A model generated the notes under the pieces. The model had not been told where the DNA came from and searched no databases. It worked only from the letters and a program-made list of their open reading frames with translations. Below, one piece after another: positions 1 through 41,585 of a stretch of DNA of 41,585 bases. This DNA comes from Candidatus Nomurabacteria bacterium (lineage in GTDB: Bacteria; Patescibacteriota; Minisyncoccia; Phycocordibacterales; UBA9973). The translations under genes and the position numbers were made by a program. Where the stretch lies: positions 132,251 through 173,835 of the forward strand of contig JANPIZ010000004.1 in the NCBI GenBank assembly GCA_031425235.1. Direction: 5' to 3'. Each line of letters starts with the position of its first letter. Position 1 is the first letter of the stretch.

Positions 1-1010
1 ACCCCGACAAAGTCTGTGATCAAATTTCTGATGCTATTTTAGACGCATACCTCACGCTCGACCCAAAAAGTCGAGTTGCTGTGGAAGTGTTCGGTGGACA
101 CGGCAAGCTCACGATCGGTGGTGAAGTTACGTCTGATGGAAAAGTAGATTATGCGCAGATCGCTCGAAATGTATATAAAGAAATCGGTTACAATGACGAG
201 CTAGAAATATCAACGCATGTTGTTAATCAGTCCCATGACATAGCTATCGGAGTCGATGCAGGTGGTGCTGGTGATCAAGGCATCATGTATGGATTTGCGA
301 CAGATGAAACCCCTGAATATTTACCATGTGGTGTCGTGCTCGCACACAAACTAGCGAAAAATTTAGAACAGGCTCGAAAAAGTGGTGAAATTGCATGGCT
401 GCGACCTGACGGCAAAACACAGGTAACTTATGCTGGCGGCAAGCTTGAAACCATTCTTGTCAGCACGCAGCACACACCTGAAATTTCTCAAGAAGATATC
501 AAAAAAGAAATCGCAGAAAAAATAATTTTTCCTCTCCTCTCGAATGAAGAAAAAGATTCAACTAAAATTTTAGTGAATCCGACTGGTAAATTTGTCATGG
601 GAGGATTTGAGGCAGATACGGGATTAACGGGACGTAAAATAATGGTGGACACATACGGTGGACTCATCCCCCACGGTGGCGGATGTTTCTCAGGCAAGGA
701 CTCTACAAAGGTGGATCGCTCTGGTGCATACATGGCACGTTATGTAGCAAAGAATCTAGTAGCAAGCGGATATGGTAAAGAAGTCCTCGTATCTGTCGCC
801 TACGCTATAGGTATGGCCGAGCCTCTCATGATCGAAGCCATAAATGAAAAAGGTGAAGACTTGAGCAAAATTGTAAAAAAGAATTTTGACTTCAAGCCCC
901 TCGCCATCATTGACCGCCTGGGCCTCCGCAACCCGATATTCAAACAAACAGCAACCTATGGACATTTCGGTAAAGAAAACTTACCCTGGGAAAAAATTGA
1001 GAAAATATGA
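1..1010 (+). CDS. metK: S-adenosylmethionine synthetase (5'-truncated by window)
   Basis: Frame is open from base 3 (PDKVCDQISDAILD). GAGDQG, GGGCFSGKD and DRSGAY signature motifs present. Confidence 0.98.
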   Translation, partial: PDKVCDQISDAILDAYLTLDPKSRVAVEVFGGHGKLTIGGEVTSDGKVDYAQIARNVYKEIGYNDELEISTHVVNQSHDIAIGVDAGGAGDQGIMYGFATDETPEYLPCGVVLAHKLAKNLEQARKSGEIAWLRPDGKTQVTYAGGKLETILVSTQHTPEISQEDIKKEIAEKIIFPLLSNEEKDSTKILVNPTGKFVMGGFEADTGLTGRKIMVDTYGGLIPHGGGCFSGKDSTKVDRSGAYMARYVAKNLVASGYGKEVLVSVAYAIGMAEPLMIEAINEKGEDLSKIVKKNFDFKPLAIIDRLGLRNPIFKQTATYGHFGKENLPWEKIEKI

Positions 1011-1462
1011 AAAACATAAAAGAGGAAAAGGTATTAAGGGAAGAATATGCTTTTGGAATAGTTCCCGTGTTTCATTATAAAAATGAATACTTATTTCTAA
1101 TTATTCGTAGTAAGAAAAATGGTCACTGGGGATTTCCCAAAGGTCGCCAAGAAAAAAATGAAGGAGCTACTGAAACTGCGTTGCGAGAATTAAAAGAAGA
1201 AGTTGGTATCGATAAATGTAAAATATTAAACAAAGAACCATTTTCTGAAATATCTTATTTTAATGATAGAGAAACTCCATGCAAGAAAATAGTAAAATAT
1301 TTCATTGGCTTAGTCTCAAATAATGAAGTTTCTCTTCAGGCAACGGAAATTTCCGAATATAAATGGCTTGATTTCGTTACCGCAAAAAATACTCTTTCTC
1401 ACACTGAAACTATTGAAGTTTTAAATAAAGCTTTTAATTTCTTGCAGGAAAAAAGAGAATAA
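1007..1462 (+). CDS. NUDIX hydrolase (Ap4A-hydrolase-like)
   Basis: Nudix box G-x5-E-x5-ALRELKEEVG preceded by HWGFPKG. Overlaps the metK stop (ATGA). Confidence 0.92.
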   Translation: MKNIKEEKVLREEYAFGIVPVFHYKNEYLFLIIRSKKNGHWGFPKGRQEKNEGATETALRELKEEVGIDKCKILNKEPFSEISYFNDRETPCKKIVKYFIGLVSNNEVSLQATEISEYKWLDFVTAKNTLSHTETIEVLNKAFNFLQEKRE

Positions 1463-1862
1463 TGTGCTTACCAGCTTCATCTTTATTTATTGGCCTGTGG
1501 ATAATATTTTTTGAAAAGTTTTCATCAATAGAAACAATATTTTTAAATAAGTATCGTATTGAATTTGGTTCACATAAAAAGCTTTTTGTATTCTCTCCGC
1601 ATAATTTATATAATTTTTCTACAACATTCTCACCTGAAACAATAGCAGCTAAAACTTCTTTGCCTAGTAAATAATCTTTTATTTTTTCTAAAACATTCCC
1701 ACTAATTCCTCGGTATAATTCTTTTATATGATTCTCTTCCAGTTTTAGTGTTCGCCGCTCCATAATTGGAATTCCAGCTTTTTCTACAGTACTCATAATC
1801 CTTTCTTTATAAGGAAGAGCTTCCGGTTTTAAGAAAAACACCGATTTTTCATCAGGGCTCAT
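1434..1862 (-). CDS. Nucleoside-diphosphate kinase family protein (divergent)
   Basis: FFLKPEA N-terminus, PNSIR and NIIH resemble the NDK IKPD / PGTIR / N.IHGSD motifs. 142 aa. Confidence 0.75.
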   Translation of the reverse strand: MSPDEKSVFFLKPEALPYKERIMSTVEKAGIPIMERRTLKLEENHIKELYRGISGNVLEKIKDYLLGKEVLAAIVSGENVVEKLYKLCGENTKSFLCEPNSIRYLFKNIVSIDENFSKNIIHRPINKDEAGKHIILFFPARN

Positions 1863-1921
1863 TTCAATAGTTTAACACTTCTATTAAAATAGATATAGTA
1901 GACCTATATTGAACTTGTTCT

Positions 1922-1977
1922 TACGGCCACCCAGGAAAACAAAACTTACCTTGGGAAAAATTGAGAAAATAAGCTAA
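1922..1977 (+). repeat. Duplicated 3' end of metK (relic copy of 957-1010)
   Basis: Encodes YGHPGKQNLPWEKIEKIS* versus YGHFGKENLPWEKIEKI* in metK. Confidence 0.9.
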
Positions 1978-1999
1978 CTTAATGTTACAATAATTCTAT

Positions 2000-2914
2000 A
2001 TGAACTGGTTTTTTATTGCCCTCGGTGCCCCTTTTTTGTGGGCTTTGGTAAATATCTCGGACCAATACCTTGTTGCAAAATATTCAACTGGCGAGCGTGG
2101 CTCTGGCGGGCTAGTTTTATTTTCGAGTTTGATAGGAATTGTTGCTGCGATAGCCATCGGCATTTTTAGTCCGGGCATATTTACTGTCCCCTTTTTAGAT
2201 AAAGCACTTCTGATTATTACGGGTGGTATAACAATTCTTTGGATTATATTATATTTATTTACACTCGAGATAACAGACGTCTCTGCCGTAGTGCCGTGGT
2301 TTCTAACTATTCCAATTTTTGGATATCTTCTCGGATATCTATTTCTAGGTGAAACATTAACAGTTCAGCAACAATTAGGGTCTCTCATAATTTTAGCTGG
2401 CGTATTTTTAATATCCATAGATTTTTCAAAAACAAAAAAAGGAATTAAGTGGCGACCAGCACTATATATGATTGTCGCCTGCCTCCTGATAGCAATTTCG
2501 GGAGTGATTTTTAAATACGTGACTATTGAAAATAGTTTCTGGATTTCATCATTTTGGGAATACGTCGGACTAGGCGGCTTTGGTATATTAATATATCTTT
2601 TTGTTCCAAAATATCGCCAAGAATTCATGCTCATGAACAAACAAGGTGGAATAAAGATTTTCACATTAAATACCTTGAGTGAAATTATAACCATTTTCGG
2701 TAATCTGTTGACTAATTACGCCATCATCCTTGCCCCAGTTGCCCTTGTCTACCTAGTCAGTAGTTTCCAGCCTGCAATAGTGCTATTCTTAACTCTTTTT
2801 GCCACCAAATTCTTCCCTAATATTGCAAGAGAAGACCTAGCATATAAAACCTTAGTGCCAAAACTTGTGGCAATCCTATTGATGACATTAGGTAGTGTAG
2901 TATTGTTTATATAA
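2000..2914 (+). CDS. EamA/DMT family transporter
   Basis: About 10 TM segments in two repeats. FLGETLT motif. Confidence 0.9.
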   Translation: MNWFFIALGAPFLWALVNISDQYLVAKYSTGERGSGGLVLFSSLIGIVAAIAIGIFSPGIFTVPFLDKALLIITGGITILWIILYLFTLEITDVSAVVPWFLTIPIFGYLLGYLFLGETLTVQQQLGSLIILAGVFLISIDFSKTKKGIKWRPALYMIVACLLIAISGVIFKYVTIENSFWISSFWEYVGLGGFGILIYLFVPKYRQEFMLMNKQGGIKIFTLNTLSEIITIFGNLLTNYAIILAPVALVYLVSSFQPAIVLFLTLFATKFFPNIAREDLAYKTLVPKLVAILLMTLGSVVLFI

Positions 2915-2968
2915 TAAATATGTGGTATAATATGTACATATGAAAATATACAACATAAGCTGTCCCCT

Positions 2969-3871
2969 ATGATTCCAGAGTTTCCAAAATTCAAAAAGTT
3001 AGAACTATCAGACAAGAAAGGCATTGAGAAATTTACCTCAAAATTTCCACACTATTCAGATTTCAATTTTGTTAGTATATGGTGTTGGAATATAAAAGAT
3101 CAAACCCTCATATCTCAGTTTAATAACAACTTAATAGTACGTTTTACAGATTACATAACGAACAAGCCTTTTTATTCTTTTTTGGGAGATGAAAAAGAAA
3201 ATGAAACAGTAGAAAAAATGTTGGATGTTTTTGGGAAGGAAGGATCGGATCAAGTTTTAAGATTAATATCAGAAGAAATTGGACATAAATTGTCGAAGTC
3301 TCATTTTAATCTTTTGCCAGATAAAGATTCAAATGATTATATTTACTCTGCTTCTCATCTTTCAGATATGCACAACTGGCCTAACCATAATTTAAGTAGA
3401 AACATTAAGAATTTTCTTAAATTACACCCTAATCACGTTATAAAACAATGCAAAATACAAAATACTCCCAAAAATGAATGTGTTGAGGTGTTTAAAAAAT
3501 GGGCAGAAAATAAAAATATAGGACATTATTCCAAATTAAATGAGTATATAGCCCTAGAGAGGATTTTTGATTTAAAATACGATAATATTTATACTATATT
3601 AGTTTATATAAATAATCACTTAGTCGGATTTGATATATACGAAATATTATCGAGTGATTACGCTATTTCTCATTTTGCAAAAGCAGATTCTACTCATCAT
3701 TTTGCAATTAATAATATATTAAATTGGGAAGAAGCAAAGACATTACACGAAAAAGGAATTAAATTTATTAACTGGGAACAAGATTTAGGAATACTCGGAT
3801 TACGAAAATCGAAAGAAAAACATAAGCCAAGTTTTCTTTTTAAGAAACTGATTATTAGTAAAAAAGATTAA
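2969..3871 (+). CDS. DUF2156 / LPG-synthase C-terminal-like (GNAT-fold) protein
   Basis: SDFNF.S..W N-terminus, DYIY, HFAKAD, INWEQDLGILGLRKSK..KP C-terminus. Confidence 0.8.
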   Translation: MIPEFPKFKKLELSDKKGIEKFTSKFPHYSDFNFVSIWCWNIKDQTLISQFNNNLIVRFTDYITNKPFYSFLGDEKENETVEKMLDVFGKEGSDQVLRLISEEIGHKLSKSHFNLLPDKDSNDYIYSASHLSDMHNWPNHNLSRNIKNFLKLHPNHVIKQCKIQNTPKNECVEVFKKWAENKNIGHYSKLNEYIALERIFDLKYDNIYTILVYINNHLVGFDIYEILSSDYAISHFAKADSTHHFAINNILNWEEAKTLHEKGIKFINWEQDLGILGLRKSKEKHKPSFLFKKLIISKKD

Positions 3872-3892
3872 AATCTTACCTATTTAGCAAGA

Positions 3893-5566
3893 ATGTTATA
3901 TAATAATGATGTGCTTGCACAACTATTTCAACCAATAAATGTTACTGGATTATGCAACCTTGACGCTGGTAGTACTTTTATTTCATTTGATGCTGCCCCT
4001 TCTTTACTTTTATATTCTTATATTCCTGCGATTATAATAGCACTCATTCTTAGTTTTATAATATTTAACTCAAACAGAAAAGAAAATCTCTCAAAGGCTT
4101 TTTTAGTTTTTACTATTAGTTATTCTCTTTGGGTAATAAACATTATATTGCAATGGGTCTTGGTCCCAAACAAGCTCCTCTTTATTGCATGGCAATTAAC
4201 AGCCTTTTTAGAAATAGGATTATATATGTCGGCATTATATTTTTTACAGTCTTTCAGCTCAAGAGAACCCGTAGGCAATAAAACAAAAATCCTATTTATG
4301 GGATTATTATCTTTGGTCGCAATTCTTACTCCTAGTTTATTAAACTTAACATCCTACGATTATGAAAACTGTGTCGCTGTTATTGGTCCACTTTGGTATG
4401 TTATTTATTTATTTGAAATACTAGTTCCAATTGTAATTTTAATTTACGGTTTTATTTTTGCAAAAAAAGAAAAAAATCTGAAGAGAAGGAGGGAGATAAT
4501 CTTATTCTCTGGTGCATTAGCTATTTTCCTTGGTTTCTTCTCTGCTTCGAATATAGGCGGTGAGTTATTACAAATTTACTCCTTCAATTTATTTGGACCT
4601 ATAGGAATGCTTATATTTATTGGTTTTGTTACCTATCTTATCGTAAGGTACCAAGCTTTTAATATTAAATTAATTTCTGTTCAGGCGTTTGTTTGGGCAC
4701 TTTTAATAATAATAGGATCGGAATTCTTCTTCATAAGAGAAACCGTAAATTTTATACTTATTGGTGCAACTTTTGTTGCAGCAGTAGTATCTGGAGTATT
4801 GCTAATTAGATCAGTCAAGAAAGAAATTAAACAGAAAGAAGAATTAGCAAAACTTAATGTTGATCTCGGGAAACTAATTGAACAAAGAGAGAGCCTAGTG
4901 CACTTGGTTACCCACAAAGTGAAGGGTTCATTTACCCGTTCAAAATATATTTTTGCCGGATTGCTTGATGGAACATTTGGAGAGATAACCCCAGATATTA
5001 GAAAATATGCCCAACAAGGATTGGATTCAGACAATACGGGAATCCAAACAGTTGACCTCGTATTAAACGCATCCAACCTACAAAAAGGTGCAGTAAAATA
5101 CGATATGAAACTTCTCGATTTCAAAGACATGGTATTAAAAACAATAACTGAAAAACGTGTTGGAGCAGAAGCAAAAGGCCTTACAGTAGAAACACACATT
5201 CCAGAAGATACATATAACATACTAGGTGATGCATTTTGGCTCAAAGAAACAGTAAATAATTTGATTGAAAATTCTACGAAATACACAAAGAAAGGTACTA
5301 TAATAATTGCCTTAGATAAAAAAGATGGAAAAATAACTCTCTCCGTAAAAGATACGGGAGTAGGTATCACAGCTGAGGATAAAAAGAATCTATTTAGGGA
5401 AGGTGGACGAGGAAAAGACTCAGTGAAAATAAATGTAGACAGTACTGGTTATGGACTCTACACTGTAAAATTGGTGATTGAAGCACATAAGGGTAGAGTG
5501 TGGGTAGAATCTGAAGGTGAAGGCAAAGGTTCACAGTTCTACATGGAACTCGACGCAGTATCTTAA
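3893..5566 (+). CDS. Membrane sensor histidine kinase (multi-TM input domain)
   Basis: Hydrophobic N-terminal half. H-box THKVK, N-box NLIENSTKYT, DTGVGI and STGYGL G-boxes. Confidence 0.93.
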   Translation: MLYNNDVLAQLFQPINVTGLCNLDAGSTFISFDAAPSLLLYSYIPAIIIALILSFIIFNSNRKENLSKAFLVFTISYSLWVINIILQWVLVPNKLLFIAWQLTAFLEIGLYMSALYFLQSFSSREPVGNKTKILFMGLLSLVAILTPSLLNLTSYDYENCVAVIGPLWYVIYLFEILVPIVILIYGFIFAKKEKNLKRRREIILFSGALAIFLGFFSASNIGGELLQIYSFNLFGPIGMLIFIGFVTYLIVRYQAFNIKLISVQAFVWALLIIIGSEFFFIRETVNFILIGATFVAAVVSGVLLIRSVKKEIKQKEELAKLNVDLGKLIEQRESLVHLVTHKVKGSFTRSKYIFAGLLDGTFGEITPDIRKYAQQGLDSDNTGIQTVDLVLNASNLQKGAVKYDMKLLDFKDMVLKTITEKRVGAEAKGLTVETHIPEDTYNILGDAFWLKETVNNLIENSTKYTKKGTIIIALDKKDGKITLSVKDTGVGITAEDKKNLFREGGRGKDSVKINVDSTGYGLYTVKLVIEAHKGRVWVESEGEGKGSQFYMELDAVS

Positions 5567-5578
5567 GAAGATAATACT

Positions 5579-5605
5579 GCTGGATGTCTGGTACAATGTT
5601 GTAAC
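5579..5605. repeat. 27-bp direct repeat, copy 1
   Basis: gctggatgtctggtacaatgttgtaac. 25/27 identical to 6509-6535. Confidence 0.85.
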
Positions 5606-5628
5606 CTTATTAACTAATATGTAACACA

Positions 5629-5650
5629 AAAACACCCTTTCGGGTGTTTT
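5629..5650. terminator. Bidirectional intrinsic terminator
   Basis: aaaacaccc-tttc-gggtgtttt between convergent genes. Confidence 0.8.
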
Positions 5651-5655
5651 CAAAA

Positions 5656-6477
5656 TCAGTCTTTTACCCTATTGATATGATTTTGAAAGGCTAGCATGTC
5701 TGCTTTAGAACCTAAAATATGTATTTGTTTTGCATCAAGTACCACTATTTCTTCAAGAGGGACACCATGCAAGCCATGTTGCTTAGCATATTCAAATAAT
5801 TTTTCCTCTCTCTTAGTTCTGTATTGCATATTTTGAAAAATTTCATCAATGCGATCCACAAAATTCCAAGATTCTTCATCAGAGATATTGTCATTCATGT
5901 GGATGTAGCCAATTTCAATAACTCCATCTTCGTCGGTTAAATTATAAGTTTCTTGTAGCCCTCTTTTCATATTAAGAACACTGGGAGTGCTATTCCATTT
6001 TGGTTCTATTAAATAAGGCTTACGTACATCAAGCATTGCAGCAACACTACCCCCACCCTCAAAACCATAATGACTATACCTATCGCCGAAATAGAAACCA
6101 TAAAAATCATAGCTATTCTGCGTGATAATAGACTTATTTTTGTTAAACCCTTCTTCGATTAAGGTATTTCTATGTTCAATATTATCGCGCATGCCGTGCC
6201 ACGCGATATCTCGTAGTACACTTTGCGGAAAAATTGATTCTAAATATGTTGCATATTCCTCGGCACTACCTATGTTTGCCAATTCAGGATGAGAGTGAAA
6301 AACTTCGGCAATACTTTTTTGCTGCTCTTCATCACCTAATTTTTTTATTAATATTTCCAAATTTTTTTCTTCTGGTTCAATATTATGCTTTGTTTCTCGA
6401 GAGTTGTTTGGATATAAAGATTCGTTCATTGTTTTAAACAATAACAAAAACTTGCCCCTACTGCAATATATCAACAA
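5656..6477 (-). CDS. Hypothetical protein, possible ADP-ribosyltransferase-fold (ART-PolyVal-like) domain
   Basis: Pattern WHG...GFYFG...LDVRKP...DGVI...EIVVLDAKQI. True start is probably MNES (about 6429). Confidence 0.55.
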   Translation of the reverse strand: MLIYCSRGKFLLLFKTMNESLYPNNSRETKHNIEPEEKNLEILIKKLGDEEQQKSIAEVFHSHPELANIGSAEEYATYLESIFPQSVLRDIAWHGMRDNIEHRNTLIEEGFNKNKSIITQNSYDFYGFYFGDRYSHYGFEGGGSVAAMLDVRKPYLIEPKWNSTPSVLNMKRGLQETYNLTDEDGVIEIGYIHMNDNISDEESWNFVDRIDEIFQNMQYRTKREEKLFEYAKQHGLHGVPLEEIVVLDAKQIHILGSKADMLAFQNHINRVKD

Positions 6478-6508
6478 CGCTGGTGTGCAAAAAATACAGC
6501 GTGAGATA

Positions 6509-6535
6509 GCTGGGTGTCTGGTACGATGTTGTAAC
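6509..6535. repeat. 27-bp direct repeat, copy 2
   Basis: gctgggtgtctggtacgatgttgtaac. Confidence 0.85.
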
Positions 6536-6553
6536 TATTTTAGCGGAGCAAGG

Positions 6554-7087
6554 TTAAACTGTAACGACAGTAACGATTTCCTTAGCTACCATTTTAGGAG
6601 TTTTATTGGTCGTATTAATAATTGTGTTACCATGCTCTTTTGCTTCTGCTCTCATAGTTTCCATAAAGTTTACATTTTCCTGTGCAAATTGTTCAATTGT
6701 TTTTCCATGCTTATCACTAAATTTTTTTCTACTTTCCTCTGTGGGATATCTACCCTGTATTCTTTTTTCTAAAGTATCCGCATCCGTGTCGAGTAAAATA
6801 AAAGAGGTATTCTTCTGCTCAGGTGCGAGTTCTTTCATCTCACTGGGACGGAAAAATCCTGAGAGAATGGTAGTGACCCCTTTCTCCGCATTTTCTTTGC
6901 CTAGAGAGATAAGATATTTTGTTTCATCAAACCTCCAAGGTCTACCCCCTTTAGGAACTCCTCTCTCATCGAGATCATGTAAATCATATAAGTCTGTTGA
7001 GAGCATATTTTTCAACAAAGAAAGTGCGGTGGTTTTTCCAGAACCACAGACGCCAGTGATAAAATAAATTTTCTTTGTGTCAGGCAT
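6554..7087 (-). CDS. P-loop kinase/ATPase (nucleoside/shikimate kinase-like)
   Basis: YFITGVCGSGKTT Walker A at the N-terminus. L..RI..R lid motif. Confidence 0.8.
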   Translation of the reverse strand: MPDTKKIYFITGVCGSGKTTALSLLKNMLSTDLYDLHDLDERGVPKGGRPWRFDETKYLISLGKENAEKGVTTILSGFFRPSEMKELAPEQKNTSFILLDTDADTLEKRIQGRYPTEESRKKFSDKHGKTIEQFAQENVNFMETMRAEAKEHGNTIINTTNKTPKMVAKEIVTVVTV

Positions 7088-7185
7088 TACAAAATCATAC
7101 CTTAAAAAAAATTAATTTACTATTACTGAGATTAAGGAAATGTATAACTAGTGCTATACTTACGACTTCTCGTAGTTAAGATACT

Positions 7186-7566
7186 TTACTTAAGTAAAGT
7201 AGAATGTTTTTTATTTTTAAAAAATTGGATAATAAAATAAATAATAGAGATAAAAGAATATAAACTAATTAACCATAAAATAATATACTGCCCACTAAAA
7301 AGTATATCTCCATGGTCAGTATCATTTGCAGCTATAATAGAAAAAATAATAAATGGAACCGTAATTAATAACCATACTTTATACTTTACGCTACTAAGCC
7401 CAGAAGCAAATAAACTCAGAATAAAAATTACAATACTCCAGTAAAAAATATATTCAACAATATAAGCTACCTGATAGTTGTACGACGGTAATTCACCATA
7501 ATATTTTAACCAGATGAACAAAAAAATAGAAATAATTAAAAGAAACAAATTTATTATTTTTCTCAT
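7186..7566 (-). CDS. Small 4-TM membrane protein
   Basis: Four hydrophobic segments, very AT-rich, directly downstream of the lipase-domain gene. Confidence 0.7.
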   Translation of the reverse strand: MRKIINLFLLIISIFLFIWLKYYGELPSYNYQVAYIVEYIFYWSIVIFILSLFASGLSSVKYKVWLLITVPFIIFSIIAANDTDHGDILFSGQYIILWLISLYSFISIIYFIIQFFKNKKHSTLLK

Positions 7567-7605
7567 ATTAACTTAAATTATCTAATAATCAACAAAAAAT
7601 AACAA

Positions 7606-10600
7606 CTATCTTAATCCAATAGTTACTGAATAAGTATTCCCATCATCTAATTTAACCGAAATTTTATACCAGTAGCCAGCAACTAGACCTTTCGTACTCC
7701 AATTATAAATATATTGTTGACTTGAAGAGTCCCATCTAAATGTATTACCATTTGTAGCTGTGGTCGTATAGACTGACTCGTCTATTGGAGCAGTCATTTT
7801 AGTTCCTTTCTGAGGAGTAAGCCATAGTGGTAGTGCATTTGCTGGAATTACTACTCCATATGCATTTTTTAATTGAAATTTTACGGGAACAGTGCTCCCT
7901 GCTTTGAATACACTCAAGGCTTGACCTGCCTGACGAGCAGTGTCGTTGATCGGTTGAAGAAATCCCGAAAAAACATATGTTGGTAAACTAATGATGCTGC
8001 CTGGTGGAGCCTGTAAAGTTATACCTGTTGTCCCGTCACCATTTTGATCTAAAGTAAGTTTTAAATTATGGGATATTGCATCTTTAGTTATTTCAGCTTT
8101 TGTAGCAGGTGTCACTGGAATATCTTTAAATGTTGTGACCGTTGATGCGCCGCTCGGTGAAACTTTTTCTGATTCGTATGTAAATGTTCCGGTGCTGGTG
8201 CCTTGTAATTTTATTTTTGAAAATTGTTCTTCTGGTAAATTTATATACTTACCTTCCCCAAATTCTAAGTACGAAGAGTTACTAATATTTTCCTCAGCAT
8301 AACAAAAATCTGAATTGGGTGGGCATATTTTACCTGTGTGGTTTCCCTCTGCATCGTATGCATCTAAGGTTACTGGTGAATGAATTGATAACCGTAAACG
8401 ATTTGATGTGTCAATGGGAGCCGTAGTCGAGAGATAATTATATGAAGCTTGATTTAAATTTTTTATTTTATCTGAAATAAATTCTAAAACTGAAGTTGTC
8501 TCTAGAATATTTGGATGTTTTACCCGGGGAAACTGTAGTACATTATATTTATTTAAATCAACCCAATATTTCTCCGCGGCTCCTAAAAAATTCATATACT
8601 GCGCGCTCGGCACTATTACAGTACCGTCGCCGTCAAATGTGAAATTCGGTCTTTGGTCTAGCATAAAATTACACCCTGGTAATACCGAGCTTTGACACTT
8701 CGGATAATATTCGAAGCTCGCAATAGTCTCCAGCCCCCATCCAGCAATTTCTATTACTCGCAAGTTTGCTGGCGGTAGCCATGCATCTATCGTGTTATGT
8801 AAAGTTTCAGCTTGTGCAAACAAACTTGGTGACAAACTAATTGGTAAATTAATTTGGTTTATTGGTGGATTAGTTCTGCTTTCCGCTCCAAAAATAAAAT
8901 CCTTATACTCGCCATACGAGCTAACGGCACTTCCAAAAGTTTGCACCATATTAGTTGTAACATTTGATGGAATAGCGGTGTCAACAAATGTTACCGGTGA
9001 AGCACTGACGCGATTGATATATTCCTTGCTAGGCAGCAAGCCGTAAGCTCCGAGCATATTTCTTCCGAGCTCACGTCCGTGAACTTCATTTAACAGTAGA
9101 CCGCCTAAAATACGCTGATCATAGCCGTGCAATATTGCAGGTACCGCCTTTGCTGTACCTATCTCTGGTACAGCTACTAATACAAGTACGTCAACATGGT
9201 CAATCAAAGTATTCACTCCTGCACTTTTATCATCTTGTAACTTTTTCAAAAAAGCTTTTGCGAGTAATCCACCATTGCTGTGGGCAACAATTGTAACTTT
9301 GTCATTTTTGGATGTATCAACTAAAAATTGCAAGGTATCTACAAGCGACAAACTTCCATTTTGATATTTTGTTCCGTTATTAACGATATCATTGATATCC
9401 TGTCGCCAATCGTATGCGTATTCTTTCCAACCATTTATTTTTTCATCTGTCACAAGATTATCCATAGTATCAGCAAAACTTTTATAAATATTTTGCCCTA
9501 AGAAGCCAGCTGGAATAGGTGTGTTTGTTTCTTTGATTATATCACGTGTATAAATATTTGAATTTTTACTTGTGCCATCGGTGTTTAAATAAAGGTCTTC
9601 AACGTCACTCAGTGTGTTTGATTCCCAAAGTTGGTCTTCGACTGGAATACCTAAAATTGTTTTTTGTTTGTATAGTCTGCTTGCTTCCAGCCCAGGCAAG
9701 AATAGAACATTAGAACAGCAAGCGGCCACTGGAGGATACGCTTGCAGCCATGGAGTAAAGTCAACATTACCATACACAAACTCCCCCAAACCTGTCGGAT
9801 TTAAGCTTGCATTAAAAGGTCCCGAGGCATCACCCCAAAAATTATCCTCTGCATGTAGCGTAAAATTTGTATAATTTTCAACAGCAAAATAATAAAAGTT
9901 AGAAAAAGAAGAATTTTTAATAGTAACGCTCATATTACTACTGCCAAAAGACAGAAGTCCTGACCCAAGACCTCCCTCAAAAACTGTACTAGCTATATTG
10001 ATACTTGATGGATTGATTACATAATCATTCCCATCAAAAACTGTGATGCAAGCACTCGTAGGACAATTTTTAAAAGAAGAATTTTTGATAGATACCTCTG
10101 AATTATTGAATACAACAATTCCATCATTTGAAGTAGAAGAAAGATCCAGTTTTAAATCATCGCCAATAAAAGAACTGCCATTAAATAATACGAGTGCCTC
10201 ATTTTCTAAATTATTTAAAACCCCATCCAAAACCTCCACATGACTACTATTTAAAGCTGTTATACCTGACGTGCTATTGTTTATAGTTGCATGTTTAATG
10301 TATACTCGAGAAGAATTAAGGGTTAGCGCATTTTGAGAATAATAAAAAAAGACATTTTCCAAATTTGAATTTATAGAATTTGAAAAATATATACCATCCC
10401 AATCGCCACTAAATGGATCACCTAAATCGTAAGATTCACAAATTTCTCCTATAATATTACCTTGGTCATCTATATCCTCATAACAAAATTCTTCATCGTC
10501 AGTACTACCGCCTGCTTCATCATCATAATTTGAAGTAAAGTAAATAGGATTTACCTCAGTACCTAGGGCGTTAAGTGTTCCGTTTATATACAAAGATGCC

Positions 10601-10827
10601 CCATAATCAAACTTTACCACTACTCCAGGTTCAATACTGAGAGTCGTATGTGGTGCAACTGATATGCTCCGTTCTAAGACATAAGGACTAGCACTCATGA
10701 CCCAAGCTGTGTTTTCATTAATATTAGAGTCAACGATAGTTTTGGCTTCAATTGTTTGTATACTCCAAAAAACTCCCAAGAAAAGGACGGTCGCCCCTAA
10801 CTGTGCAGCTTTTTTAAGCAAAGCCAT
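7606..10827 (-). CDS. Large secreted protein: beta-helix + LCAT/lipase alpha/beta-hydrolase + PxKF domain
   Basis: Signal peptide, Asn/Ser-rich beta-helix repeats, FLPG..AS, YDWR, AHSNGG nucleophile elbow, GDGTV. C-terminal GFLQP...GSTVPVKF...YIYNW.T. Confidence 0.85.
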   Translation of the reverse strand: MALLKKAAQLGATVLFLGVFWSIQTIEAKTIVDSNINENTAWVMSASPYVLERSISVAPHTTLSIEPGVVVKFDYGASLYINGTLNALGTEVNPIYFTSNYDDEAGGSTDDEEFCYEDIDDQGNIIGEICESYDLGDPFSGDWDGIYFSNSINSNLENVFFYYSQNALTLNSSRVYIKHATINNSTSGITALNSSHVEVLDGVLNNLENEALVLFNGSSFIGDDLKLDLSSTSNDGIVVFNNSEVSIKNSSFKNCPTSACITVFDGNDYVINPSSINIASTVFEGGLGSGLLSFGSSNMSVTIKNSSFSNFYYFAVENYTNFTLHAEDNFWGDASGPFNASLNPTGLGEFVYGNVDFTPWLQAYPPVAACCSNVLFLPGLEASRLYKQKTILGIPVEDQLWESNTLSDVEDLYLNTDGTSKNSNIYTRDIIKETNTPIPAGFLGQNIYKSFADTMDNLVTDEKINGWKEYAYDWRQDINDIVNNGTKYQNGSLSLVDTLQFLVDTSKNDKVTIVAHSNGGLLAKAFLKKLQDDKSAGVNTLIDHVDVLVLVAVPEIGTAKAVPAILHGYDQRILGGLLLNEVHGRELGRNMLGAYGLLPSKEYINRVSASPVTFVDTAIPSNVTTNMVQTFGSAVSSYGEYKDFIFGAESRTNPPINQINLPISLSPSLFAQAETLHNTIDAWLPPANLRVIEIAGWGLETIASFEYYPKCQSSVLPGCNFMLDQRPNFTFDGDGTVIVPSAQYMNFLGAAEKYWVDLNKYNVLQFPRVKHPNILETTSVLEFISDKIKNLNQASYNYLSTTAPIDTSNRLRLSIHSPVTLDAYDAEGNHTGKICPPNSDFCYAEENISNSSYLEFGEGKYINLPEEQFSKIKLQGTSTGTFTYESEKVSPSGASTVTTFKDIPVTPATKAEITKDAISHNLKLTLDQNGDGTTGITLQAPPGSIISLPTYVFSGFLQPINDTARQAGQALSVFKAGSTVPVKFQLKNAYGVVIPANALPLWLTPQKGTKMTAPIDESVYTTTATNGNTFRWDSSSQQYIYNWSTKGLVAGYWYKISVKLDDGNTYSVTIGLR

Positions 10828-10871
10828 AGTTGCTTTTATATTAACAATATTTATAAAAACAGCAACCTATC

Positions 10872-10880
10872 TGTGGATAA
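10872..10880 (-). promoter_or_regulatory. DnaA box (TTATCCACA)
   Basis: Perfect consensus, intergenic. Confidence 0.5.
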
Positions 10881-10889
10881 CTCCAGTGA

Positions 10890-11798
10890 TTATTTTTTGA
10901 TTTCACTCGAAGCGAGGCGGAGGATTATTTCTCGGACGGCGTTGTGGCTGTTGGTGATTACGAGTGAGTTTTCGTCGGCAAATACATACATGATGACTGG
11001 GTTCTTGTTGCTGTCGTATAGGATACGGGCATTTTTATTTTCTATAATACCGTCTTCGAAATTCTTCGTGAGGAGGTATTTTGTTTCGGGTGTAAAATCT
11101 ATTCCAAAAAATCCATGGAGGTCAAAAAAAATTTTATGTTCCCAGGTTCGCAATGGAGTAAATATGTCAGTAATTGATCGCATTTTAATCAAGATAAAAA
11201 AATCTTTACCTGATGAATTAATCTGGTCAGATGTAGCCGGCACATTTGGCTCTTTGAAAAAACCTAAGAGGAAATTGTCGCTCACAATACTTGTGTCAGA
11301 ACCAGGAGCAAAATTGCTATCAATGTTTTTAAGAAACTCGCGCAAGCCTGTAGGGTTTTTGTTGGATGTCAGATATATACCGTCGATGCCTTGCGGTTTG
11401 ATTGTTGTTTGATTTATTTCCGCAAGCACCTTTTTGGCTATTTCATCTTTCGTCAGTGCCGCAGTTTCTATGATTGAGCTTTTGTCCGTAAAAATAAGTG
11501 GGGTAAATTGTGGTTCGACAGGCACGGCCGGTGCGTGCCTTTTTATAAAAATAAGACAGATAGCAGCAATAGAGATAAGTATGAGCAGTGCGCTCAAGCC
11601 CATTAAAATTCTATTTTTTTTAGATTCAGGAGATTGCTCCAGTTTCTCACGCTCATGCTCCTCTTCGCCATGAATTATGTTTTTTATCATTCCATTTTTC
11701 CCGTCTTGAAGTGCATCCGCCATGTCTTCGGCGTATGTTTCGACGACTACTTTTGGTACTGGATGTTCGGTAGATAATTTATTTTTATCTTCTTCCAT
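10890..11798 (-). CDS. Hypothetical single-pass membrane protein
   Basis: One TM segment near residues 63-85. Immediately downstream of pnp. Confidence 0.75.
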   Translation of the reverse strand: MEEDKNKLSTEHPVPKVVVETYAEDMADALQDGKNGMIKNIIHGEEEHEREKLEQSPESKKNRILMGLSALLILISIAAICLIFIKRHAPAVPVEPQFTPLIFTDKSSIIETAALTKDEIAKKVLAEINQTTIKPQGIDGIYLTSNKNPTGLREFLKNIDSNFAPGSDTSIVSDNFLLGFFKEPNVPATSDQINSSGKDFFILIKMRSITDIFTPLRTWEHKIFFDLHGFFGIDFTPETKYLLTKNFEDGIIENKNARILYDSNKNPVIMYVFADENSLVITNSHNAVREIILRLASSEIKK

Positions 11799-11809
11799 TT
11801 TTTTAATTT

Positions 11810-13963
11810 TTACCCCTGCTTTTTGAAAAAATCTTTATCGGCTTCTTTTATAGACAGACTTATTTTCCCTGCAGCCTGGTCCACCTTGATTATTTTTACG
11901 GGCACGATCATGCCTTCCTTTATTATATCTGAAACACGCTCAACACGAAACGGGGCGATCTCAGAAACGTGCACGAGCCCATCAGTAAATGCGTTCAATT
12001 TTACAAAAGCGCCAAAGTCAGCAATGCGTACCACTTCCCCTTTGAGTAATTCACCAGGTTGATATTCGTGAGTCATCATCTCAACGATTTCTTTTGCTTT
12101 TGCTGCTGCGTCCCCTTTACCTGTAAAGTATACAGTACCGTCGTCTTCAATAGTTATTTCTGCTCCACTTTTTTCTTTTATGTCTTTAATTGTTTTTCCG
12201 CCGCCGCCGATGACCATACCTATTTTATCTGGATTGATTTTTATGATCATAATTTTGGGAGCATGCGGTGAAATATCTTTCCGAGGTTCTGGTATTTCTT
12301 TTTCAATTCTGTCGATAATAGCAATACGTGCCATTTTGGATTGATCCATGGCCTCACTTAATATCTTGATAGGTACACCCTCGACTTTCACGTCGAGCTG
12401 TATGGCCGTCACGCCCGCGCGAGTCCCAGCAATTTTGAAATCCATGTCCCCATGGTGATCTTCAGGTCCTTGAATATCGGTGAGCACTTTGTATGCACTG
12501 TCAGATTCATACATGAGACCCATAGCAATACCCGCGACAGGTGCCTTGATCGGTACTCCTCCGTCCATAAGTGCAAGTATTGATGCGCAGATAGATGCTT
12601 GTGAAGTAGAACCGTTTGAAGCCATAGATTCAGAAACAACCCGCATAGTATATGGAAATTCGGTCGCGCTCGGCAACACCATAGCAAGTGCTTTTTCCGC
12701 GAGTGCGCCGTGACCGACTTCGCGACGATTTGTAAATCCTGCTCGTCCGACTTCACCTGCTGAATATGGTGGAAAGTTATAATGGTGCATAAATCTCTTT
12801 TCAACTTTGAGTTGCATTCCGTCAACGAGGTTTCTGTCTTCTGGTCCACCAAGAGTCAGTACTGACAACACATGTGTTCCACCGCGATAAAATATACCTG
12901 AACCGTGTAAAATACTAGAAATTCCTCCCGCTTGCGCATATAGGTCACGAAGTTCATCCATTTTTCTTCCGTCCGCACGTTTGTCTTCCGTGATAGCTTT
13001 TTGATGAAGAATTTTGTTCTCTGTTTCATCAAATAAACTATCTTCGGTAGCAAAATCGTCCCGCGCTGGATATGCATCCTTGACCATCTTATTCCATTCG
13101 GTGTGAAGTGCATCTATTTCTTTCTTTCCCGGGCCACTAAATATTGCATTTTCCATTTTAGGCAAGATATGTTCATTAAAGAGAGTTACGGAGTCAGCAG
13201 AAATTTCTTCTTTTGCGATTACTCTTTTTTCTTTACCTATCTCGGCGACTATTTTCTTTTGGAATTCTTCTAGTTTAGAAATCTCGGCACTTGCCACTTT
13301 GAGCGCTTCAGTGAGCTCACTTTCTACTGTTTGATGTGCTGCAGCCTCGATCATGTTTATGTTTCCGCCCTTGCCGCATACCGTAAGGTCAAACGCATAC
13401 TGAGAATCATCTTCACGAAGCTTTTGCGAAGGATTTATCTTTAATGTTTCATCATCCCCGCCTGCATCAGCTATGCCTGAAGCATTGCGGGCAGGATATT
13501 TACCGATACGTACACACCCGATAGGTCCCGCCCATGGGATGTTCGATACAGCGAGTGCCAGTGACGCTGCGTTGACAGCCACTATTGTTGGGTCATTGTC
13601 GTCCACAGATATTACAGTTACGATCACTTGCACTGCATGACGGATCGAATGATCAAAAAGTGGACGGAGGGTCCTGTCGATCACCCGACTGCCGAGTATG
13701 GCATCCTCCGATGGCTTCCCTTCTCGACGAACAAAACGAGAACCAAGTATTTTTCCTGCGGCATAAAACTTTTCGACATAGTCGACAGTCAAATTGAACC
13801 AGCCAAGACCTTTTTGGCTATCTTTCGACATGCACGCGGTGGCCATAACAACCGTTTCCCCATACCGAAGCATTACCGATCCATGAGCCTGCTCTGCTAA
13901 ATCTGTAAAGATAGCAGTAAGAGTCCTCCCCCCAATTTCCACTGAGTATTCTTTTTTTTGCAT
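11810..13963 (-). CDS. pnp: Polyribonucleotide nucleotidyltransferase
   Basis: Two RNase PH domains (RREVGHG, SNGSTS, GDMDFK), KH (IGMVIGGGGKTI) and S1 (DFGAFV, GLVHVSE). Confidence 0.99.
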   Translation of the reverse strand: MQKKEYSVEIGGRTLTAIFTDLAEQAHGSVMLRYGETVVMATACMSKDSQKGLGWFNLTVDYVEKFYAAGKILGSRFVRREGKPSEDAILGSRVIDRTLRPLFDHSIRHAVQVIVTVISVDDNDPTIVAVNAASLALAVSNIPWAGPIGCVRIGKYPARNASGIADAGGDDETLKINPSQKLREDDSQYAFDLTVCGKGGNINMIEAAAHQTVESELTEALKVASAEISKLEEFQKKIVAEIGKEKRVIAKEEISADSVTLFNEHILPKMENAIFSGPGKKEIDALHTEWNKMVKDAYPARDDFATEDSLFDETENKILHQKAITEDKRADGRKMDELRDLYAQAGGISSILHGSGIFYRGGTHVLSVLTLGGPEDRNLVDGMQLKVEKRFMHHYNFPPYSAGEVGRAGFTNRREVGHGALAEKALAMVLPSATEFPYTMRVVSESMASNGSTSQASICASILALMDGGVPIKAPVAGIAMGLMYESDSAYKVLTDIQGPEDHHGDMDFKIAGTRAGVTAIQLDVKVEGVPIKILSEAMDQSKMARIAIIDRIEKEIPEPRKDISPHAPKIMIIKINPDKIGMVIGGGGKTIKDIKEKSGAEITIEDDGTVYFTGKGDAAAKAKEIVEMMTHEYQPGELLKGEVVRIADFGAFVKLNAFTDGLVHVSEIAPFRVERVSDIIKEGMIVPVKIIKVDQAAGKISLSIKEADKDFFKKQG
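13457..13495. repeat. 39-bp palindromic element inserted in-frame in pnp
   Basis: 35/39 identical to intergenic 29294-29332. Encodes PARNASGIADAGG. Confidence 0.9.
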
Positions 13964-14110
13964 ATGATTTGTACCCTGTAGTAGATTTTAACGATACTCT
14001 TTAGAGCTGTGCTTGCACTTCGGCAAAATTCACTACGAGGCTGAGTTCGTGCCCAGACTGCAGTATTGTTCCTTAACTTAAGAACATTACTATGTGTCTG
14101 AACGCGAACC
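13964..14110 (-). promoter_or_regulatory. Structured pnp 5' leader (two long hairpins)
   Basis: ggttcgcgttcagac...gtctgggcacgaact stem, plus a ccctgtagtaga...ttcactacgagg element. Confidence 0.55.
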
Positions 14111-14457
14111 AATTAATTTATAAATTACTAAAATATCGTATCATTTTTATACAAAAAATACTAGTTTATCCCCCAATTCGGCGTGATTTTTGTACATTTT
14201 AGACATTAATTTTACATTAAAACGTAATCCACAGATTGATTGACTTGAATCTCCAATTGGGCTACCCTTAATAGTATCGGATAAGGAGTATGACTTGAAC
14301 TGACCGAATACTAGAGATGACAGTAACATTCGTGAGAACCTTTTCCGCCCTAAGGCGGACAATACACAACAGCATAGTTTTGTTGGTCGTCCTGTAATTC
14401 TGCCCTTGTAAGCTATAGTTTACTTGGGCTAGAAAGGCAATCTCATGATATTTTAGT

Positions 14458-15558
14458 TTGTTTATAAAACATTTATCTAACATAGAGAAGTATATTATAG
14501 CTTCTTCGCTCATATCTGGGGTATTTTTCACCCTTCTGTCGGTACCAAATGAGGTACGGGCAAATTTTTTGACTGCACTATTAAATACCCAAGTATCTGC
14601 TGAAACTCAAAATAATAACAACTCCCAAACTATGGCTTTGTTAACTCCAAAAGTGTCCCCTGCTATAATTTTTCAAAATAAAGACAAGAAAAGTGATCCG
14701 AAAGATGCCCCGATTGACCTCAATATAAGTGTAAATGTAGTTTCTGATAATTCCCTACTTCCTACAGCAACACCTATAAGCGCTATTGGAGGAAGCGACA
14801 CCGAAGACTTTTCATTTAATCAAACCAGCTTTTACGTAGTACGTGCGGGAGACACGGTCGGCAAGGTTGCTGATATGTACGGTGTGTCGGTGGATACAAT
14901 ACTAAAAGCCAATGAATTACAAAAAGGTGCAAGTTTAAAAGAGGGCGATATTTTACTTATATTGCCATTTTCTGGTGTAGAGCACACAGTAGCCAAGGGG
15001 CAAACTCTTAAAAGCATCGCGCTTTTCTACAAAGTAGATTTGTATGACATACTTCTCGCAAATGAAAGCATTGATATAGATACTGTCTTAGCTATTGGTG
15101 ACACATTGATCATTCCAGGTGCAGAAATAGCAAATGAGCCAGTTGTGACAAAACCAAAACCCAAAACACCGACAGTGAAAGGTAAAGACTTGCAAGCTGC
15201 AGGTCCAAGTACAGGTTCATATTTTACAAACCCAGTTCCTGGGGCACGCCGAAGTCGAGGTATAAAACCTGGACACATGGGTGTTGATCTTGCTGCCCCA
15301 ACAGGTACACCTATTCACGCCGGCGCGAGTGGCACAGTAATAATAGCGAGAAAAGGCTACAACGGTGGCTTTGGAAATTATGTTGTTATCCAACACTCAA
15401 ATGGCACAAAAACGTTATACGCTCATATGTCTGAGCTAGGCACAAGTCCAGGTGCTAAGGTTTCAAAAGGTGAAACAATAGGCCGGGTAGGTTCTACGGG
15501 AAAATCAACAGGGCCACACGTACATCTCGAAGTAATCGGTGGAAAAAACCCTTGGTAG
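14458..15558 (+). CDS. LysM x2 + M23 peptidoglycan endopeptidase
   Basis: N-terminal TM, two LysM repeats (YVVRAGDT, HTVAKGQT). HMGVD, YAHM and STGPHVHLE M23 motifs. Confidence 0.95.
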   Translation: MFIKHLSNIEKYIIASSLISGVFFTLLSVPNEVRANFLTALLNTQVSAETQNNNNSQTMALLTPKVSPAIIFQNKDKKSDPKDAPIDLNISVNVVSDNSLLPTATPISAIGGSDTEDFSFNQTSFYVVRAGDTVGKVADMYGVSVDTILKANELQKGASLKEGDILLILPFSGVEHTVAKGQTLKSIALFYKVDLYDILLANESIDIDTVLAIGDTLIIPGAEIANEPVVTKPKPKTPTVKGKDLQAAGPSTGSYFTNPVPGARRSRGIKPGHMGVDLAAPTGTPIHAGASGTVIIARKGYNGGFGNYVVIQHSNGTKTLYAHMSELGTSPGAKVSKGETIGRVGSTGKSTGPHVHLEVIGGKNPW

Positions 15559-15611
15559 ATAAATGTATCTATAATATTGGATTCTGGCACTAAATATGAT
15601 ATAATATAGAT

Positions 15612-15860
15612 ATGTCAAGTCAATTAGAATATAAAATCGAATACGAATCAGATAAAGAAACTGGTCAAGTAACTGCCATCATTCCGGAATTAAACCATGT
15701 TTCTTCTTTTGGAGATACTTTTGCTGAAGCTGAAGCTAATGTCCGAGAAGCAGCTCTCGGCTATTTGGAGGTACTTAGAAAAGAAAACAAAGAAATTCCT
15801 CAAGCTGCGTTTCGTACGGACGGAACATACCTGAAACTCTTTATACCCGAACGTATCTAA
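15612..15860 (+). CDS. hicB: HicB-family antitoxin
   Basis: IPEL...SFGDT.EA..N.REA...YLE motif. Confidence 0.88.
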   Translation: MSSQLEYKIEYESDKETGQVTAIIPELNHVSSFGDTFAEAEANVREAALGYLEVLRKENKEIPQAAFRTDGTYLKLFIPERI

Positions 15861-15866
15861 ACTTTT

Positions 15867-16094
15867 ATGCCAAAGCTTCGTCGCGTGTCTGCGAAAAAAG
15901 TTATTCAGAAGTTAAAGAAAATTGGTTTTACAGAAACTCATCAGCGGGGAAGCCATCTATATTTAAAAAGTAACGATGGAATAAAAATAGTAACCATCCC
16001 TGTTCACGGCGCAAAAGATATCCCGATTGGAACTTTATATAATATCGTCGTCAGACAAGCTGGTTTATCTGTAGATGAATTTAATAACTTATAG
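15867..16094 (+). CDS. hicA: HicA-family mRNA interferase toxin
   Basis: GF...QRGSH...TIPVH..KDIPIGTL..I..QAG. Confidence 0.93.
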   Translation: MPKLRRVSAKKVIQKLKKIGFTETHQRGSHLYLKSNDGIKIVTIPVHGAKDIPIGTLYNIVVRQAGLSVDEFNNL

Positions 16095-16104
16095 AAAATT
16101 CTAA

Positions 16105-16174
16105 CAAACAAAAAACCGCCCTTCGTGTGCCGAAGGGCGGTTTTTTGTTTAAAGCCTCAAAGCTGGCGAAAGAA
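16105..16174. repeat. 70-bp exact direct repeat (contains bidirectional terminator), copy 1
   Basis: Identical to 16801-16870. aaacaaaaaaccgcccttcg-tgtgc-cgaagggcggttttttgttt. Confidence 0.95.
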
Positions 16175-16179
16175 ATTTA

Positions 16180-16443
16180 TTATGAATAAAGTTCACTATG
16201 ACTTCCTATAGCCATAAACTCAACGCAATCTTTTGAAATTTCTTCAAAGACAGCGCGAATATCTCCAGTAATATTTATACTTTTACAACCCTTCCATTCA
16301 CCATAAAGAGGGTGAATGTTTAAAAGTGGATTTGAGTTATCTTTAATAAAAAGCTCGAGTCGTTTTCCAAATTTATCCTGGATATTTTTTGGTTGTTTCT
16401 TGAACATCTTTTTAAATGTTCGCCCATAGCTTATGTATACCAT
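16180..16443 (-). CDS. RelE/YafQ-family toxin
   Basis: F.K..KK, HPLYGEWKG..SINITGDIR, IGSHSELY. Confidence 0.9.
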   Translation of the reverse strand: MVYISYGRTFKKMFKKQPKNIQDKFGKRLELFIKDNSNPLLNIHPLYGEWKGCKSINITGDIRAVFEEISKDCVEFMAIGSHSELYS

Positions 16444-16447
16444 ATTT

Positions 16448-16717
16448 TTATGATTCGAGAGATTTCATCATCTCATGAGCAGAGGAGAAAGGGCCAAAAT
16501 TTTTACCAGCTTTCCGCATAGCCCTCGTGTCTCGAATAGCGTCTTTCAAGAGATCGCTAGGCTCTAAAAGTGAAAAGGAAACAGTCTTAGAGCGAATAAG
16601 CTCTTTCAAAGAAGCACCCACAAGTGTTGAGAGAGAGAACCCTAAATCTTCAGCGACTTTACTAGCTTCCCGTTTTACTTTTGGATCTATTTTAATATTT
16701 AATATTGCTGTCTTCAT
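16448..16717 (-). CDS. RelB/DinJ-family antitoxin
   Basis: RHH-like NIKID..VK..A..VAEDLG.SLS and C-terminal GPFSSA.EM. Directly upstream of the toxin. Confidence 0.88.
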   Translation of the reverse strand: MKTAILNIKIDPKVKREASKVAEDLGFSLSTLVGASLKELIRSKTVSFSLLEPSDLLKDAIRDTRAMRKAGKNFGPFSSAHEMMKSLES

Positions 16718-16772
16718 GGTTCAATAAATTCATCATGACCCTGGGTTATATTAATCGAAGGATCATATACCT

Positions 16773-16803
16773 AAAGTATATACTTTGTATAGATTAATGT
16801 CAA
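16773..16803 (-). promoter_or_regulatory. sigma70 promoter and palindromic operator of the TA operon
   Basis: TTGACA(16803-16798)-17 bp-TATACT(16780-16775). Palindrome aaagtatatacttt at 16773-16786. Confidence 0.75.
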
Positions 16804-16870
16804 ACAAAAAACCGCCCTTCGTGTGCCGAAGGGCGGTTTTTTGTTTAAAGCCTCAAAGCTGGCGAAAGAA
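16801..16870. terminator. 70-bp repeat copy 2; likely terminator of the minus-strand island transcript
   Basis: GC-rich stem followed by a U-tract on both strands. Confidence 0.85.
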
Positions 16871-17070
16871 TGTGAGGAGAGAAATGTTAAACCTCGCATC
16901 ACTTCAAAAAAATGATGCTGGGCCAAAGGAGAGAGATCTTGATCAAAAGTATTGATCGAAAACACTTCCCTCCGAGTTTCTTCCGCCAGCTTTCCTGCCT
17001 TTACTCCCACACCTATTTTTTGATAGTTTTTCAAACGCACTTTCAGTGCAATCAAAAAATAGGTGTGGGG
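16856..17070 (-). ncRNA. Putative structured 3' RNA domain of the island
   Basis: 16856-16870 pairs with 16978-16993 and encloses smaller hairpins. 19-bp perfect stem 17006-17024/17051-17069 with an inner GCAC-UGAAA-GUGC hairpin. Confidence 0.6.
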
Positions 17071-17075
17071 ATATA

Positions 17076-17184
17076 ATCCCAATGAATTTATAACCTAAAT
17101 TACAAACTCAACAAGGATGCCCCGACATAAATCGTCGGGGCAAAATCTCGATTAACCCTTGCGCCCGAGTACCATTCGGGACTT
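17076..17184 (-). ncRNA. Intergenic RNA module A, copy 1
   Basis: AAGU[stem]CGCAAGGGUUAAUCGAG-AUUUUGCC[stem]GGCAUCCUUGUUGA[stem]UCAUUGGGAU. Confidence 0.75.
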
Positions 17185-17228
17185 TTTTTGGTTTTAAGAG
17201 CTTGCACTCAGGATAACCAAAAACCTTT
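17164..17228 (-). ncRNA. Intergenic RNA module B, copy 1
   Basis: UUUUUGGUU-AUCCU-GAGU-GCAA-GCUC-UUAA-AACCAAAAA. Near-identical to 19195-19260. Confidence 0.8.
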
Positions 17229-17242
17229 ACTGTGGAATCTAG

Positions 17243-17983
17243 TCAAAAAGTGACTTCGATTCCATGCGCAGACATTAAGTATGCGAATGAGACTTTTGCC
17301 AGGTCTTCCCTGGCATTTCGTTCGAGCTCGTTCTTCTCGAAATCTTTTTGTTGCGCTGCCTCTTGCGCAGATTTTTCCTCCCTCTCAACTCGAGTTGCCT
17401 CGAGGTAAGTGGGAGTTTGCTCCCACGACTCCTGCAGGTTTGTCTCCACAAAACGCAGTGGGTAGGCAGAAAACGGATCCTGCCATCCGATTACCGGCAA
17501 CGCTTCCCCGTTGCTTTCAAATCTTCTCACCAAGCCCATAATGGACTTGAAGAGAACGGGTGGCAACTCCGAAGGAGTTGCGTTAAGGTTGACTACTAAT
17601 TTCTTAGCAATCTTCTGAATTTTTTCAACTCCTTTGACTTGGACCAAGGTGCCCCAAGCAAAAAGCTTCTCGAACTTGGATTTAATTTCCGGCAACTGGG
17701 CCGGAAACTCTTCATCCCACTTTGGCTCGTCGCCGAGCCAAATCTCGAGGTCCCCACTTGGTTGGAGAACCAAGTGAGTTTTGAACTTTCTCCCCAAATT
17801 CTTGGGGTAAAATTCAAGTGACCCATTATATTTCGAAAATTTAAAGGGGGGTTTTAAGCCCGACCCTTTCAAATTTCCACTCCACTCACTGAGTGGATAA
17901 AGGAATTTGATTCTTTCGCCTTCCGAAGGCGATGAAATTAAATTTTCCGGAACCACAACGAAAGTCTTTATAACTGCTATCAT
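17243..17983 (-). CDS. Hypothetical protein (island ORF5)
   Basis: 246-aa ORF with SD AGGAGAAAAGG-ATG. No recognisable family. Confidence 0.8.
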   Translation of the reverse strand: MIAVIKTFVVVPENLISSPSEGERIKFLYPLSEWSGNLKGSGLKPPFKFSKYNGSLEFYPKNLGRKFKTHLVLQPSGDLEIWLGDEPKWDEEFPAQLPEIKSKFEKLFAWGTLVQVKGVEKIQKIAKKLVVNLNATPSELPPVLFKSIMGLVRRFESNGEALPVIGWQDPFSAYPLRFVETNLQESWEQTPTYLEATRVEREEKSAQEAAQQKDFEKNELERNAREDLAKVSFAYLMSAHGIEVTF

Positions 17984-18158
17984 CCTTTTCTCCTATACTC
18001 TGCCTGCCGTAACGGTTCAGGTCTTACGAATATTTTTCTATTTGCCGGATTGAACATGATCCGTGCTTGCAACATGGCTGGTTTAAAATACAAAGCGGGC
18101 ATTAGCCAGGCTCGGTATTAGGTTCAGCTCAACCTGTATCTTTAATTTTTTTGGGTTT

Positions 18159-18286
18159 TTAACCCTATGAATTTACAAATTCCTAGATAGAGTTTGATAC
18201 TCTATCTAATATAAATTTATAAACTCAATAAGATGTAGAATTTTTGCTTTCACGAAAATTCTACAAAACTTTAGATTAACCCTTGT
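18159..18286 (-). ncRNA. Intergenic RNA module A, copy 2
   Basis: CAAGGGUUAAUC..UUUUG[stem, GAAA loop]CAUCUUAUUGA[extended stem]UCAUAGGGUUAA. Confidence 0.7.
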
Positions 18287-18523
18287 CTTATCTGTACTGT
18301 AACGTCAGCACAAAACGGTAGTCCTAATTTTTATTTGCCGGACTTAACTGAGACAAAGCACATTAATTACATAATTCTGTTATCACAACAGTACTATGCC
18401 CAAGATAATCCTTTTTTACCGTTACATTCCGGTCAACCTCTTTAGTCTTTTATGCAGGTTGCTGATTATTTTGATATCCCCCAGTCTGACTGTGCGCTGG
18501 GGTGAGACAGGAAAACTGTTATT

Positions 18524-18979
18524 TTATTGAACCTTTTCCGATAACTTTCTCGCTTTTCTTTTTAAGCGTGTTTTGAAACGCTTAACTTCTGAACGCGAAA
18601 GTTTTCTGGATAAGTAGTATTCATCTTTATTTTCCCAAATAAGATTTTTAACTACTGCTTCTAAAGGATCAACGAAATGAACATGCTTTGAAATCATTTT
18701 CCCAAAGACGCAAGACCACAGGTAGTGATACTGGTCTTTTTGGACTTCAAAGATTTTTTTTCCATTTAACACAGCGAAGTAAGCTTCCCAATGCCAAGTG
18801 CTAAAAGCTACTTGATTTGGACCTACTTCATGCTGACCTATCACCTCTAACCATTCACTTTCCTCAAAAACTTCTTGAGGAAAAAGTATCATGGTTGAAG
18901 GAGCTCCGACCCATGGTCTGGGTCTGATATAGATCAGCAACGGAGACTGTGTCTCGTTTCGGATTGTCTTTATTTCCAT
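18524..18979 (-). CDS. Hypothetical protein (island ORF4)
   Basis: ORF with GGAGAG SD before the ATG at 18979. Basic C-terminus. Confidence 0.7.
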   Translation of the reverse strand: MEIKTIRNETQSPLLIYIRPRPWVGAPSTMILFPQEVFEESEWLEVIGQHEVGPNQVAFSTWHWEAYFAVLNGKKIFEVQKDQYHYLWSCVFGKMISKHVHFVDPLEAVVKNLIWENKDEYYLSRKLSRSEVKRFKTRLKRKARKLSEKVQ

Positions 18980-19107
18980 AAAGCTCTCCAATCACCTCAG
19001 GCTACTCACAACTAAAATAAAGTTGTGCAAGGATTGTGTGATCTAGTCCACACTTAGCGAAGTTCTTGCATTTCTACAACAACAATCCTTATGTCCGTAA
19101 TGGTGAC

Positions 19108-19218
19108 CAATTTCCAAAATACTAGTCGCGTACTACTATTCTGGAAAAAGGTGCCGTCTTTTAAAATAGACGGCAAAATTTTATATAACCCATTCCCGAG
19201 TAACCAACCTCGGGACTT
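19108..19218 (-). ncRNA. Intergenic RNA module A, copy 3 (divergent)
   Basis: AAGU[CCCGAG..CUCGGG]AAUGGGUUAU..UUUUGCCGUC..GACGGCACCUUU[stem]. Confidence 0.6.
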
Positions 19219-19260
19219 TTTGGTTTTAAGAGTTCGCACTCAGGATAACCAAAAACCTTT
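19195..19260 (-). ncRNA. Intergenic RNA module B, copy 2
   Basis: Same hairpin with GAGU-GCGA-ACUC (GNRA loop kept, U-G to U-A change). Confidence 0.8.
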
Positions 19261-19265
19261 TTAAC

Positions 19266-19751
19266 TTATTCTAAACTTTCGTCTAAGAGTTTTTTAAACT
19301 CTTCGACAAGTTTTTTAGCTTCGGAATCTGTCGCGATATTCGCGTAGATTCCTCCACCATGTGCGCAGTCGCACTGCCCTTCGTGAACCCACGAAGGAAT
19401 TGGCAGTTGGACTAAATTTTCAGTCGTTTCAAAAGTTTCCTTTGGAAACTTTTGAAGAATTTTGTTTTTTGTCTTGTCCTCGAGGTGGATACCTCGAAAG
19501 TAAGATTCGTTTGGGCATTCATCTGCCCAAACACTTTTTATTACCCGCGTGGCTTCCTTCGCCACGCAGTAATATTCAAACCTCACCTCGACTGCAGGTG
19601 AGGTTTTATTTTTTACTTCTTCGGGAATAAACCCGAGAAGTTCTTTAATTTTTTCCAAACCAGTAACTCTGATTTGGAATTTTTTTTCTGCAAACATTTT
19701 TTGAGCTTCGGCGCTCATGGCGCCAAGCCCGCTTATTAATAAATTTTCCAT
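19266..19751 (-). CDS. Hypothetical protein (island ORF3)
   Basis: 161-aa ORF with SD AGGAGGAGAAA-ATG. H..QCDCAH possible metal site. Confidence 0.8.
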   Translation of the reverse strand: MENLLISGLGAMSAEAQKMFAEKKFQIRVTGLEKIKELLGFIPEEVKNKTSPAVEVRFEYYCVAKEATRVIKSVWADECPNESYFRGIHLEDKTKNKILQKFPKETFETTENLVQLPIPSWVHEGQCDCAHGGGIYANIATDSEAKKLVEEFKKLLDESLE

Positions 19752-19828
19752 TTTCTCCTCCTAAACCTCATCTGTTGCTTGCAAATTCGCCAAAAGGCAT
19801 GTGAACCAGTCAAGTGTCCTGAAGTTTT

Positions 19829-19936
19829 TTAACCCTATGAAACCACAAAAATAATTTATGATTTCAACAAGGATGCCGAATCAAAAGACTCGGCAAAAAC
19901 TCGATTAACCCTTGCGCCAGTAAACCACACTGACTT
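19829..19936 (-). ncRNA. Intergenic RNA module A, copy 4
   Basis: AAGU[CAGU..ACUG]GCGCAAGGGUUAAUCGAGUUUUUGCCGA..UCGGCAUCCUUGUUGAAA..UUUCAUAGGGUUAA. Confidence 0.75.
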
Positions 19937-19976
19937 GTTGTTGACCCATCCACAACCAGGTTTTTTGCTCAAACGA

Positions 19977-21164
19977 TTATAAAAATCGTTTGAGCAAATT
20001 TTTCTCGAGAATTTCGAGAATTTTTTCCACGGTGAGTGTGGAATTGGTTCCCTGAGGGGAACCTTTTATGTTGGGTTGCCCACCCCAACCCGGTTCAAGC
20101 TGATTCAACTCAGCTTGAACCTTTTCTAAATCCACGTAGCCAGCTTGATACTGACAAATCGTGAATTTCCGGTGAGGATCACCCTCACCAATCCGGAATT
20201 CCGGATTGAGGCAAATTACTATTGGGGCACATGAGTACCCCAATTGCGTAGCAAAGCGGTGAGTACTTACCACCACCGCTATTTGATACAGAAGCGGTGC
20301 TCCTGATCCTTTTCCTATTTCCTGGCACCAAACCTCGGTGCCAGGAATCCCACAATAGCTGCAAAAATTGTCTCTTCCGATAAGAGTTTCTTTGCAGCTG
20401 TCGCAGTCCACAATAGTGTATATTGTGGACTTAATTTTTTTTTCCTCGATCGCGCGGATCATCTCCGCACGCTCGGCTTCAACCCGAGCGCGATAGCCTT
20501 CCGGCTCGGCTCGGGTAAAAAGCCATTCCTCCATCCACCCAACGCGGGTGGAAAAAGGAACTTCGTGGTCCGAAATCGCGGCTGCAATAGCCGCGGTTTC
20601 CGGAAAATCATTTTTGTCCCACGGTTGTTTCGCCGTGGGAAGCAGTTTCGATTTCCATTCGCCGCACGCGAATTTATCCGCGGTGGCGATCATATCCACG
20701 CCAGTATCAAAAAGATACTGGGTGTCCTGGTCTTCCACACCGTGTTGCACGGTGCCGATGTTTGAACGAATGTTCAACACCGCCATCGCCCCGACGGAGT
20801 CGAGGTCGGGACGAACCGTCACTAAAGTCGCATCTTTCGGCGGAAGTTCCGCCGTCAGTGCGACTTCGATAGCCGCCACACTGGCGTCACCACCAGTGTG
20901 TTGGGGATCAATGTTCCCCAAGTTACAGCGCTCGGCTAGCGCTGCAATAGTTACCTCAATCCCAAGCACGGGATGAGGTGTTATCTCTCCGCTTTCGACG
21001 GAGAGATGTGATCCACACATTTCGCAAATTGCGACATGTGTGGAAATTGTTTCCCAAGCATTACCACATACGCAGCGGTAATCAGCTCGAAAAATTTTAT
21101 TGTTTTGTTCCACTGCTTGCGGAACTTTTTTTGGATCCCTTGGATCCAAAGTTTTGAATTTCAT
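19977..21164 (-). CDS. Putative DHH-like phosphoesterase with two zinc-ribbon inserts (island ORF2)
   Basis: NIDPQH, RPDLDSVGA, C-terminal GWGG...GSP. CxC..CxxC and CxxC..CxxC clusters. SD AGGAGAAAAA-ATG. Confidence 0.6.
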   Translation of the reverse strand: MKFKTLDPRDPKKVPQAVEQNNKIFRADYRCVCGNAWETISTHVAICEMCGSHLSVESGEITPHPVLGIEVTIAALAERCNLGNIDPQHTGGDASVAAIEVALTAELPPKDATLVTVRPDLDSVGAMAVLNIRSNIGTVQHGVEDQDTQYLFDTGVDMIATADKFACGEWKSKLLPTAKQPWDKNDFPETAAIAAAISDHEVPFSTRVGWMEEWLFTRAEPEGYRARVEAERAEMIRAIEEKKIKSTIYTIVDCDSCKETLIGRDNFCSYCGIPGTEVWCQEIGKGSGAPLLYQIAVVVSTHRFATQLGYSCAPIVICLNPEFRIGEGDPHRKFTICQYQAGYVDLEKVQAELNQLEPGWGGQPNIKGSPQGTNSTLTVEKILEILEKNLLKRFL

Positions 21165-21188
21165 TTTTTCTCCTATTCACTTCTGTAT

Positions 21189-21233
21189 CTTGTTTGCTCG
21201 CTTATTCAGCATATGAGCAAATCTTGTGTCCGG
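21189..21233 (-). ncRNA. Pre-SD RNA module D upstream of ORF2
   Basis: CCGGACACAAGA-UUUGCUC-AUAU-GCU..AGC-GAGCAAA-CAAG. 21-nt core identical to 21661-21681. Confidence 0.75.
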
Positions 21234-21312
21234 TGAAATTTTTTGGTTATTGACCTCCAACCCCAGGAATCTTCTTATTTATATGCCGGAAAAGATACAA
21301 ATCCGGAAAAAA

Positions 21313-21612
21313 TTAATACTGTCCGTTTTGGTTGCAAACTTCGCAACCAAAACCTTCGCAGTTTGGACAAAGTAAATCGTCCTCACTGCGCGGCATAAAC
21401 ACTGGGGGTGTTGATTCCACCCCCAATTGCTCGGTGTTTATGACGCAAACCATAAACTCCCCCATTCCGTTTTCTCCGCGATCAATATAATTGATCGCAA
21501 TGATTTTTTCCTTTTGCGGGACTTTTTCAAGTGCAGCAAAAAAACATTCCTTTATGGAGTCACTTTGCGTCTTCGAGACGCCTGTGTATACTCCAAAATT
21601 TTTATTTTTCAT
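21313..21612 (-). CDS. Small protein with C-terminal CxxCxGxGCxxC zinc finger (island ORF1)
   Basis: ATG at 21612 with SD GAGGAGAAAT. CPNCEGFGCEVC. Confidence 0.75.
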   Translation of the reverse strand: MKNKNFGVYTGVSKTQSDSIKECFFAALEKVPQKEKIIAINYIDRGENGMGEFMVCVINTEQLGVESTPPVFMPRSEDDLLCPNCEGFGCEVCNQNGQY

Positions 21613-21637
21613 ATTTCTCCTCACTCTCCTCTGTGTG

Positions 21638-21681
21638 CTTGTCTGCTCGCCGTTAGGCAAATGAGCAAATCTTGTGTCCGG
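21638..21681 (-). ncRNA. Pre-SD RNA module D upstream of ORF1
   Basis: CCGGACACAAGA-UUUGCUC-AUUU-GCC..GGC-GAGCAGA-CAAG. Confidence 0.75.
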
Positions 21682-22267
21682 AAAGTTTTAAAAACTACTC
21701 GCTTGTAGCGATGAGGTAAAATGCAAGATTTTTACATCCTACCTTCTCACTACAAGTGAGAAGATTAGAGAAATCTATTTTGTTGTCAAAGTAATTATCC
21801 TTACCGCAAAACAAGTCTCTCTCCTTTTTGCGCTCCTCGTAAAGCTCCTCACTTCATTCGGCTCCTTCGTAAAGATAAATTGTTGTCTCTCTCCTTCGCC
21901 CCGCCCTGAATTTTTTGAAAAATTCAGGGCGGAGTAAATAAAGACATTTCAGATCACAAATGAGGGTTAAGCATTTCTGATCTGCCTATGTCTCGGCAAT
22001 TCTAAGTTTTCACTTGGATTACCTCGCCACGGTTGTGAATGTTTGTGTGTTTTTTAGCTTCGGTTTGCGGCGTCCACTAAAATTCACTATTCACGGTGCA
22101 AACAGATTTTAAAAGATTGTCTCTCATCCCACTCTCTCCTTTTTCCTAGCTTACCGGCCTAGGTGCCTTCCTTCCCTATGTGTTCTAAGTATTGAACCTT
22201 ATAGAGCGATCAGAGGTGGGAACCAATCTATTGAAATCTCCTTGAATGAACTCTCTCCTTATGTTCT
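21682..22267 (-). ncRNA. Long structured leader / candidate large ncRNA
   Basis: No ORF of 60 aa or more across about 590 nt after a consensus promoter. Multiple hairpins (21743-21763, 21901-21932, 21942-21993). Four exact AAGGAGAGAG repeats. Confidence 0.7.
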
Positions 22268-22273
22268 GGATAT

Positions 22274-22302
22274 AGTATAGCATAATTAAACTGTTTTGTC
22301 AA
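22274..22302 (-). promoter_or_regulatory. sigma70 promoter driving the island
   Basis: TTGACA(22302-22297)-17 bp-TATACT(22279-22274) with extended -10 TG. Confidence 0.85.
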
Positions 22303-22362
22303 GAATACATAATATAAATCTTGTAAATAGCTTAAAGTCCTTATATTTTAAGGATTAAATAG

Positions 22363-22420
22363 TTATCCACATTGTCACATTTGCATGACAAAACAAAACA
22401 TACTATACTTAAGTATAGTA
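22363..22420. promoter_or_regulatory. DnaA box plus palindromes upstream of the TrmB gene
   Basis: TTATCCACA at 22363-22371, ttgtca-N8-tgacaa at 22372-22391, perfect 20-bp palindrome tactatacttaagtatagta at 22401-22420. Confidence 0.6.
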
Positions 22421-23181
22421 TGGAAGAAAATATTTTAATTCAAACCGGTCTTTCCGAGGAGCAAGCTCAAACATACCAAGCTTTACTTGAAAAAGGCCCA
22501 CAAAAAGCGAGTGACCTATCCAAATGGACAGGTATCAAGCGTGGGCTTATATATAAAGTCCTCGAACAGCTCGAATCCATGAGTTTGGTCTCCAAAACTG
22601 GTGGCCCAGGCACTGTGGCCACCTTCTCCCCCGCGCATCCGAGCCTGCTTCTGTCCAATATTGAAAGAAAAGAAAAAGAAATAGCTTTCAATAAAGAAAT
22701 GCTCCAAAGCTCCATAGGGTCACTTGCGTCAAAATACAACCTGATCATAGGCAAACCCAACATTCAATTCTTCGAAGGAGAAGAAGGGATGAAAAAAGTT
22801 CTCGACGACACTCTAAATGTTTCCACTGGTACTGAAATATATACATACGCTGATTTGGAAGCTATTTTAAAATACATTCCCGACATAAATGCATCATATT
22901 CAGATCGTAGAGAAAAATTAGGAATAAAGAAAAAAGGACTGTTGTTAGATAGTCCCCGGGCACGTGAAGTGATAAAAAATTACCACACAGAGACAACTGA
23001 TACAAAATTTATACCATATGGGGCTGCAGAACTTGAAACGGTAATGCAAATATACGAAAATAAAATTTCTTACATAACTCTAAAAGATAATTCAATGATT
23101 GGAATCATCATAGAAGACCCGCTCATTTATAAAATGCATAAGCTATTATTTGAACATGTCTGGAATATTACAAAAAATTAG
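22420..23181 (+). CDS. TrmB-family transcriptional regulator
   Basis: GLS..QA..Y.ALL..G wHTH, P.IQFFEG.EG, IYENKI. ATG at 22420. Confidence 0.9.
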   Translation: MEENILIQTGLSEEQAQTYQALLEKGPQKASDLSKWTGIKRGLIYKVLEQLESMSLVSKTGGPGTVATFSPAHPSLLLSNIERKEKEIAFNKEMLQSSIGSLASKYNLIIGKPNIQFFEGEEGMKKVLDDTLNVSTGTEIYTYADLEAILKYIPDINASYSDRREKLGIKKKGLLLDSPRAREVIKNYHTETTDTKFIPYGAAELETVMQIYENKISYITLKDNSMIGIIIEDPLIYKMHKLLFEHVWNITKN

Positions 23182-23186
23182 AATCC

Positions 23187-24371
23187 TTAAATTTTTAAGC
23201 TCCCGGGATTTAACACAATTTTTTGGCTCGGCACTCCATGAAAATCAAACTCGCCCGTAACTACAAAACCCATATCGAGATATTTCTGAGAAATTTTAGT
23301 TCTCGGATCACACTCTGCATTTATAGGCACTCGATGCTCAGCTTCGCCTCTTAAGAATTGACGCATCATTTCTTCACCGATAAGTCCTCCTCCATATTTA
23401 GGATTTAAATTAAAAGCACCGAAATGAATTGATTCTAGTTTGCCTTCTTTATTAAAAATATTCTCAAAACGCGCAAACGCTGCAATATTATTTTCATGTT
23501 TAACAATATAAAAATGACTATTAACCTCATCAAAAGGATATAATCCATTGATTAGGGCTTCCCTGAATTCCTTCGGATATGGAGGAGTTGTGTAATTGTT
23601 GCGATATAATTCCTTCATTTCTTCTAACTCTTCGTTGGTCAACTCATGAGCTTGCGCTATTTCAAGTTTTGTTTTTTCGAAATCTTGGAAATTAATCTTT
23701 TTCCTTTCAGCTCGAGCTCGCAATAGTACATTTTTAAAAATAGTGGAAAATGTGATTGCTTCTGTATTCAGAGTATCAAAATTAGATAGAACCTTTTCTA
23801 TATTATCGTCATTCCAATATTCTTGCGGCTGTTCATTGATAATTTTTAATGATTGTTTTAAAGTTTTATAAGCCTTATTATATAAATCCTGCTTTAAATT
23901 TTCGGAACCTTGAGAATCTTGTTTAGAAGCACCTGAATAAAATTTATCAAAATCATATTTTATCTTTTCAGCTGTATCGCAAATTTCTAAAAACTTCCCT
24001 AAAGTACGATCAAATGCAGAACGATTTTCTAATTGCACCGAGGAGGCGTTACCTCCACCTTCTTTTATGGTTAAATCTAAAAAGGCATCGATGTTTTGAG
24101 GGTTTTCCATACCAGCAACAAATGCTTTAAAAAGCATGTCTCGTTTCATTGAGTTTGGCCATTCATAAATAAACTCCGTTATAGATTTATATGTCGATTC
24201 ATTGACACTTTTAGAATATTTTTTAAACTTTTCTAAAAGTGATTTAGGTATGAAATATGAATCCACGCCAAAATCTTTAATATTTCTTGAAGGAAATTTT
24301 TCTATGTTTTCTTTCTTGGAGCTAGACTTGTCTAGTTTTTCCATGGGTGGCTGATCAAATCGTATATTCAT
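23187..24371 (-). CDS. Hypothetical protein with C-terminal GNAT acetyltransferase domain
   Basis: FNLNPKYGGGLIG acetyl-CoA-binding-like motif and Y..MGF. Confidence 0.65.
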   Translation of the reverse strand: MNIRFDQPPMEKLDKSSSKKENIEKFPSRNIKDFGVDSYFIPKSLLEKFKKYSKSVNESTYKSITEFIYEWPNSMKRDMLFKAFVAGMENPQNIDAFLDLTIKEGGGNASSVQLENRSAFDRTLGKFLEICDTAEKIKYDFDKFYSGASKQDSQGSENLKQDLYNKAYKTLKQSLKIINEQPQEYWNDDNIEKVLSNFDTLNTEAITFSTIFKNVLLRARAERKKINFQDFEKTKLEIAQAHELTNEELEEMKELYRNNYTTPPYPKEFREALINGLYPFDEVNSHFYIVKHENNIAAFARFENIFNKEGKLESIHFGAFNLNPKYGGGLIGEEMMRQFLRGEAEHRVPINAECDPRTKISQKYLDMGFVVTGEFDFHGVPSQKIVLNPGSLKI

Positions 24372-24396
24372 AGTACCTCTATTATATAACTTTTTC

Positions 24397-25146
24397 CTAT
24401 TCTAGATAAGTCAGCGCAACCATAGCTAAAACTCCGAGCATAACTGCTATTATTTGGACTATAGAGTATTTTATTTCTTTGGTTTTGTGAAGTTCGGGGA
24501 TAAGGTCAGCTACAGCTATGTAGATAAACCCTCCAGCCGCAAGCGGTATCATCCAGACCATGGAACCTTCCACCGCCGAACCTAACACAAAAACCAGAGC
24601 AGTACCCAAGATAGCAAAAAGTGCAGAAACAAAATTGAGCCAAAGAGCTGTTTTTTTGCTGTATCCAGAGTGCAGTAGCACAGCGAAATCCCCCACTTCT
24701 TGAGGGATTTCATGCAATATCACAGCAATAGTTGTAGCTATGCCGACTGGCACGCTCACCAAGAAACTCACACCTATAATAATGCCGTCCATGAGGTTGT
24801 GGACTCCATCGGAAAAAAGGATCAATTTGCCGACTGGGTGCACATAGTCATCATCGGTGTCTTCACCGTGATGGTGCCAATGTAAAAACTTCTCTACAAT
24901 AAAAAAGAGAAGTACCCCAGCGATAACGAGTAGTCCTGTTAAGGTACTATTAGCAGATACTTCAAAAGCTTCTGGAATTAAATGTATTAACGCATCTCCT
25001 AAAAGGGCCCCGACCGCAACGCTGATAAATATAAAGATGTATTTTCTTAAAATTTCATCCTTCATGGATAGAGCCAAAACTCCAACAAAAGAAAGGAGGC
25101 TCACGACCGCAACGCTGATAAAACTGTAAAGATATATAGTAGTCAT
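24397..25146 (-). CDS. ZIP-family metal transporter
   Basis: HLIPEA, His-rich loop HWHHH, DGVHN..DG, HEIPQE.GD. Confidence 0.95.
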   Translation of the reverse strand: MTTIYLYSFISVAVVSLLSFVGVLALSMKDEILRKYIFIFISVAVGALLGDALIHLIPEAFEVSANSTLTGLLVIAGVLLFFIVEKFLHWHHHGEDTDDDYVHPVGKLILFSDGVHNLMDGIIIGVSFLVSVPVGIATTIAVILHEIPQEVGDFAVLLHSGYSKKTALWLNFVSALFAILGTALVFVLGSAVEGSMVWMIPLAAGGFIYIAVADLIPELHKTKEIKYSIVQIIAVMLGVLAMVALTYLE

Positions 25147-25182
25147 ATAAGTAAGTTAATTAAAAATTAGATTAGTAATTTG

Positions 25183-25256
25183 TGGTGCGGGGTAAGGGAA
25201 TCGAACCCTTGACATCAGTTTGGAAAACTGAAGTTATACCATTTAACTAACCCCGC
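25183..25256 (-). tRNA. tRNA-Gly(TCC)
   Basis: Cloverleaf with anticodon arm tcagt-tttccaa-actga, GGTTCGATTCC and encoded CCA. Confidence 0.96.
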
Positions 25257-25328
25257 AATTCCTCCATTATACACAAAAATAATGATTTTAAAAGTGTTTC
25301 CTTTTACACTAAAGATAGAAACTTAAAA

Positions 25329-25991
25329 CTATTTTTTTCTTATTTTATAAACATTATTAAACTTTCTCGGAAAATAAAGTTCGCTTTCTTGTGAATTACG
25401 ATTCAATTTTTTTGAACGATCAATTATTTCTTCCTTTTCCTTATCAAAAATAGGCTGAATTCGAGCTTCCTCGTCTACATCTTCTATAAACTCAAGCTCG
25501 GGATTATTTTTTAACCATTTAAGTATTTTGCGTACAGCGTCCGGATGAAATTGCCTATAATTTTCATAGATAATTAAAAATCCATTTGGTTTCAAAATAC
25601 GTATAGCGTCTGTAATAGTTAGAAGTTTTTGACGGTAAGCAATTTCAGATTGTATATAATTCCATTTTTCTTTACCGTCCTTTAAAGTCCCCTCATGATA
25701 TCTTAGAATTTCTTCTGCAAATTTATTTTCTTCACTTGGAGATATAAATCTTGTATCAGCTATGTCAGCCAAAACATTACTCAGTATAATTTCATCAACA
25801 GACTCATCTTCTCGTGGTATTAGTTTTTTGGATTCAGTGGTTAAAATACCATAGTTTATATGGATCGTGCTGTATTTAGTATTTAGTGGTAAATCTTTTT
25901 TATACTGTTTTATGTAACTATTTTCAGAGTTCGCACCAATTTCGATGACTATCTTATCTAATTTTTCTTTATTTTCAAAGGATTTTTCCAT
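25329..25991 (-). CDS. Class I SAM-dependent methyltransferase-like protein
   Basis: VIEIGA, DESVDEIILSNVL, RILKPNG.LII. Confidence 0.6.
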   Translation of the reverse strand: MEKSFENKEKLDKIVIEIGANSENSYIKQYKKDLPLNTKYSTIHINYGILTTESKKLIPREDESVDEIILSNVLADIADTRFISPSEENKFAEEILRYHEGTLKDGKEKWNYIQSEIAYRQKLLTITDAIRILKPNGFLIIYENYRQFHPDAVRKILKWLKNNPELEFIEDVDEEARIQPIFDKEKEEIIDRSKKLNRNSQESELYFPRKFNNVYKIRKK

Positions 25992-25998
25992 AACAATG

Positions 25999-26069
25999 TC
26001 GGGCTGCTGGGAATCGAACCCAGTCTAAACGCTCCCAAAGCGCTTGTACTACCGGTATACTACAGCCCG
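25999..26069 (-). tRNA. tRNA-Pro(TGG)
   Basis: cgggctg acceptor, anticodon arm agcgc-tttggga-gcgtt. No encoded CCA. Confidence 0.95.
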
Positions 26070-26211
26070 AAATACAAAATTCGCAAAATATAGCTTTTTG
26101 TAGGGGTTTGGCAAGTGTCGACGAGTCAACTTCAGGATTTTTTAAGCTTCAAAAAATCTGTACCGGAAAAAAGTTGATATTTTGTGAATTTTGTATTTCT
26201 CCACCACTATA

Positions 26212-26595
26212 TCACAAAATTATATCACTGACTACTTTTACTTTCGACTTATTGTTTTTTAAATCCAAATACACAACCAATAAATCAACTTGCCACTCAA
26301 TATCATCATCTATATTTTTCTCTAAAAGATACGTTTGAATAGTTCGTGAGAGACGCTTCATCTTCCACGGATGCATATTGTCTTCAGCGTTATATCCGGA
26401 AGTTTCATGAGAAACACTTTTAACCTCTATGAAATACAATGTATTCCCCTGCTTTGCCACAATATCTATTTCGCCCCACTTCTTTGTATAATTTCTATCC
26501 AAAATTTGAAAACCTTGTTCCACACAAAATTTTACGGCTATATTTTCGCCAAGTTCGCCTATTTTTTGTCTTTCAGATGTGAATACTTTTGGCAT
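26212..26595 (-). CDS. yraN: YraN (UPF0102) family nuclease-like protein
   Basis: G..GE..A, ILDRNY...GEIDIVA, FIEVK. Confidence 0.92.
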   Translation of the reverse strand: MPKVFTSERQKIGELGENIAVKFCVEQGFQILDRNYTKKWGEIDIVAKQGNTLYFIEVKSVSHETSGYNAEDNMHPWKMKRLSRTIQTYLLEKNIDDDIEWQVDLLVVYLDLKNNKSKVKVVSDIIL

Positions 26596-26638
26596 GGCTT
26601 ACTTTACTATAGATGTTTCATGTTTAACATATAATGGT

Positions 26639-26654
26639 TGTTTCACGTGAAACA
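26639..26654. promoter_or_regulatory. parS: parS centromere site (perfect)
   Basis: tgtttcacgtgaaaca. Variants at 26401, 26614, 27772, 27982 and 28009. Confidence 0.88.
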
Positions 26655-26769
26655 TGTTATAAAAAATTATGTCTTTTAACAAAATATCCTTATTTAACAA
26701 CGTATTTTAATAAAAAGGCGTCTAAAAGACAACTTCACTATATGTCCTTTATAAACATTACCAACATAC

Positions 26770-26778
26770 TTATCCACA
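26770..26778 (+). promoter_or_regulatory. DnaA box
   Basis: Perfect TTATCCACA in the AT-rich intergenic region next to parS. Confidence 0.55.
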
Positions 26779-26832
26779 GTTTTTCATTTTAACCTTATAT
26801 TGCAAAGTGCATCTAAAAGACAAGCTTTTTTG

Positions 26833-26903
26833 TGCGGCCAGGGAAAATCGAATTCCCGCTTCAACCTTGGCAAGGTCGTGTTCTGCCACTAAACTATGAC
26901 CGC
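26833..26903 (-). tRNA. tRNA-Gly(GCC)
   Basis: Anticodon arm cgacc-ttgccaa-ggttg, T arm gggaa-ttcgatt-ttccc. Confidence 0.93.
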
Positions 26904-26906
26904 AAT

Positions 26907-27581
26907 CTAATTAAAATATACTCTACAAAGCTCAAGCCATTTCAGCATTTTTTTCTTTAAACTCGTGCTCAATATTATACTATTACCAACTCCATATTGC
27001 AATTTCCTTTTTTTCTCCTTACCTACTATAACTTGCGATTTATAAAAATTAGATTTGTTTATTCCTAATTTATTAGACCAAATTTCAATATTTTTTTCTA
27101 TATCATGATCGGGATATAACAATAACCAAAATTTTATTTTATCTCGTCCAATATTTAAAAATTTTTGAGAAAAGCTTATAAATACTATGTGCAGATAGAA
27201 TTCTGAGTTACTTAATCTTGTAAGATTTCTGCTGGTTTTGTCTCCTTCGCCAGCATAAAGCATTAGTCCTCCCATAAACAATGGATCATTTTTATATATT
27301 TCAAACTCTCGTTCCGCATCTTGTTCTACCGCCTTATATTTTTTATCTAACATTAAACGACGGCCAGCGTGTAATTTTTCTAAACGTTCTATGCTTAGTT
27401 TAATATTTTTATCCGTATTAGTTTTTTTAATATGCCTTGACCATTCTTCATTTTTGAACCAATCACAAAGAGTACTTCGTGAAATACCGAGTAATTTTTG
27501 GATTTCTCTGTAAGTTTTACCCTCTCTCCTTAATTTAAATGCTTGAGTTTGGTCATGTCTCATGATGTGTAAGTATATCAT
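26907..27581 (-). CDS. tRNA-adjacent HTH protein with LAGLIDADG-like C-terminal region
   Basis: LRREGKTYREI...LGISRSTL..W HTH, then LYAGEGDK...LSNSE...W...YGV. Confidence 0.7.
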   Translation of the reverse strand: MIYLHIMRHDQTQAFKLRREGKTYREIQKLLGISRSTLCDWFKNEEWSRHIKKTNTDKNIKLSIERLEKLHAGRRLMLDKKYKAVEQDAEREFEIYKNDPLFMGGLMLYAGEGDKTSRNLTRLSNSEFYLHIVFISFSQKFLNIGRDKIKFWLLLYPDHDIEKNIEIWSNKLGINKSNFYKSQVIVGKEKKRKLQYGVGNSIILSTSLKKKMLKWLELCRVYFN

Positions 27582-27645
27582 GATGGTTCGCTTTGTAAAA
27601 TATTAATATATAGTGTATAATTTGTCTTGTTATTAATTAATATTT

Positions 27646-27717
27646 GCACCCGTAGTGAAATGGATATCATGCCCGCCTTCGAAGCGGTTGTTCCAAGTTC
27701 GAGTCTTGGCGGGTGCA
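27646..27717 (+). tRNA. tRNA-Arg(TCG)
   Basis: gcacccg acceptor, anticodon loop cttcgaa, ccaag-ttcgagt-cttgg T arm. Confidence 0.93.
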
Positions 27718-27730
27718 CAAAGCCAATAAA

Positions 27731-29272
27731 ATGGATACTATCGAAAATTTAATAGATAAGATCCCGAAAGAGGTTTCATGTGTAACACAGACTCTAGAAA
27801 GCGCTGGTTTTGAAGCCCATCTTGTGGGTGGCTGTGTTCGTGATCTTTTAATAGGCAAAGAGCCGAAAGATTGGGATGTAGCCACAAACGCTAAGCCAGA
27901 GCAAATAATAAAGCTTTTTGATAAAACGATATATGAAAATAATTTTGGAACTGTAGCCGTATGTATACCCAAACAAACCAGTGTTATTCATGAAACATTA
28001 TTTAGTGATGTTATTCATGAAACCTCTAAATACTTCATCGTGGAAGTAACTCCATTTAGACTTGAAGCAAAATATACTGATTTTAGACACCCAGACCAAG
28101 TAACCTTCAGCGACAAAATTGAAGACGACCTTAAAAGACGTGATTTTACTGTAAATGCTCTGTCCTTTAGACTACATGATAAAGGACATAACATAAAGGA
28201 CATGTTTGGAGGCATAACGGACATAGAAAACAAAGTCTTACAGACAGTAGGTGACCCTGACAAGCGTTTTCATGAAGATGCGCTTCGCATGCTCCGAGCT
28301 GTACGTTTTTCGGTACAGCTTGATTTTTCAATTGCGGAAGACACGGGTAGAAGTATTGTAAAAAATTCAGAATTAATAAAGAATATATCCGCTGAAAGAA
28401 TTCGTGATGAATGTATAAAAATAATTAATTCCAAAAATCCAAGTGGAGGTATTATGCTATTACAAAGATTTGGCCTACTGCAGTATATTATTCCAGAACT
28501 CGAAGAGGGCATCGGCTGTGAACAGTCAGGTGAACACGTATATGATGTGTGGCAGCATTTACTTTATGCACTCCAGCATGCTGCAGACAAAAAATGGCCT
28601 TTTGAAATAAGACTCGCAGCCCTTTTCCATGATATTGGCAAACCAAAAAGTCGTCGCCTTGAAGTAGGAAGGCCGGGGAAAAAAATGTATACATTTTATG
28701 GCCACGAAGTCGTAAGTGCCCGTATGGCAAAAAAAATAATGGAACGGTTAAAATTTTCTCGAAAAGAAATTGAACTTGTACCAAAGCTCGTGCGTAATCA
28801 TATGTTTTTTTCTGACACTGAGCTCATTACGCTTTCAGCAGTACGCAGGATTATTACAAAAATAGGTACAGATCATATTTGGGATTTGATGAATCTACGC
28901 GAATGTGACCGTGTGGGAACAAATAAAAAAGAAACATCATATAGACTCCGGAAATATCATGCAATGATCGAAGAAGCACTCCGAGACCCGATATCTGTAG
29001 CTCAACTTAAAATAAATGGTGAATACATGATGAAAGAATTATCCATAAAACCTGGACCACGAATGGGATGGCTATTGAATGCCTTGCTCGAAGAAGTGTT
29101 AGAAGATCCATCAAAAAATGAGGTAGAAAAACTCTCAGAAATAGTAGAAGTTTTAAACAAGCTTAACGACAAGGAACTAAAAACGCTTGGAGATAAGGGA
29201 AAAGAGAAGAGGGAAGAGTTGGAAGAAAAAGAAGTGGCTAAGCTTCATCAAAAACACGGAGTACGAAAGTAA
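27731..29272 (+). CDS. cca: CCA tRNA nucleotidyltransferase with HD domain
   Basis: VGGCVRD, DWDVAT, RRDFTVNA, EDALRMLRA.RF, FHDIGK. ATG at 27731 follows the tRNA. Confidence 0.93.
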   Translation: MDTIENLIDKIPKEVSCVTQTLESAGFEAHLVGGCVRDLLIGKEPKDWDVATNAKPEQIIKLFDKTIYENNFGTVAVCIPKQTSVIHETLFSDVIHETSKYFIVEVTPFRLEAKYTDFRHPDQVTFSDKIEDDLKRRDFTVNALSFRLHDKGHNIKDMFGGITDIENKVLQTVGDPDKRFHEDALRMLRAVRFSVQLDFSIAEDTGRSIVKNSELIKNISAERIRDECIKIINSKNPSGGIMLLQRFGLLQYIIPELEEGIGCEQSGEHVYDVWQHLLYALQHAADKKWPFEIRLAALFHDIGKPKSRRLEVGRPGKKMYTFYGHEVVSARMAKKIMERLKFSRKEIELVPKLVRNHMFFSDTELITLSAVRRIITKIGTDHIWDLMNLRECDRVGTNKKETSYRLRKYHAMIEEALRDPISVAQLKINGEYMMKELSIKPGPRMGWLLNALLEEVLEDPSKNEVEKLSEIVEVLNKLNDKELKTLGDKGKEKREELEEKEVAKLHQKHGVRK

Positions 29273-29293
29273 ATTTATGAAACTTCTTGTTGA

Positions 29294-29332
29294 CCCGCCT
29301 GCATCAGCTATGCTGAAAGCATTGCGGGTAGG
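29294..29332. repeat. 39-bp palindromic element (intergenic copy)
   Basis: cccgcctgcatcagctatgctgaaagcattgcgggtagg between convergent genes. Confidence 0.9.
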
Positions 29333-29337
29333 TAGCA

Positions 29338-31017
29338 TTAGGATACTTCAATTTGATAACATTGCTCGCAGCACACTACCTCTTCGCGATCGGGAGCATA
29401 CGAAGTTTCAAACTCAGTCGCGCATTTTTTGTCACCATGTTGATGATTTTTTAATTCACACATGCAGCTGCGGTGCCATAATTTGCGGGGATTGCGTTTT
29501 GACATTCTGTCTTGGTGACGACATTCAAAATCTTTGTGCGGCAAGGGAATATTCATACGCTTGTAAAAATCAAGCTCGGATTTAGTAATCCGGAAATTCT
29601 TTTTGCAATCTTTACACACCAACACTTCTTTTATAATATCTTCCGTCACTTCACCTATTGTTTGAGGCATTTCGCTTTCTGTAATAGTTTCTTTATTATA
29701 TGTACCGCCTGTTTTACTCTGCCAATTAAAACCTTTTTCTTTTGCTTCCTGTTCTGTGATTTTATAATAATCAAAACCAAGTGTCTCGTTAAAACCAAAT
29801 GGCGAGAGTTCGGGTGGAAAAAATTGTCCATAAGTGCCGTCTTCTTTCATTTGTTCCTCAATCTGTTCTTTAATTTTTAAAAATTCTTCTTTACTATATT
29901 CTTTATTTAGAATCATATTCTGACCTTTGCGTATAGCAATACAACCGACAGCACTACTCAAATTGTGGCAATTTTCGGAATATTCTACTTCGTTCGAATA
30001 AAATACATACGCACAATTTTTAGACTTACTACACTGAAGTGCTCCCATTATGTTATAACAAAGTTCATTTTTGTAATAAAAATTATTACAGTCCATACTA
30101 TCTATTGATTCTTCTGTGTCAGCCATATACGAGCAATTTTTAGTGCCTGTGGTATCAAAAACCCTTACGCCATAATAGCAATTGTGTGTGTAGTCGCCAG
30201 TCACATTATTGCATTTTGTTTGTGAAGCGTATTTTACAAGTACTTTACTTTTTAGTTCTGCAAATTCTTTTTTGGCTTTTTCCAAATTTTCATAGGTTGA
30301 GAAAATCTCATTTTTCTTTTTCTCATATTCTTCTTTCGAGTATTTTACGTTTAAAATAGCATTAGACACGTTTCTACCATTGGTACAAAAGATGCAGTTA
30401 TTTGAATTGCGCATGTTGTAACAAAATATGAGATCAGTGGAAGACTGACACTGTTCAGAATACATGCAATTAAAACATTCACGTACATCGATACATTCAT
30501 AACACAGCTCAGAATTGTGAATAAAGGCGCAGTCAACACACTCTTTACATTTTTGGATAAGCCTACTATACATACAATTTTCATTGTACTCTGCAGCAAA
30601 AACTAAGTAACAATCCTTGCACTCTGCCGCGCCATTGGCATAATCAGTTCTTACTACGTTGAGGTTCATCAAAGCCAATCGCGGAACTTTTTTTTGTAAT
30701 TCGATATATTGTTCAAAAAATGTTTTATTCTGATTATAGTCCTGAGCAAAACTTTTTGGATCCCAGGCATCGCTCCACCAGCACGCAGAACAATAAATAG
30801 GATAGGGGCTATCTGCGGAATAAAGTGAAATTATATCTTTCTTGCATAAATCACAAGATCTTTTATAGAAAGTCCTTTCGTTTCTAAACGCCAATCGACG
30901 CATCACACGACAATCAGGGCAATATAACGGCGGATGAACTTTTATTTGATCGTAAAAAATCAAATCCTCCTTTCGTATTTCAAAATCTCGTTTACACGTT
31001 TTGCAATTTTTTTGCAT
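29338..31017 (-). CDS. Cysteine-rich zinc-ribbon / beta-solenoid protein
   Basis: CxxC pairs at both ends, central C-x5/6 repeats, RN.R.LW.R.C motif. Confidence 0.8.
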   Translation of the reverse strand: MQKNCKTCKRDFEIRKEDLIFYDQIKVHPPLYCPDCRVMRRLAFRNERTFYKRSCDLCKKDIISLYSADSPYPIYCSACWWSDAWDPKSFAQDYNQNKTFFEQYIELQKKVPRLALMNLNVVRTDYANGAAECKDCYLVFAAEYNENCMYSRLIQKCKECVDCAFIHNSELCYECIDVRECFNCMYSEQCQSSTDLIFCYNMRNSNNCIFCTNGRNVSNAILNVKYSKEEYEKKKNEIFSTYENLEKAKKEFAELKSKVLVKYASQTKCNNVTGDYTHNCYYGVRVFDTTGTKNCSYMADTEESIDSMDCNNFYYKNELCYNIMGALQCSKSKNCAYVFYSNEVEYSENCHNLSSAVGCIAIRKGQNMILNKEYSKEEFLKIKEQIEEQMKEDGTYGQFFPPELSPFGFNETLGFDYYKITEQEAKEKGFNWQSKTGGTYNKETITESEMPQTIGEVTEDIIKEVLVCKDCKKNFRITKSELDFYKRMNIPLPHKDFECRHQDRMSKRNPRKLWHRSCMCELKNHQHGDKKCATEFETSYAPDREEVVCCEQCYQIEVS

Positions 31018-31025
31018 ATATTATT

Positions 31026-31310
31026 TTATACGTCATCAGAAGTAACAATAAAGAAACTACCTAAATTTTCTGGATCACTTATGTTCGCATACAAGTGCGC
31101 GTTCCGAGTAAAAATTTCTTGTTTATTTACTTTGTCCGCGAACACCTGCAGCGTGGTTTCTTCACCTTCGGCAAGTATTCGAATACTTCCATCTTTTTTA
31201 GTAAACACGACTCCTGCGATACCGAGCTCATTCGCCGCAGACTGTATCCACTTAAATGAATCCAGCTGCAGCATTTCTCCCGATATTCCTATTTCCATGT
31301 GTTTAGTCAT
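31026..31310 (-). CDS. Acylphosphatase-fold protein (degenerate)
   Basis: A.ELGIAG.V....DGSI.I.AEGE. Lacks the VQGVGFR motif. Confidence 0.65.
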   Translation of the reverse strand: MTKHMEIGISGEMLQLDSFKWIQSAANELGIAGVVFTKKDGSIRILAEGEETTLQVFADKVNKQEIFTRNAHLYANISDPENLGSFFIVTSDDV

Positions 31311-31390
31311 ATATATATTATACCATTTCCTAATCTAACTTTATAAAGCAGAGAAGGAATTTTTTCAAGACTCCTTCTCTGGTCAAAAAA

Positions 31391-31597
31391 TTAGTTTATT
31401 CTTTGAGTCGTAAAAATTTTGAAGGACCTAAATCGAGTCTTTTTTGTCAGGACTTCACCAGGTTTTCCTTCATAGTTTTCATAGGACCCAAAATTTTCTT
31501 GAATGGAAAGAATTCCATTGGTATCGTTAACCCAAGAAACTATCCCGAGTTTAAACATTTTGATCTGAACTCTTCCTCGTTTTTTTATGTGTACCAT
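31391..31597 (-). CDS. Small hypothetical protein
   Basis: Perfect SD AAGGAGGTAAGAA-ATG, upstream TTGACA, downstream hairpin at 31349-31380. Confidence 0.55.
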   Translation of the reverse strand: MVHIKKRGRVQIKMFKLGIVSWVNDTNGILSIQENFGSYENYEGKPGEVLTKKTRFRSFKIFTTQRIN

Positions 31598-31760
31598 TTC
31601 TTACCTCCTTTTATGATTAAACATTAAAAATAGTTATTTTGTCAATAAGTGTAGTCATAAAAATAATTTATATTCTCAATATTAACAATATTTATTAGAA
31701 ATAAAGCATATTTTTGTCAAAAATATTTGACACAATTTATTTTATAAGTATAGTTATTAT

Positions 31761-32549
31761 ATGGCTGAGAAAACAAATGAACTAAAAAAGGTTTTACTCG
31801 AAATGGATTTTTCCCAAAAAGAAGCCGATGTGTATATTGCTATTTTAACTCTTGGTAGGGGAACAGCCTCGAAAATTGCGCGCGAAGCACATATTTTACG
31901 TACTACGGTATATGAAGTATTAAGTTCACTATTCAACAAAGGCCTAGTCACACTTTCCGGCAAAGAGCCAAAGCAAGAATACGTAGCCGAGTCACCCGAC
32001 AGATTGCAGGAATATATAAAAAGCCAGCTCGAGCAAAAACAAAAAGATTTACAGCAAGCAGAAAAAATATTGATCCCTCAGCTTAAATCGATCCACAATG
32101 TCGGCAATCGACCAAAAGTTATGTTTTATGAAGGGACAGAAGGAATGGAAAAAGTATATGAGGACACACTAAGTTCACATGAGGAAATACGCGCATTTGC
32201 CACGTATGATGACATGGAGCAAGCACTTCCTGGATATTTCCCAAAATATTTCCATAGAAGAGCTGCTAAAGGTATACCAATCCGGGCAATATTTCCTTTC
32301 ACAAAAGCTGGAGTTGAGCTGGGTAAAAATGACGCCTCGCAGCTCCGGGAAACAGCTATGGTCCCAGCAGACAAGTACTATTTTTCACCCGAGATAAATA
32401 TATATGATGATAAAATCATGATAGCCTCATGGAAAGAAAAACTCGGTATCATTATCGAATCCCATGAAATAGCAGATGCCATGAAAAAAATATTTGAGCT
32501 TGCCTGGGTAGAAGCTAAAAGACTAGATAAAGATTTGCGAAAAAATTAG
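31761..32549 (+). CDS. TrmB-family transcriptional regulator (second paralog)
   Basis: KEA.VY.A.L.LG wHTH, RTTVY..L..L..KGLV, PKVMFYEG.EG, EINIYDDKI. Confidence 0.92.
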   Translation: MAEKTNELKKVLLEMDFSQKEADVYIAILTLGRGTASKIAREAHILRTTVYEVLSSLFNKGLVTLSGKEPKQEYVAESPDRLQEYIKSQLEQKQKDLQQAEKILIPQLKSIHNVGNRPKVMFYEGTEGMEKVYEDTLSSHEEIRAFATYDDMEQALPGYFPKYFHRRAAKGIPIRAIFPFTKAGVELGKNDASQLRETAMVPADKYYFSPEINIYDDKIMIASWKEKLGIIIESHEIADAMKKIFELAWVEAKRLDKDLRKN

Positions 32550-33166
32550 TTTAAATCTTTAATTATTTTACTGATGAGCTTGGTACTTATTTGAGAAAAA
32601 TTAAATAGTACAGCGAGCGTGAAAAGGCCAAGGGAAACATTTGTATTTATAAAAGATAAGAAAATTGCTAATAATGCAAAAACGATGGGCACAAATATAC
32701 GCACAGTACCTCGACGTATTTCTTGATGACTTACCTCTATGTTCTTTATATGGTTCGAATTAAATACATAGCTCCGTATCACGAACAAACAGAGGCCTAT
32801 AATAATAGTGTGCAGGCCAAAGATAATAACCGAAAGTTGGTTATTACTATATTGCCCCAGAAGAGAAGTAGAGAAGGGTACAAGTCCGACAAAGAAAAAG
32901 AAGATGGCGTTTAAGTTAGTCAAATTAAGATCCAAATTTTTTGCATATACAGATATAAAGAAGTGGTGCGCTCGCCAATATGTGAAAAGGAGAGAGAAGC
33001 TCAAAACATAGCTGAGAAAAATAGGAAGTATGTTTTTAATAGCAATGGAAAGTTCTTGGGCATTTCTTGGGTCTATTAAATGAGGAACCTCAATTTCAAA
33101 TACAATAATAGTCATAACGATGGCAAAAATTCCATCGGCAAGTTGTTCGAGTCGTGCTGGTTTCAT
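32546..33166 (-). CDS. TMEM175-family K+ channel (DUF1211)
   Basis: RLEQLADGIFAIVMT, YW..HH, PFST. Confidence 0.9.
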   Translation of the reverse strand: MKPARLEQLADGIFAIVMTIIVFEIEVPHLIDPRNAQELSIAIKNILPIFLSYVLSFSLLFTYWRAHHFFISVYAKNLDLNLTNLNAIFFFFVGLVPFSTSLLGQYSNNQLSVIIFGLHTIIIGLCLFVIRSYVFNSNHIKNIEVSHQEIRRGTVRIFVPIVFALLAIFLSFINTNVSLGLFTLAVLFNFSQISTKLISKIIKDLN

Positions 33167-33206
33167 AAATTAAATATAACATAAAAATATATGCTAGAAT
33201 AGCGGA

Positions 33207-34010
33207 ATGAAAATTGGAATTTTTGATTCAGGGCTCGGCGGACTTGTGATTGCTAAATCTATTCGCCAGTTGATGCCACAATATGATTATGTATATCTCG
33301 GTGACACAAAACGAGTGCCATACGGCAACCGTTCCGAAGAAACGATCTACGAATTTACAGAGCAAGCGGTAGATTATTTATTTCGCAAAGAAAAATGTGA
33401 AATTATTATTATTGCCTGCAACACTATCTCTGCCCGAGCCCTCCGAAGAATACAAAGGGAATATCTTTCAACAAGTTTCACCAATCGAAAAGTGCTCGGA
33501 GTACTTATCCCAGCCGCCGAAGAATGTATGCAATTTGAGAAAGTTGGAATACTCGCGACCAGAAGCACAGTAGCTTCAGGAGCATTTCCAAAAGAAATCG
33601 GAAAACTTAGTAAAAAGTTACATAAAAGCATACAGGTGTTTCAAAATTCTGCACCTATGCTCGTACCGCTCGCAGAGGAAGGGATAGATGAAAAAGTGGG
33701 GCCCTTTATAGAAAAATATTTGAAACCACTGTTGAATAAACAAATAAACGCTCTCGTACTCGGATGTACCCATTACCCATTGTTTAAAAAGGAAATCCGG
33801 AAACATATCGGACCTAAAATAAAAATAATTTCGCAAGATGAAATCATCCCAAAAAAATTACAAAGTTATTTAATAAGGCATAAAGAAATAGACAAAAAAC
33901 TTTCAACAAAAAGAACGCTGAAAATATTAGTTACGAAGAAAACAAAAGTTGTAAAAAAGTTAACAGAAGAATGGTTTGAAAATATAAAACCGAAACTAGT
34001 AAAAATTTAA
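33207..34010 (+). CDS. murI: Glutamate racemase
   Basis: FDSGLGGL, PYG, IACNT, LGCTHYP. Confidence 0.97.
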   Translation: MKIGIFDSGLGGLVIAKSIRQLMPQYDYVYLGDTKRVPYGNRSEETIYEFTEQAVDYLFRKEKCEIIIIACNTISARALRRIQREYLSTSFTNRKVLGVLIPAAEECMQFEKVGILATRSTVASGAFPKEIGKLSKKLHKSIQVFQNSAPMLVPLAEEGIDEKVGPFIEKYLKPLLNKQINALVLGCTHYPLFKKEIRKHIGPKIKIISQDEIIPKKLQSYLIRHKEIDKKLSTKRTLKILVTKKTKVVKKLTEEWFENIKPKLVKI

Positions 34011-34033
34011 ATTTTAAAAAAAAGTCGCTTACC

Positions 34034-34519
34034 TTAAGTAAGCGACATAATCTCTTGTTCAGTCAAACTTTGAATCAAAATTGAACAGTCTGAATCGTGT
34101 TCAAAATTGTGGATTTCAACGTCAAGATTTGTCCAATGAATTGCGGGATAATAATTCATTAGAGAATGAATGGTGAATTCAGAATATTTACCACAGCATC
34201 TTGAAATTAATAAAACTGATTTTACTTCCACCCCACAGGAACTCAATATGTCTTGAATAATACAAGTTTTTAAGTCAGGCATTTTTCCAAAAGGGGTAGA
34301 TTCTAGATAGCTGTGTTCTGACAACATATCAAGTAATAAAGAACAAGGACCGATTAGTATTAAATCGAATGTTCTTAGCCAATTTATCTTTTTGGTGTTT
34401 TGAAAATATGTATTTACAAAACTATCCTGAAAATAAGATTCAACTTTCGATACTAATCTTAAGTCCTCTAACCCAAACCATGCTATAACTTCAAAATAAA
34501 TACTTTCATCTTTAAACAT
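34034..34519 (-). CDS. Hypothetical protein
   Basis: 161-aa ORF with SD AAGGAGAAAATTA-ATG. No recognisable family. Confidence 0.6.
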   Translation of the reverse strand: MFKDESIYFEVIAWFGLEDLRLVSKVESYFQDSFVNTYFQNTKKINWLRTFDLILIGPCSLLLDMLSEHSYLESTPFGKMPDLKTCIIQDILSSCGVEVKSVLLISRCCGKYSEFTIHSLMNYYPAIHWTNLDVEIHNFEHDSDCSILIQSLTEQEIMSLT

Positions 34520-34633
34520 TAATTTTCTCCTTTCTAAAGAACTTCTAACACGATCACTTTACAAGAATATTTAATTATTGTTAAATAAATTGATAATTTG
34601 TGTGAAATGTAATTATTTGTTACATTTATAACA

Positions 34634-35272
34634 ATGATAAAAGTAGGTGATAAAATTGAAGAAATAATCAAAGGCGACCACGAAGCACTTTTTTGCTTAT
34701 CTCGTGGGCTTCTAAATCTTTCGAGTTATGCACGCACGATTCATTTTGAGATAGAAAAAGTAACAAAAAAAGAAGTGAAGCTATCGACTATAATCATGGC
34801 ACTTTCTAGGCTAAGTAAAAAACTGAACGGAGTGACTCCACTATTACAAGAAGTATGCATTGATGGAATGACCGTAAAAACACCTTTAGCAGAAGTTGTG
34901 TTTGAAAAAGGATCATTCACCATTTCCAGACTTTCTGTAATTGAAAAAAATATAAAACCAAAAAGTGATGAATGGTTTAGCTTCTCTCAAAACTCCAAAG
35001 CAATTATTGTTATTTGCACAGAATCGAAAATAGATAACGTTATAAAACATATGGGAGTAAAGCCTTTAATTGTGCTAAAAGATTTGAGTGCACTAGGTCT
35101 ATCTATCAACCCAAGGTATCACGACAAGCCGAATATTACTTTTTCTTTATTACATAAAATAGCAGAGCGAGAAATTCCACTCGATGAAATTTTTACTACT
35201 CGAGATGAAATGATATTTATTTTTAGAACAAAATACTTGTCTCAAGTTGTCGAAATTTTTCAGACAAATTAA
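34634..35272 (+). CDS. Putative regulator: N-terminal helical domain + ACT-like domains
   Basis: L..GLLNLS.YAR...I.MALSR N-terminus and C-terminal L..IA...I...EI.TT..E ACT-like pattern. Confidence 0.55.
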   Translation: MIKVGDKIEEIIKGDHEALFCLSRGLLNLSSYARTIHFEIEKVTKKEVKLSTIIMALSRLSKKLNGVTPLLQEVCIDGMTVKTPLAEVVFEKGSFTISRLSVIEKNIKPKSDEWFSFSQNSKAIIVICTESKIDNVIKHMGVKPLIVLKDLSALGLSINPRYHDKPNITFSLLHKIAEREIPLDEIFTTRDEMIFIFRTKYLSQVVEIFQTN

Positions 35273-35280
35273 ATCTTACA

Positions 35281-36081
35281 TTAGACCTCAAGTAAAACAG
35301 GGCAATGGTCAGAGCCAAGCACTTCGGGTAAAATTTTTGCAGATGCAACTTTTTTCTCTAACTTTTTACTCACAAAAAAGTAATCAATCCGCCAGCCCAC
35401 ATTTCGAGCTCGGGCATTTGCAAAATGACTCCACCAGGTATAGTGACCATTACCTTTTGTAAAGATTCTAAATGTATCCACAAAATCCTTTTTGATCATA
35501 TTGTCTACTCCTTCCCGCTCTTCATGTGTAAAACCTTTATTGCCCACATTTTCTTTTGGTCGGGCAAGGTCGTCCGGTGTGTGTGCCACATTTAAATCTC
35601 CGCAAAAAATGACTGGTTTCTTTTTCTCGAGTTCTTTCATGTATTCCAAAAACGCGGGGTCCCAGTTTTTGTGGCGGAGGGGAATTCGAGACAAATCATC
35701 TTTTGCGTTTGGCGTATATACGGTGACAATGTAAAAATTTTTAAGTTCGACAGCGATGACCCTTCCTTCGGTGTTTGAATCGCCATATCCGTCGTCTACA
35801 ATTTTATATTTTTTTGCAATTTTCTGTGGAATATTTGAGGCAACCGAAATTGGTTTACCGAGAGAATTTTTTATGAAAATAGCCGTGCCGCTATAGCCTT
35901 TGCGAATTGCTGAATTCCAATATTCTTCATAATTTTTGAGGTCGAGCGGGCTTTGATCTTTTTGTGCTTTGGTTTCCTGTAGGCAAATAATGTCAGGCTT
36001 GTATTTTTTTACAAAAGGCATAAAAAGTCCTTTTTTGTCGACTGCCCGTATTCCATTTACATTCCAAGAAATTATTTTCAT
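35281..36081 (-). CDS. xth: Exodeoxyribonuclease III
   Basis: SWNVNGIR, CLQETK, GDLNVAH, GWRIDY, SDHCP. Confidence 0.97.
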   Translation of the reverse strand: MKIISWNVNGIRAVDKKGLFMPFVKKYKPDIICLQETKAQKDQSPLDLKNYEEYWNSAIRKGYSGTAIFIKNSLGKPISVASNIPQKIAKKYKIVDDGYGDSNTEGRVIAVELKNFYIVTVYTPNAKDDLSRIPLRHKNWDPAFLEYMKELEKKKPVIFCGDLNVAHTPDDLARPKENVGNKGFTHEEREGVDNMIKKDFVDTFRIFTKGNGHYTWWSHFANARARNVGWRIDYFFVSKKLEKKVASAKILPEVLGSDHCPVLLEV

Positions 36082-36086
36082 ATATT

Positions 36087-37019
36087 TTATCTTTTGCTAC
36101 GACTACGACTATGGTATTTTTTGTGAGTCTCCCGTAAATGTTTGTCAGTTACGTGGGTATATATTTGGGTGGTGCTGATGTTCGCATGCCCGAGCATTGC
36201 CTGGACTGAGCGCAGGTCAGCCCCGTTGCTCAGTAAGTCAGTGGCAAACATGTGTCGCATCACATGGGGAGTGACTTTTTTTGAAATCCCAGCCAGGGTA
36301 GCGTGTTGTTTCACGATGCGTTCGATTGATCTTTTTGTAAGCGCTTTCGGTATTTCTTTTTTCTTTTTAATTTTATTTTCAACTTGAATAAAGAGGGCGT
36401 CGCTCATGTCTTTGCGGGCTTTTAGGTACGCCCCGACAGAACGCTTGGCGTCTTCGGAGATAAACACCACGCGCACCTTACCACCCTTTCCACGAATCGA
36501 AAGCTCCTCGGAGTTTAAATCAATATCGGCCATTAAGGAACAAAGTTCGGACACACGAAGGCCAGTAGAAAATAAAAGTTCGAGGATGGCTCGATCGCGC
36601 AAGTCTTTGAGCTCAACTCCTTTTGGAGATTCTAAAAGCCGCTTGAGCTCAAGTGGAGTAATCAAATCGAGTGCTCGCTCATTCACTTTGGCGAGTTCGA
36701 TACGTTCAGGAGCCATCGACTTCACGTCTTGTCGTGCGAGATATTTCAAAAATGCTCGGAGAGCTATCAAATAGTAGTTCTGTGTTTTTTTTGAAAGTGT
36801 TGCCCCTGTAGCTCGATTATTACCTGTGCTTTGCCTGTTCAGCCACAAACGAAACTCGCGTACTGAGGTATCGGTAATGTCGCTCGGATGGTCGGTTTTA
36901 ATAAAATTTAAAAAACGAGTCAAATATCGATCATAATTTTCGACAGTATAGAGCGATCGCCCTTTTTCGATTTCAGTATGCTCGAGAAATTGGGTTTTGA
37001 GTTCTTTGAGCGATGCCAT
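36087..37019 (-). CDS. XerC/XerD-type tyrosine recombinase
   Basis: TGLRVSEL, GKGGKVR, H.MRH.FAT, LGH....TTQIYTH. Start ATG at 37019. Confidence 0.93.
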   Translation of the reverse strand: MASLKELKTQFLEHTEIEKGRSLYTVENYDRYLTRFLNFIKTDHPSDITDTSVREFRLWLNRQSTGNNRATGATLSKKTQNYYLIALRAFLKYLARQDVKSMAPERIELAKVNERALDLITPLELKRLLESPKGVELKDLRDRAILELLFSTGLRVSELCSLMADIDLNSEELSIRGKGGKVRVVFISEDAKRSVGAYLKARKDMSDALFIQVENKIKKKKEIPKALTKRSIERIVKQHATLAGISKKVTPHVMRHMFATDLLSNGADLRSVQAMLGHANISTTQIYTHVTDKHLRETHKKYHSRSRSKR

Positions 37020-37067
37020 GATGAAGATTATACCAATAATGCGCACTATTGTCGTTAGTATCATATA

Positions 37068-37992
37068 ACCTGAATCCGAAAACCCCTGTGCATAACCAAA
37101 AACGCAAAAAAGCACGATACAATATGGAGATTACGAATAACCATATTAAATATCATGCTTTCATTGCAAAGAAATCATATCATAGATTTGTATTGTGTCA
37201 TTCATGAGTTAGCCGAAAAAGAAAAAAAGAATCTGGGTGGTCGACCGGTCAAAATGACTTCCGTTGAGATTGTCACCATACTCGTCTGGAATGTTTGTGT
37301 GTTGAAGCAAAAAACCATTAAAGATATTCATCAGTCTTTGTTGCTGTATCATCAAAATGATTTTAAAAACATACCCAAGTACAGCGCATTTGTTGATGCT
37401 TGCCATAGAGCCATACCATTGTTTGAAAAGATTTTAAATATATTACTCGAAGATACCGCTCGCGTTCGCATTGTTGATTCGACCATGCTTCCGGTCTGTA
37501 AACTTGTACGAGCTGACCGGCACAAAGTGGCTAAAAGTGTTGCAAAATATGGGAAAAATCACCAAGGCTGGCACTATGGTTTTAAACTACACACAAGTAT
37601 TGATTTGAATGGGAGACTCGCACAAATATATTTCACTGGAGCAAACATATATGACGCCCAGGTGTTACCGTACATTTTAAATACTCACACAAAAGTTGCA
37701 GTCGGTGACGGAACATACCAAGCATCCGTTATGCGGAAAGCTATCTGGAAAAAATATGGCTGTCATATTGTAGCTCCGCCACATCCGAAACAAAACAAGA
37801 AAGTACTCACATTGTGGCAGCACAAACTACTTTCCATTCGTCCGAAGATTGAAACAGTTTTTGACTATTTGAAGGAGCATTTGCATTTGGTAACTTCTTT
37901 TCCGAGATCAGTGAAAGGATATTTGTTTCATTACTTAAAAACTCTTTTGGGGTATATGTTTTTGGTTCAGTGATGGGTTTTCGGATTCAGGT
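37068..37992 (+). mobile_element. IS982-family insertion sequence (925 bp)
   Basis: 18-bp perfect IRs acctgaatccgaaaaccc / gggttttcggattcaggt. 7-bp TSD TCATATA at 37061-37067 and 37993-37999. Confidence 0.93.
37155..37973 (+). CDS. IS982-family DDE transposase
   Basis: IVDST.LPVC, W.YGFKLH, GD..Y, R..IETVF..LK. Confidence 0.93.
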   Translation: MLSLQRNHIIDLYCVIHELAEKEKKNLGGRPVKMTSVEIVTILVWNVCVLKQKTIKDIHQSLLLYHQNDFKNIPKYSAFVDACHRAIPLFEKILNILLEDTARVRIVDSTMLPVCKLVRADRHKVAKSVAKYGKNHQGWHYGFKLHTSIDLNGRLAQIYFTGANIYDAQVLPYILNTHTKVAVGDGTYQASVMRKAIWKKYGCHIVAPPHPKQNKKVLTLWQHKLLSIRPKIETVFDYLKEHLHLVTSFPRSVKGYLFHYLKTLLGYMFLVQ

Positions 37993-38002
37993 TCATATAA
38001 TA

Positions 38003-38031
38003 TTGCAATTTTAGGAGTTTCGTGCTACTAT
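38003..38031 (+). promoter_or_regulatory. Leaderless promoter of rpsO
   Basis: TTGCAA-17 bp-(TG)TACTAT ending 6 nt before the ATG. Confidence 0.65.
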
Positions 38032-38037
38032 AAACCT

Positions 38038-38301
38038 ATGTTAGCTACAAAGAAAAAACAATCAGTTATTAAAAAACACCAAGTTCACGAGACAGACACA
38101 GGCTCTCCAGAAGTTCAAGTGGCTATTATCTCTGTACAAATCGACGAACTTGCAAAACATTTAAAGAAACACAAGAAGGATAATCACTCTCGCCGAGGTC
38201 TTATAAAGATGGTTGCAGATAGACGCACTCATTTAAAATACCTAGAAAGAACAAATAAAACTCGTTACAACGCTCTCCTAAAGAAAATGGACTTGGCTTA
38301 G
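38038..38301 (+). CDS. rpsO: 30S ribosomal protein S15
   Basis: DTGSPEVQVA, HL..HKKD.HSRRGL. Confidence 0.98.
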   Translation: MLATKKKQSVIKKHQVHETDTGSPEVQVAIISVQIDELAKHLKKHKKDNHSRRGLIKMVADRRTHLKYLERTNKTRYNALLKKMDLA

Positions 38302-38336
38302 TTCTAGTATTTCTCTTACTTTCTATTTAGTGGTAC

Positions 38337-38376
38337 ACCCTGTAGTAGAACTTTGATAAAAGTTTCACTACAGGGT
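38337..38376. repeat. Palindromic element / terminator after rpsO
   Basis: accctgtagtagaacttt-gat-aaaagtttcactacagggt. Related to 13971-14040. Confidence 0.7.
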
Positions 38377-38384
38377 ACAATTAA

Positions 38385-38828
38385 GTGATGAACAGCGTTC
38401 ATCAAAAAAGCCCTTTTATATTTTTTTCTATAGTATTACTAGTGTCGCTTTCGGCCCTTGGTTATTTATATTTTCGTAACTACACTACAAATCCAAATAT
38501 TTTTTGGGTTGATGCCTCTTTAAAAATCACCACGAACACGGGAGGATGCCCTCCGACGTTCCCATGTTATGAAACGTATTTTTTAAATTACGACGGCACT
38601 ATTTTACATAATGATGATCCAGCTGGAAAACTCTCGGAATCAAAAACTAAAAATATGATAAACAAAGCTTTTGATTTATATCGAGAAAATAGCTGCACGG
38701 CTCTGTATGCTGGCGATGAAACGCAAAATTATGAGCTCAACATTGACGGAAACGTATATGAATTTGGAAACGAGAAAGGGTGCAAAGAAATGCAAGATAT
38801 TATCAGAGCTATGCAAGAAGCAAATTAA
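38385..38828 (+). CDS. Hypothetical membrane-anchored protein
   Basis: N-terminal TM and four Cys in the exported part. Confidence 0.7.
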   Translation: MMNSVHQKSPFIFFSIVLLVSLSALGYLYFRNYTTNPNIFWVDASLKITTNTGGCPPTFPCYETYFLNYDGTILHNDDPAGKLSESKTKNMINKAFDLYRENSCTALYAGDETQNYELNIDGNVYEFGNEKGCKEMQDIIRAMQEAN

Positions 38829-38836
38829 TACATAAT

Positions 38837-38869
38837 TTCCGCCAAAGGCGGATCAGCCTCTGGCTGAAA
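38837..38869. repeat. Short double-hairpin repeat element
   Basis: tccgcc-aaa-ggcgga followed by tcagcc-tct-ggctga. Half-copy tccgccctaaggcgga near 14344. Confidence 0.6.
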
Positions 38870-38878
38870 AGAAAATAT

Positions 38879-39394
38879 ATGACAGTTATAAAACATAAAG
38901 AACAAAGAGTAGGAGTATTCATCGATACTCAAAACTTATACCACTCAGCCCGCAATCTATACAAAGCGCGAGTAAATTTTGGCGCAGTTTTAAAAGAAGC
39001 AGTCTCCGGCAGAAAGCTCGTCCGAGCCGTAGCTTACGTGATCACAACAGAAGCAGGGGATGAAAAGAACTTTTTCGAAGCCCTCGGCAAGCTCGGCATA
39101 GAAACTAAAACTAAAGACCTGCAGATATTTGCTGGTGGCAGCAAGAAAGCCGACTGGGATGTTGGACTTGCGGTGGACGCTATAAAAATGTCACCAAGGC
39201 TCGACTCAGTAGTCATAGTCTCGGGAGATGGGGACTTTGTACCTCTCGTAGAATATTTACAGACCGGAGGAGTACAGGTGGAAGTAGTTTCATTTGGAAA
39301 ATCTACATCTGGCAAGCTCCGCGAAGCAGTAGATGATTTTGTAGATCTTTCGGAAAATCCTCGGAAATACCTTATAGGAACAGTAAGTCGATAA
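38879..39394 (+). CDS. NYN/LabA-domain (PIN-fold) protein
   Basis: VFIDTQNLY, K.DWDV.LAVD, VSGDGDFVPL, L....D.FVDL. Confidence 0.92.
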   Translation: MTVIKHKEQRVGVFIDTQNLYHSARNLYKARVNFGAVLKEAVSGRKLVRAVAYVITTEAGDEKNFFEALGKLGIETKTKDLQIFAGGSKKADWDVGLAVDAIKMSPRLDSVVIVSGDGDFVPLVEYLQTGGVQVEVVSFGKSTSGKLREAVDDFVDLSENPRKYLIGTVSR

Positions 39395-39439
39395 ATATTG
39401 AATTTTTACTTTAATTAATATTGAAGGTATAATATATAT

Positions 39440-41158
39440 ATGGCAATTGAAGCAAATATTACAAAAGGCACGGAAAGAAAAATAATACCTCCAACGAACG
39501 AGACGCCCGAAGAAAAAATAAATAGGTATGGAGATGACATTCAACAGTCCCAAGAAAATTTACTGAAAAAAAAGAGACGACTACAGGAGTTAGAAAAGGA
39601 AATACTGAATAATCAGAATACACTTTACTACACGAAAAATCCAATAAAGAAATTACTTCTTCCTAAAAAGAATGAGAGGCTCCAAGAGGAAATAGCTCGC
39701 ATTTCTTATGAACAAAAAGCACTTAAAGCTTTCATGGAAGACAGAAAAGAGTTGATAGAAATTACGCATACGCAAATGGGTAATAGTACTTTACGGCAAC
39801 CTAAAGCAGAAACTATAGAAAAAGAAAGCGGAAAAAACCTCAAAGGACATAAAGACAAGACAATAGGCGAAATCATGAAGATACTTGATGTTCAAGAAAG
39901 CAGTACACGTGAAAAAGTACGAGAATTATCTGAAAAAAAACAATCAATCTTTAAAACATTCAGTAAGTGGACAAGCAACATATCTTACAATGCTAAGCTG
40001 CTTCTTGTCTTATCAGGAGTTGTTGCAGGAGGTAGTTTTGCACTCAAGACAGCGACAGAAAACGATAAAGTAAGTAAACCTAATCCGATGACATATTCTT
40101 CAAATCAAAAAACAAATGATCTCGGTAATAAGGTTATAGATTACACTAGACCACAGTACAAAATAGAAGAAAAAGAAAACCAAGATGCTATCCTTAGAAA
40201 AGGAGAAGGGCCAGAACACGCAATTAAGAGACAGATTGTGAATAATTTAGAGCTTGCAAAAAAACTCGGATTTAAGGATGGTGGAGATATTAAAGAATTT
40301 GCTGAGAAGATGGCACACGAAATATTCAGTGACAGTGGCATAACAAGAAAAAAATTTGCAGTAGGTGAAGTTTTTGAGGTATTAGTTGGTAATACAGGGA
40401 AAGCAACATTAAAAGCCAAAGAATCACCTGTAGGGAAAATTAAAACATTAGAAAAAAACAGACTTCCTTCAATTTCTTATAAAGCCCCTCCGAAGCAAAA
40501 TACATATCGACCCTTTGTGGAAATACCACAAAAACAAGAAATCGATCCCATAAAATTAAAGAAATCAGAAAATGACACCGTAATGACTCCATCCCAAGCC
40601 GAGGAAATAGTAAACAATATTACAAATGGAACAATTGTAATATATGGGAATAAAGAATATGAAGTAGGCTTACCCTTGACTGCAATTTATGGAAAAGGAA
40701 ATTACAGACTACTGACCGGTAAAATAAATAAAAAAAGTGGGATGAAGATATCTAAAGATATGTCTAGAGAAAAGTTATTGAAATTAATACAGTCTGGAGA
40801 GATCACACTCAAACCGAAAGCCCCTACATTAAAAAATGAGACAATTAAAAACACTGAGCAAGATATTGAAGAAAAAACAAAAATAGCCCAGAAAAAGCTG
40901 ACTGAATTTATAATACAAAAAGGATGGGCAGAACTAGTGAAAAGAGGTTTTGATGACATCGGCACAGTAGAAGATACATTCACGGATGCTCAAAAAGAAG
41001 AATTTAAGAAATTTGTTCAAACAATGATGAAGCTAGGTTATCGAAAAGCTAATCCTAAAGAAAAAATACAGGAATTATTGGAAGATTGTGTGCGAGTGAT
41101 TATAGTAGAGCAAAAAGAAGATCAGCTTTATAAATTATTAACCTACACAAGGCAATGA
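39440..41158 (+). CDS. Hypothetical coiled-coil, single-TM protein
   Basis: K/E-rich coiled coil, TM near residues 187-202, long extracellular tail. Confidence 0.75.
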   Translation: MAIEANITKGTERKIIPPTNETPEEKINRYGDDIQQSQENLLKKKRRLQELEKEILNNQNTLYYTKNPIKKLLLPKKNERLQEEIARISYEQKALKAFMEDRKELIEITHTQMGNSTLRQPKAETIEKESGKNLKGHKDKTIGEIMKILDVQESSTREKVRELSEKKQSIFKTFSKWTSNISYNAKLLLVLSGVVAGGSFALKTATENDKVSKPNPMTYSSNQKTNDLGNKVIDYTRPQYKIEEKENQDAILRKGEGPEHAIKRQIVNNLELAKKLGFKDGGDIKEFAEKMAHEIFSDSGITRKKFAVGEVFEVLVGNTGKATLKAKESPVGKIKTLEKNRLPSISYKAPPKQNTYRPFVEIPQKQEIDPIKLKKSENDTVMTPSQAEEIVNNITNGTIVIYGNKEYEVGLPLTAIYGKGNYRLLTGKINKKSGMKISKDMSREKLLKLIQSGEITLKPKAPTLKNETIKNTEQDIEEKTKIAQKKLTEFIIQKGWAELVKRGFDDIGTVEDTFTDAQKEEFKKFVQTMMKLGYRKANPKEKIQELLEDCVRVIIVEQKEDQLYKLLTYTRQ

Positions 41159-41439
41159 ATATAATTCAAGAAAATATAGAAACATACTTTGGTTTACATG
41201 AACTTCCGAGCGACCAAAGAGAGGAAATATTGATCCGTGTCGGGAATTTGGCGTACCAAAACATAGTCATCGCCTGCCTAGAAATTATGACCGAACATGA
41301 GCAGGATGAATTTAACAAAATTCTAGAGAATCAGGGATCCGTAGAGGAGGTTTCAGGCTATTTGAAGGCCAAAGTTAAAAACTTTGAAGAGATTGCACAA
41401 AGTGAGGTAGTAAAGCTGAAAGATAAGATAACCCTTTAA
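41155..41439 (+). CDS. Small acidic helical protein (DUF5663-like)
   Basis: GL..LP...REE...., E..EF, YL......FEEI...E pattern. Overlaps the upstream stop. Confidence 0.65.
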   Translation: MNIIQENIETYFGLHELPSDQREEILIRVGNLAYQNIVIACLEIMTEHEQDEFNKILENQGSVEEVSGYLKAKVKNFEEIAQSEVVKLKDKITL

Positions 41440-41455
41440 AACAAAGGGTTATCTT

Positions 41456-41585
41456 ACCTGAATCCGAAAACCCCTGTGCATAACCAAAAACGCAAAAAAG
41501 CACGATACAATATGGAGATTACGAATAACCATATTAAATATCATGCTTTCATTGCAAAGAAATCATATCATAGATTTGTATTGTG
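41456..41585 (+). mobile_element. IS982-family element, second copy (truncated by window end)
   Basis: 130 bp identical to 37068-37197, including the left IR and transposase start. Confidence 0.93.

Follow-up and report, generated by a model that had tools for sequence, protein, structure and literature searches.

A conserved, covarying RNA element between small orphan genes of Candidatus Nomurabacteria and its link to type III hammerhead ribozymes

Introduction

Self-cleaving ribozymes of bacteria cluster together, and this clustering has led to new classes, as a passage of PMC6765202 describes. Small self-cleaving ribozymes fall into few known classes, 12 by the count given in PMC10761166. 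Three of the more recent classes, hatchet, pistol and twister-sister, came to light because of their position close to hammerheads and twisters. Hatchet ribozymes carry a variable upstream hairpin, called P0 in a section of PMC4604424. The element described here, Module A, shares with hatchet, pistol and twister-sister the genomic association with ribozymes as a route to discovery, a length of ~120 nt and about a dozen highly conserved nucleotides; like the hatchet P0, an optional hairpin of variable sequence lies just upstream. Unlike in those classes, the conserved positions form a near-regular helix rather than internal loops or a pseudoknot, their Rfam models do not match it, and self-cleavage is putative.

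Another close comparison is phage T7, in whose early mRNA the hairpins processed by RNase III stand between cistrons and combine a slight irregularity with a lower stem that is conserved. Module A is likewise a long intercistronic hairpin with a slightly irregular, conserved lower stem, and may likewise keep the cistrons of one transcript apart. It differs from the T7 hairpins in that its sequence is conserved over many genera and in that it alternates with ribozymes that act independently of protein; a role for RNase III is hypothetical here.

Our paper searches found no description of the Module A motif, though the supplements of motif-discovery papers (PMC5737381 and the 2015 ribozyme paper) could contain a comparable candidate; they also found no account of hammerhead arrays in these bacteria, and no description of a TrmB-like regulator joined to a ribozyme-punctuated array of orphan genes.

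Four copies in an array of orphan genes

The window, that is, the whole stretch of 41,585 nucleotides that was analysed, carries four copies of Module A, all on the minus strand, which is the gene-sense strand (table 1). A whole-genome search found these four and no others in the 746-kb genome. An earlier note on this DNA had placed the copies at 17076-17184, 18159-18286, 19108-19218 and 19829-19936, one after each of the last four island ORFs; model matches on the minus strand bracket all four intervals, and the arrangement holds, the ORFs being those of 395, 161, 155 and 246 aa on that strand. The genome contains the 12-mer CAAGGGTTAATC at three places only, each of them inside the array.

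Table 1. Coordinates of the array, its RNA elements and its neighbours in the window.
Feature	Position	Strand	Remarks
GNAT-like ORF, 394 aa	23187..24371	-	weak Pfam match; convergent with TrmB-like gene
TrmB-like winged-helix regulator gene	22372..23181	+	Pfam TrmB, E 1e-12; divergent from array
25-nt box, three copies	19797..19821, 21209-21233, 21657-21681	-	upstream of cistron starts; direct repeat D2
Orphan ORF, 115 aa	21313..21660	-	first cistron of minus-strand array
ORF, 395 aa	19977..21164	-	upstream of copy 4; zinc ribbon the sole recognisable feature; weak Pfam matches only
Module A copy 4	19823..19939	-	R1 76.8 bits (E 4.9e-23); R3 110 bits; RNA fold z -6.4
Copy 4, 5' box CAAGGGUUAAUC	19903-19914	-	
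Copy 4, mid box CAUCCUUGUUGA	19864-19875	-	
Copy 4, 3' box UCAUAGGGUUAA	19829-19840	-	
Orphan ORF, 161 aa	19266..19751	-	between copies 4 and 3; Pfam, PADLOC, NCBIfam and PHROGs give no family
Hairpin hp0, second copy	19217..19260	-	between stop codon of 161-aa ORF and copy 3; direct repeat D3
Module A copy 3	19103..19220	-	R1 31.1 bits (E 4.9e-8); R3 72.2 bits; RNA fold z -7.3
Orphan ORF, 155 aa	18524..18991	-	between copies 3 and 2; no family found
Module A copy 2	18153..18291	-	R2 24.6 bits; R3 54.3 bits over 18153-18319; RNA fold z -8.3
Orphan ORF, 246 aa	17243..17983	-	between copies 2 and 1; no family found
Hairpin hp0	17185..17228	-	extra hairpin between stop codon of 246-aa ORF and copy 1; direct repeat D3
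Module A copy 1	17068..17186	-	seed of R1; R3 107.9 bits; RNA fold z -4.2

Copy 4 shows all the parts in order: hairpin hp1, 5' box, hp2, mid box, hp3 and 3' box. Copy 3 retains hp1, hp2 and the long hp3, but all three of its boxes diverge. Copy 2 is without hp1, has a longer hp2 and carries a 34-nt inserted hairpin in hp3. The consensus proposed earlier describes copies 1, 2 and 4, copy 3 being the divergent one, and the four different middle-stem sequences reported with it do all pair. The copies are mosaic, with hp0 and hp1 common to copies 1 and 3 (the two hp0 copies are 95% identical), the 5' and mid boxes to copies 1 and 4, and the 3' box to copies 2 and 4. Every copy folds much more stably as RNA than its shuffles (z from -4.2 to -8.3). 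When copies 1, 3 and 4 are aligned, 97.9% of cells are paired and both sides have changed at 14 of 33 pairs. Plain hairpins are common in these spacers.

The island that holds the array is strain-specific, consists of orphan ORFs and toxin-antitoxin pairs, and is absent from genome G062, where its two flanking genes adjoin. The 25-nt box upstream of cistron starts may be a promoter or operator.

A family with a conserved fold

Module A was followed through three successive covariance models, R1 being built from copy 1 alone and R2 and R3 succeeding it; the whole-genome search used R2. R1 recovers the other three copies, copy 2 by its 3' half only and at a score (16 bits, E 0.0045) close to the next best match in the window (15.8 bits); whole-length alignment of copy 2 is obtained only with R2 and R3. 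The family now comprises 44 copies from 22 sources, the window included. Matches were found in 17 of 120 other genomes of the genus and 11 of 150 others of the order, a patchy distribution over many families of that order. Where a locus holds several copies, they lie on a single strand each time, with up to six in 3.7 kb. Across the family, elements sit between small, mostly orphan ORFs and downstream of a divergent TrmB-like gene, on the strand of the ORFs, at a median of 40 nt past one stop codon and 54 nt ahead of the next start. The conserved linkers and helix bases recur in several genera and in metagenomes; homologs thus keep both the linker sequences and the orientation relative to the ORFs.

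Controls and looser searches returned little. R3 finds nothing in eight chance loci, and the syntenic regions of 13 same-genus relatives have neither the boxes nor an R3 match. The exact 12-mer gives one chance match, in a coding region, among 60 relatives. A loose 5'-box pattern occurs in at least 120 stretches of genome contigs and 12 viral ones, and none of the 132 examined has the motif's downstream context. With the core pattern, a viral scan gave three loci and no members. The metagenomes gave 64 loci, 38 of which were set aside as chance by reading: a single human-gut coding sequence accounts for 27 of these, the remaining 11 are others, and R3 did not match the six of the 38 on which it was run.

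The core of the fold is a variable hairpin (hp2), a gap of 1-2 nt and a long hairpin made of P3a and P3, whose lower 13 base pairs are conserved in sequence and include fixed G·U wobbles together with a single bulged U. Among the 44 members, pairing reaches 96.4% in hp2, where 9 of 9 pairs carry compensatory changes, and 97.3% in P3, where 11 of 12 do. P3a covaries cleanly though it lies outside the model: in the family alignment, pair 160-245 is UA in 30 sequences, CG in nine and unpaired in none, and pair 161-244 is U·G in 42. The same covariation is seen in 17 same-genus copies left out of model building. The strand that folds is the gene-sense one, since G·U cells outnumber A·C cells by 186 to 24. 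The covarying multi-hairpin element of the earlier note is borne out: its four repeats are genuine members of a folded RNA family that is widespread and has not been catalogued.

The conserved pairing of the mid box throughout the family is with the 3' box; this is P3a, which extends the third hairpin. Pairing with the 5' box (P1) is weaker, with 75% of it paired for the family as a whole and 83% for the genus, and is energetically competitive in copies 1 and 4 only, of 44 sequences tested. In this genome's subgroup, the 5' box (RGGGUUAA) is able to pair with the mid box in place of the 3' box, so that two exclusive folds can be drawn. The two-state switch suggested before is hence plausible for the subgroup with the GGGUUAA 5' box and does not extend to the family.

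No family of Rfam 15 (4227 models) matches Module A. At the gathering score, the window yields four tRNAs and nothing else, and 20 member loci (133 kb) yield ten tRNAs only; when E up to 10 is allowed, only chance-level miRNA, snoRNA and sRNA matches are seen for the copies and for a homolog from genome G194. The hammerhead models find no match in Module A even at E up to 10. Those of hatchet, pistol, twister and twister-sister find none at E up to 10 with 161-nt and 181-nt queries, and none in the 133 kb of member loci at the gathering score.

Hammerhead ribozymes in the slot of Module A

In related arrays, type III hammerheads (RF00008) occupy Module A's intergenic slot on the same strand, preceded, as Module A is, by a variable hairpin and followed by the same GUUCUUU box that stands downstream of Module A in many relatives. 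In one array (G181), four type III hammerheads share a strand with two Module A elements, and downstream of every one of them come first GUUCUUU and then the start of an ORF. In another (L170), a full-length homolog of the 395-aa ORF (31% identity) has a hammerhead on one side and a Module A element on the other. The two RNAs are nevertheless distinct: a hammerhead has the core strands CUGAUGA and GAAA around a three-way junction, with a UH cleavage site, whereas Module A has no three-way junction and both core strings are missing from all four copies.

Eleven loci were scanned, and eight of them gave 12 hammerhead matches, all 12 on Module A's strand. In one draw of 151 genomes, hammerheads occur in 9 of 12 genomes with Module A and 21 of 139 without (Fisher p = 2e-5, a value that overstates the association, as genomes of one order are non-independent samples); nearly all of these matches lie under the Rfam gathering score, the cut-off being exceeded in 1 of the 151 genomes. 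The analogy rests on relatives, because no hammerhead was found in this genome and its Module A copies have no GUUCUUU box. Pairing of the GUUCUUU box with the 3' strand of the hammerhead was considered and rejected, the spacing being too short for a loop in several cases.

Of the protein neighbours, one recurs beside the family: the TrmB-like gene, whose homologs adjoin arrays in eight loci (66% identity in L161). Homologs of the GNAT-like ORF hold the equivalent position in L161 and L201.

Possible functions of Module A

We consider it highly probable that Module A is a cis-acting structured RNA that works as RNA. Because type III hammerheads fill the equivalent slot in related arrays, a ribozyme or processing site is the leading reading, and the match between this slot and that of self-cleaving hammerheads makes Module A a promising candidate for a novel element of RNA processing. 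Endonucleolytic processing has, in our judgement, somewhat better than an even chance of being its job. Within that reading, self-cleavage, which would leave 2',3'-cyclic phosphate and 5'-OH ends, is a possibility we hold tentatively, and cutting by a host RNase a slightly less likely one. Module A would be part of a polycistronic transcript that covers a variable array of small, mostly orphan genes, divergent from the TrmB-like gene, and would be the functional counterpart of the hammerheads in related arrays. It would cut or mark the transcript between cistrons, leaving hp1 as a protective hairpin at the end of the upstream message and giving the downstream cistron a defined, structured 5' end; in this genome's subgroup, competition of the 5' box with the 3' box for the mid box may give two exclusive folds. 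We give such an intercistronic module, acting like a hammerhead, a modest preference, and we infer both the cleavage and its agent. That it is a new class of small self-cleaving ribozyme, which cuts near its 5' edge after hp1, is gated in the genus by the competing 5'- and 3'-box pairings and replaces hammerheads as the punctuation of polycistronic arrays in ultra-small bacteria, is a tentative and rather unlikely proposal. Against processing, copy 1, the last element of the array, has no convincing ORF downstream. The conserved nucleotides, moreover, lie almost wholly in a regular helix instead of a junction or pseudoknot, so that the element resembles a hairpin bound by protein more closely than it does the small ribozymes known so far.

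An uncleaved RNA hairpin that binds protein, serving as a translational operator, stability element or regulatory site, is an alternative that we think unlikely. A host factor or an array-linked protein would recognise the conserved, G·U-rich base of the long hairpin, whose helix has fixed wobbles, a bulged U and ~11 nucleotides with a conservation of at least 90%, as is typical of protein-recognition hairpins; the median distance to the next start codon and the recurrent TrmB-like gene also fit. TrmB proteins are DNA binders, and no conserved RNA-binding protein stands beside Module A. The patchy spread over many families of the order favours a self-contained element, and interchange with self-cleaving hammerheads in one slot points to cleavage. 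A double-stranded DNA operator for the TrmB-like protein was rejected, as it leaves the covarying variable stems and the G·U asymmetry unexplained.

A role at the DNA level, as an attC-like site for single-strand recombination or as a mobile repeat between genes by which cassettes are shuffled, seems very improbable. The cores of attC sites are inverted, R'' (RYYYAAC) and R' (GTTRRRY), and pair in the folded bottom strand. Module A resembles them as a structured repeat that folds strand-specifically and follows each ORF in a variable, cassette-like array of orphan and toxin-antitoxin genes, and its mosaic copies suit such shuffling. Its two GGGTTAA boxes are, however, direct repeats in one orientation, the folded strand is the coding strand, orientation is fixed relative to the ORFs, and relatives carry in its place hammerheads, which are active as RNA. 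The genome's sole tyrosine recombinase is of the Xer type (best matches XerD, XerC and XerA) and scores 132 bits against the integron integrase model, the cut-off of which is 265; the genome thus has no integron integrase. An integron attC site is rejected, and the ssDNA recombination site among the functions first proposed is unsupported. Scarcely credible, and already disfavoured, is the view that the copies are independent intrinsic terminators or stabiliser hairpins with nothing shared beyond hairpins. Such hairpins abound in these spacers, and hp1 read on the plus strand resembles a terminator with a T run; in gene sense, no U run follows hp1, hp2 or hp3, including the long hairpin. A plain intrinsic terminator, which is a G+C-rich hairpin with a U run directly after it on the transcribed strand, is hence ruled out. 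Also against independent hairpins are the conserved linkers and helix bases that recur across genera and metagenomes, and the lack of matches in the chance loci and in the relatives' syntenic regions.

Conclusions

Module A is a conserved, covarying RNA, absent from Rfam, and its place in the array is the one taken by hammerheads in sister arrays. Should it prove to be self-cleaving, it would be a new class of catalytic RNA from ultra-small bacteria; if it does not, it would offer a handle on why bacteria put ribozymes between small genes. An element that replaces a ribozyme opens roles in processing, stability and translation to testing, and the work defines a recurring system in which a TrmB-like regulator accompanies a ribozyme-punctuated array of orphan genes.

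Module A in the source genome

The source genome comprises 746 kb in nine contigs, and so small a genome suggests an ultra-small bacterium. Within its island lies a minus-strand run of small, mostly orphan ORFs (115, 395, 161, 155 and 246 amino acids), and every gene around the copies of Module A, a structured RNA motif, is on that strand. The ORF positions agree with the earlier note, which had placed one copy after each of the last four ORFs. That note also took the four for a single multi-hairpin motif, which successive covariance models confirm: a model of copy 1 alone (R1) retrieves copies 4 and 3 from the window (76.8 and 31.1 bits), and a model of copies 1, 3 and 4 (R2) places all four. 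R1 matches copy 2 over its 3′ half only (16 bits, the next best window match being barely lower at 15.8), and this copy aligns in full length only with R2 (24.6 bits) and with R3, a model of 13 sequences (54.3 bits). Searched with R2, the whole source genome contains Module A in exactly these four places and nowhere else, its further TrmB-like paralogs included. The folds of all four are much more stable than those of shuffled sequence (z -4.2 to -8.3), and no Rfam family matches any of them, even at E up to 10.

A TrmB-like regulator gene adjoins the array in the window and in eight related loci, divergent from it wherever orientation was checked. A 25-nt box upstream of three array cistron starts may be a promoter or an operator of the TrmB-like protein. 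At the other features listed below, the RelB/YafQ pair looks as though it was inserted with target duplication.

Positions of features in the window, unless another contig is named
Feature	Position	Strand	Remarks
Module A copy 1	17068-17186	minus	
Module A copy 2	18153-18291	minus	
Module A copy 3	19103-19220	minus	
Module A copy 4	19823-19939	minus	
TrmB-like regulator gene	22372-23181	plus	
Two further TrmB-like paralogs	31761-32549; C8:61456-62184		27-29% identical
25-nt box	19797-19821; 21209-21233; 21657-21681		
HicB/HicA antitoxin-toxin pair	15612-16094	plus	at island edge, adjoining M23 peptidase gene
91-nt direct repeat	16084-16174; 16780-16870		on both sides of RelB/YafQ toxin-antitoxin pair; 89% identical; each with a perfect 20-bp bidirectional terminator hairpin
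Perfect 19-nt inverted repeat	17006-17069		just 3′ of copy 1; then ~200 nt without convincing gene
G+C-rich perfect hairpins	L159 (G194:C21) 120-470		at least four in a row, directly 5′ of the Module A copy of genome G194

Folded structure and strand

The covariation proposed from the window copies holds across 44 sequences (see table below), whose consensus reads hp2, A, CUUUA-U-UGAGUUCAU ... GUGGAUUCA-UAGAG. A further helix, P3a, absent from the model, pairs the mid box with the 3′ box (CUUUA/UAGAG or CCUUA/UWGGG) and continues the long hairpin past a single bulged U. Its pair 160-245 is UA in 30 sequences, CG in 9 and unpaired in none; at 161-244, 42 sequences have U·G. An independent set of 17 same-genus copies outside model building gives the same picture (96.6% paired), with CG 7, UA 5, UG 2 and AU 1 at the equivalent of 160-245. 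There are 186 G·U vs 24 A·C cells, so that the complementary strand would pair worse (81.8% vs 94.7% on the gene-sense strand); the folded strand is therefore the gene-sense strand.

Pairing in the helices of Module A (44 sequences)
Helix	Cells paired	Pairs changed on both sides
hp1, first hairpin, optional	88.8%	5/5
hp2, variable hairpin	96.4%	9/9
P3, upper long hairpin	97.3%	11/12
P1, 5′ box with mid box	75.2%	4/7

The two-state switch suggested earlier fares less well as a property of the whole family. With each fold forced in turn, P3a has an advantage of over 0.5 kcal/mol in 41 of the 44 sequences, and P1 can compete in just two, copies 1 and 4 (-4.0 and -0.1 kcal/mol respectively); an apparent third case, locus L206, is an artefact whose cut-off 5′ end leaves no P1 pairs to enforce. 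Within the genus, most of the stronger matches keep a 5′ box RGGGUUAA, and 82.9% of P1 cells pair there, some of the pairs having changed on both sides. A two-state switch is plausible in this subgroup but is not general to the family.

Distribution and gene context

Homologs of the motif occur in the same genus, in other genera of the order and in metagenome contigs. R2 found diverged copies in two further genera (genomes G194 and G181, the latter with two), from which a conserved-core pattern was written and scanned against metagenome contigs; its 64 loci divide into 26 members (20 distinct) and 38 chance loci, 27 of the latter being one recurring gut coding sequence. Run over 30 sources, R3 gave 44 matches, all in the 22 member sources and none in the eight chance loci, with all copies of a locus on one strand at every locus and six copies on one 3.7-kb contig (L174). 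Source genome included, R3 matches 12 of 151 genomes in the order and 18 of 121 in the genus. It finds no Module A in 13 syntenic regions of same-genus relatives, and in one other genome (G062) the genes flanking the island are adjacent to each other; the array-bearing island is thus variable.

The median gap is 40 nt between the stop of an ORF and Module A, and 54 nt from Module A to the start of the following ORF. Most array ORFs lack a Pfam family: only 26 families matched any of 87 ORFs (E up to 1e-4), nearly all matching one ORF each and several being flanking housekeeping genes. We found no description of Module A or its arrays in the literature searched; a similar candidate may be listed in the supplements of motif-discovery papers.

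Hammerhead ribozymes in equivalent spacers

The key finding is the mixed array of G181, where the alternating spacers of one strand hold four type III hammerhead ribozymes and two copies of Module A, each followed by GUUCUUU and an ORF start. Rfam hammerhead matches number 12 in 8 of 11 further loci, 12/12 on Module A's strand. Hammerheads occur in 9 of 12 genomes with Module A vs 21 of 139 without (Fisher p = 2e-5, for one draw of 151 related, non-independent genomes), and in six of the nine with both, the two share contig and strand, mostly within ~2 kb. The source genome has no hammerhead anywhere. Type III matches in the order (30/151 genomes) exceed the Rfam gathering score in only one genome, and Rfam's model apparently detects too few hammerheads in these bacteria.

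The GUUCUUU box is conserved and lies 10-30 nt ahead of start codons, 3′ of hammerheads and Module A elements alike (L158, L170, L185, L199, L205, L234 and other related loci); it accompanies 22 of 44 Module A copies, is absent from the four window copies, and several leaders bearing it have no Shine-Dalgarno sequence. A variable hairpin precedes the hammerheads too, resembling the one that hatchet ribozymes likewise have upstream (PMC4604424).

Readings of function

An integron attC site is rejected: the boxes are direct, not inverted, repeats, and the genome's only tyrosine recombinase is Xer-type. The single-stranded DNA recombination site listed in the earlier note is not supported. A plain terminator is discarded since none of the hairpins leads into a U run in the gene sense, and a double-strand DNA operator leaves the covarying variable stems and the wobble asymmetry unexplained.

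Where a ribozyme or processing site had been proposed, hammerheads in equivalent spacers of the same strand make processing the preferred reading. Self-cleavage by Module A itself is possible, if on the unlikely side: the module is interchangeable with a protein-free ribozyme, its patchy spread over many families would suit a self-contained element, and its layout (upstream hairpin, motif, shared leader) is that of the array hammerheads, but its conserved positions lie in an almost regular helix, which more closely resembles a target of a protein or of RNase III. The same helix bears on cleavage by a host RNase, which we hold to be unlikely, and on an uncleaved binding site, which we consider slightly less likely again. 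As an intercistronic RNA-processing module, the preferred reading, Module A would do the hammerhead's job in these arrays.

Follow-up and report, generated by a model that had tools for sequence, protein, structure and literature searches.

A structured leader RNA and a structured spacer that recurs between the genes downstream of it are two undescribed RNA families in Patescibacteria, each with strong covariation support in the sequence alignments. We propose that the leader and the spacers probably form a single control system at the RNA level, because a near-invariant loop of the leader is complementary to a box in the spacers. In our best explanation, the loop pairs with the box and so brings about read-through or processing at successive spacers, a proposal that we hold tentatively, at somewhat less than an even chance. 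Some form of loop-box pairing is plausible, at roughly even odds; the pairing, the competition that it would enter and the read-through that would follow are what we infer from the elements described below. The locus lies in a window of 41,585 nucleotides (the whole stretch of DNA that was analysed) from a genome of 745,984 bp (746 kb) in 9 contigs with 38% G+C, here called G000, whose relatives are labelled Patescibacteria, Paceibacteria or 'Nomurabacteria' in public records. The head of the locus has these features:

22372-23181, + strand: TrmB-like regulator gene, divergent from the leader (Pfam PF01978, E = 1e-12)
22274-22302, - strand: leader promoter, made up of TTGACA, a 17-nt spacer and a TG-extended TATACT (score 11/12)
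21775-22267, - strand: structured leader RNA of ~490 nt (homology, RNAalifold)
21942-21993, - strand: hairpin domain of the leader (fold and covariation)
21876-21939, - strand: lineage-specific 64-nt insertion after the hairpin, with a GC-rich hairpin and a purine motif (shared with G188 only)

We placed the 5' end of the leader from its promoter and its 3' end at 21775, where homology to G188 breaks off. The promoter is conserved in alignments A1 and A2, and 18 of 19 loci have the 11/12 hexamer pair, 15 with TATACT itself and 3 with a variant that differs from it at one base. In ~19 genomes of the genus the leader itself is conserved, with 70-86% identity, and a DNA search with it found matches in 28 of 212 genomes, some of them over the promoter part only. 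RNAalifold on 12 leader sequences gives 64 pairs, 27 of which show compensatory changes. A coding role was considered and rejected: the sole small ORF in the leader has its ATG start changed to CTG in most relatives, and compensatory changes support the fold. On these lines of evidence, and on the covariation of the hairpin described below, the leader is a structured RNA, not a coding region. It extends beyond the hairpin at 21942-21993, which in most relatives is followed by a further conserved domain. Comparison of the leader region with Rfam at E <= 10 returned chance miRNA and snoRNA matches only, and the whole window against Rfam 15 at gathering score returned four tRNAs only. We also rejected RNase P RNA and tmRNA as identities for the leader; in G000 these lie at C1:75381-75736 (99.9 bits) and C4:22171-22572 (113.8 bits), respectively.

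The purine motif AGGAGAGAG, which resembles a ribosome-binding site, occurs four times in the leader (- strand, starts near 22258, 22139, 21894 and 21824); in the consensus fold one of the copies is paired to a CCCACCUCU stretch, and a second lies in a hairpin loop of the 3' domain. Short leader forms in L061 (G164) and L117 (G158) have the hairpin domain almost straight after the promoter, without the central domain. Two kinds of alternative 3' domain follow the hairpin in different genomes, and between G103 (L056) and G076 (L057) the switch from one to the other falls exactly at the last hairpin base. The alternative 3' domain opens with a short C-rich hairpin that is also complementary to the doubled box of the spacers. 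G172 has two leader hairpins (G172:C58:159-217 and G172:C57:23019-23074), each followed by spacer modules. The TrmB-like gene, whose true start is probably the ATG at 22420, stands upstream of the leader in the relatives' loci too. Between the leader promoter and this likely start lie a conserved TGTCA-N8-TGACA palindrome (22373-22390) and a perfect 24-bp palindrome (22399-22422), both of them candidate operators.

An earlier note on this DNA had described a - strand hairpin of three tiers at 21942-21993 with its apical loop at 21963-21971. Our folds confirm this structure, in which the loop is the 9-nt sequence CUUAACCCU. The 76 nt from 21930 to 22005 (- strand) fold with an MFE of -20 kcal/mol (z = -3.56), a value matched by 2 of 200 shuffles. 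Across 19 sequences, 96.4% of cells are paired and 9 of the 19 pairs show compensatory changes; none of 500 shuffles reaches any of these measures, and slid controls give 37-56% pairing. The G-U pairs of the hairpin assign the fold to the - strand, the same strand as that of the cassette ORFs. While the stems vary and covary, 49 of 51 hairpin homologues retain UAACCC as the core of the loop, a tally that combines 19/19, 2/3 outside that set, 2/2, and 26/27 metagenome loci (27 of the 41 matches of the metagenome pattern scan are true hairpins). Across the order sample, the relatives of G344, the genus sample and the metagenome pattern scan, the only loop variants are G344 and L148. Weak R1 matches in G354 and G244 were treated as false because they lack all other features of the leader.

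Downstream of this conserved head, the set of genes is different in every genome compared, and in the relatives' loci a conserved M23 peptidase and a conserved 717-aa protein return 2 to 11 kb further on. In the window, the variable stretch alternates between cassettes and copies of a spacer module, scored in bits against R2, a covariance model of the module:

17243-21660, - strand: five co-oriented cassette ORFs (21313-21660, 19977-21164, 19266-19751, 18524-18991 and 17243-17983), with no family match
19830-19919, - strand: module 1, with box (19905-19912), P1, linker and P2 (74.4 bits)
19105-19199, - strand: module 2, degenerate, with box GGGTTA at 19186-19191 (37.1 bits)
18160-18290, - strand: module 3, with box at 18276-18283 (53.3 bits)
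17075-17166, - strand: module 4, with box at 17152-17159 (74.4 bits)

Each cassette has its own ribosome-binding site and ORF. The five proteins match nothing in Pfam, PADLOC, PHROGs or NCBIfam, and the five ORFs gave no tblastn match in the arrays of 18 relatives. Contigs from the DNA runs of one study, one of which is possibly the source of the window DNA, show no joints or variants.

Several observations concern single cassettes. The 395-aa cassette gene (19977-21164, - strand) has ~52% G+C, against 38% for the genome, and it has zinc-ribbon-like Cys pairs. The nearest Atlas clusters to this protein are viral hypothetical proteins at 0.89, which is under the 0.9 level, so that the viral likeness is a lead only. 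A 25-nt motif (72-96% identity) occurs at 19797-19821, 21209-21233 and 21657-21681, 0-50 nt before the start codons of three unrelated cassette ORFs, and may be a shared 5' UTR element. Further along, a 91-nt direct repeat (16084-16174 and 16780-16870; 89% identity), which holds a hairpin with a perfect 20-bp stem, flanks a gene for a YafQ/ParE-type toxin (16180-16443) together with its partner upstream (16448-16717). Within the repeat copy at 16780-16870 lies a second near-consensus promoter (16803-16775, - strand). This repeat-bracketed toxin unit looks like a cassette whose insertion doubled its terminator region.

The spacer modules share a fixed order of parts. The first is a GGGUUA box, often doubled; ~10 nt further on comes P1, a GC-rich hairpin. 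A linker rich in C and U separates P1 from P2, an AU-rich hairpin, and on the 3' side an AUAGGG-type strand pairs back to the linker. P1 and P2 together, modelled on 20 modules, have 89.9% of cells paired and compensatory changes in 19 of 25 pairs, which none of 500 shuffles matches. In G000, R2 finds three matches, all inside the cassette array; the fourth, degenerate copy in the window was found when R2 was run on 335,690 bases of loci. That search gave 53 matches, 51 of them downstream of a leader and on the same strand, and R2 had no match in four TrmB loci without the hairpin. Module 4 is orthologous to the single module of G188. Against Rfam at E <= 1 the array gave nothing relevant, and the ordinary P2 corresponds to no ribozyme family. 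The relatives' loci gave DUF805b RNA (RF02914) twice and nothing else; both matches are above the gathering score (L062:2162-2196, + strand, and L061:10411-10445, - strand) and follow a spacer module by ~80 nt.

The linker has two possible partners within the module. One is the 5' half of the box region, in a helix with 86% of cells paired and one pair that switches between U-A (10) and C-G (6); the MFE folds of two window modules contain this helix. The linker also pairs, with covariation, with the 3' strand of P2. Since it pairs with both, the module would have two mutually exclusive folds. In the first of these, P1 is extended to an interrupted U-rich tract and looks like a terminator; a simple terminator scan flagged the P1 of three window modules, the tail again being an interrupted U-rich stretch.

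In some relatives the place of P2 is taken by a putative ribozyme. A candidate type III hammerhead (Rfam RF00008) lies right after the box and P1 in G016 (L047:3885-3949, - strand), with 38.8 bits and E = 3.5e-7, which is under the Rfam gathering score of 48.5. On the sense strand of L128 (2 copies), L130, L145 and L148, hammerhead cores were recognised in the same place from the core motif and by eye, bringing the hammerhead-bearing modules in relatives to six, with a Rfam model score for G016 only. None of the four window modules has a hammerhead, and P2 in its standard form is a simple hairpin interrupted by an internal loop. Together with the G-U pairs on the sense strand, the hammerheads indicate that the spacers act as RNA. 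Their exact coincidence with the P2 place also favours a reading in which the same loop-box pairing serves RNA processing or stability. The spacers would then be cleavage points that cut the polycistron into cistrons, and the leader, whether in cis or after release as a stable RNA, would mark or protect box-bearing 3' ends or guide an RNase. Consistent with this, P1 and P2 flank the linker in the manner of hairpins that protect 3' and 5' ends, and the standard P2 may be an unrecognised cleavage element interchangeable with the hammerhead. Set against this reading are the G016 score below the gathering level, the identification of the other five hammerheads by core motif and eye, and an ordinary P2 that resembles no ribozyme family, and we judge it unlikely.

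Recombination does shape the array, as a comparison of two relatives, G103 and G076, indicates. The same cassette stands at different array positions in the two, with its right end at the 3' end of a module; one module of G103 is a chimera made from two of those in G076; and the two loci are 97.8% identical up to the last hairpin base and unrelated beyond it. These breakpoints, like the difference in gene content between all genomes, would be expected if spacers and hairpin served as DNA recombination sites in an integron-like system, the modules playing the part of attC and the leader end that of attI. For a published motif found in one intergenic region after the next, the available portion of its report likewise considers an unusual attC a possibility (PMC5737381). 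The breakpoints are, however, in keeping with ordinary homologous exchange between conserved repeats, and the hammerheads point to spacers used as RNA. The conserved G-U pairs, moreover, point to an mRNA-sense fold, as the opposite strand would have A-C mismatches in their place, and loop and box are complementary, whereas crossover sites would be identical. No integrase lies beside the G000 array; the single tyrosine recombinase gene of G000 (PF00589, one match; window 36138-36662) is outside it, ~14 kb from the leader promoter. A role as recombination sites is thus highly unlikely in our estimate.

The connection between the leader and the spacers lies in the loop. The octamer AGGGTTAA occurs in the window five times on the - strand, between 17.1 and 19.9 kb (17152, 18159, 18276, 19829 and 19905), and once on the + strand, at 21963-21970, as the loop complement. 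Shuffles have a mean of 1.57 for these six occurrences, and 1 of 100 reaches six. Genome-wide the octamer is ordinary (24 matches on both strands of the assembly), and it clusters here because the octamers sit in a repeat family confined to the locus. The earlier note had counted five loop complements, all as the octamer of intergenic modules. The count stands, and the octamers at 17152, 18276 and 19905 are indeed 5' module boxes; those at 18159-18166 (module 3) and 19829-19836 (module 1) are instead carried by the 3' strand of P2, with their AGGG base-paired inside the module. The degenerate GGGTTA at 19186-19191, also reported there, was found as described.

In the wider data the box hexamer favours the sense strand. 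GGGTTA occurs downstream 20 times in sense against 4 in antisense in 26,876 nt, 54 against 12 times in the first 6 kb of 18 relatives (with a background of 0.13 per kb, and of 0.155 per kb per strand in G000), and 41 against 15 times in the metagenome set. The last tally is over the 28 loci that the loop filter let through, L132 among them, which matched by chance. An unbiased 6-mer test on the sense strand of the relatives' arrays ranks GGGTTA as third most enriched, with 54 occurrences against 14.4 expected and presence in 18 of 18 arrays. Conversely, when the 6-mers of the window leader are ranked by the enrichment of their complements, the top three are the three loop 6-mers. The predicted loop-box duplex has 8 bp and -10 kcal/mol, and it overlaps the box-linker helix. 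As for other partners of the box, we considered ribosomal RNA and rejected it: a 16S segment containing the box was not found in the G000 assembly.

These enrichments, with a loop and a box that are conserved, strand-specific parts of a system recurring across dozens of genomes, partly support the earlier proposal that the leader docks on the modules. Other observations tell against it, and they suit an explanation in which loop and box are each functional without touching and their complementarity is an inherited coincidence. The loop would bind a protein or another RNA, and the box would serve the module fold or a partner of its own. The pairing of the box 5' half with the linker, supported by covariation, partly explains the box in just this way. 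The box is absent or degenerate in 14 of 53 modules, and G158 keeps the loop beside two modules that both lack the box. Among the 151 genomes of the genus sample, and assuming the same draw of genomes for both counts, the hairpin is present in 17 and modules in 25; both occur in 16, the hairpin alone in 1 (on a short contig) and modules alone in 9. A relaxed search for the hairpin in five of the module-only genomes found none, including in G171 with its perfect boxes. Chance complementarity of 6-7 nt, furthermore, needs to have arisen only once, in an ancestor. On the side of contact, the UUA(A) part of the box is conserved though unpaired in the module model, the loop is the leader segment with the most enriched complement, and by eye alignment A2 shows no conserved internal complement to the loop within the leader.

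Covariation between loop and box, which the earlier note had named as a check, is not seen in the invariant core; since the loop core never varies, bar one locus, the comparison is nearly uninformative, and the conservation of the loop is the part that held. G344, from another family, has the loop UAACCA, and where other modules read GGGUUAA its single module reads UGGUUGG, so that the pairing would survive with two G-U pairs (n = 1, with the array mostly off the contig). L148, by contrast, has the loop UCAACCC beside boxes that are still GGGTTA, an uncompensated change that counts against covariation. At the flank, the base 5' of GGG and the 3' neighbour in the loop are complementary in 28 of 59 cases against 20.0 expected (p = 0.019); the metagenome loci alone do not replicate this trend (27 of 75, p = 0.31), and pooling gives 55 Watson-Crick of 134 boxes against 40.2 expected (p = 0.013), all of these p values being uncorrected for relatedness between genomes. 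Loop position N31 and the base after the box show no pattern. Weighing both sides, we consider coincidence without contact a serious contender, though on the unlikely side.

We therefore return to loop-box pairing at successive spacers as the preferred reading, for which the presence of modules in 16 of the 17 hairpin-bearing genomes also speaks; it can be set out as a sequence of steps. At the head of the strain-variable cassette array, the ~490-nt leader would be transcribed from its strong promoter, under probable regulation by the TrmB-like neighbour. Each cassette would end in an RNA spacer with a single-stranded GGGUUA box, P1, linker and P2. As a spacer is made, the UAACCC core of the leader loop would pair with its box on the same transcript, in competition with the short helix between the box 5' half and the linker. 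Left to itself, that helix would extend P1 to the U-rich tract, making termination or a stable 3' end more likely; through this competition, leader-started transcripts would read through, or be processed at, one spacer after another. Along the ~5.1 kb of - strand from the leader promoter to the toxin-antitoxin cassette there is no promoter scoring at least 10/12, and promoters of this quality are sparse in the relatives' arrays, so the cassettes probably depend on read-through from the leader. As a counterpoint, P1 may terminate, or not, regardless of the box.

A stronger form of the proposal would make the locus a bacterial docking-site/selector system, in which the invariant loop pairs in turn with the GGGUUA of each spacer and only leader-bearing transcripts are licensed for read-through or correct processing there; we regard this as possible but doubtful. 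With one loop facing several boxes, docking at one module at a time, as the earlier note had it, is a fair description if pairing occurs. The further suggestion made there, that docking selects one cassette exclusively or causes skipping or a splicing-like joining of leader and module, draws on the geometry of one loop and many boxes only, and we found no sign in its support. No intron, splice or ligation features were found: the window holds no group I or II intron at Rfam gathering score, and the array and leader region hold no intron or ribozyme family at E <= 1. Nothing points to EBS/IBS-type splicing. The cassettes, besides, each have their own ribosome-binding site and ORF. We consider exclusive choice or skipping most improbable, and the anatomy of the spacers is a better match for control that acts on termination or processing at each of them.

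Several known systems share parts of this design. In pT181, pIP501 and pCF10 Anti-Q, antisense RNAs attenuate transcription through kissing loops, and the regulators are countertranscripts acting on one leader. The proposed mechanism is similar in that a short contact between a loop and a single strand would choose between folds beside a terminator hairpin. It differs in that the loop lies upstream on the same transcript, would act at several spacers and would favour read-through, not termination. Phage HK022 put, Bacillus EAR and LoaP-dependent leaders are RNAs of processive antitermination, which act on RNA polymerase or a NusG paralogue and are not known to need a complementary site at each terminator. 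Here too, a structured RNA heads a long operon and transcription would pass internal terminators; the leader has no Rfam match to such RNAs, and its neighbour is a TrmB-like regulator, not a NusG paralogue. In the exon-6 cluster of Dscam, one docking site is complementary to selectors before the variable units, with one pairing at a time. The locus likewise has one conserved sequence complementary to an element at many variable units, although Dscam is a case of eukaryotic splicing and nothing here indicates splicing or exclusive choice. The spacers differ, finally, from the hammerhead of Rfam RF00008, as the window modules have a plain P2 and the hammerhead core appears only in modules of relatives.

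A further comparison is with integrons. An attC site is a single imperfect bottom-strand hairpin whose two ends carry inverse core sites. The spacers have two hairpins and a box, with G-U pairs on the sense strand, and their ends are direct copies, not inverse; by eye they contain no attC-type inverse core sites, and Rfam matches them to neither DUF1874 nor another family. Weinberg et al. 2017 (PMC5737381) describe, in the portion of that report available here, a DUF1874 motif in consecutive intergenic regions. Going by that portion, this is the closest published arrangement that we found: as in integron arrays and DUF1874 runs, variable ORFs alternate with a repeat whose structure is conserved more than its sequence, and neither the DUF1874 run nor the G000 array has an adjoining integrase. 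The sense-strand fold with G-U pairs and the combination of two hairpins with a box set the spacers apart from attC and from DUF1874 as described there.

The locus belongs to none of the families tested, and searches of the literature on Patescibacteria integrons, CPR structured RNAs, hammerheads and processive antitermination, supplements aside, gave no description of the system. By analogy, it would resemble RNA-controlled attenuation and antitermination most in the way it works, and docking-site/selector systems in its geometry. The hammerhead spacers would give self-cleaving ribozymes a defined and testable genomic role, the punctuation of cassette arrays. If the loop-box contact is real, a cis-encoded RNA loop would for the first time be seen to serve many sites along its own operon, and horizontally acquired genes would be tied to host control in a new way. 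If the docking-site/selector system is true, a CPR cell with a tiny genome would run ever-changing cassettes from one regulated promoter. The locus also gives a way into the question of how CPR bacteria arrange the most variable of their genes and bring them to expression.

Follow-up and report, generated by a model that had tools for sequence, protein, structure and literature searches.

A conserved structured RNA between a TrmBL2-like regulator gene and a hypervariable gene island in part of a Paceibacterota genus

Few large RNAs combine a complex conserved fold with an unknown function, and time and again such RNAs have opened up new biochemistry. OLE, GOLLD, ROOL, raiA and HEARO are large structured bacterial RNAs of this kind. 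Structured RNA can also act from the head of a transcript, as in the processive-antitermination leaders put of phage HK022 and EAR of Bacillus, and the NusG paralogues RfaH (with ops), LoaP and UpxY are leader-dependent as well.

Here we describe an RNA from ultra-small Paceibacterota (candidate phyla radiation), in which the anti-Shine-Dalgarno (anti-SD) sequence has been lost and mRNAs are mostly leaderless. It was found in a 41,585-nt stretch of DNA from a Candidatus Nomurabacteria genome (hereafter the window), and it stands at the entry of a defence/counter-defence hotspot with ring nucleases, MoxR ATPases and toxin-antitoxin pairs. A preliminary description of the region had pointed to four exact copies of the decamer AAGGAGAGAG, set among AGGAG words and long hairpins, and had proposed a CsrB/RsmZ-like sponge, SD decoys or ribosome-loading sites, or a large stand-alone noncoding RNA.

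A conserved minus-strand RNA with three covarying parts

All four decamers were recovered, and all lie on the minus strand, which the preliminary description had left unstated (Table 1). The window holds seven copies of AAGGAGAGAG where 0.04 are expected, a number that none of 100 shuffles reached, and both strands of the 745,984-base (746 kb) genome hold ten, four of them in this RNA region. GGAG-type words are indeed dense around the repeats, with eight GGAG words on the RNA strand, or 16.2 per kb where the genome as a whole has 2.8 (5.8x). All four decamers belong to a single minus-strand RNA, conserved and highly structured, at about 22267-21775. A 497-nt stretch folds better than 100 of 100 shuffles (z = -4.5). 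In most relatives the RNA measures about 363-430 nt, and both promoter hexamers are kept in every aligned homologue.

Table 1. Features of the RNA locus, in window positions
Feature	Position	Strand	Description
Hypervariable island	16718..21774	-	Same-strand orphan genes and repeated structured spacers
Module B	21613..21689	-	77-nt leader of the 99-aa gene, ending in GAGGAGAAAUAUG (family D2)
Conserved structured RNA	21775..22267	-	493 nt; 5' end predicted from promoter, 3' limit is the end of conservation
Terminal conserved element	21775..21790	-	UUUGACAACAAAAUAG; consensus UUUGAMAAnnAAAUAK, genomes diverge past it
3' three-way junction	21797..21875	-	Outer helix UCUUUACG/GGUAAGGAU, then single-stranded GAAGGAG
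Decamer 4	21817..21826	-	Hairpin 3 of the 3' junction; AAGG in stem, AGAGAG in loop (pairs 55-58 with 66-70)
62-nt insert	21876..21937	-	Missing from 15 of 17 homologues; shared by this genome and G188 only
Decamer 3	21887..21896	-	Within the 62-nt insert
3' hairpin of core	21941..21994	-	Stems GACAU/AUGUC, CAGAUCA/UGAUCUG and AAAUG/CAUUU
Domain II	22035..22094	-	Nested GUGAAU/AUUCAC, GUG/CAC and UUUAG/CUAAA around conserved GCCGCAAACC
Domain I	22100..22244	-	Multi-helix junction; closing helix CAAGGAGAU (22244-22236) / AUCUGUUU (22107-22100)
Decamer 2	22132..22141	-	Purine side of a long-range helix in domain I
Hairpin of domain I	22163-22145	-	CCUAG-GCCGGUAAG-CUAGG
Decamer 1	22251..22260	-	About 8 nt past the predicted start, in the variable 5' region
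Promoter of RNA	22274..22302	-	TTGACA, 17 nt, TG-extended TATACT; 11/12 matches
Palindrome	22372..22391		TTGTCA-N8-TGACAA, between two promoters; kept in G016, G008, G081 and G158
TrmBL2-like regulator gene	22420..23181	+	Winged helix, coiled coil, PLD-like C-terminal domain

Covariation supports three parts of the predicted fold: a junction domain (domain I), a nested-hairpin domain (domain II) with the 3' hairpin of the core, and a 3' three-way junction. The consensus fold that includes domain I has 51 pairs, 21 of them with compensatory change, and CG-for-UA and GC-for-CG swaps occur among pairs 41-47 with 128-135. Domain I also contains AGAUUG/CAAUC, one variable hairpin, and CCCACCUCU (22220-22212) paired to decamer 2. 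The resulting purine/pyrimidine helix, GAGAGUGGG/CCCACCUCU, resembles an SD:anti-SD duplex. Both sides have changed in four of the five pairs of helix 1 (domain I) and in 11 of the 14 pairs of helices 2-4 (domain II), so that helices 1-4 together show such changes in 15 of 19 pairs; 93.5% of their cells are paired, against at most 39% with slid partners. The 3' core hairpin (pairs 303-360 of the consensus, several of them compensatory) carries the loop C-U-U-A-A-C-C-C-U at 21971-21963, in which UAACCC is invariant in 17 of 17 sequences. For the 3' junction, 16 of 28 pairs are compensatory (11 sequences). Its unpaired elements are the GAAGGAG linker, the GAGGAG loop of hairpin 2 (21850-21845) and the AGAGAGA loop of hairpin 3, the 5' strand of which ends in decamer 4. 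Two other GGAG elements, decamer 2 and the AAGGAGAU motif, are predicted helix strands and would not be exposed. The earlier idea of a large structured noncoding RNA or leader is thereby borne out by covariation in three domains, and several GGAG/AGAG elements are predicted to sit in loops.

The long hairpins that had been reported among the repeats are both present, at 21763-21743 (CTTCTCAC/GTGAGAAG) and at 21932-21901 (a perfect hairpin with 15-nt arms, 100% complementary). The latter lies inside the 62-nt insert, which resembles an incomplete copy of the domain that comes next. In a metagenome contig, 32 different letters link 21939 to 21834. Conservation of the decamers themselves is uneven. 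Decamer 2, which pairs with CACCUCU in the consensus fold as well as in the single-sequence fold, is kept as GGAGAGAG in 13 of 17 homologues, and decamer 4 in 10 of 17. Few relatives carry decamers 1 and 3; at the place of decamer 1, GGAGAGAG occurs only in L020, L021, L026 and L038 among 18 aligned loci. Judged from this alignment, what is conserved is not the exact decamer, nor is the decamer a repeated independent site; its repetition would arise from a GGAG/AGAG-rich composition common to several helix strands and loops, together with local duplication.

Of 211 other genus genomes, 20 have a homologue by BLAST, and a covariance model matched 14 of 150 genomes, each at 128-167 bits with none weaker. 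Covariance model R1 was also run on a draw of 150 other genomes of the order, and the sole genus member in the draw, G107, was found; no match was accepted among the 149 genomes outside the genus, one 26-bit match (E 0.007) being attributed to chance. An exact-pattern scan of species-representative genomes returned 11 loci, every one on a genus contig found before, and a pattern scan of viral contigs returned 0 matches. The covariance-model search for homologues, named as a check in the preliminary description, has yielded an RNA family restricted to part of the genus. A housekeeping RNA would be expected in more than the roughly 10% of the genus that carries this one.

Across the whole window, Rfam (4227 models) at the gathering threshold gave four tRNAs and nothing else. 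At E up to 10, the interval 21500-22450 gave 15 matches, chance-level miRNA and snoRNA models only, the best being a miRNA model that scored 25 bits where its threshold is 100. RNase P RNA and tmRNA were ruled out as identities, both being present elsewhere in the genome, and small SRP RNA and 6S RNA were not found in the genome by Rfam. A TIGR-Tas array was ruled out as well, its tandem guide repeats being absent here. Literature searches on the anti-SD sequence and leaderless genes of CPR/Patescibacteria and on noncoding RNA of Parcubacteria gave no description of the RNA. It is a previously undescribed RNA without match to any Rfam family.

The regulator gene and the island

The divergent gene next to the RNA encodes a TrmBL2-like protein (Pfam TrmB, 9e-13). 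Its structural model (pLDDT 78.5) has as best PDB matches TrmBL2 (5bpd, E 5e-14, TM-score 0.37) and TrmB (3qph). Orthologues occur in all 20 RNA-bearing genomes and in G081 and G158, and matches to the RNA adjoin the TrmBL2-like gene in every locus with flank, never occurring away from the regulator-island locus. The intergenic palindrome is likely to be an operator. G081 and G158 keep promoter, regulator and island while most or all of the core is missing; in the 'mini' variant of G158 a diverged copy of the 3' core hairpin survives. An island can thus exist where the core does not.

The island genes of the window encode proteins of 99, 395, 161, about 151 (from ATG; 155 from an upstream TTG), 246 and 103 aa. 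None of the six has a family in PHROGs, PADLOC, Pfam or NCBIfam, and a search of 40 related genomes gave no relative of the 99-aa downstream protein. Further copies of module B precede the next two genes, one with 80% identity at 21243-21167 and a looser one at about 19821-19752. Module A is a repeated structured spacer of the island that contains AGGGUUAA, and a toxin-antitoxin pair is flanked by 91-nt direct repeats (D1). At the far end of the island, the 103-aa frame begins within a module A spacer, and its 3' end runs into the D1 repeat and a strong promoter (16803-16775), before which the window's island has no comparable minus-strand promoter. Terminator-like sites are found between the RNA and the first gene (21711-21699, weak) and after the third gene (19175-19152, better). 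The stretch 16718-21732 has no counterpart in G188, otherwise the collinear closest relative, which carries 1.85 kb of other DNA instead.

The gene set that follows the RNA is always on the same strand and differs between genomes. Across loci its cargo includes toxin-antitoxin, MoxR, ring-nuclease and Csx genes; cyclic-oligoadenylate-related cargo in relatives comprises the STIV_B116-like and Csx3 ring-nuclease families and Csx23. A spacer motif, GGGTTAR, favours the RNA strand: in the 83 kb that lie 0.5-5.5 kb past 18 RNAs, this strand has 41 copies and the other strand 6, and beyond 5.5 kb (61 kb) the numbers fall to 2 and 0. On average, each strand of the genome carries about 0.07 copies per kb. 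Of 44 occurrences, 38 are intergenic. As GGGUUAR, the motif is complementary to the invariant UAACCC loop of the RNA. It is absent from 5 of 18 islands, and loop and spacer do not covary, CUAACCC and UUAACCC loops not being matched by GGGUUAG and GGGUUAA. Another spacer word, CAAGGGUUAAUCG, resembles a segment of 23S rRNA (C4 ~57.7 kb), which we take as coincidence.

Translation context and candidate modes of action

The genome is mostly leaderless, as the preliminary description had supposed. A TGnTAnAAT-like signal at -15..-7 before ATG is found genome-wide, and leaderless genes dominate. A -10-like word directly precedes the ATG of 382 of 749 ORFs genome-wide against 19 of 85 island ORFs, and an SD-like word lies upstream of 33 of 749 against 21 of 85. 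The frequency of SD-like words before island genes varies, from high in some genomes (5 of 5 in G000 and G170) to none in others. By these signals, the island ORFs look leadered. The 16S 3' tail reads GGAAUAAUUCAAU (...GUCGUGGAAUAAUUCAAU) and lacks CCUCC, as do the tails of 30 of 30 relatives from the genus and the order. Anti-SD loss in a subgroup of the Parcubacteria has been published (PMC9297842).

It is against this background that the SD proposals have to be judged, whether the decamers are taken as decoys, as stand-by or 30S loading sites, as 'STAB-SD' elements or as ribosome-binding sites of short peptides. The decamer does have the SD consensus core AGGAG, and AGGAG stands 5-8 nt before ATG in four consecutive island genes. 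As had been stated, no substantial ORF is attached to the repeats: the minus strand of 21613-22300 has none of at least 60 aa. Its only ORFs are one of 39 aa from TTG (21814-21695), one of 32 aa and one of 16 aa. The last starts at an ATG well spaced from decamer 2, and the TTG of the 39-aa ORF comes after decamer 4. These starts and frames are not conserved, however. Four of 17 homologues have an ATG behind decamer 2, the rest having CTG or other codons; after decamer 4 neither start nor frame is kept (CTG, CGG or CAG, with spacers of 6-8 nt); and decamers 1 and 3 have no start codon after them. This speaks against the case named at the outset as a refutation, in which each repeat is merely the ribosome-binding site of a short peptide. 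Decamer 2 is moreover base-paired, and the missing CCUCC deprives decoys and loading sites of their usual pairing partner. We regard SD sites in any of these forms as highly improbable, and a canonical SD mechanism as largely refuted.

The Csr reading fails because CsrA, Hfq and any Csr/Rsm model match are all lacking. The csrA check proposed earlier, run on all six frames of a genome scored 100% complete, gave 0 matches to CsrA (PF02599), while the control matched in 3 of 14 named genomes; Hfq is likewise absent from this genome, and in 21500-22450 no Csr/Rsm model of Rfam matches even with E values of up to 10 allowed. A wider version would have a stand-alone, abundant, trans-acting RNA titrate a protein other than CsrA with its GGAG/AGAG loops, in the manner of CsrB/RsmZ. 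The near-perfect promoter is typical of abundant small RNAs, the 3' junction would show three purine elements (GAAGGAG, GAGGAG and AGAGAGA), GGAG density is high, and conservation ends at 21775 with weak terminator-like hairpins after it; the two terminator-like sites make a stand-alone RNA possible. Besides the missing partners and models, it has against it that two of the GGAG elements are helix strands and that the RNA always stays with the regulator and island. We consider it unlikely.

Much of the same structure could instead belong to a ligand-sensing leader, in which domain I, as an aptamer, would bind a metabolite or a signalling nucleotide and so turn on the island. The conserved multi-helix junction has invariant unpaired nucleotides, the cargo of relatives includes the cyclic-oligoadenylate-related genes named above, and overlapping pairings of GUCUU might form the switch: it can pair with AAGAC, closing the core hairpin, or within GUCUUUAC/GUAAAGAU, closing the 3' junction, and in most homologues the two are mutually exclusive. 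Yet the closing helix AAGAC/GUCUU shows no compensatory change, and the duplication in this window lets both pairings coexist. The Rfam riboswitch models are unmatched, the data suggest no ligand, and the cargo, different in every genome, offers no common pathway to regulate. A riboswitch is in our view quite unlikely. Still less probable is action at the level of DNA, with the decamers or TTAACCC/GGGTTAA bound by the TrmBL2-like protein or by a cassette-shuffling recombinase in an integron-like platform. The regulator does accompany the locus always, TrmBL2 is a DNA-coating protein according to its PDB entry title, and the array, with its genes all in one orientation, its repeated spacers and its toxin-antitoxin pair within 91-nt direct repeats, recalls chromosomal integrons. 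But compensatory changes that preserve pairing are the signature of selection on a single strand and not on duplex sites, GGGTTAR is biased 41 to 6 towards one strand, as units the decamers are not conserved from one genome to the next, and there is no adjacent integrase, the only PF00589 match in the genome (C4:168388-168912, window about 36138-36662) lying about 14 kb from the locus.

With moderate confidence, we propose that the RNA is a new cis-acting leader that controls expression of the island. The arrangement of the locus favours it: the first sizeable downstream ORFs are on the RNA strand in 17 of 17 loci, the predicted promoter matches at 11 of 12 positions, and the island is promoter-poor. 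The RNA would form the 5' leader of the island transcript, and the TrmBL2-like protein would set promoter activity via the palindrome between the genes. The folded leader may then govern the long transcript through its stability, through read-through of internal terminators and/or through access to leadered cistrons. Its purine loops might dock a factor other than CsrA, Hfq or the canonical 16S tail, and the GGGUUAR motifs in island spacers may be where the UAACCC loop makes contact. In one metatranscriptome run, a 203-nt contig covers 22046-22243 at <90% identity; it comes from a relative, DNA carry-over is possible, and it is a weak sign of transcription. Other public runs gave short DNA contigs of relatives, and the lack of further cover in the RNA run is uninformative. 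As for read-through, the genome has one match to PF02357, which is taken as the housekeeping NusG, no NusG paralogue and no Rho; control of read-through has no known helper here.

A bolder version makes the RNA the organiser of an RNA-based cassette platform, in which the UAACCC loop kisses GGGUUAR in the spacers, and the GAGAGUGGG/CCCACCUCU helix and the GGAG loops recruit ribosomes that lack an anti-SD. We think this very unlikely. If true, a cell specialised for leaderless mRNAs could express foreign leadered defence and counter-defence genes, which would amount to a novel means of fitting horizontally acquired genes to an unusual translation system.

Significance and comparison with known systems

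Should the RNA control foreign leadered genes, the translation of acquired operons in bacteria without an anti-SD would become testable. Even as a mere regulatory leader, it provides a defined, alignable RNA family from 21 genomes, with three domains, for structure probing.

The RNA shares features with several described systems. Like CsrB, RsmY and RsmZ, it has a strong promoter and is predicted to present several GGA purine motifs in loops and single-stranded linkers. In contrast to them, it has no CsrA partner and no Rfam model match, it is larger, long-range helices bury two of its GGAG elements, and it is fixed in cis ahead of a gene island. That position is closer to put, EAR and the leaders that depend on RfaH, LoaP or UpxY, where a conserved structured element likewise heads long, horizontally acquired, variable operons with internal terminators. 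Here, however, an Rfam EAR match, a NusG paralogue and Rho are lacking, the RNA is 3-6x larger than put or EAR, and read-through is only proposed.

Chromosomal integrons (intI, Pc, attI) offer a likeness of layout, with a divergent regulator-type gene, a single strong outward promoter, promoter-poor orphan cassettes in the same orientation, repeated structured spacers and a toxin-antitoxin cassette. The adjacent gene here is TrmBL2-like, with the integrase absent at the locus, and a folded RNA of 400-490 nt takes the place of attI as the platform. With OLE, GOLLD, ROOL, raiA and HEARO, the RNA has in common a length of several hundred nucleotides, a multi-domain covarying fold, a patchy spread and an association with mobile or accessory DNA. 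It differs from them in matching no Rfam model, in being confined to part of one Paceibacterota genus, and in having a fixed genomic partner, the TrmBL2-like gene.

A conserved RNA fold and its distribution

Our analysis shows a new, lineage-restricted, multi-domain RNA which has a fixed TrmBL2-like gene partner and heads a hypervariable accessory island. In the alignments conservation begins at the promoter and ends with a terminal element, UUUGAMAAnnAAAUAK (21790-21775), beyond which no sequence is common to the genomes. The core is predicted to contain 51 pairs, 21 of them with compensatory changes (RNAalifold, 17 homologues). The middle domain was counted separately on a hand-drawn structure of 145 columns; 93.5% of its cells are paired, compared with 25-39% with slid partners, both sides have changed in 15 of 19 pairs, and its covariation score was reached by none of 500 shuffles. 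The 3' extension forms a three-way junction (28 pairs, 16 compensatory), and the sequence from the window, folded by itself, is 4.5 standard deviations better than its shuffles and takes up the same structure. That a structured RNA exists here is very probable.

Features of the RNA, its surroundings, the island genes of relatives and the host 16S rRNA
Feature	Position or genome	Strand or place	Remarks
Promoter of the RNA	22302-22274	minus	11/12 consensus matches plus TG extension
Domain I	22244-22100	minus	junction, closing pair CAAGGAGAU with AUCUGUUU
Domain II	22094-22035	minus	nested helices
3' hairpin	21994-21941	minus	invariant loop CUUAACCCU
Domain III	21875-21797	minus	three-way junction
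Palindrome TTGTCA-N8-TGACAA	22372-22391	between the two genes	conserved
Module A	17040-17242, 17984-18330, 19752-19976; L043:16800-16990	inter-gene	3 window copies, also in the closest relative (G188)
16S rRNA of the window's genome (G000)	C3:396-1950	outside window	3' end ...GUCGUGGAAUAAUUCAAU
MoxR ATPases	G170, G076	islands	
STIV_B116-like ring-nuclease family proteins	G170 (L044), G172 (L109)	islands	
Csx3	G120 (L115)	island	
Csx23	G139 (L113)	island	
NYN nucleases	relatives	islands	
HigBA-like and RelB/YafQ toxin-antitoxin pairs	relatives	islands	

Used as a DNA query, the region hit homologues in 20 of the genus's 211 other genomes. R1, a covariance model built on the middle domain, matched in 14 of 150 genomes, every match scoring 128-167 bits with nothing in between; in 150 other genomes of the order it found the single genus member and, among the 149 from outside that genus, no credible match. 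An exact-pattern scan of species-representative genomes returned contigs of the same genus only, viral contigs gave no match, and Rfam holds no family for the RNA. RNase P RNA and tmRNA were considered as identities and are both located elsewhere in the genome. One 203-nt metatranscriptome contig from a relative weakly suggests expression. At least two copies occur in the genome G172, where contigs break inside the RNA (L107 on C58, L108 on C22, L109 on C57). Contig C58 (11 kb) has the RNA at its start and end and carries two further TrmBL2-like paralogues; these modules may be tandem, or an assembly repeat.

Position of the decamers in the fold

The decamer AAGGAGAGAG occurs seven times in the window, compared with 0.04 in dinucleotide-preserving shuffles, and ten times in the whole genome (746 kb). 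Four copies lie within 21817-22260, as the preliminary description had reported, and every one is on the minus strand, a detail it omitted and which decides all further interpretation. It had also been right that the decamers are attached to no substantial ORF, there being none on the minus strand there, and the two hairpins it named are present in the sequence. GGAG density on the minus strand of the RNA region is 5.8 times that of the genome.

Decamer 2 forms the purine side of a long-range helix whose other strand is CCCACCUCU (22220-22212), and both strands are swapped in two genomes (CAGACCUCU/AGAGGCUG at L025, GUCGAC/GUCGGC at L027). Decamer 4 falls in hairpin 3 of the three-way junction, with AAGG in the stem and AGAGAG(A) in the loop. 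Decamer 3 lies inside a 62-nt insert (21937-21876) common to the window's genome and G188 only; it looks as if the start of the junction had been partly duplicated, and in a metagenome contig from another relative different sequence bridges this part. Decamer 1 falls within the RNA's first 20-80 nt, which are variable; GGAGAGAG is found there in 4 of 18. Because of where the four decamers sit and how they are kept, the selected unit, judging from sequence comparison, is not the exact decamer; conservation falls instead on a group of strands and loops rich in GGAG/AGAG. The junction exposes three of these purine elements (GAAGGAG, GAGGAG and AGAGAGA), and two others are buried in helices.

The TrmBL2-like gene and the island

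In 17/17 loci with flanking DNA the RNA has a divergent neighbour, a gene of 250-270 aa that begins MQEENILIQAGLSEEQ.... It contains a TrmB winged helix, and the protein model (pLDDT 78.5) is closest to TrmBL2 (5bpd, E 5e-14, TM-score 0.37) and TrmB, with a PLD-like fold in the C-terminal domain by model-to-structure comparison. All 20 RNA-bearing genomes have an orthologue (40-82% identity), as do G081 and G158; other genomes have only paralogues (~30% identity). The conserved palindrome between the two genes is a plausible operator. A perfect 10-bp palindrome, CATACTATAC-TTAA-GTATAGTATG (22399-22422), also covers the TrmBL2-like gene's start codon and -10 region, where it might act as another operator or as a hairpin at the mRNA 5' end. 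G081 and G158 (L097; L100/L125) have kept the promoter, the first ~40 nt, the regulator and the island and are missing the core (domains I and II), with a diverged 3' hairpin and junction retained in G158. Both are natural deletion variants, and could be used as natural controls for function.

In the same 17 loci the first ORFs downstream of the RNA are on its strand and are different in every genome. The window and G188 are collinear over 1-16717 and 21732-22806, with the intervening 5 kb corresponding to 1.85 kb of other DNA in G188. The window's island genes (99, 395, 161, ~151, 246 and 103 aa) gave no family match. STIV_B116-like proteins belong to the family of viral ring nucleases, and these, Csx3 and Csx23 are all cyclic-oligoadenylate-related; no CRISPR locus was seen near the islands that hold them, and they may represent counter-defence cargo in an episymbiotic lineage. 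PNPase forms the far island border in three genomes. In the window a RelB/YafQ pair (16180-16717) is enclosed by 91-nt direct repeats (16084-16174 and 16780-16870, 89% identical), each with a perfect 20-bp bidirectional terminator hairpin inside, the upstream one overlapping a TTGACA-17-TATACT promoter (16803-16775); the whole has the appearance of a self-contained cassette.

Between the window's island genes lie structured spacers that recur. Module B (77 nt) ends in AGGAG-N5-7-ATG and precedes three genes. Module A has a CAAGG/CCUUG stem around GUUAAUCGAG and a hairpin, variable in sequence with the pairing kept, followed by CAUAGGGUUAAAAA; it is common to the window and G188 although the flanking genes differ. 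No minus-strand promoter comparable to that of the RNA is seen in the window until 16803, and there is one good intrinsic terminator, after the third island gene.

Host translation signals and possible roles of the RNA

The genome (745,984 bases, 37.5% G+C, 9 contigs) lacks Rho, encodes one NusG and has a 16S rRNA with helix 45 intact and the CCUCC anti-Shine-Dalgarno (anti-SD) replaced, the tail reading GGAAUAAUUCAAUUUGAAA. The same CCUCC-less tail was found in 30/30 16S ends (L046-L075), from the genus and from further families in its order. A Parcubacteria subgroup is reported to have lost the anti-SD motif (PMC9297842). The regions before 638 long ORFs show no SD peak of note, and a TGnTAnAAT-like signal lies at -15 to -7, which is the signature of leaderless mRNAs. 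The initial proposal, a leaderless genome with a large structured ncRNA, was right. Before ~2-4% of genes an SD-like peak, small but real, is seen despite the anti-SD-less 16S, and AAAAGGAGGUAAGAAAUG, another SD-like leader, stands upstream of a small gene (region 31590-31760) divergent from a paralogous TrmB-like gene (31761-32549, 29% identical). With another gene set, 33/749 ORFs follow an SD-like word and 382/749 have a -10-like word immediately in front. Before island ORFs SD-like words are enriched (21/85) and the leaderless-type -10 is depleted (19/85), both unevenly between genomes.

The RNA could be the island's 5' leader, governing the fate of the island transcript, with its purine loops as docking sites for a partner. 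The UAACCC loop may in addition contact the island spacers: module A holds AGGGUUAA, the complement of the invariant loop, and across 18 islands the RNA strand has 41 copies of GGGTTAR 0.5-5.5 kb after the RNA vs 6 on the opposite one (further out, 2 vs 0; genome average ~0.07 per kb per strand), with 38/44 occurrences intergenic. Against such pairing, GGGTTAR is absent from 5/18 islands, and the loop variants CUAACCC and UUAACCC showed no mirrored change in the spacer motif. We lean slightly towards this composite reading of leader, docking loops and spacer contact; any particular mechanism taken singly is distinctly doubtful.

Several less likely alternatives each fit some of the facts. The purine-rich repeats had suggested a CsrB/RsmZ-like sponge, a mechanism that did not hold up when the genome was searched, as no CsrA was found, nor Hfq; a trans-acting sponge for a protein other than CsrA would still accommodate the exposed GGAG-type elements. 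SD-type sites would suit the SD-like words of the island, but canonical SD decoys, also proposed initially, fail because the 16S tail, once checked, proved to be anti-SD-less. The decamers as ribosome-binding sites of small peptides were rejected because homologues do not keep the short ORFs that follow decamers 2 and 4. The RNA might also be a ligand-sensing leader, or the decamers or motifs might instead act as DNA-level sites, against which the compensatory changes in the fold count. The RNA is a real, unusual feature, and the novel possibility for its role is intriguing but unproven. It represents a new RNA family, though its kind is broadly known: structured leaders or ncRNAs found at accessory islands.
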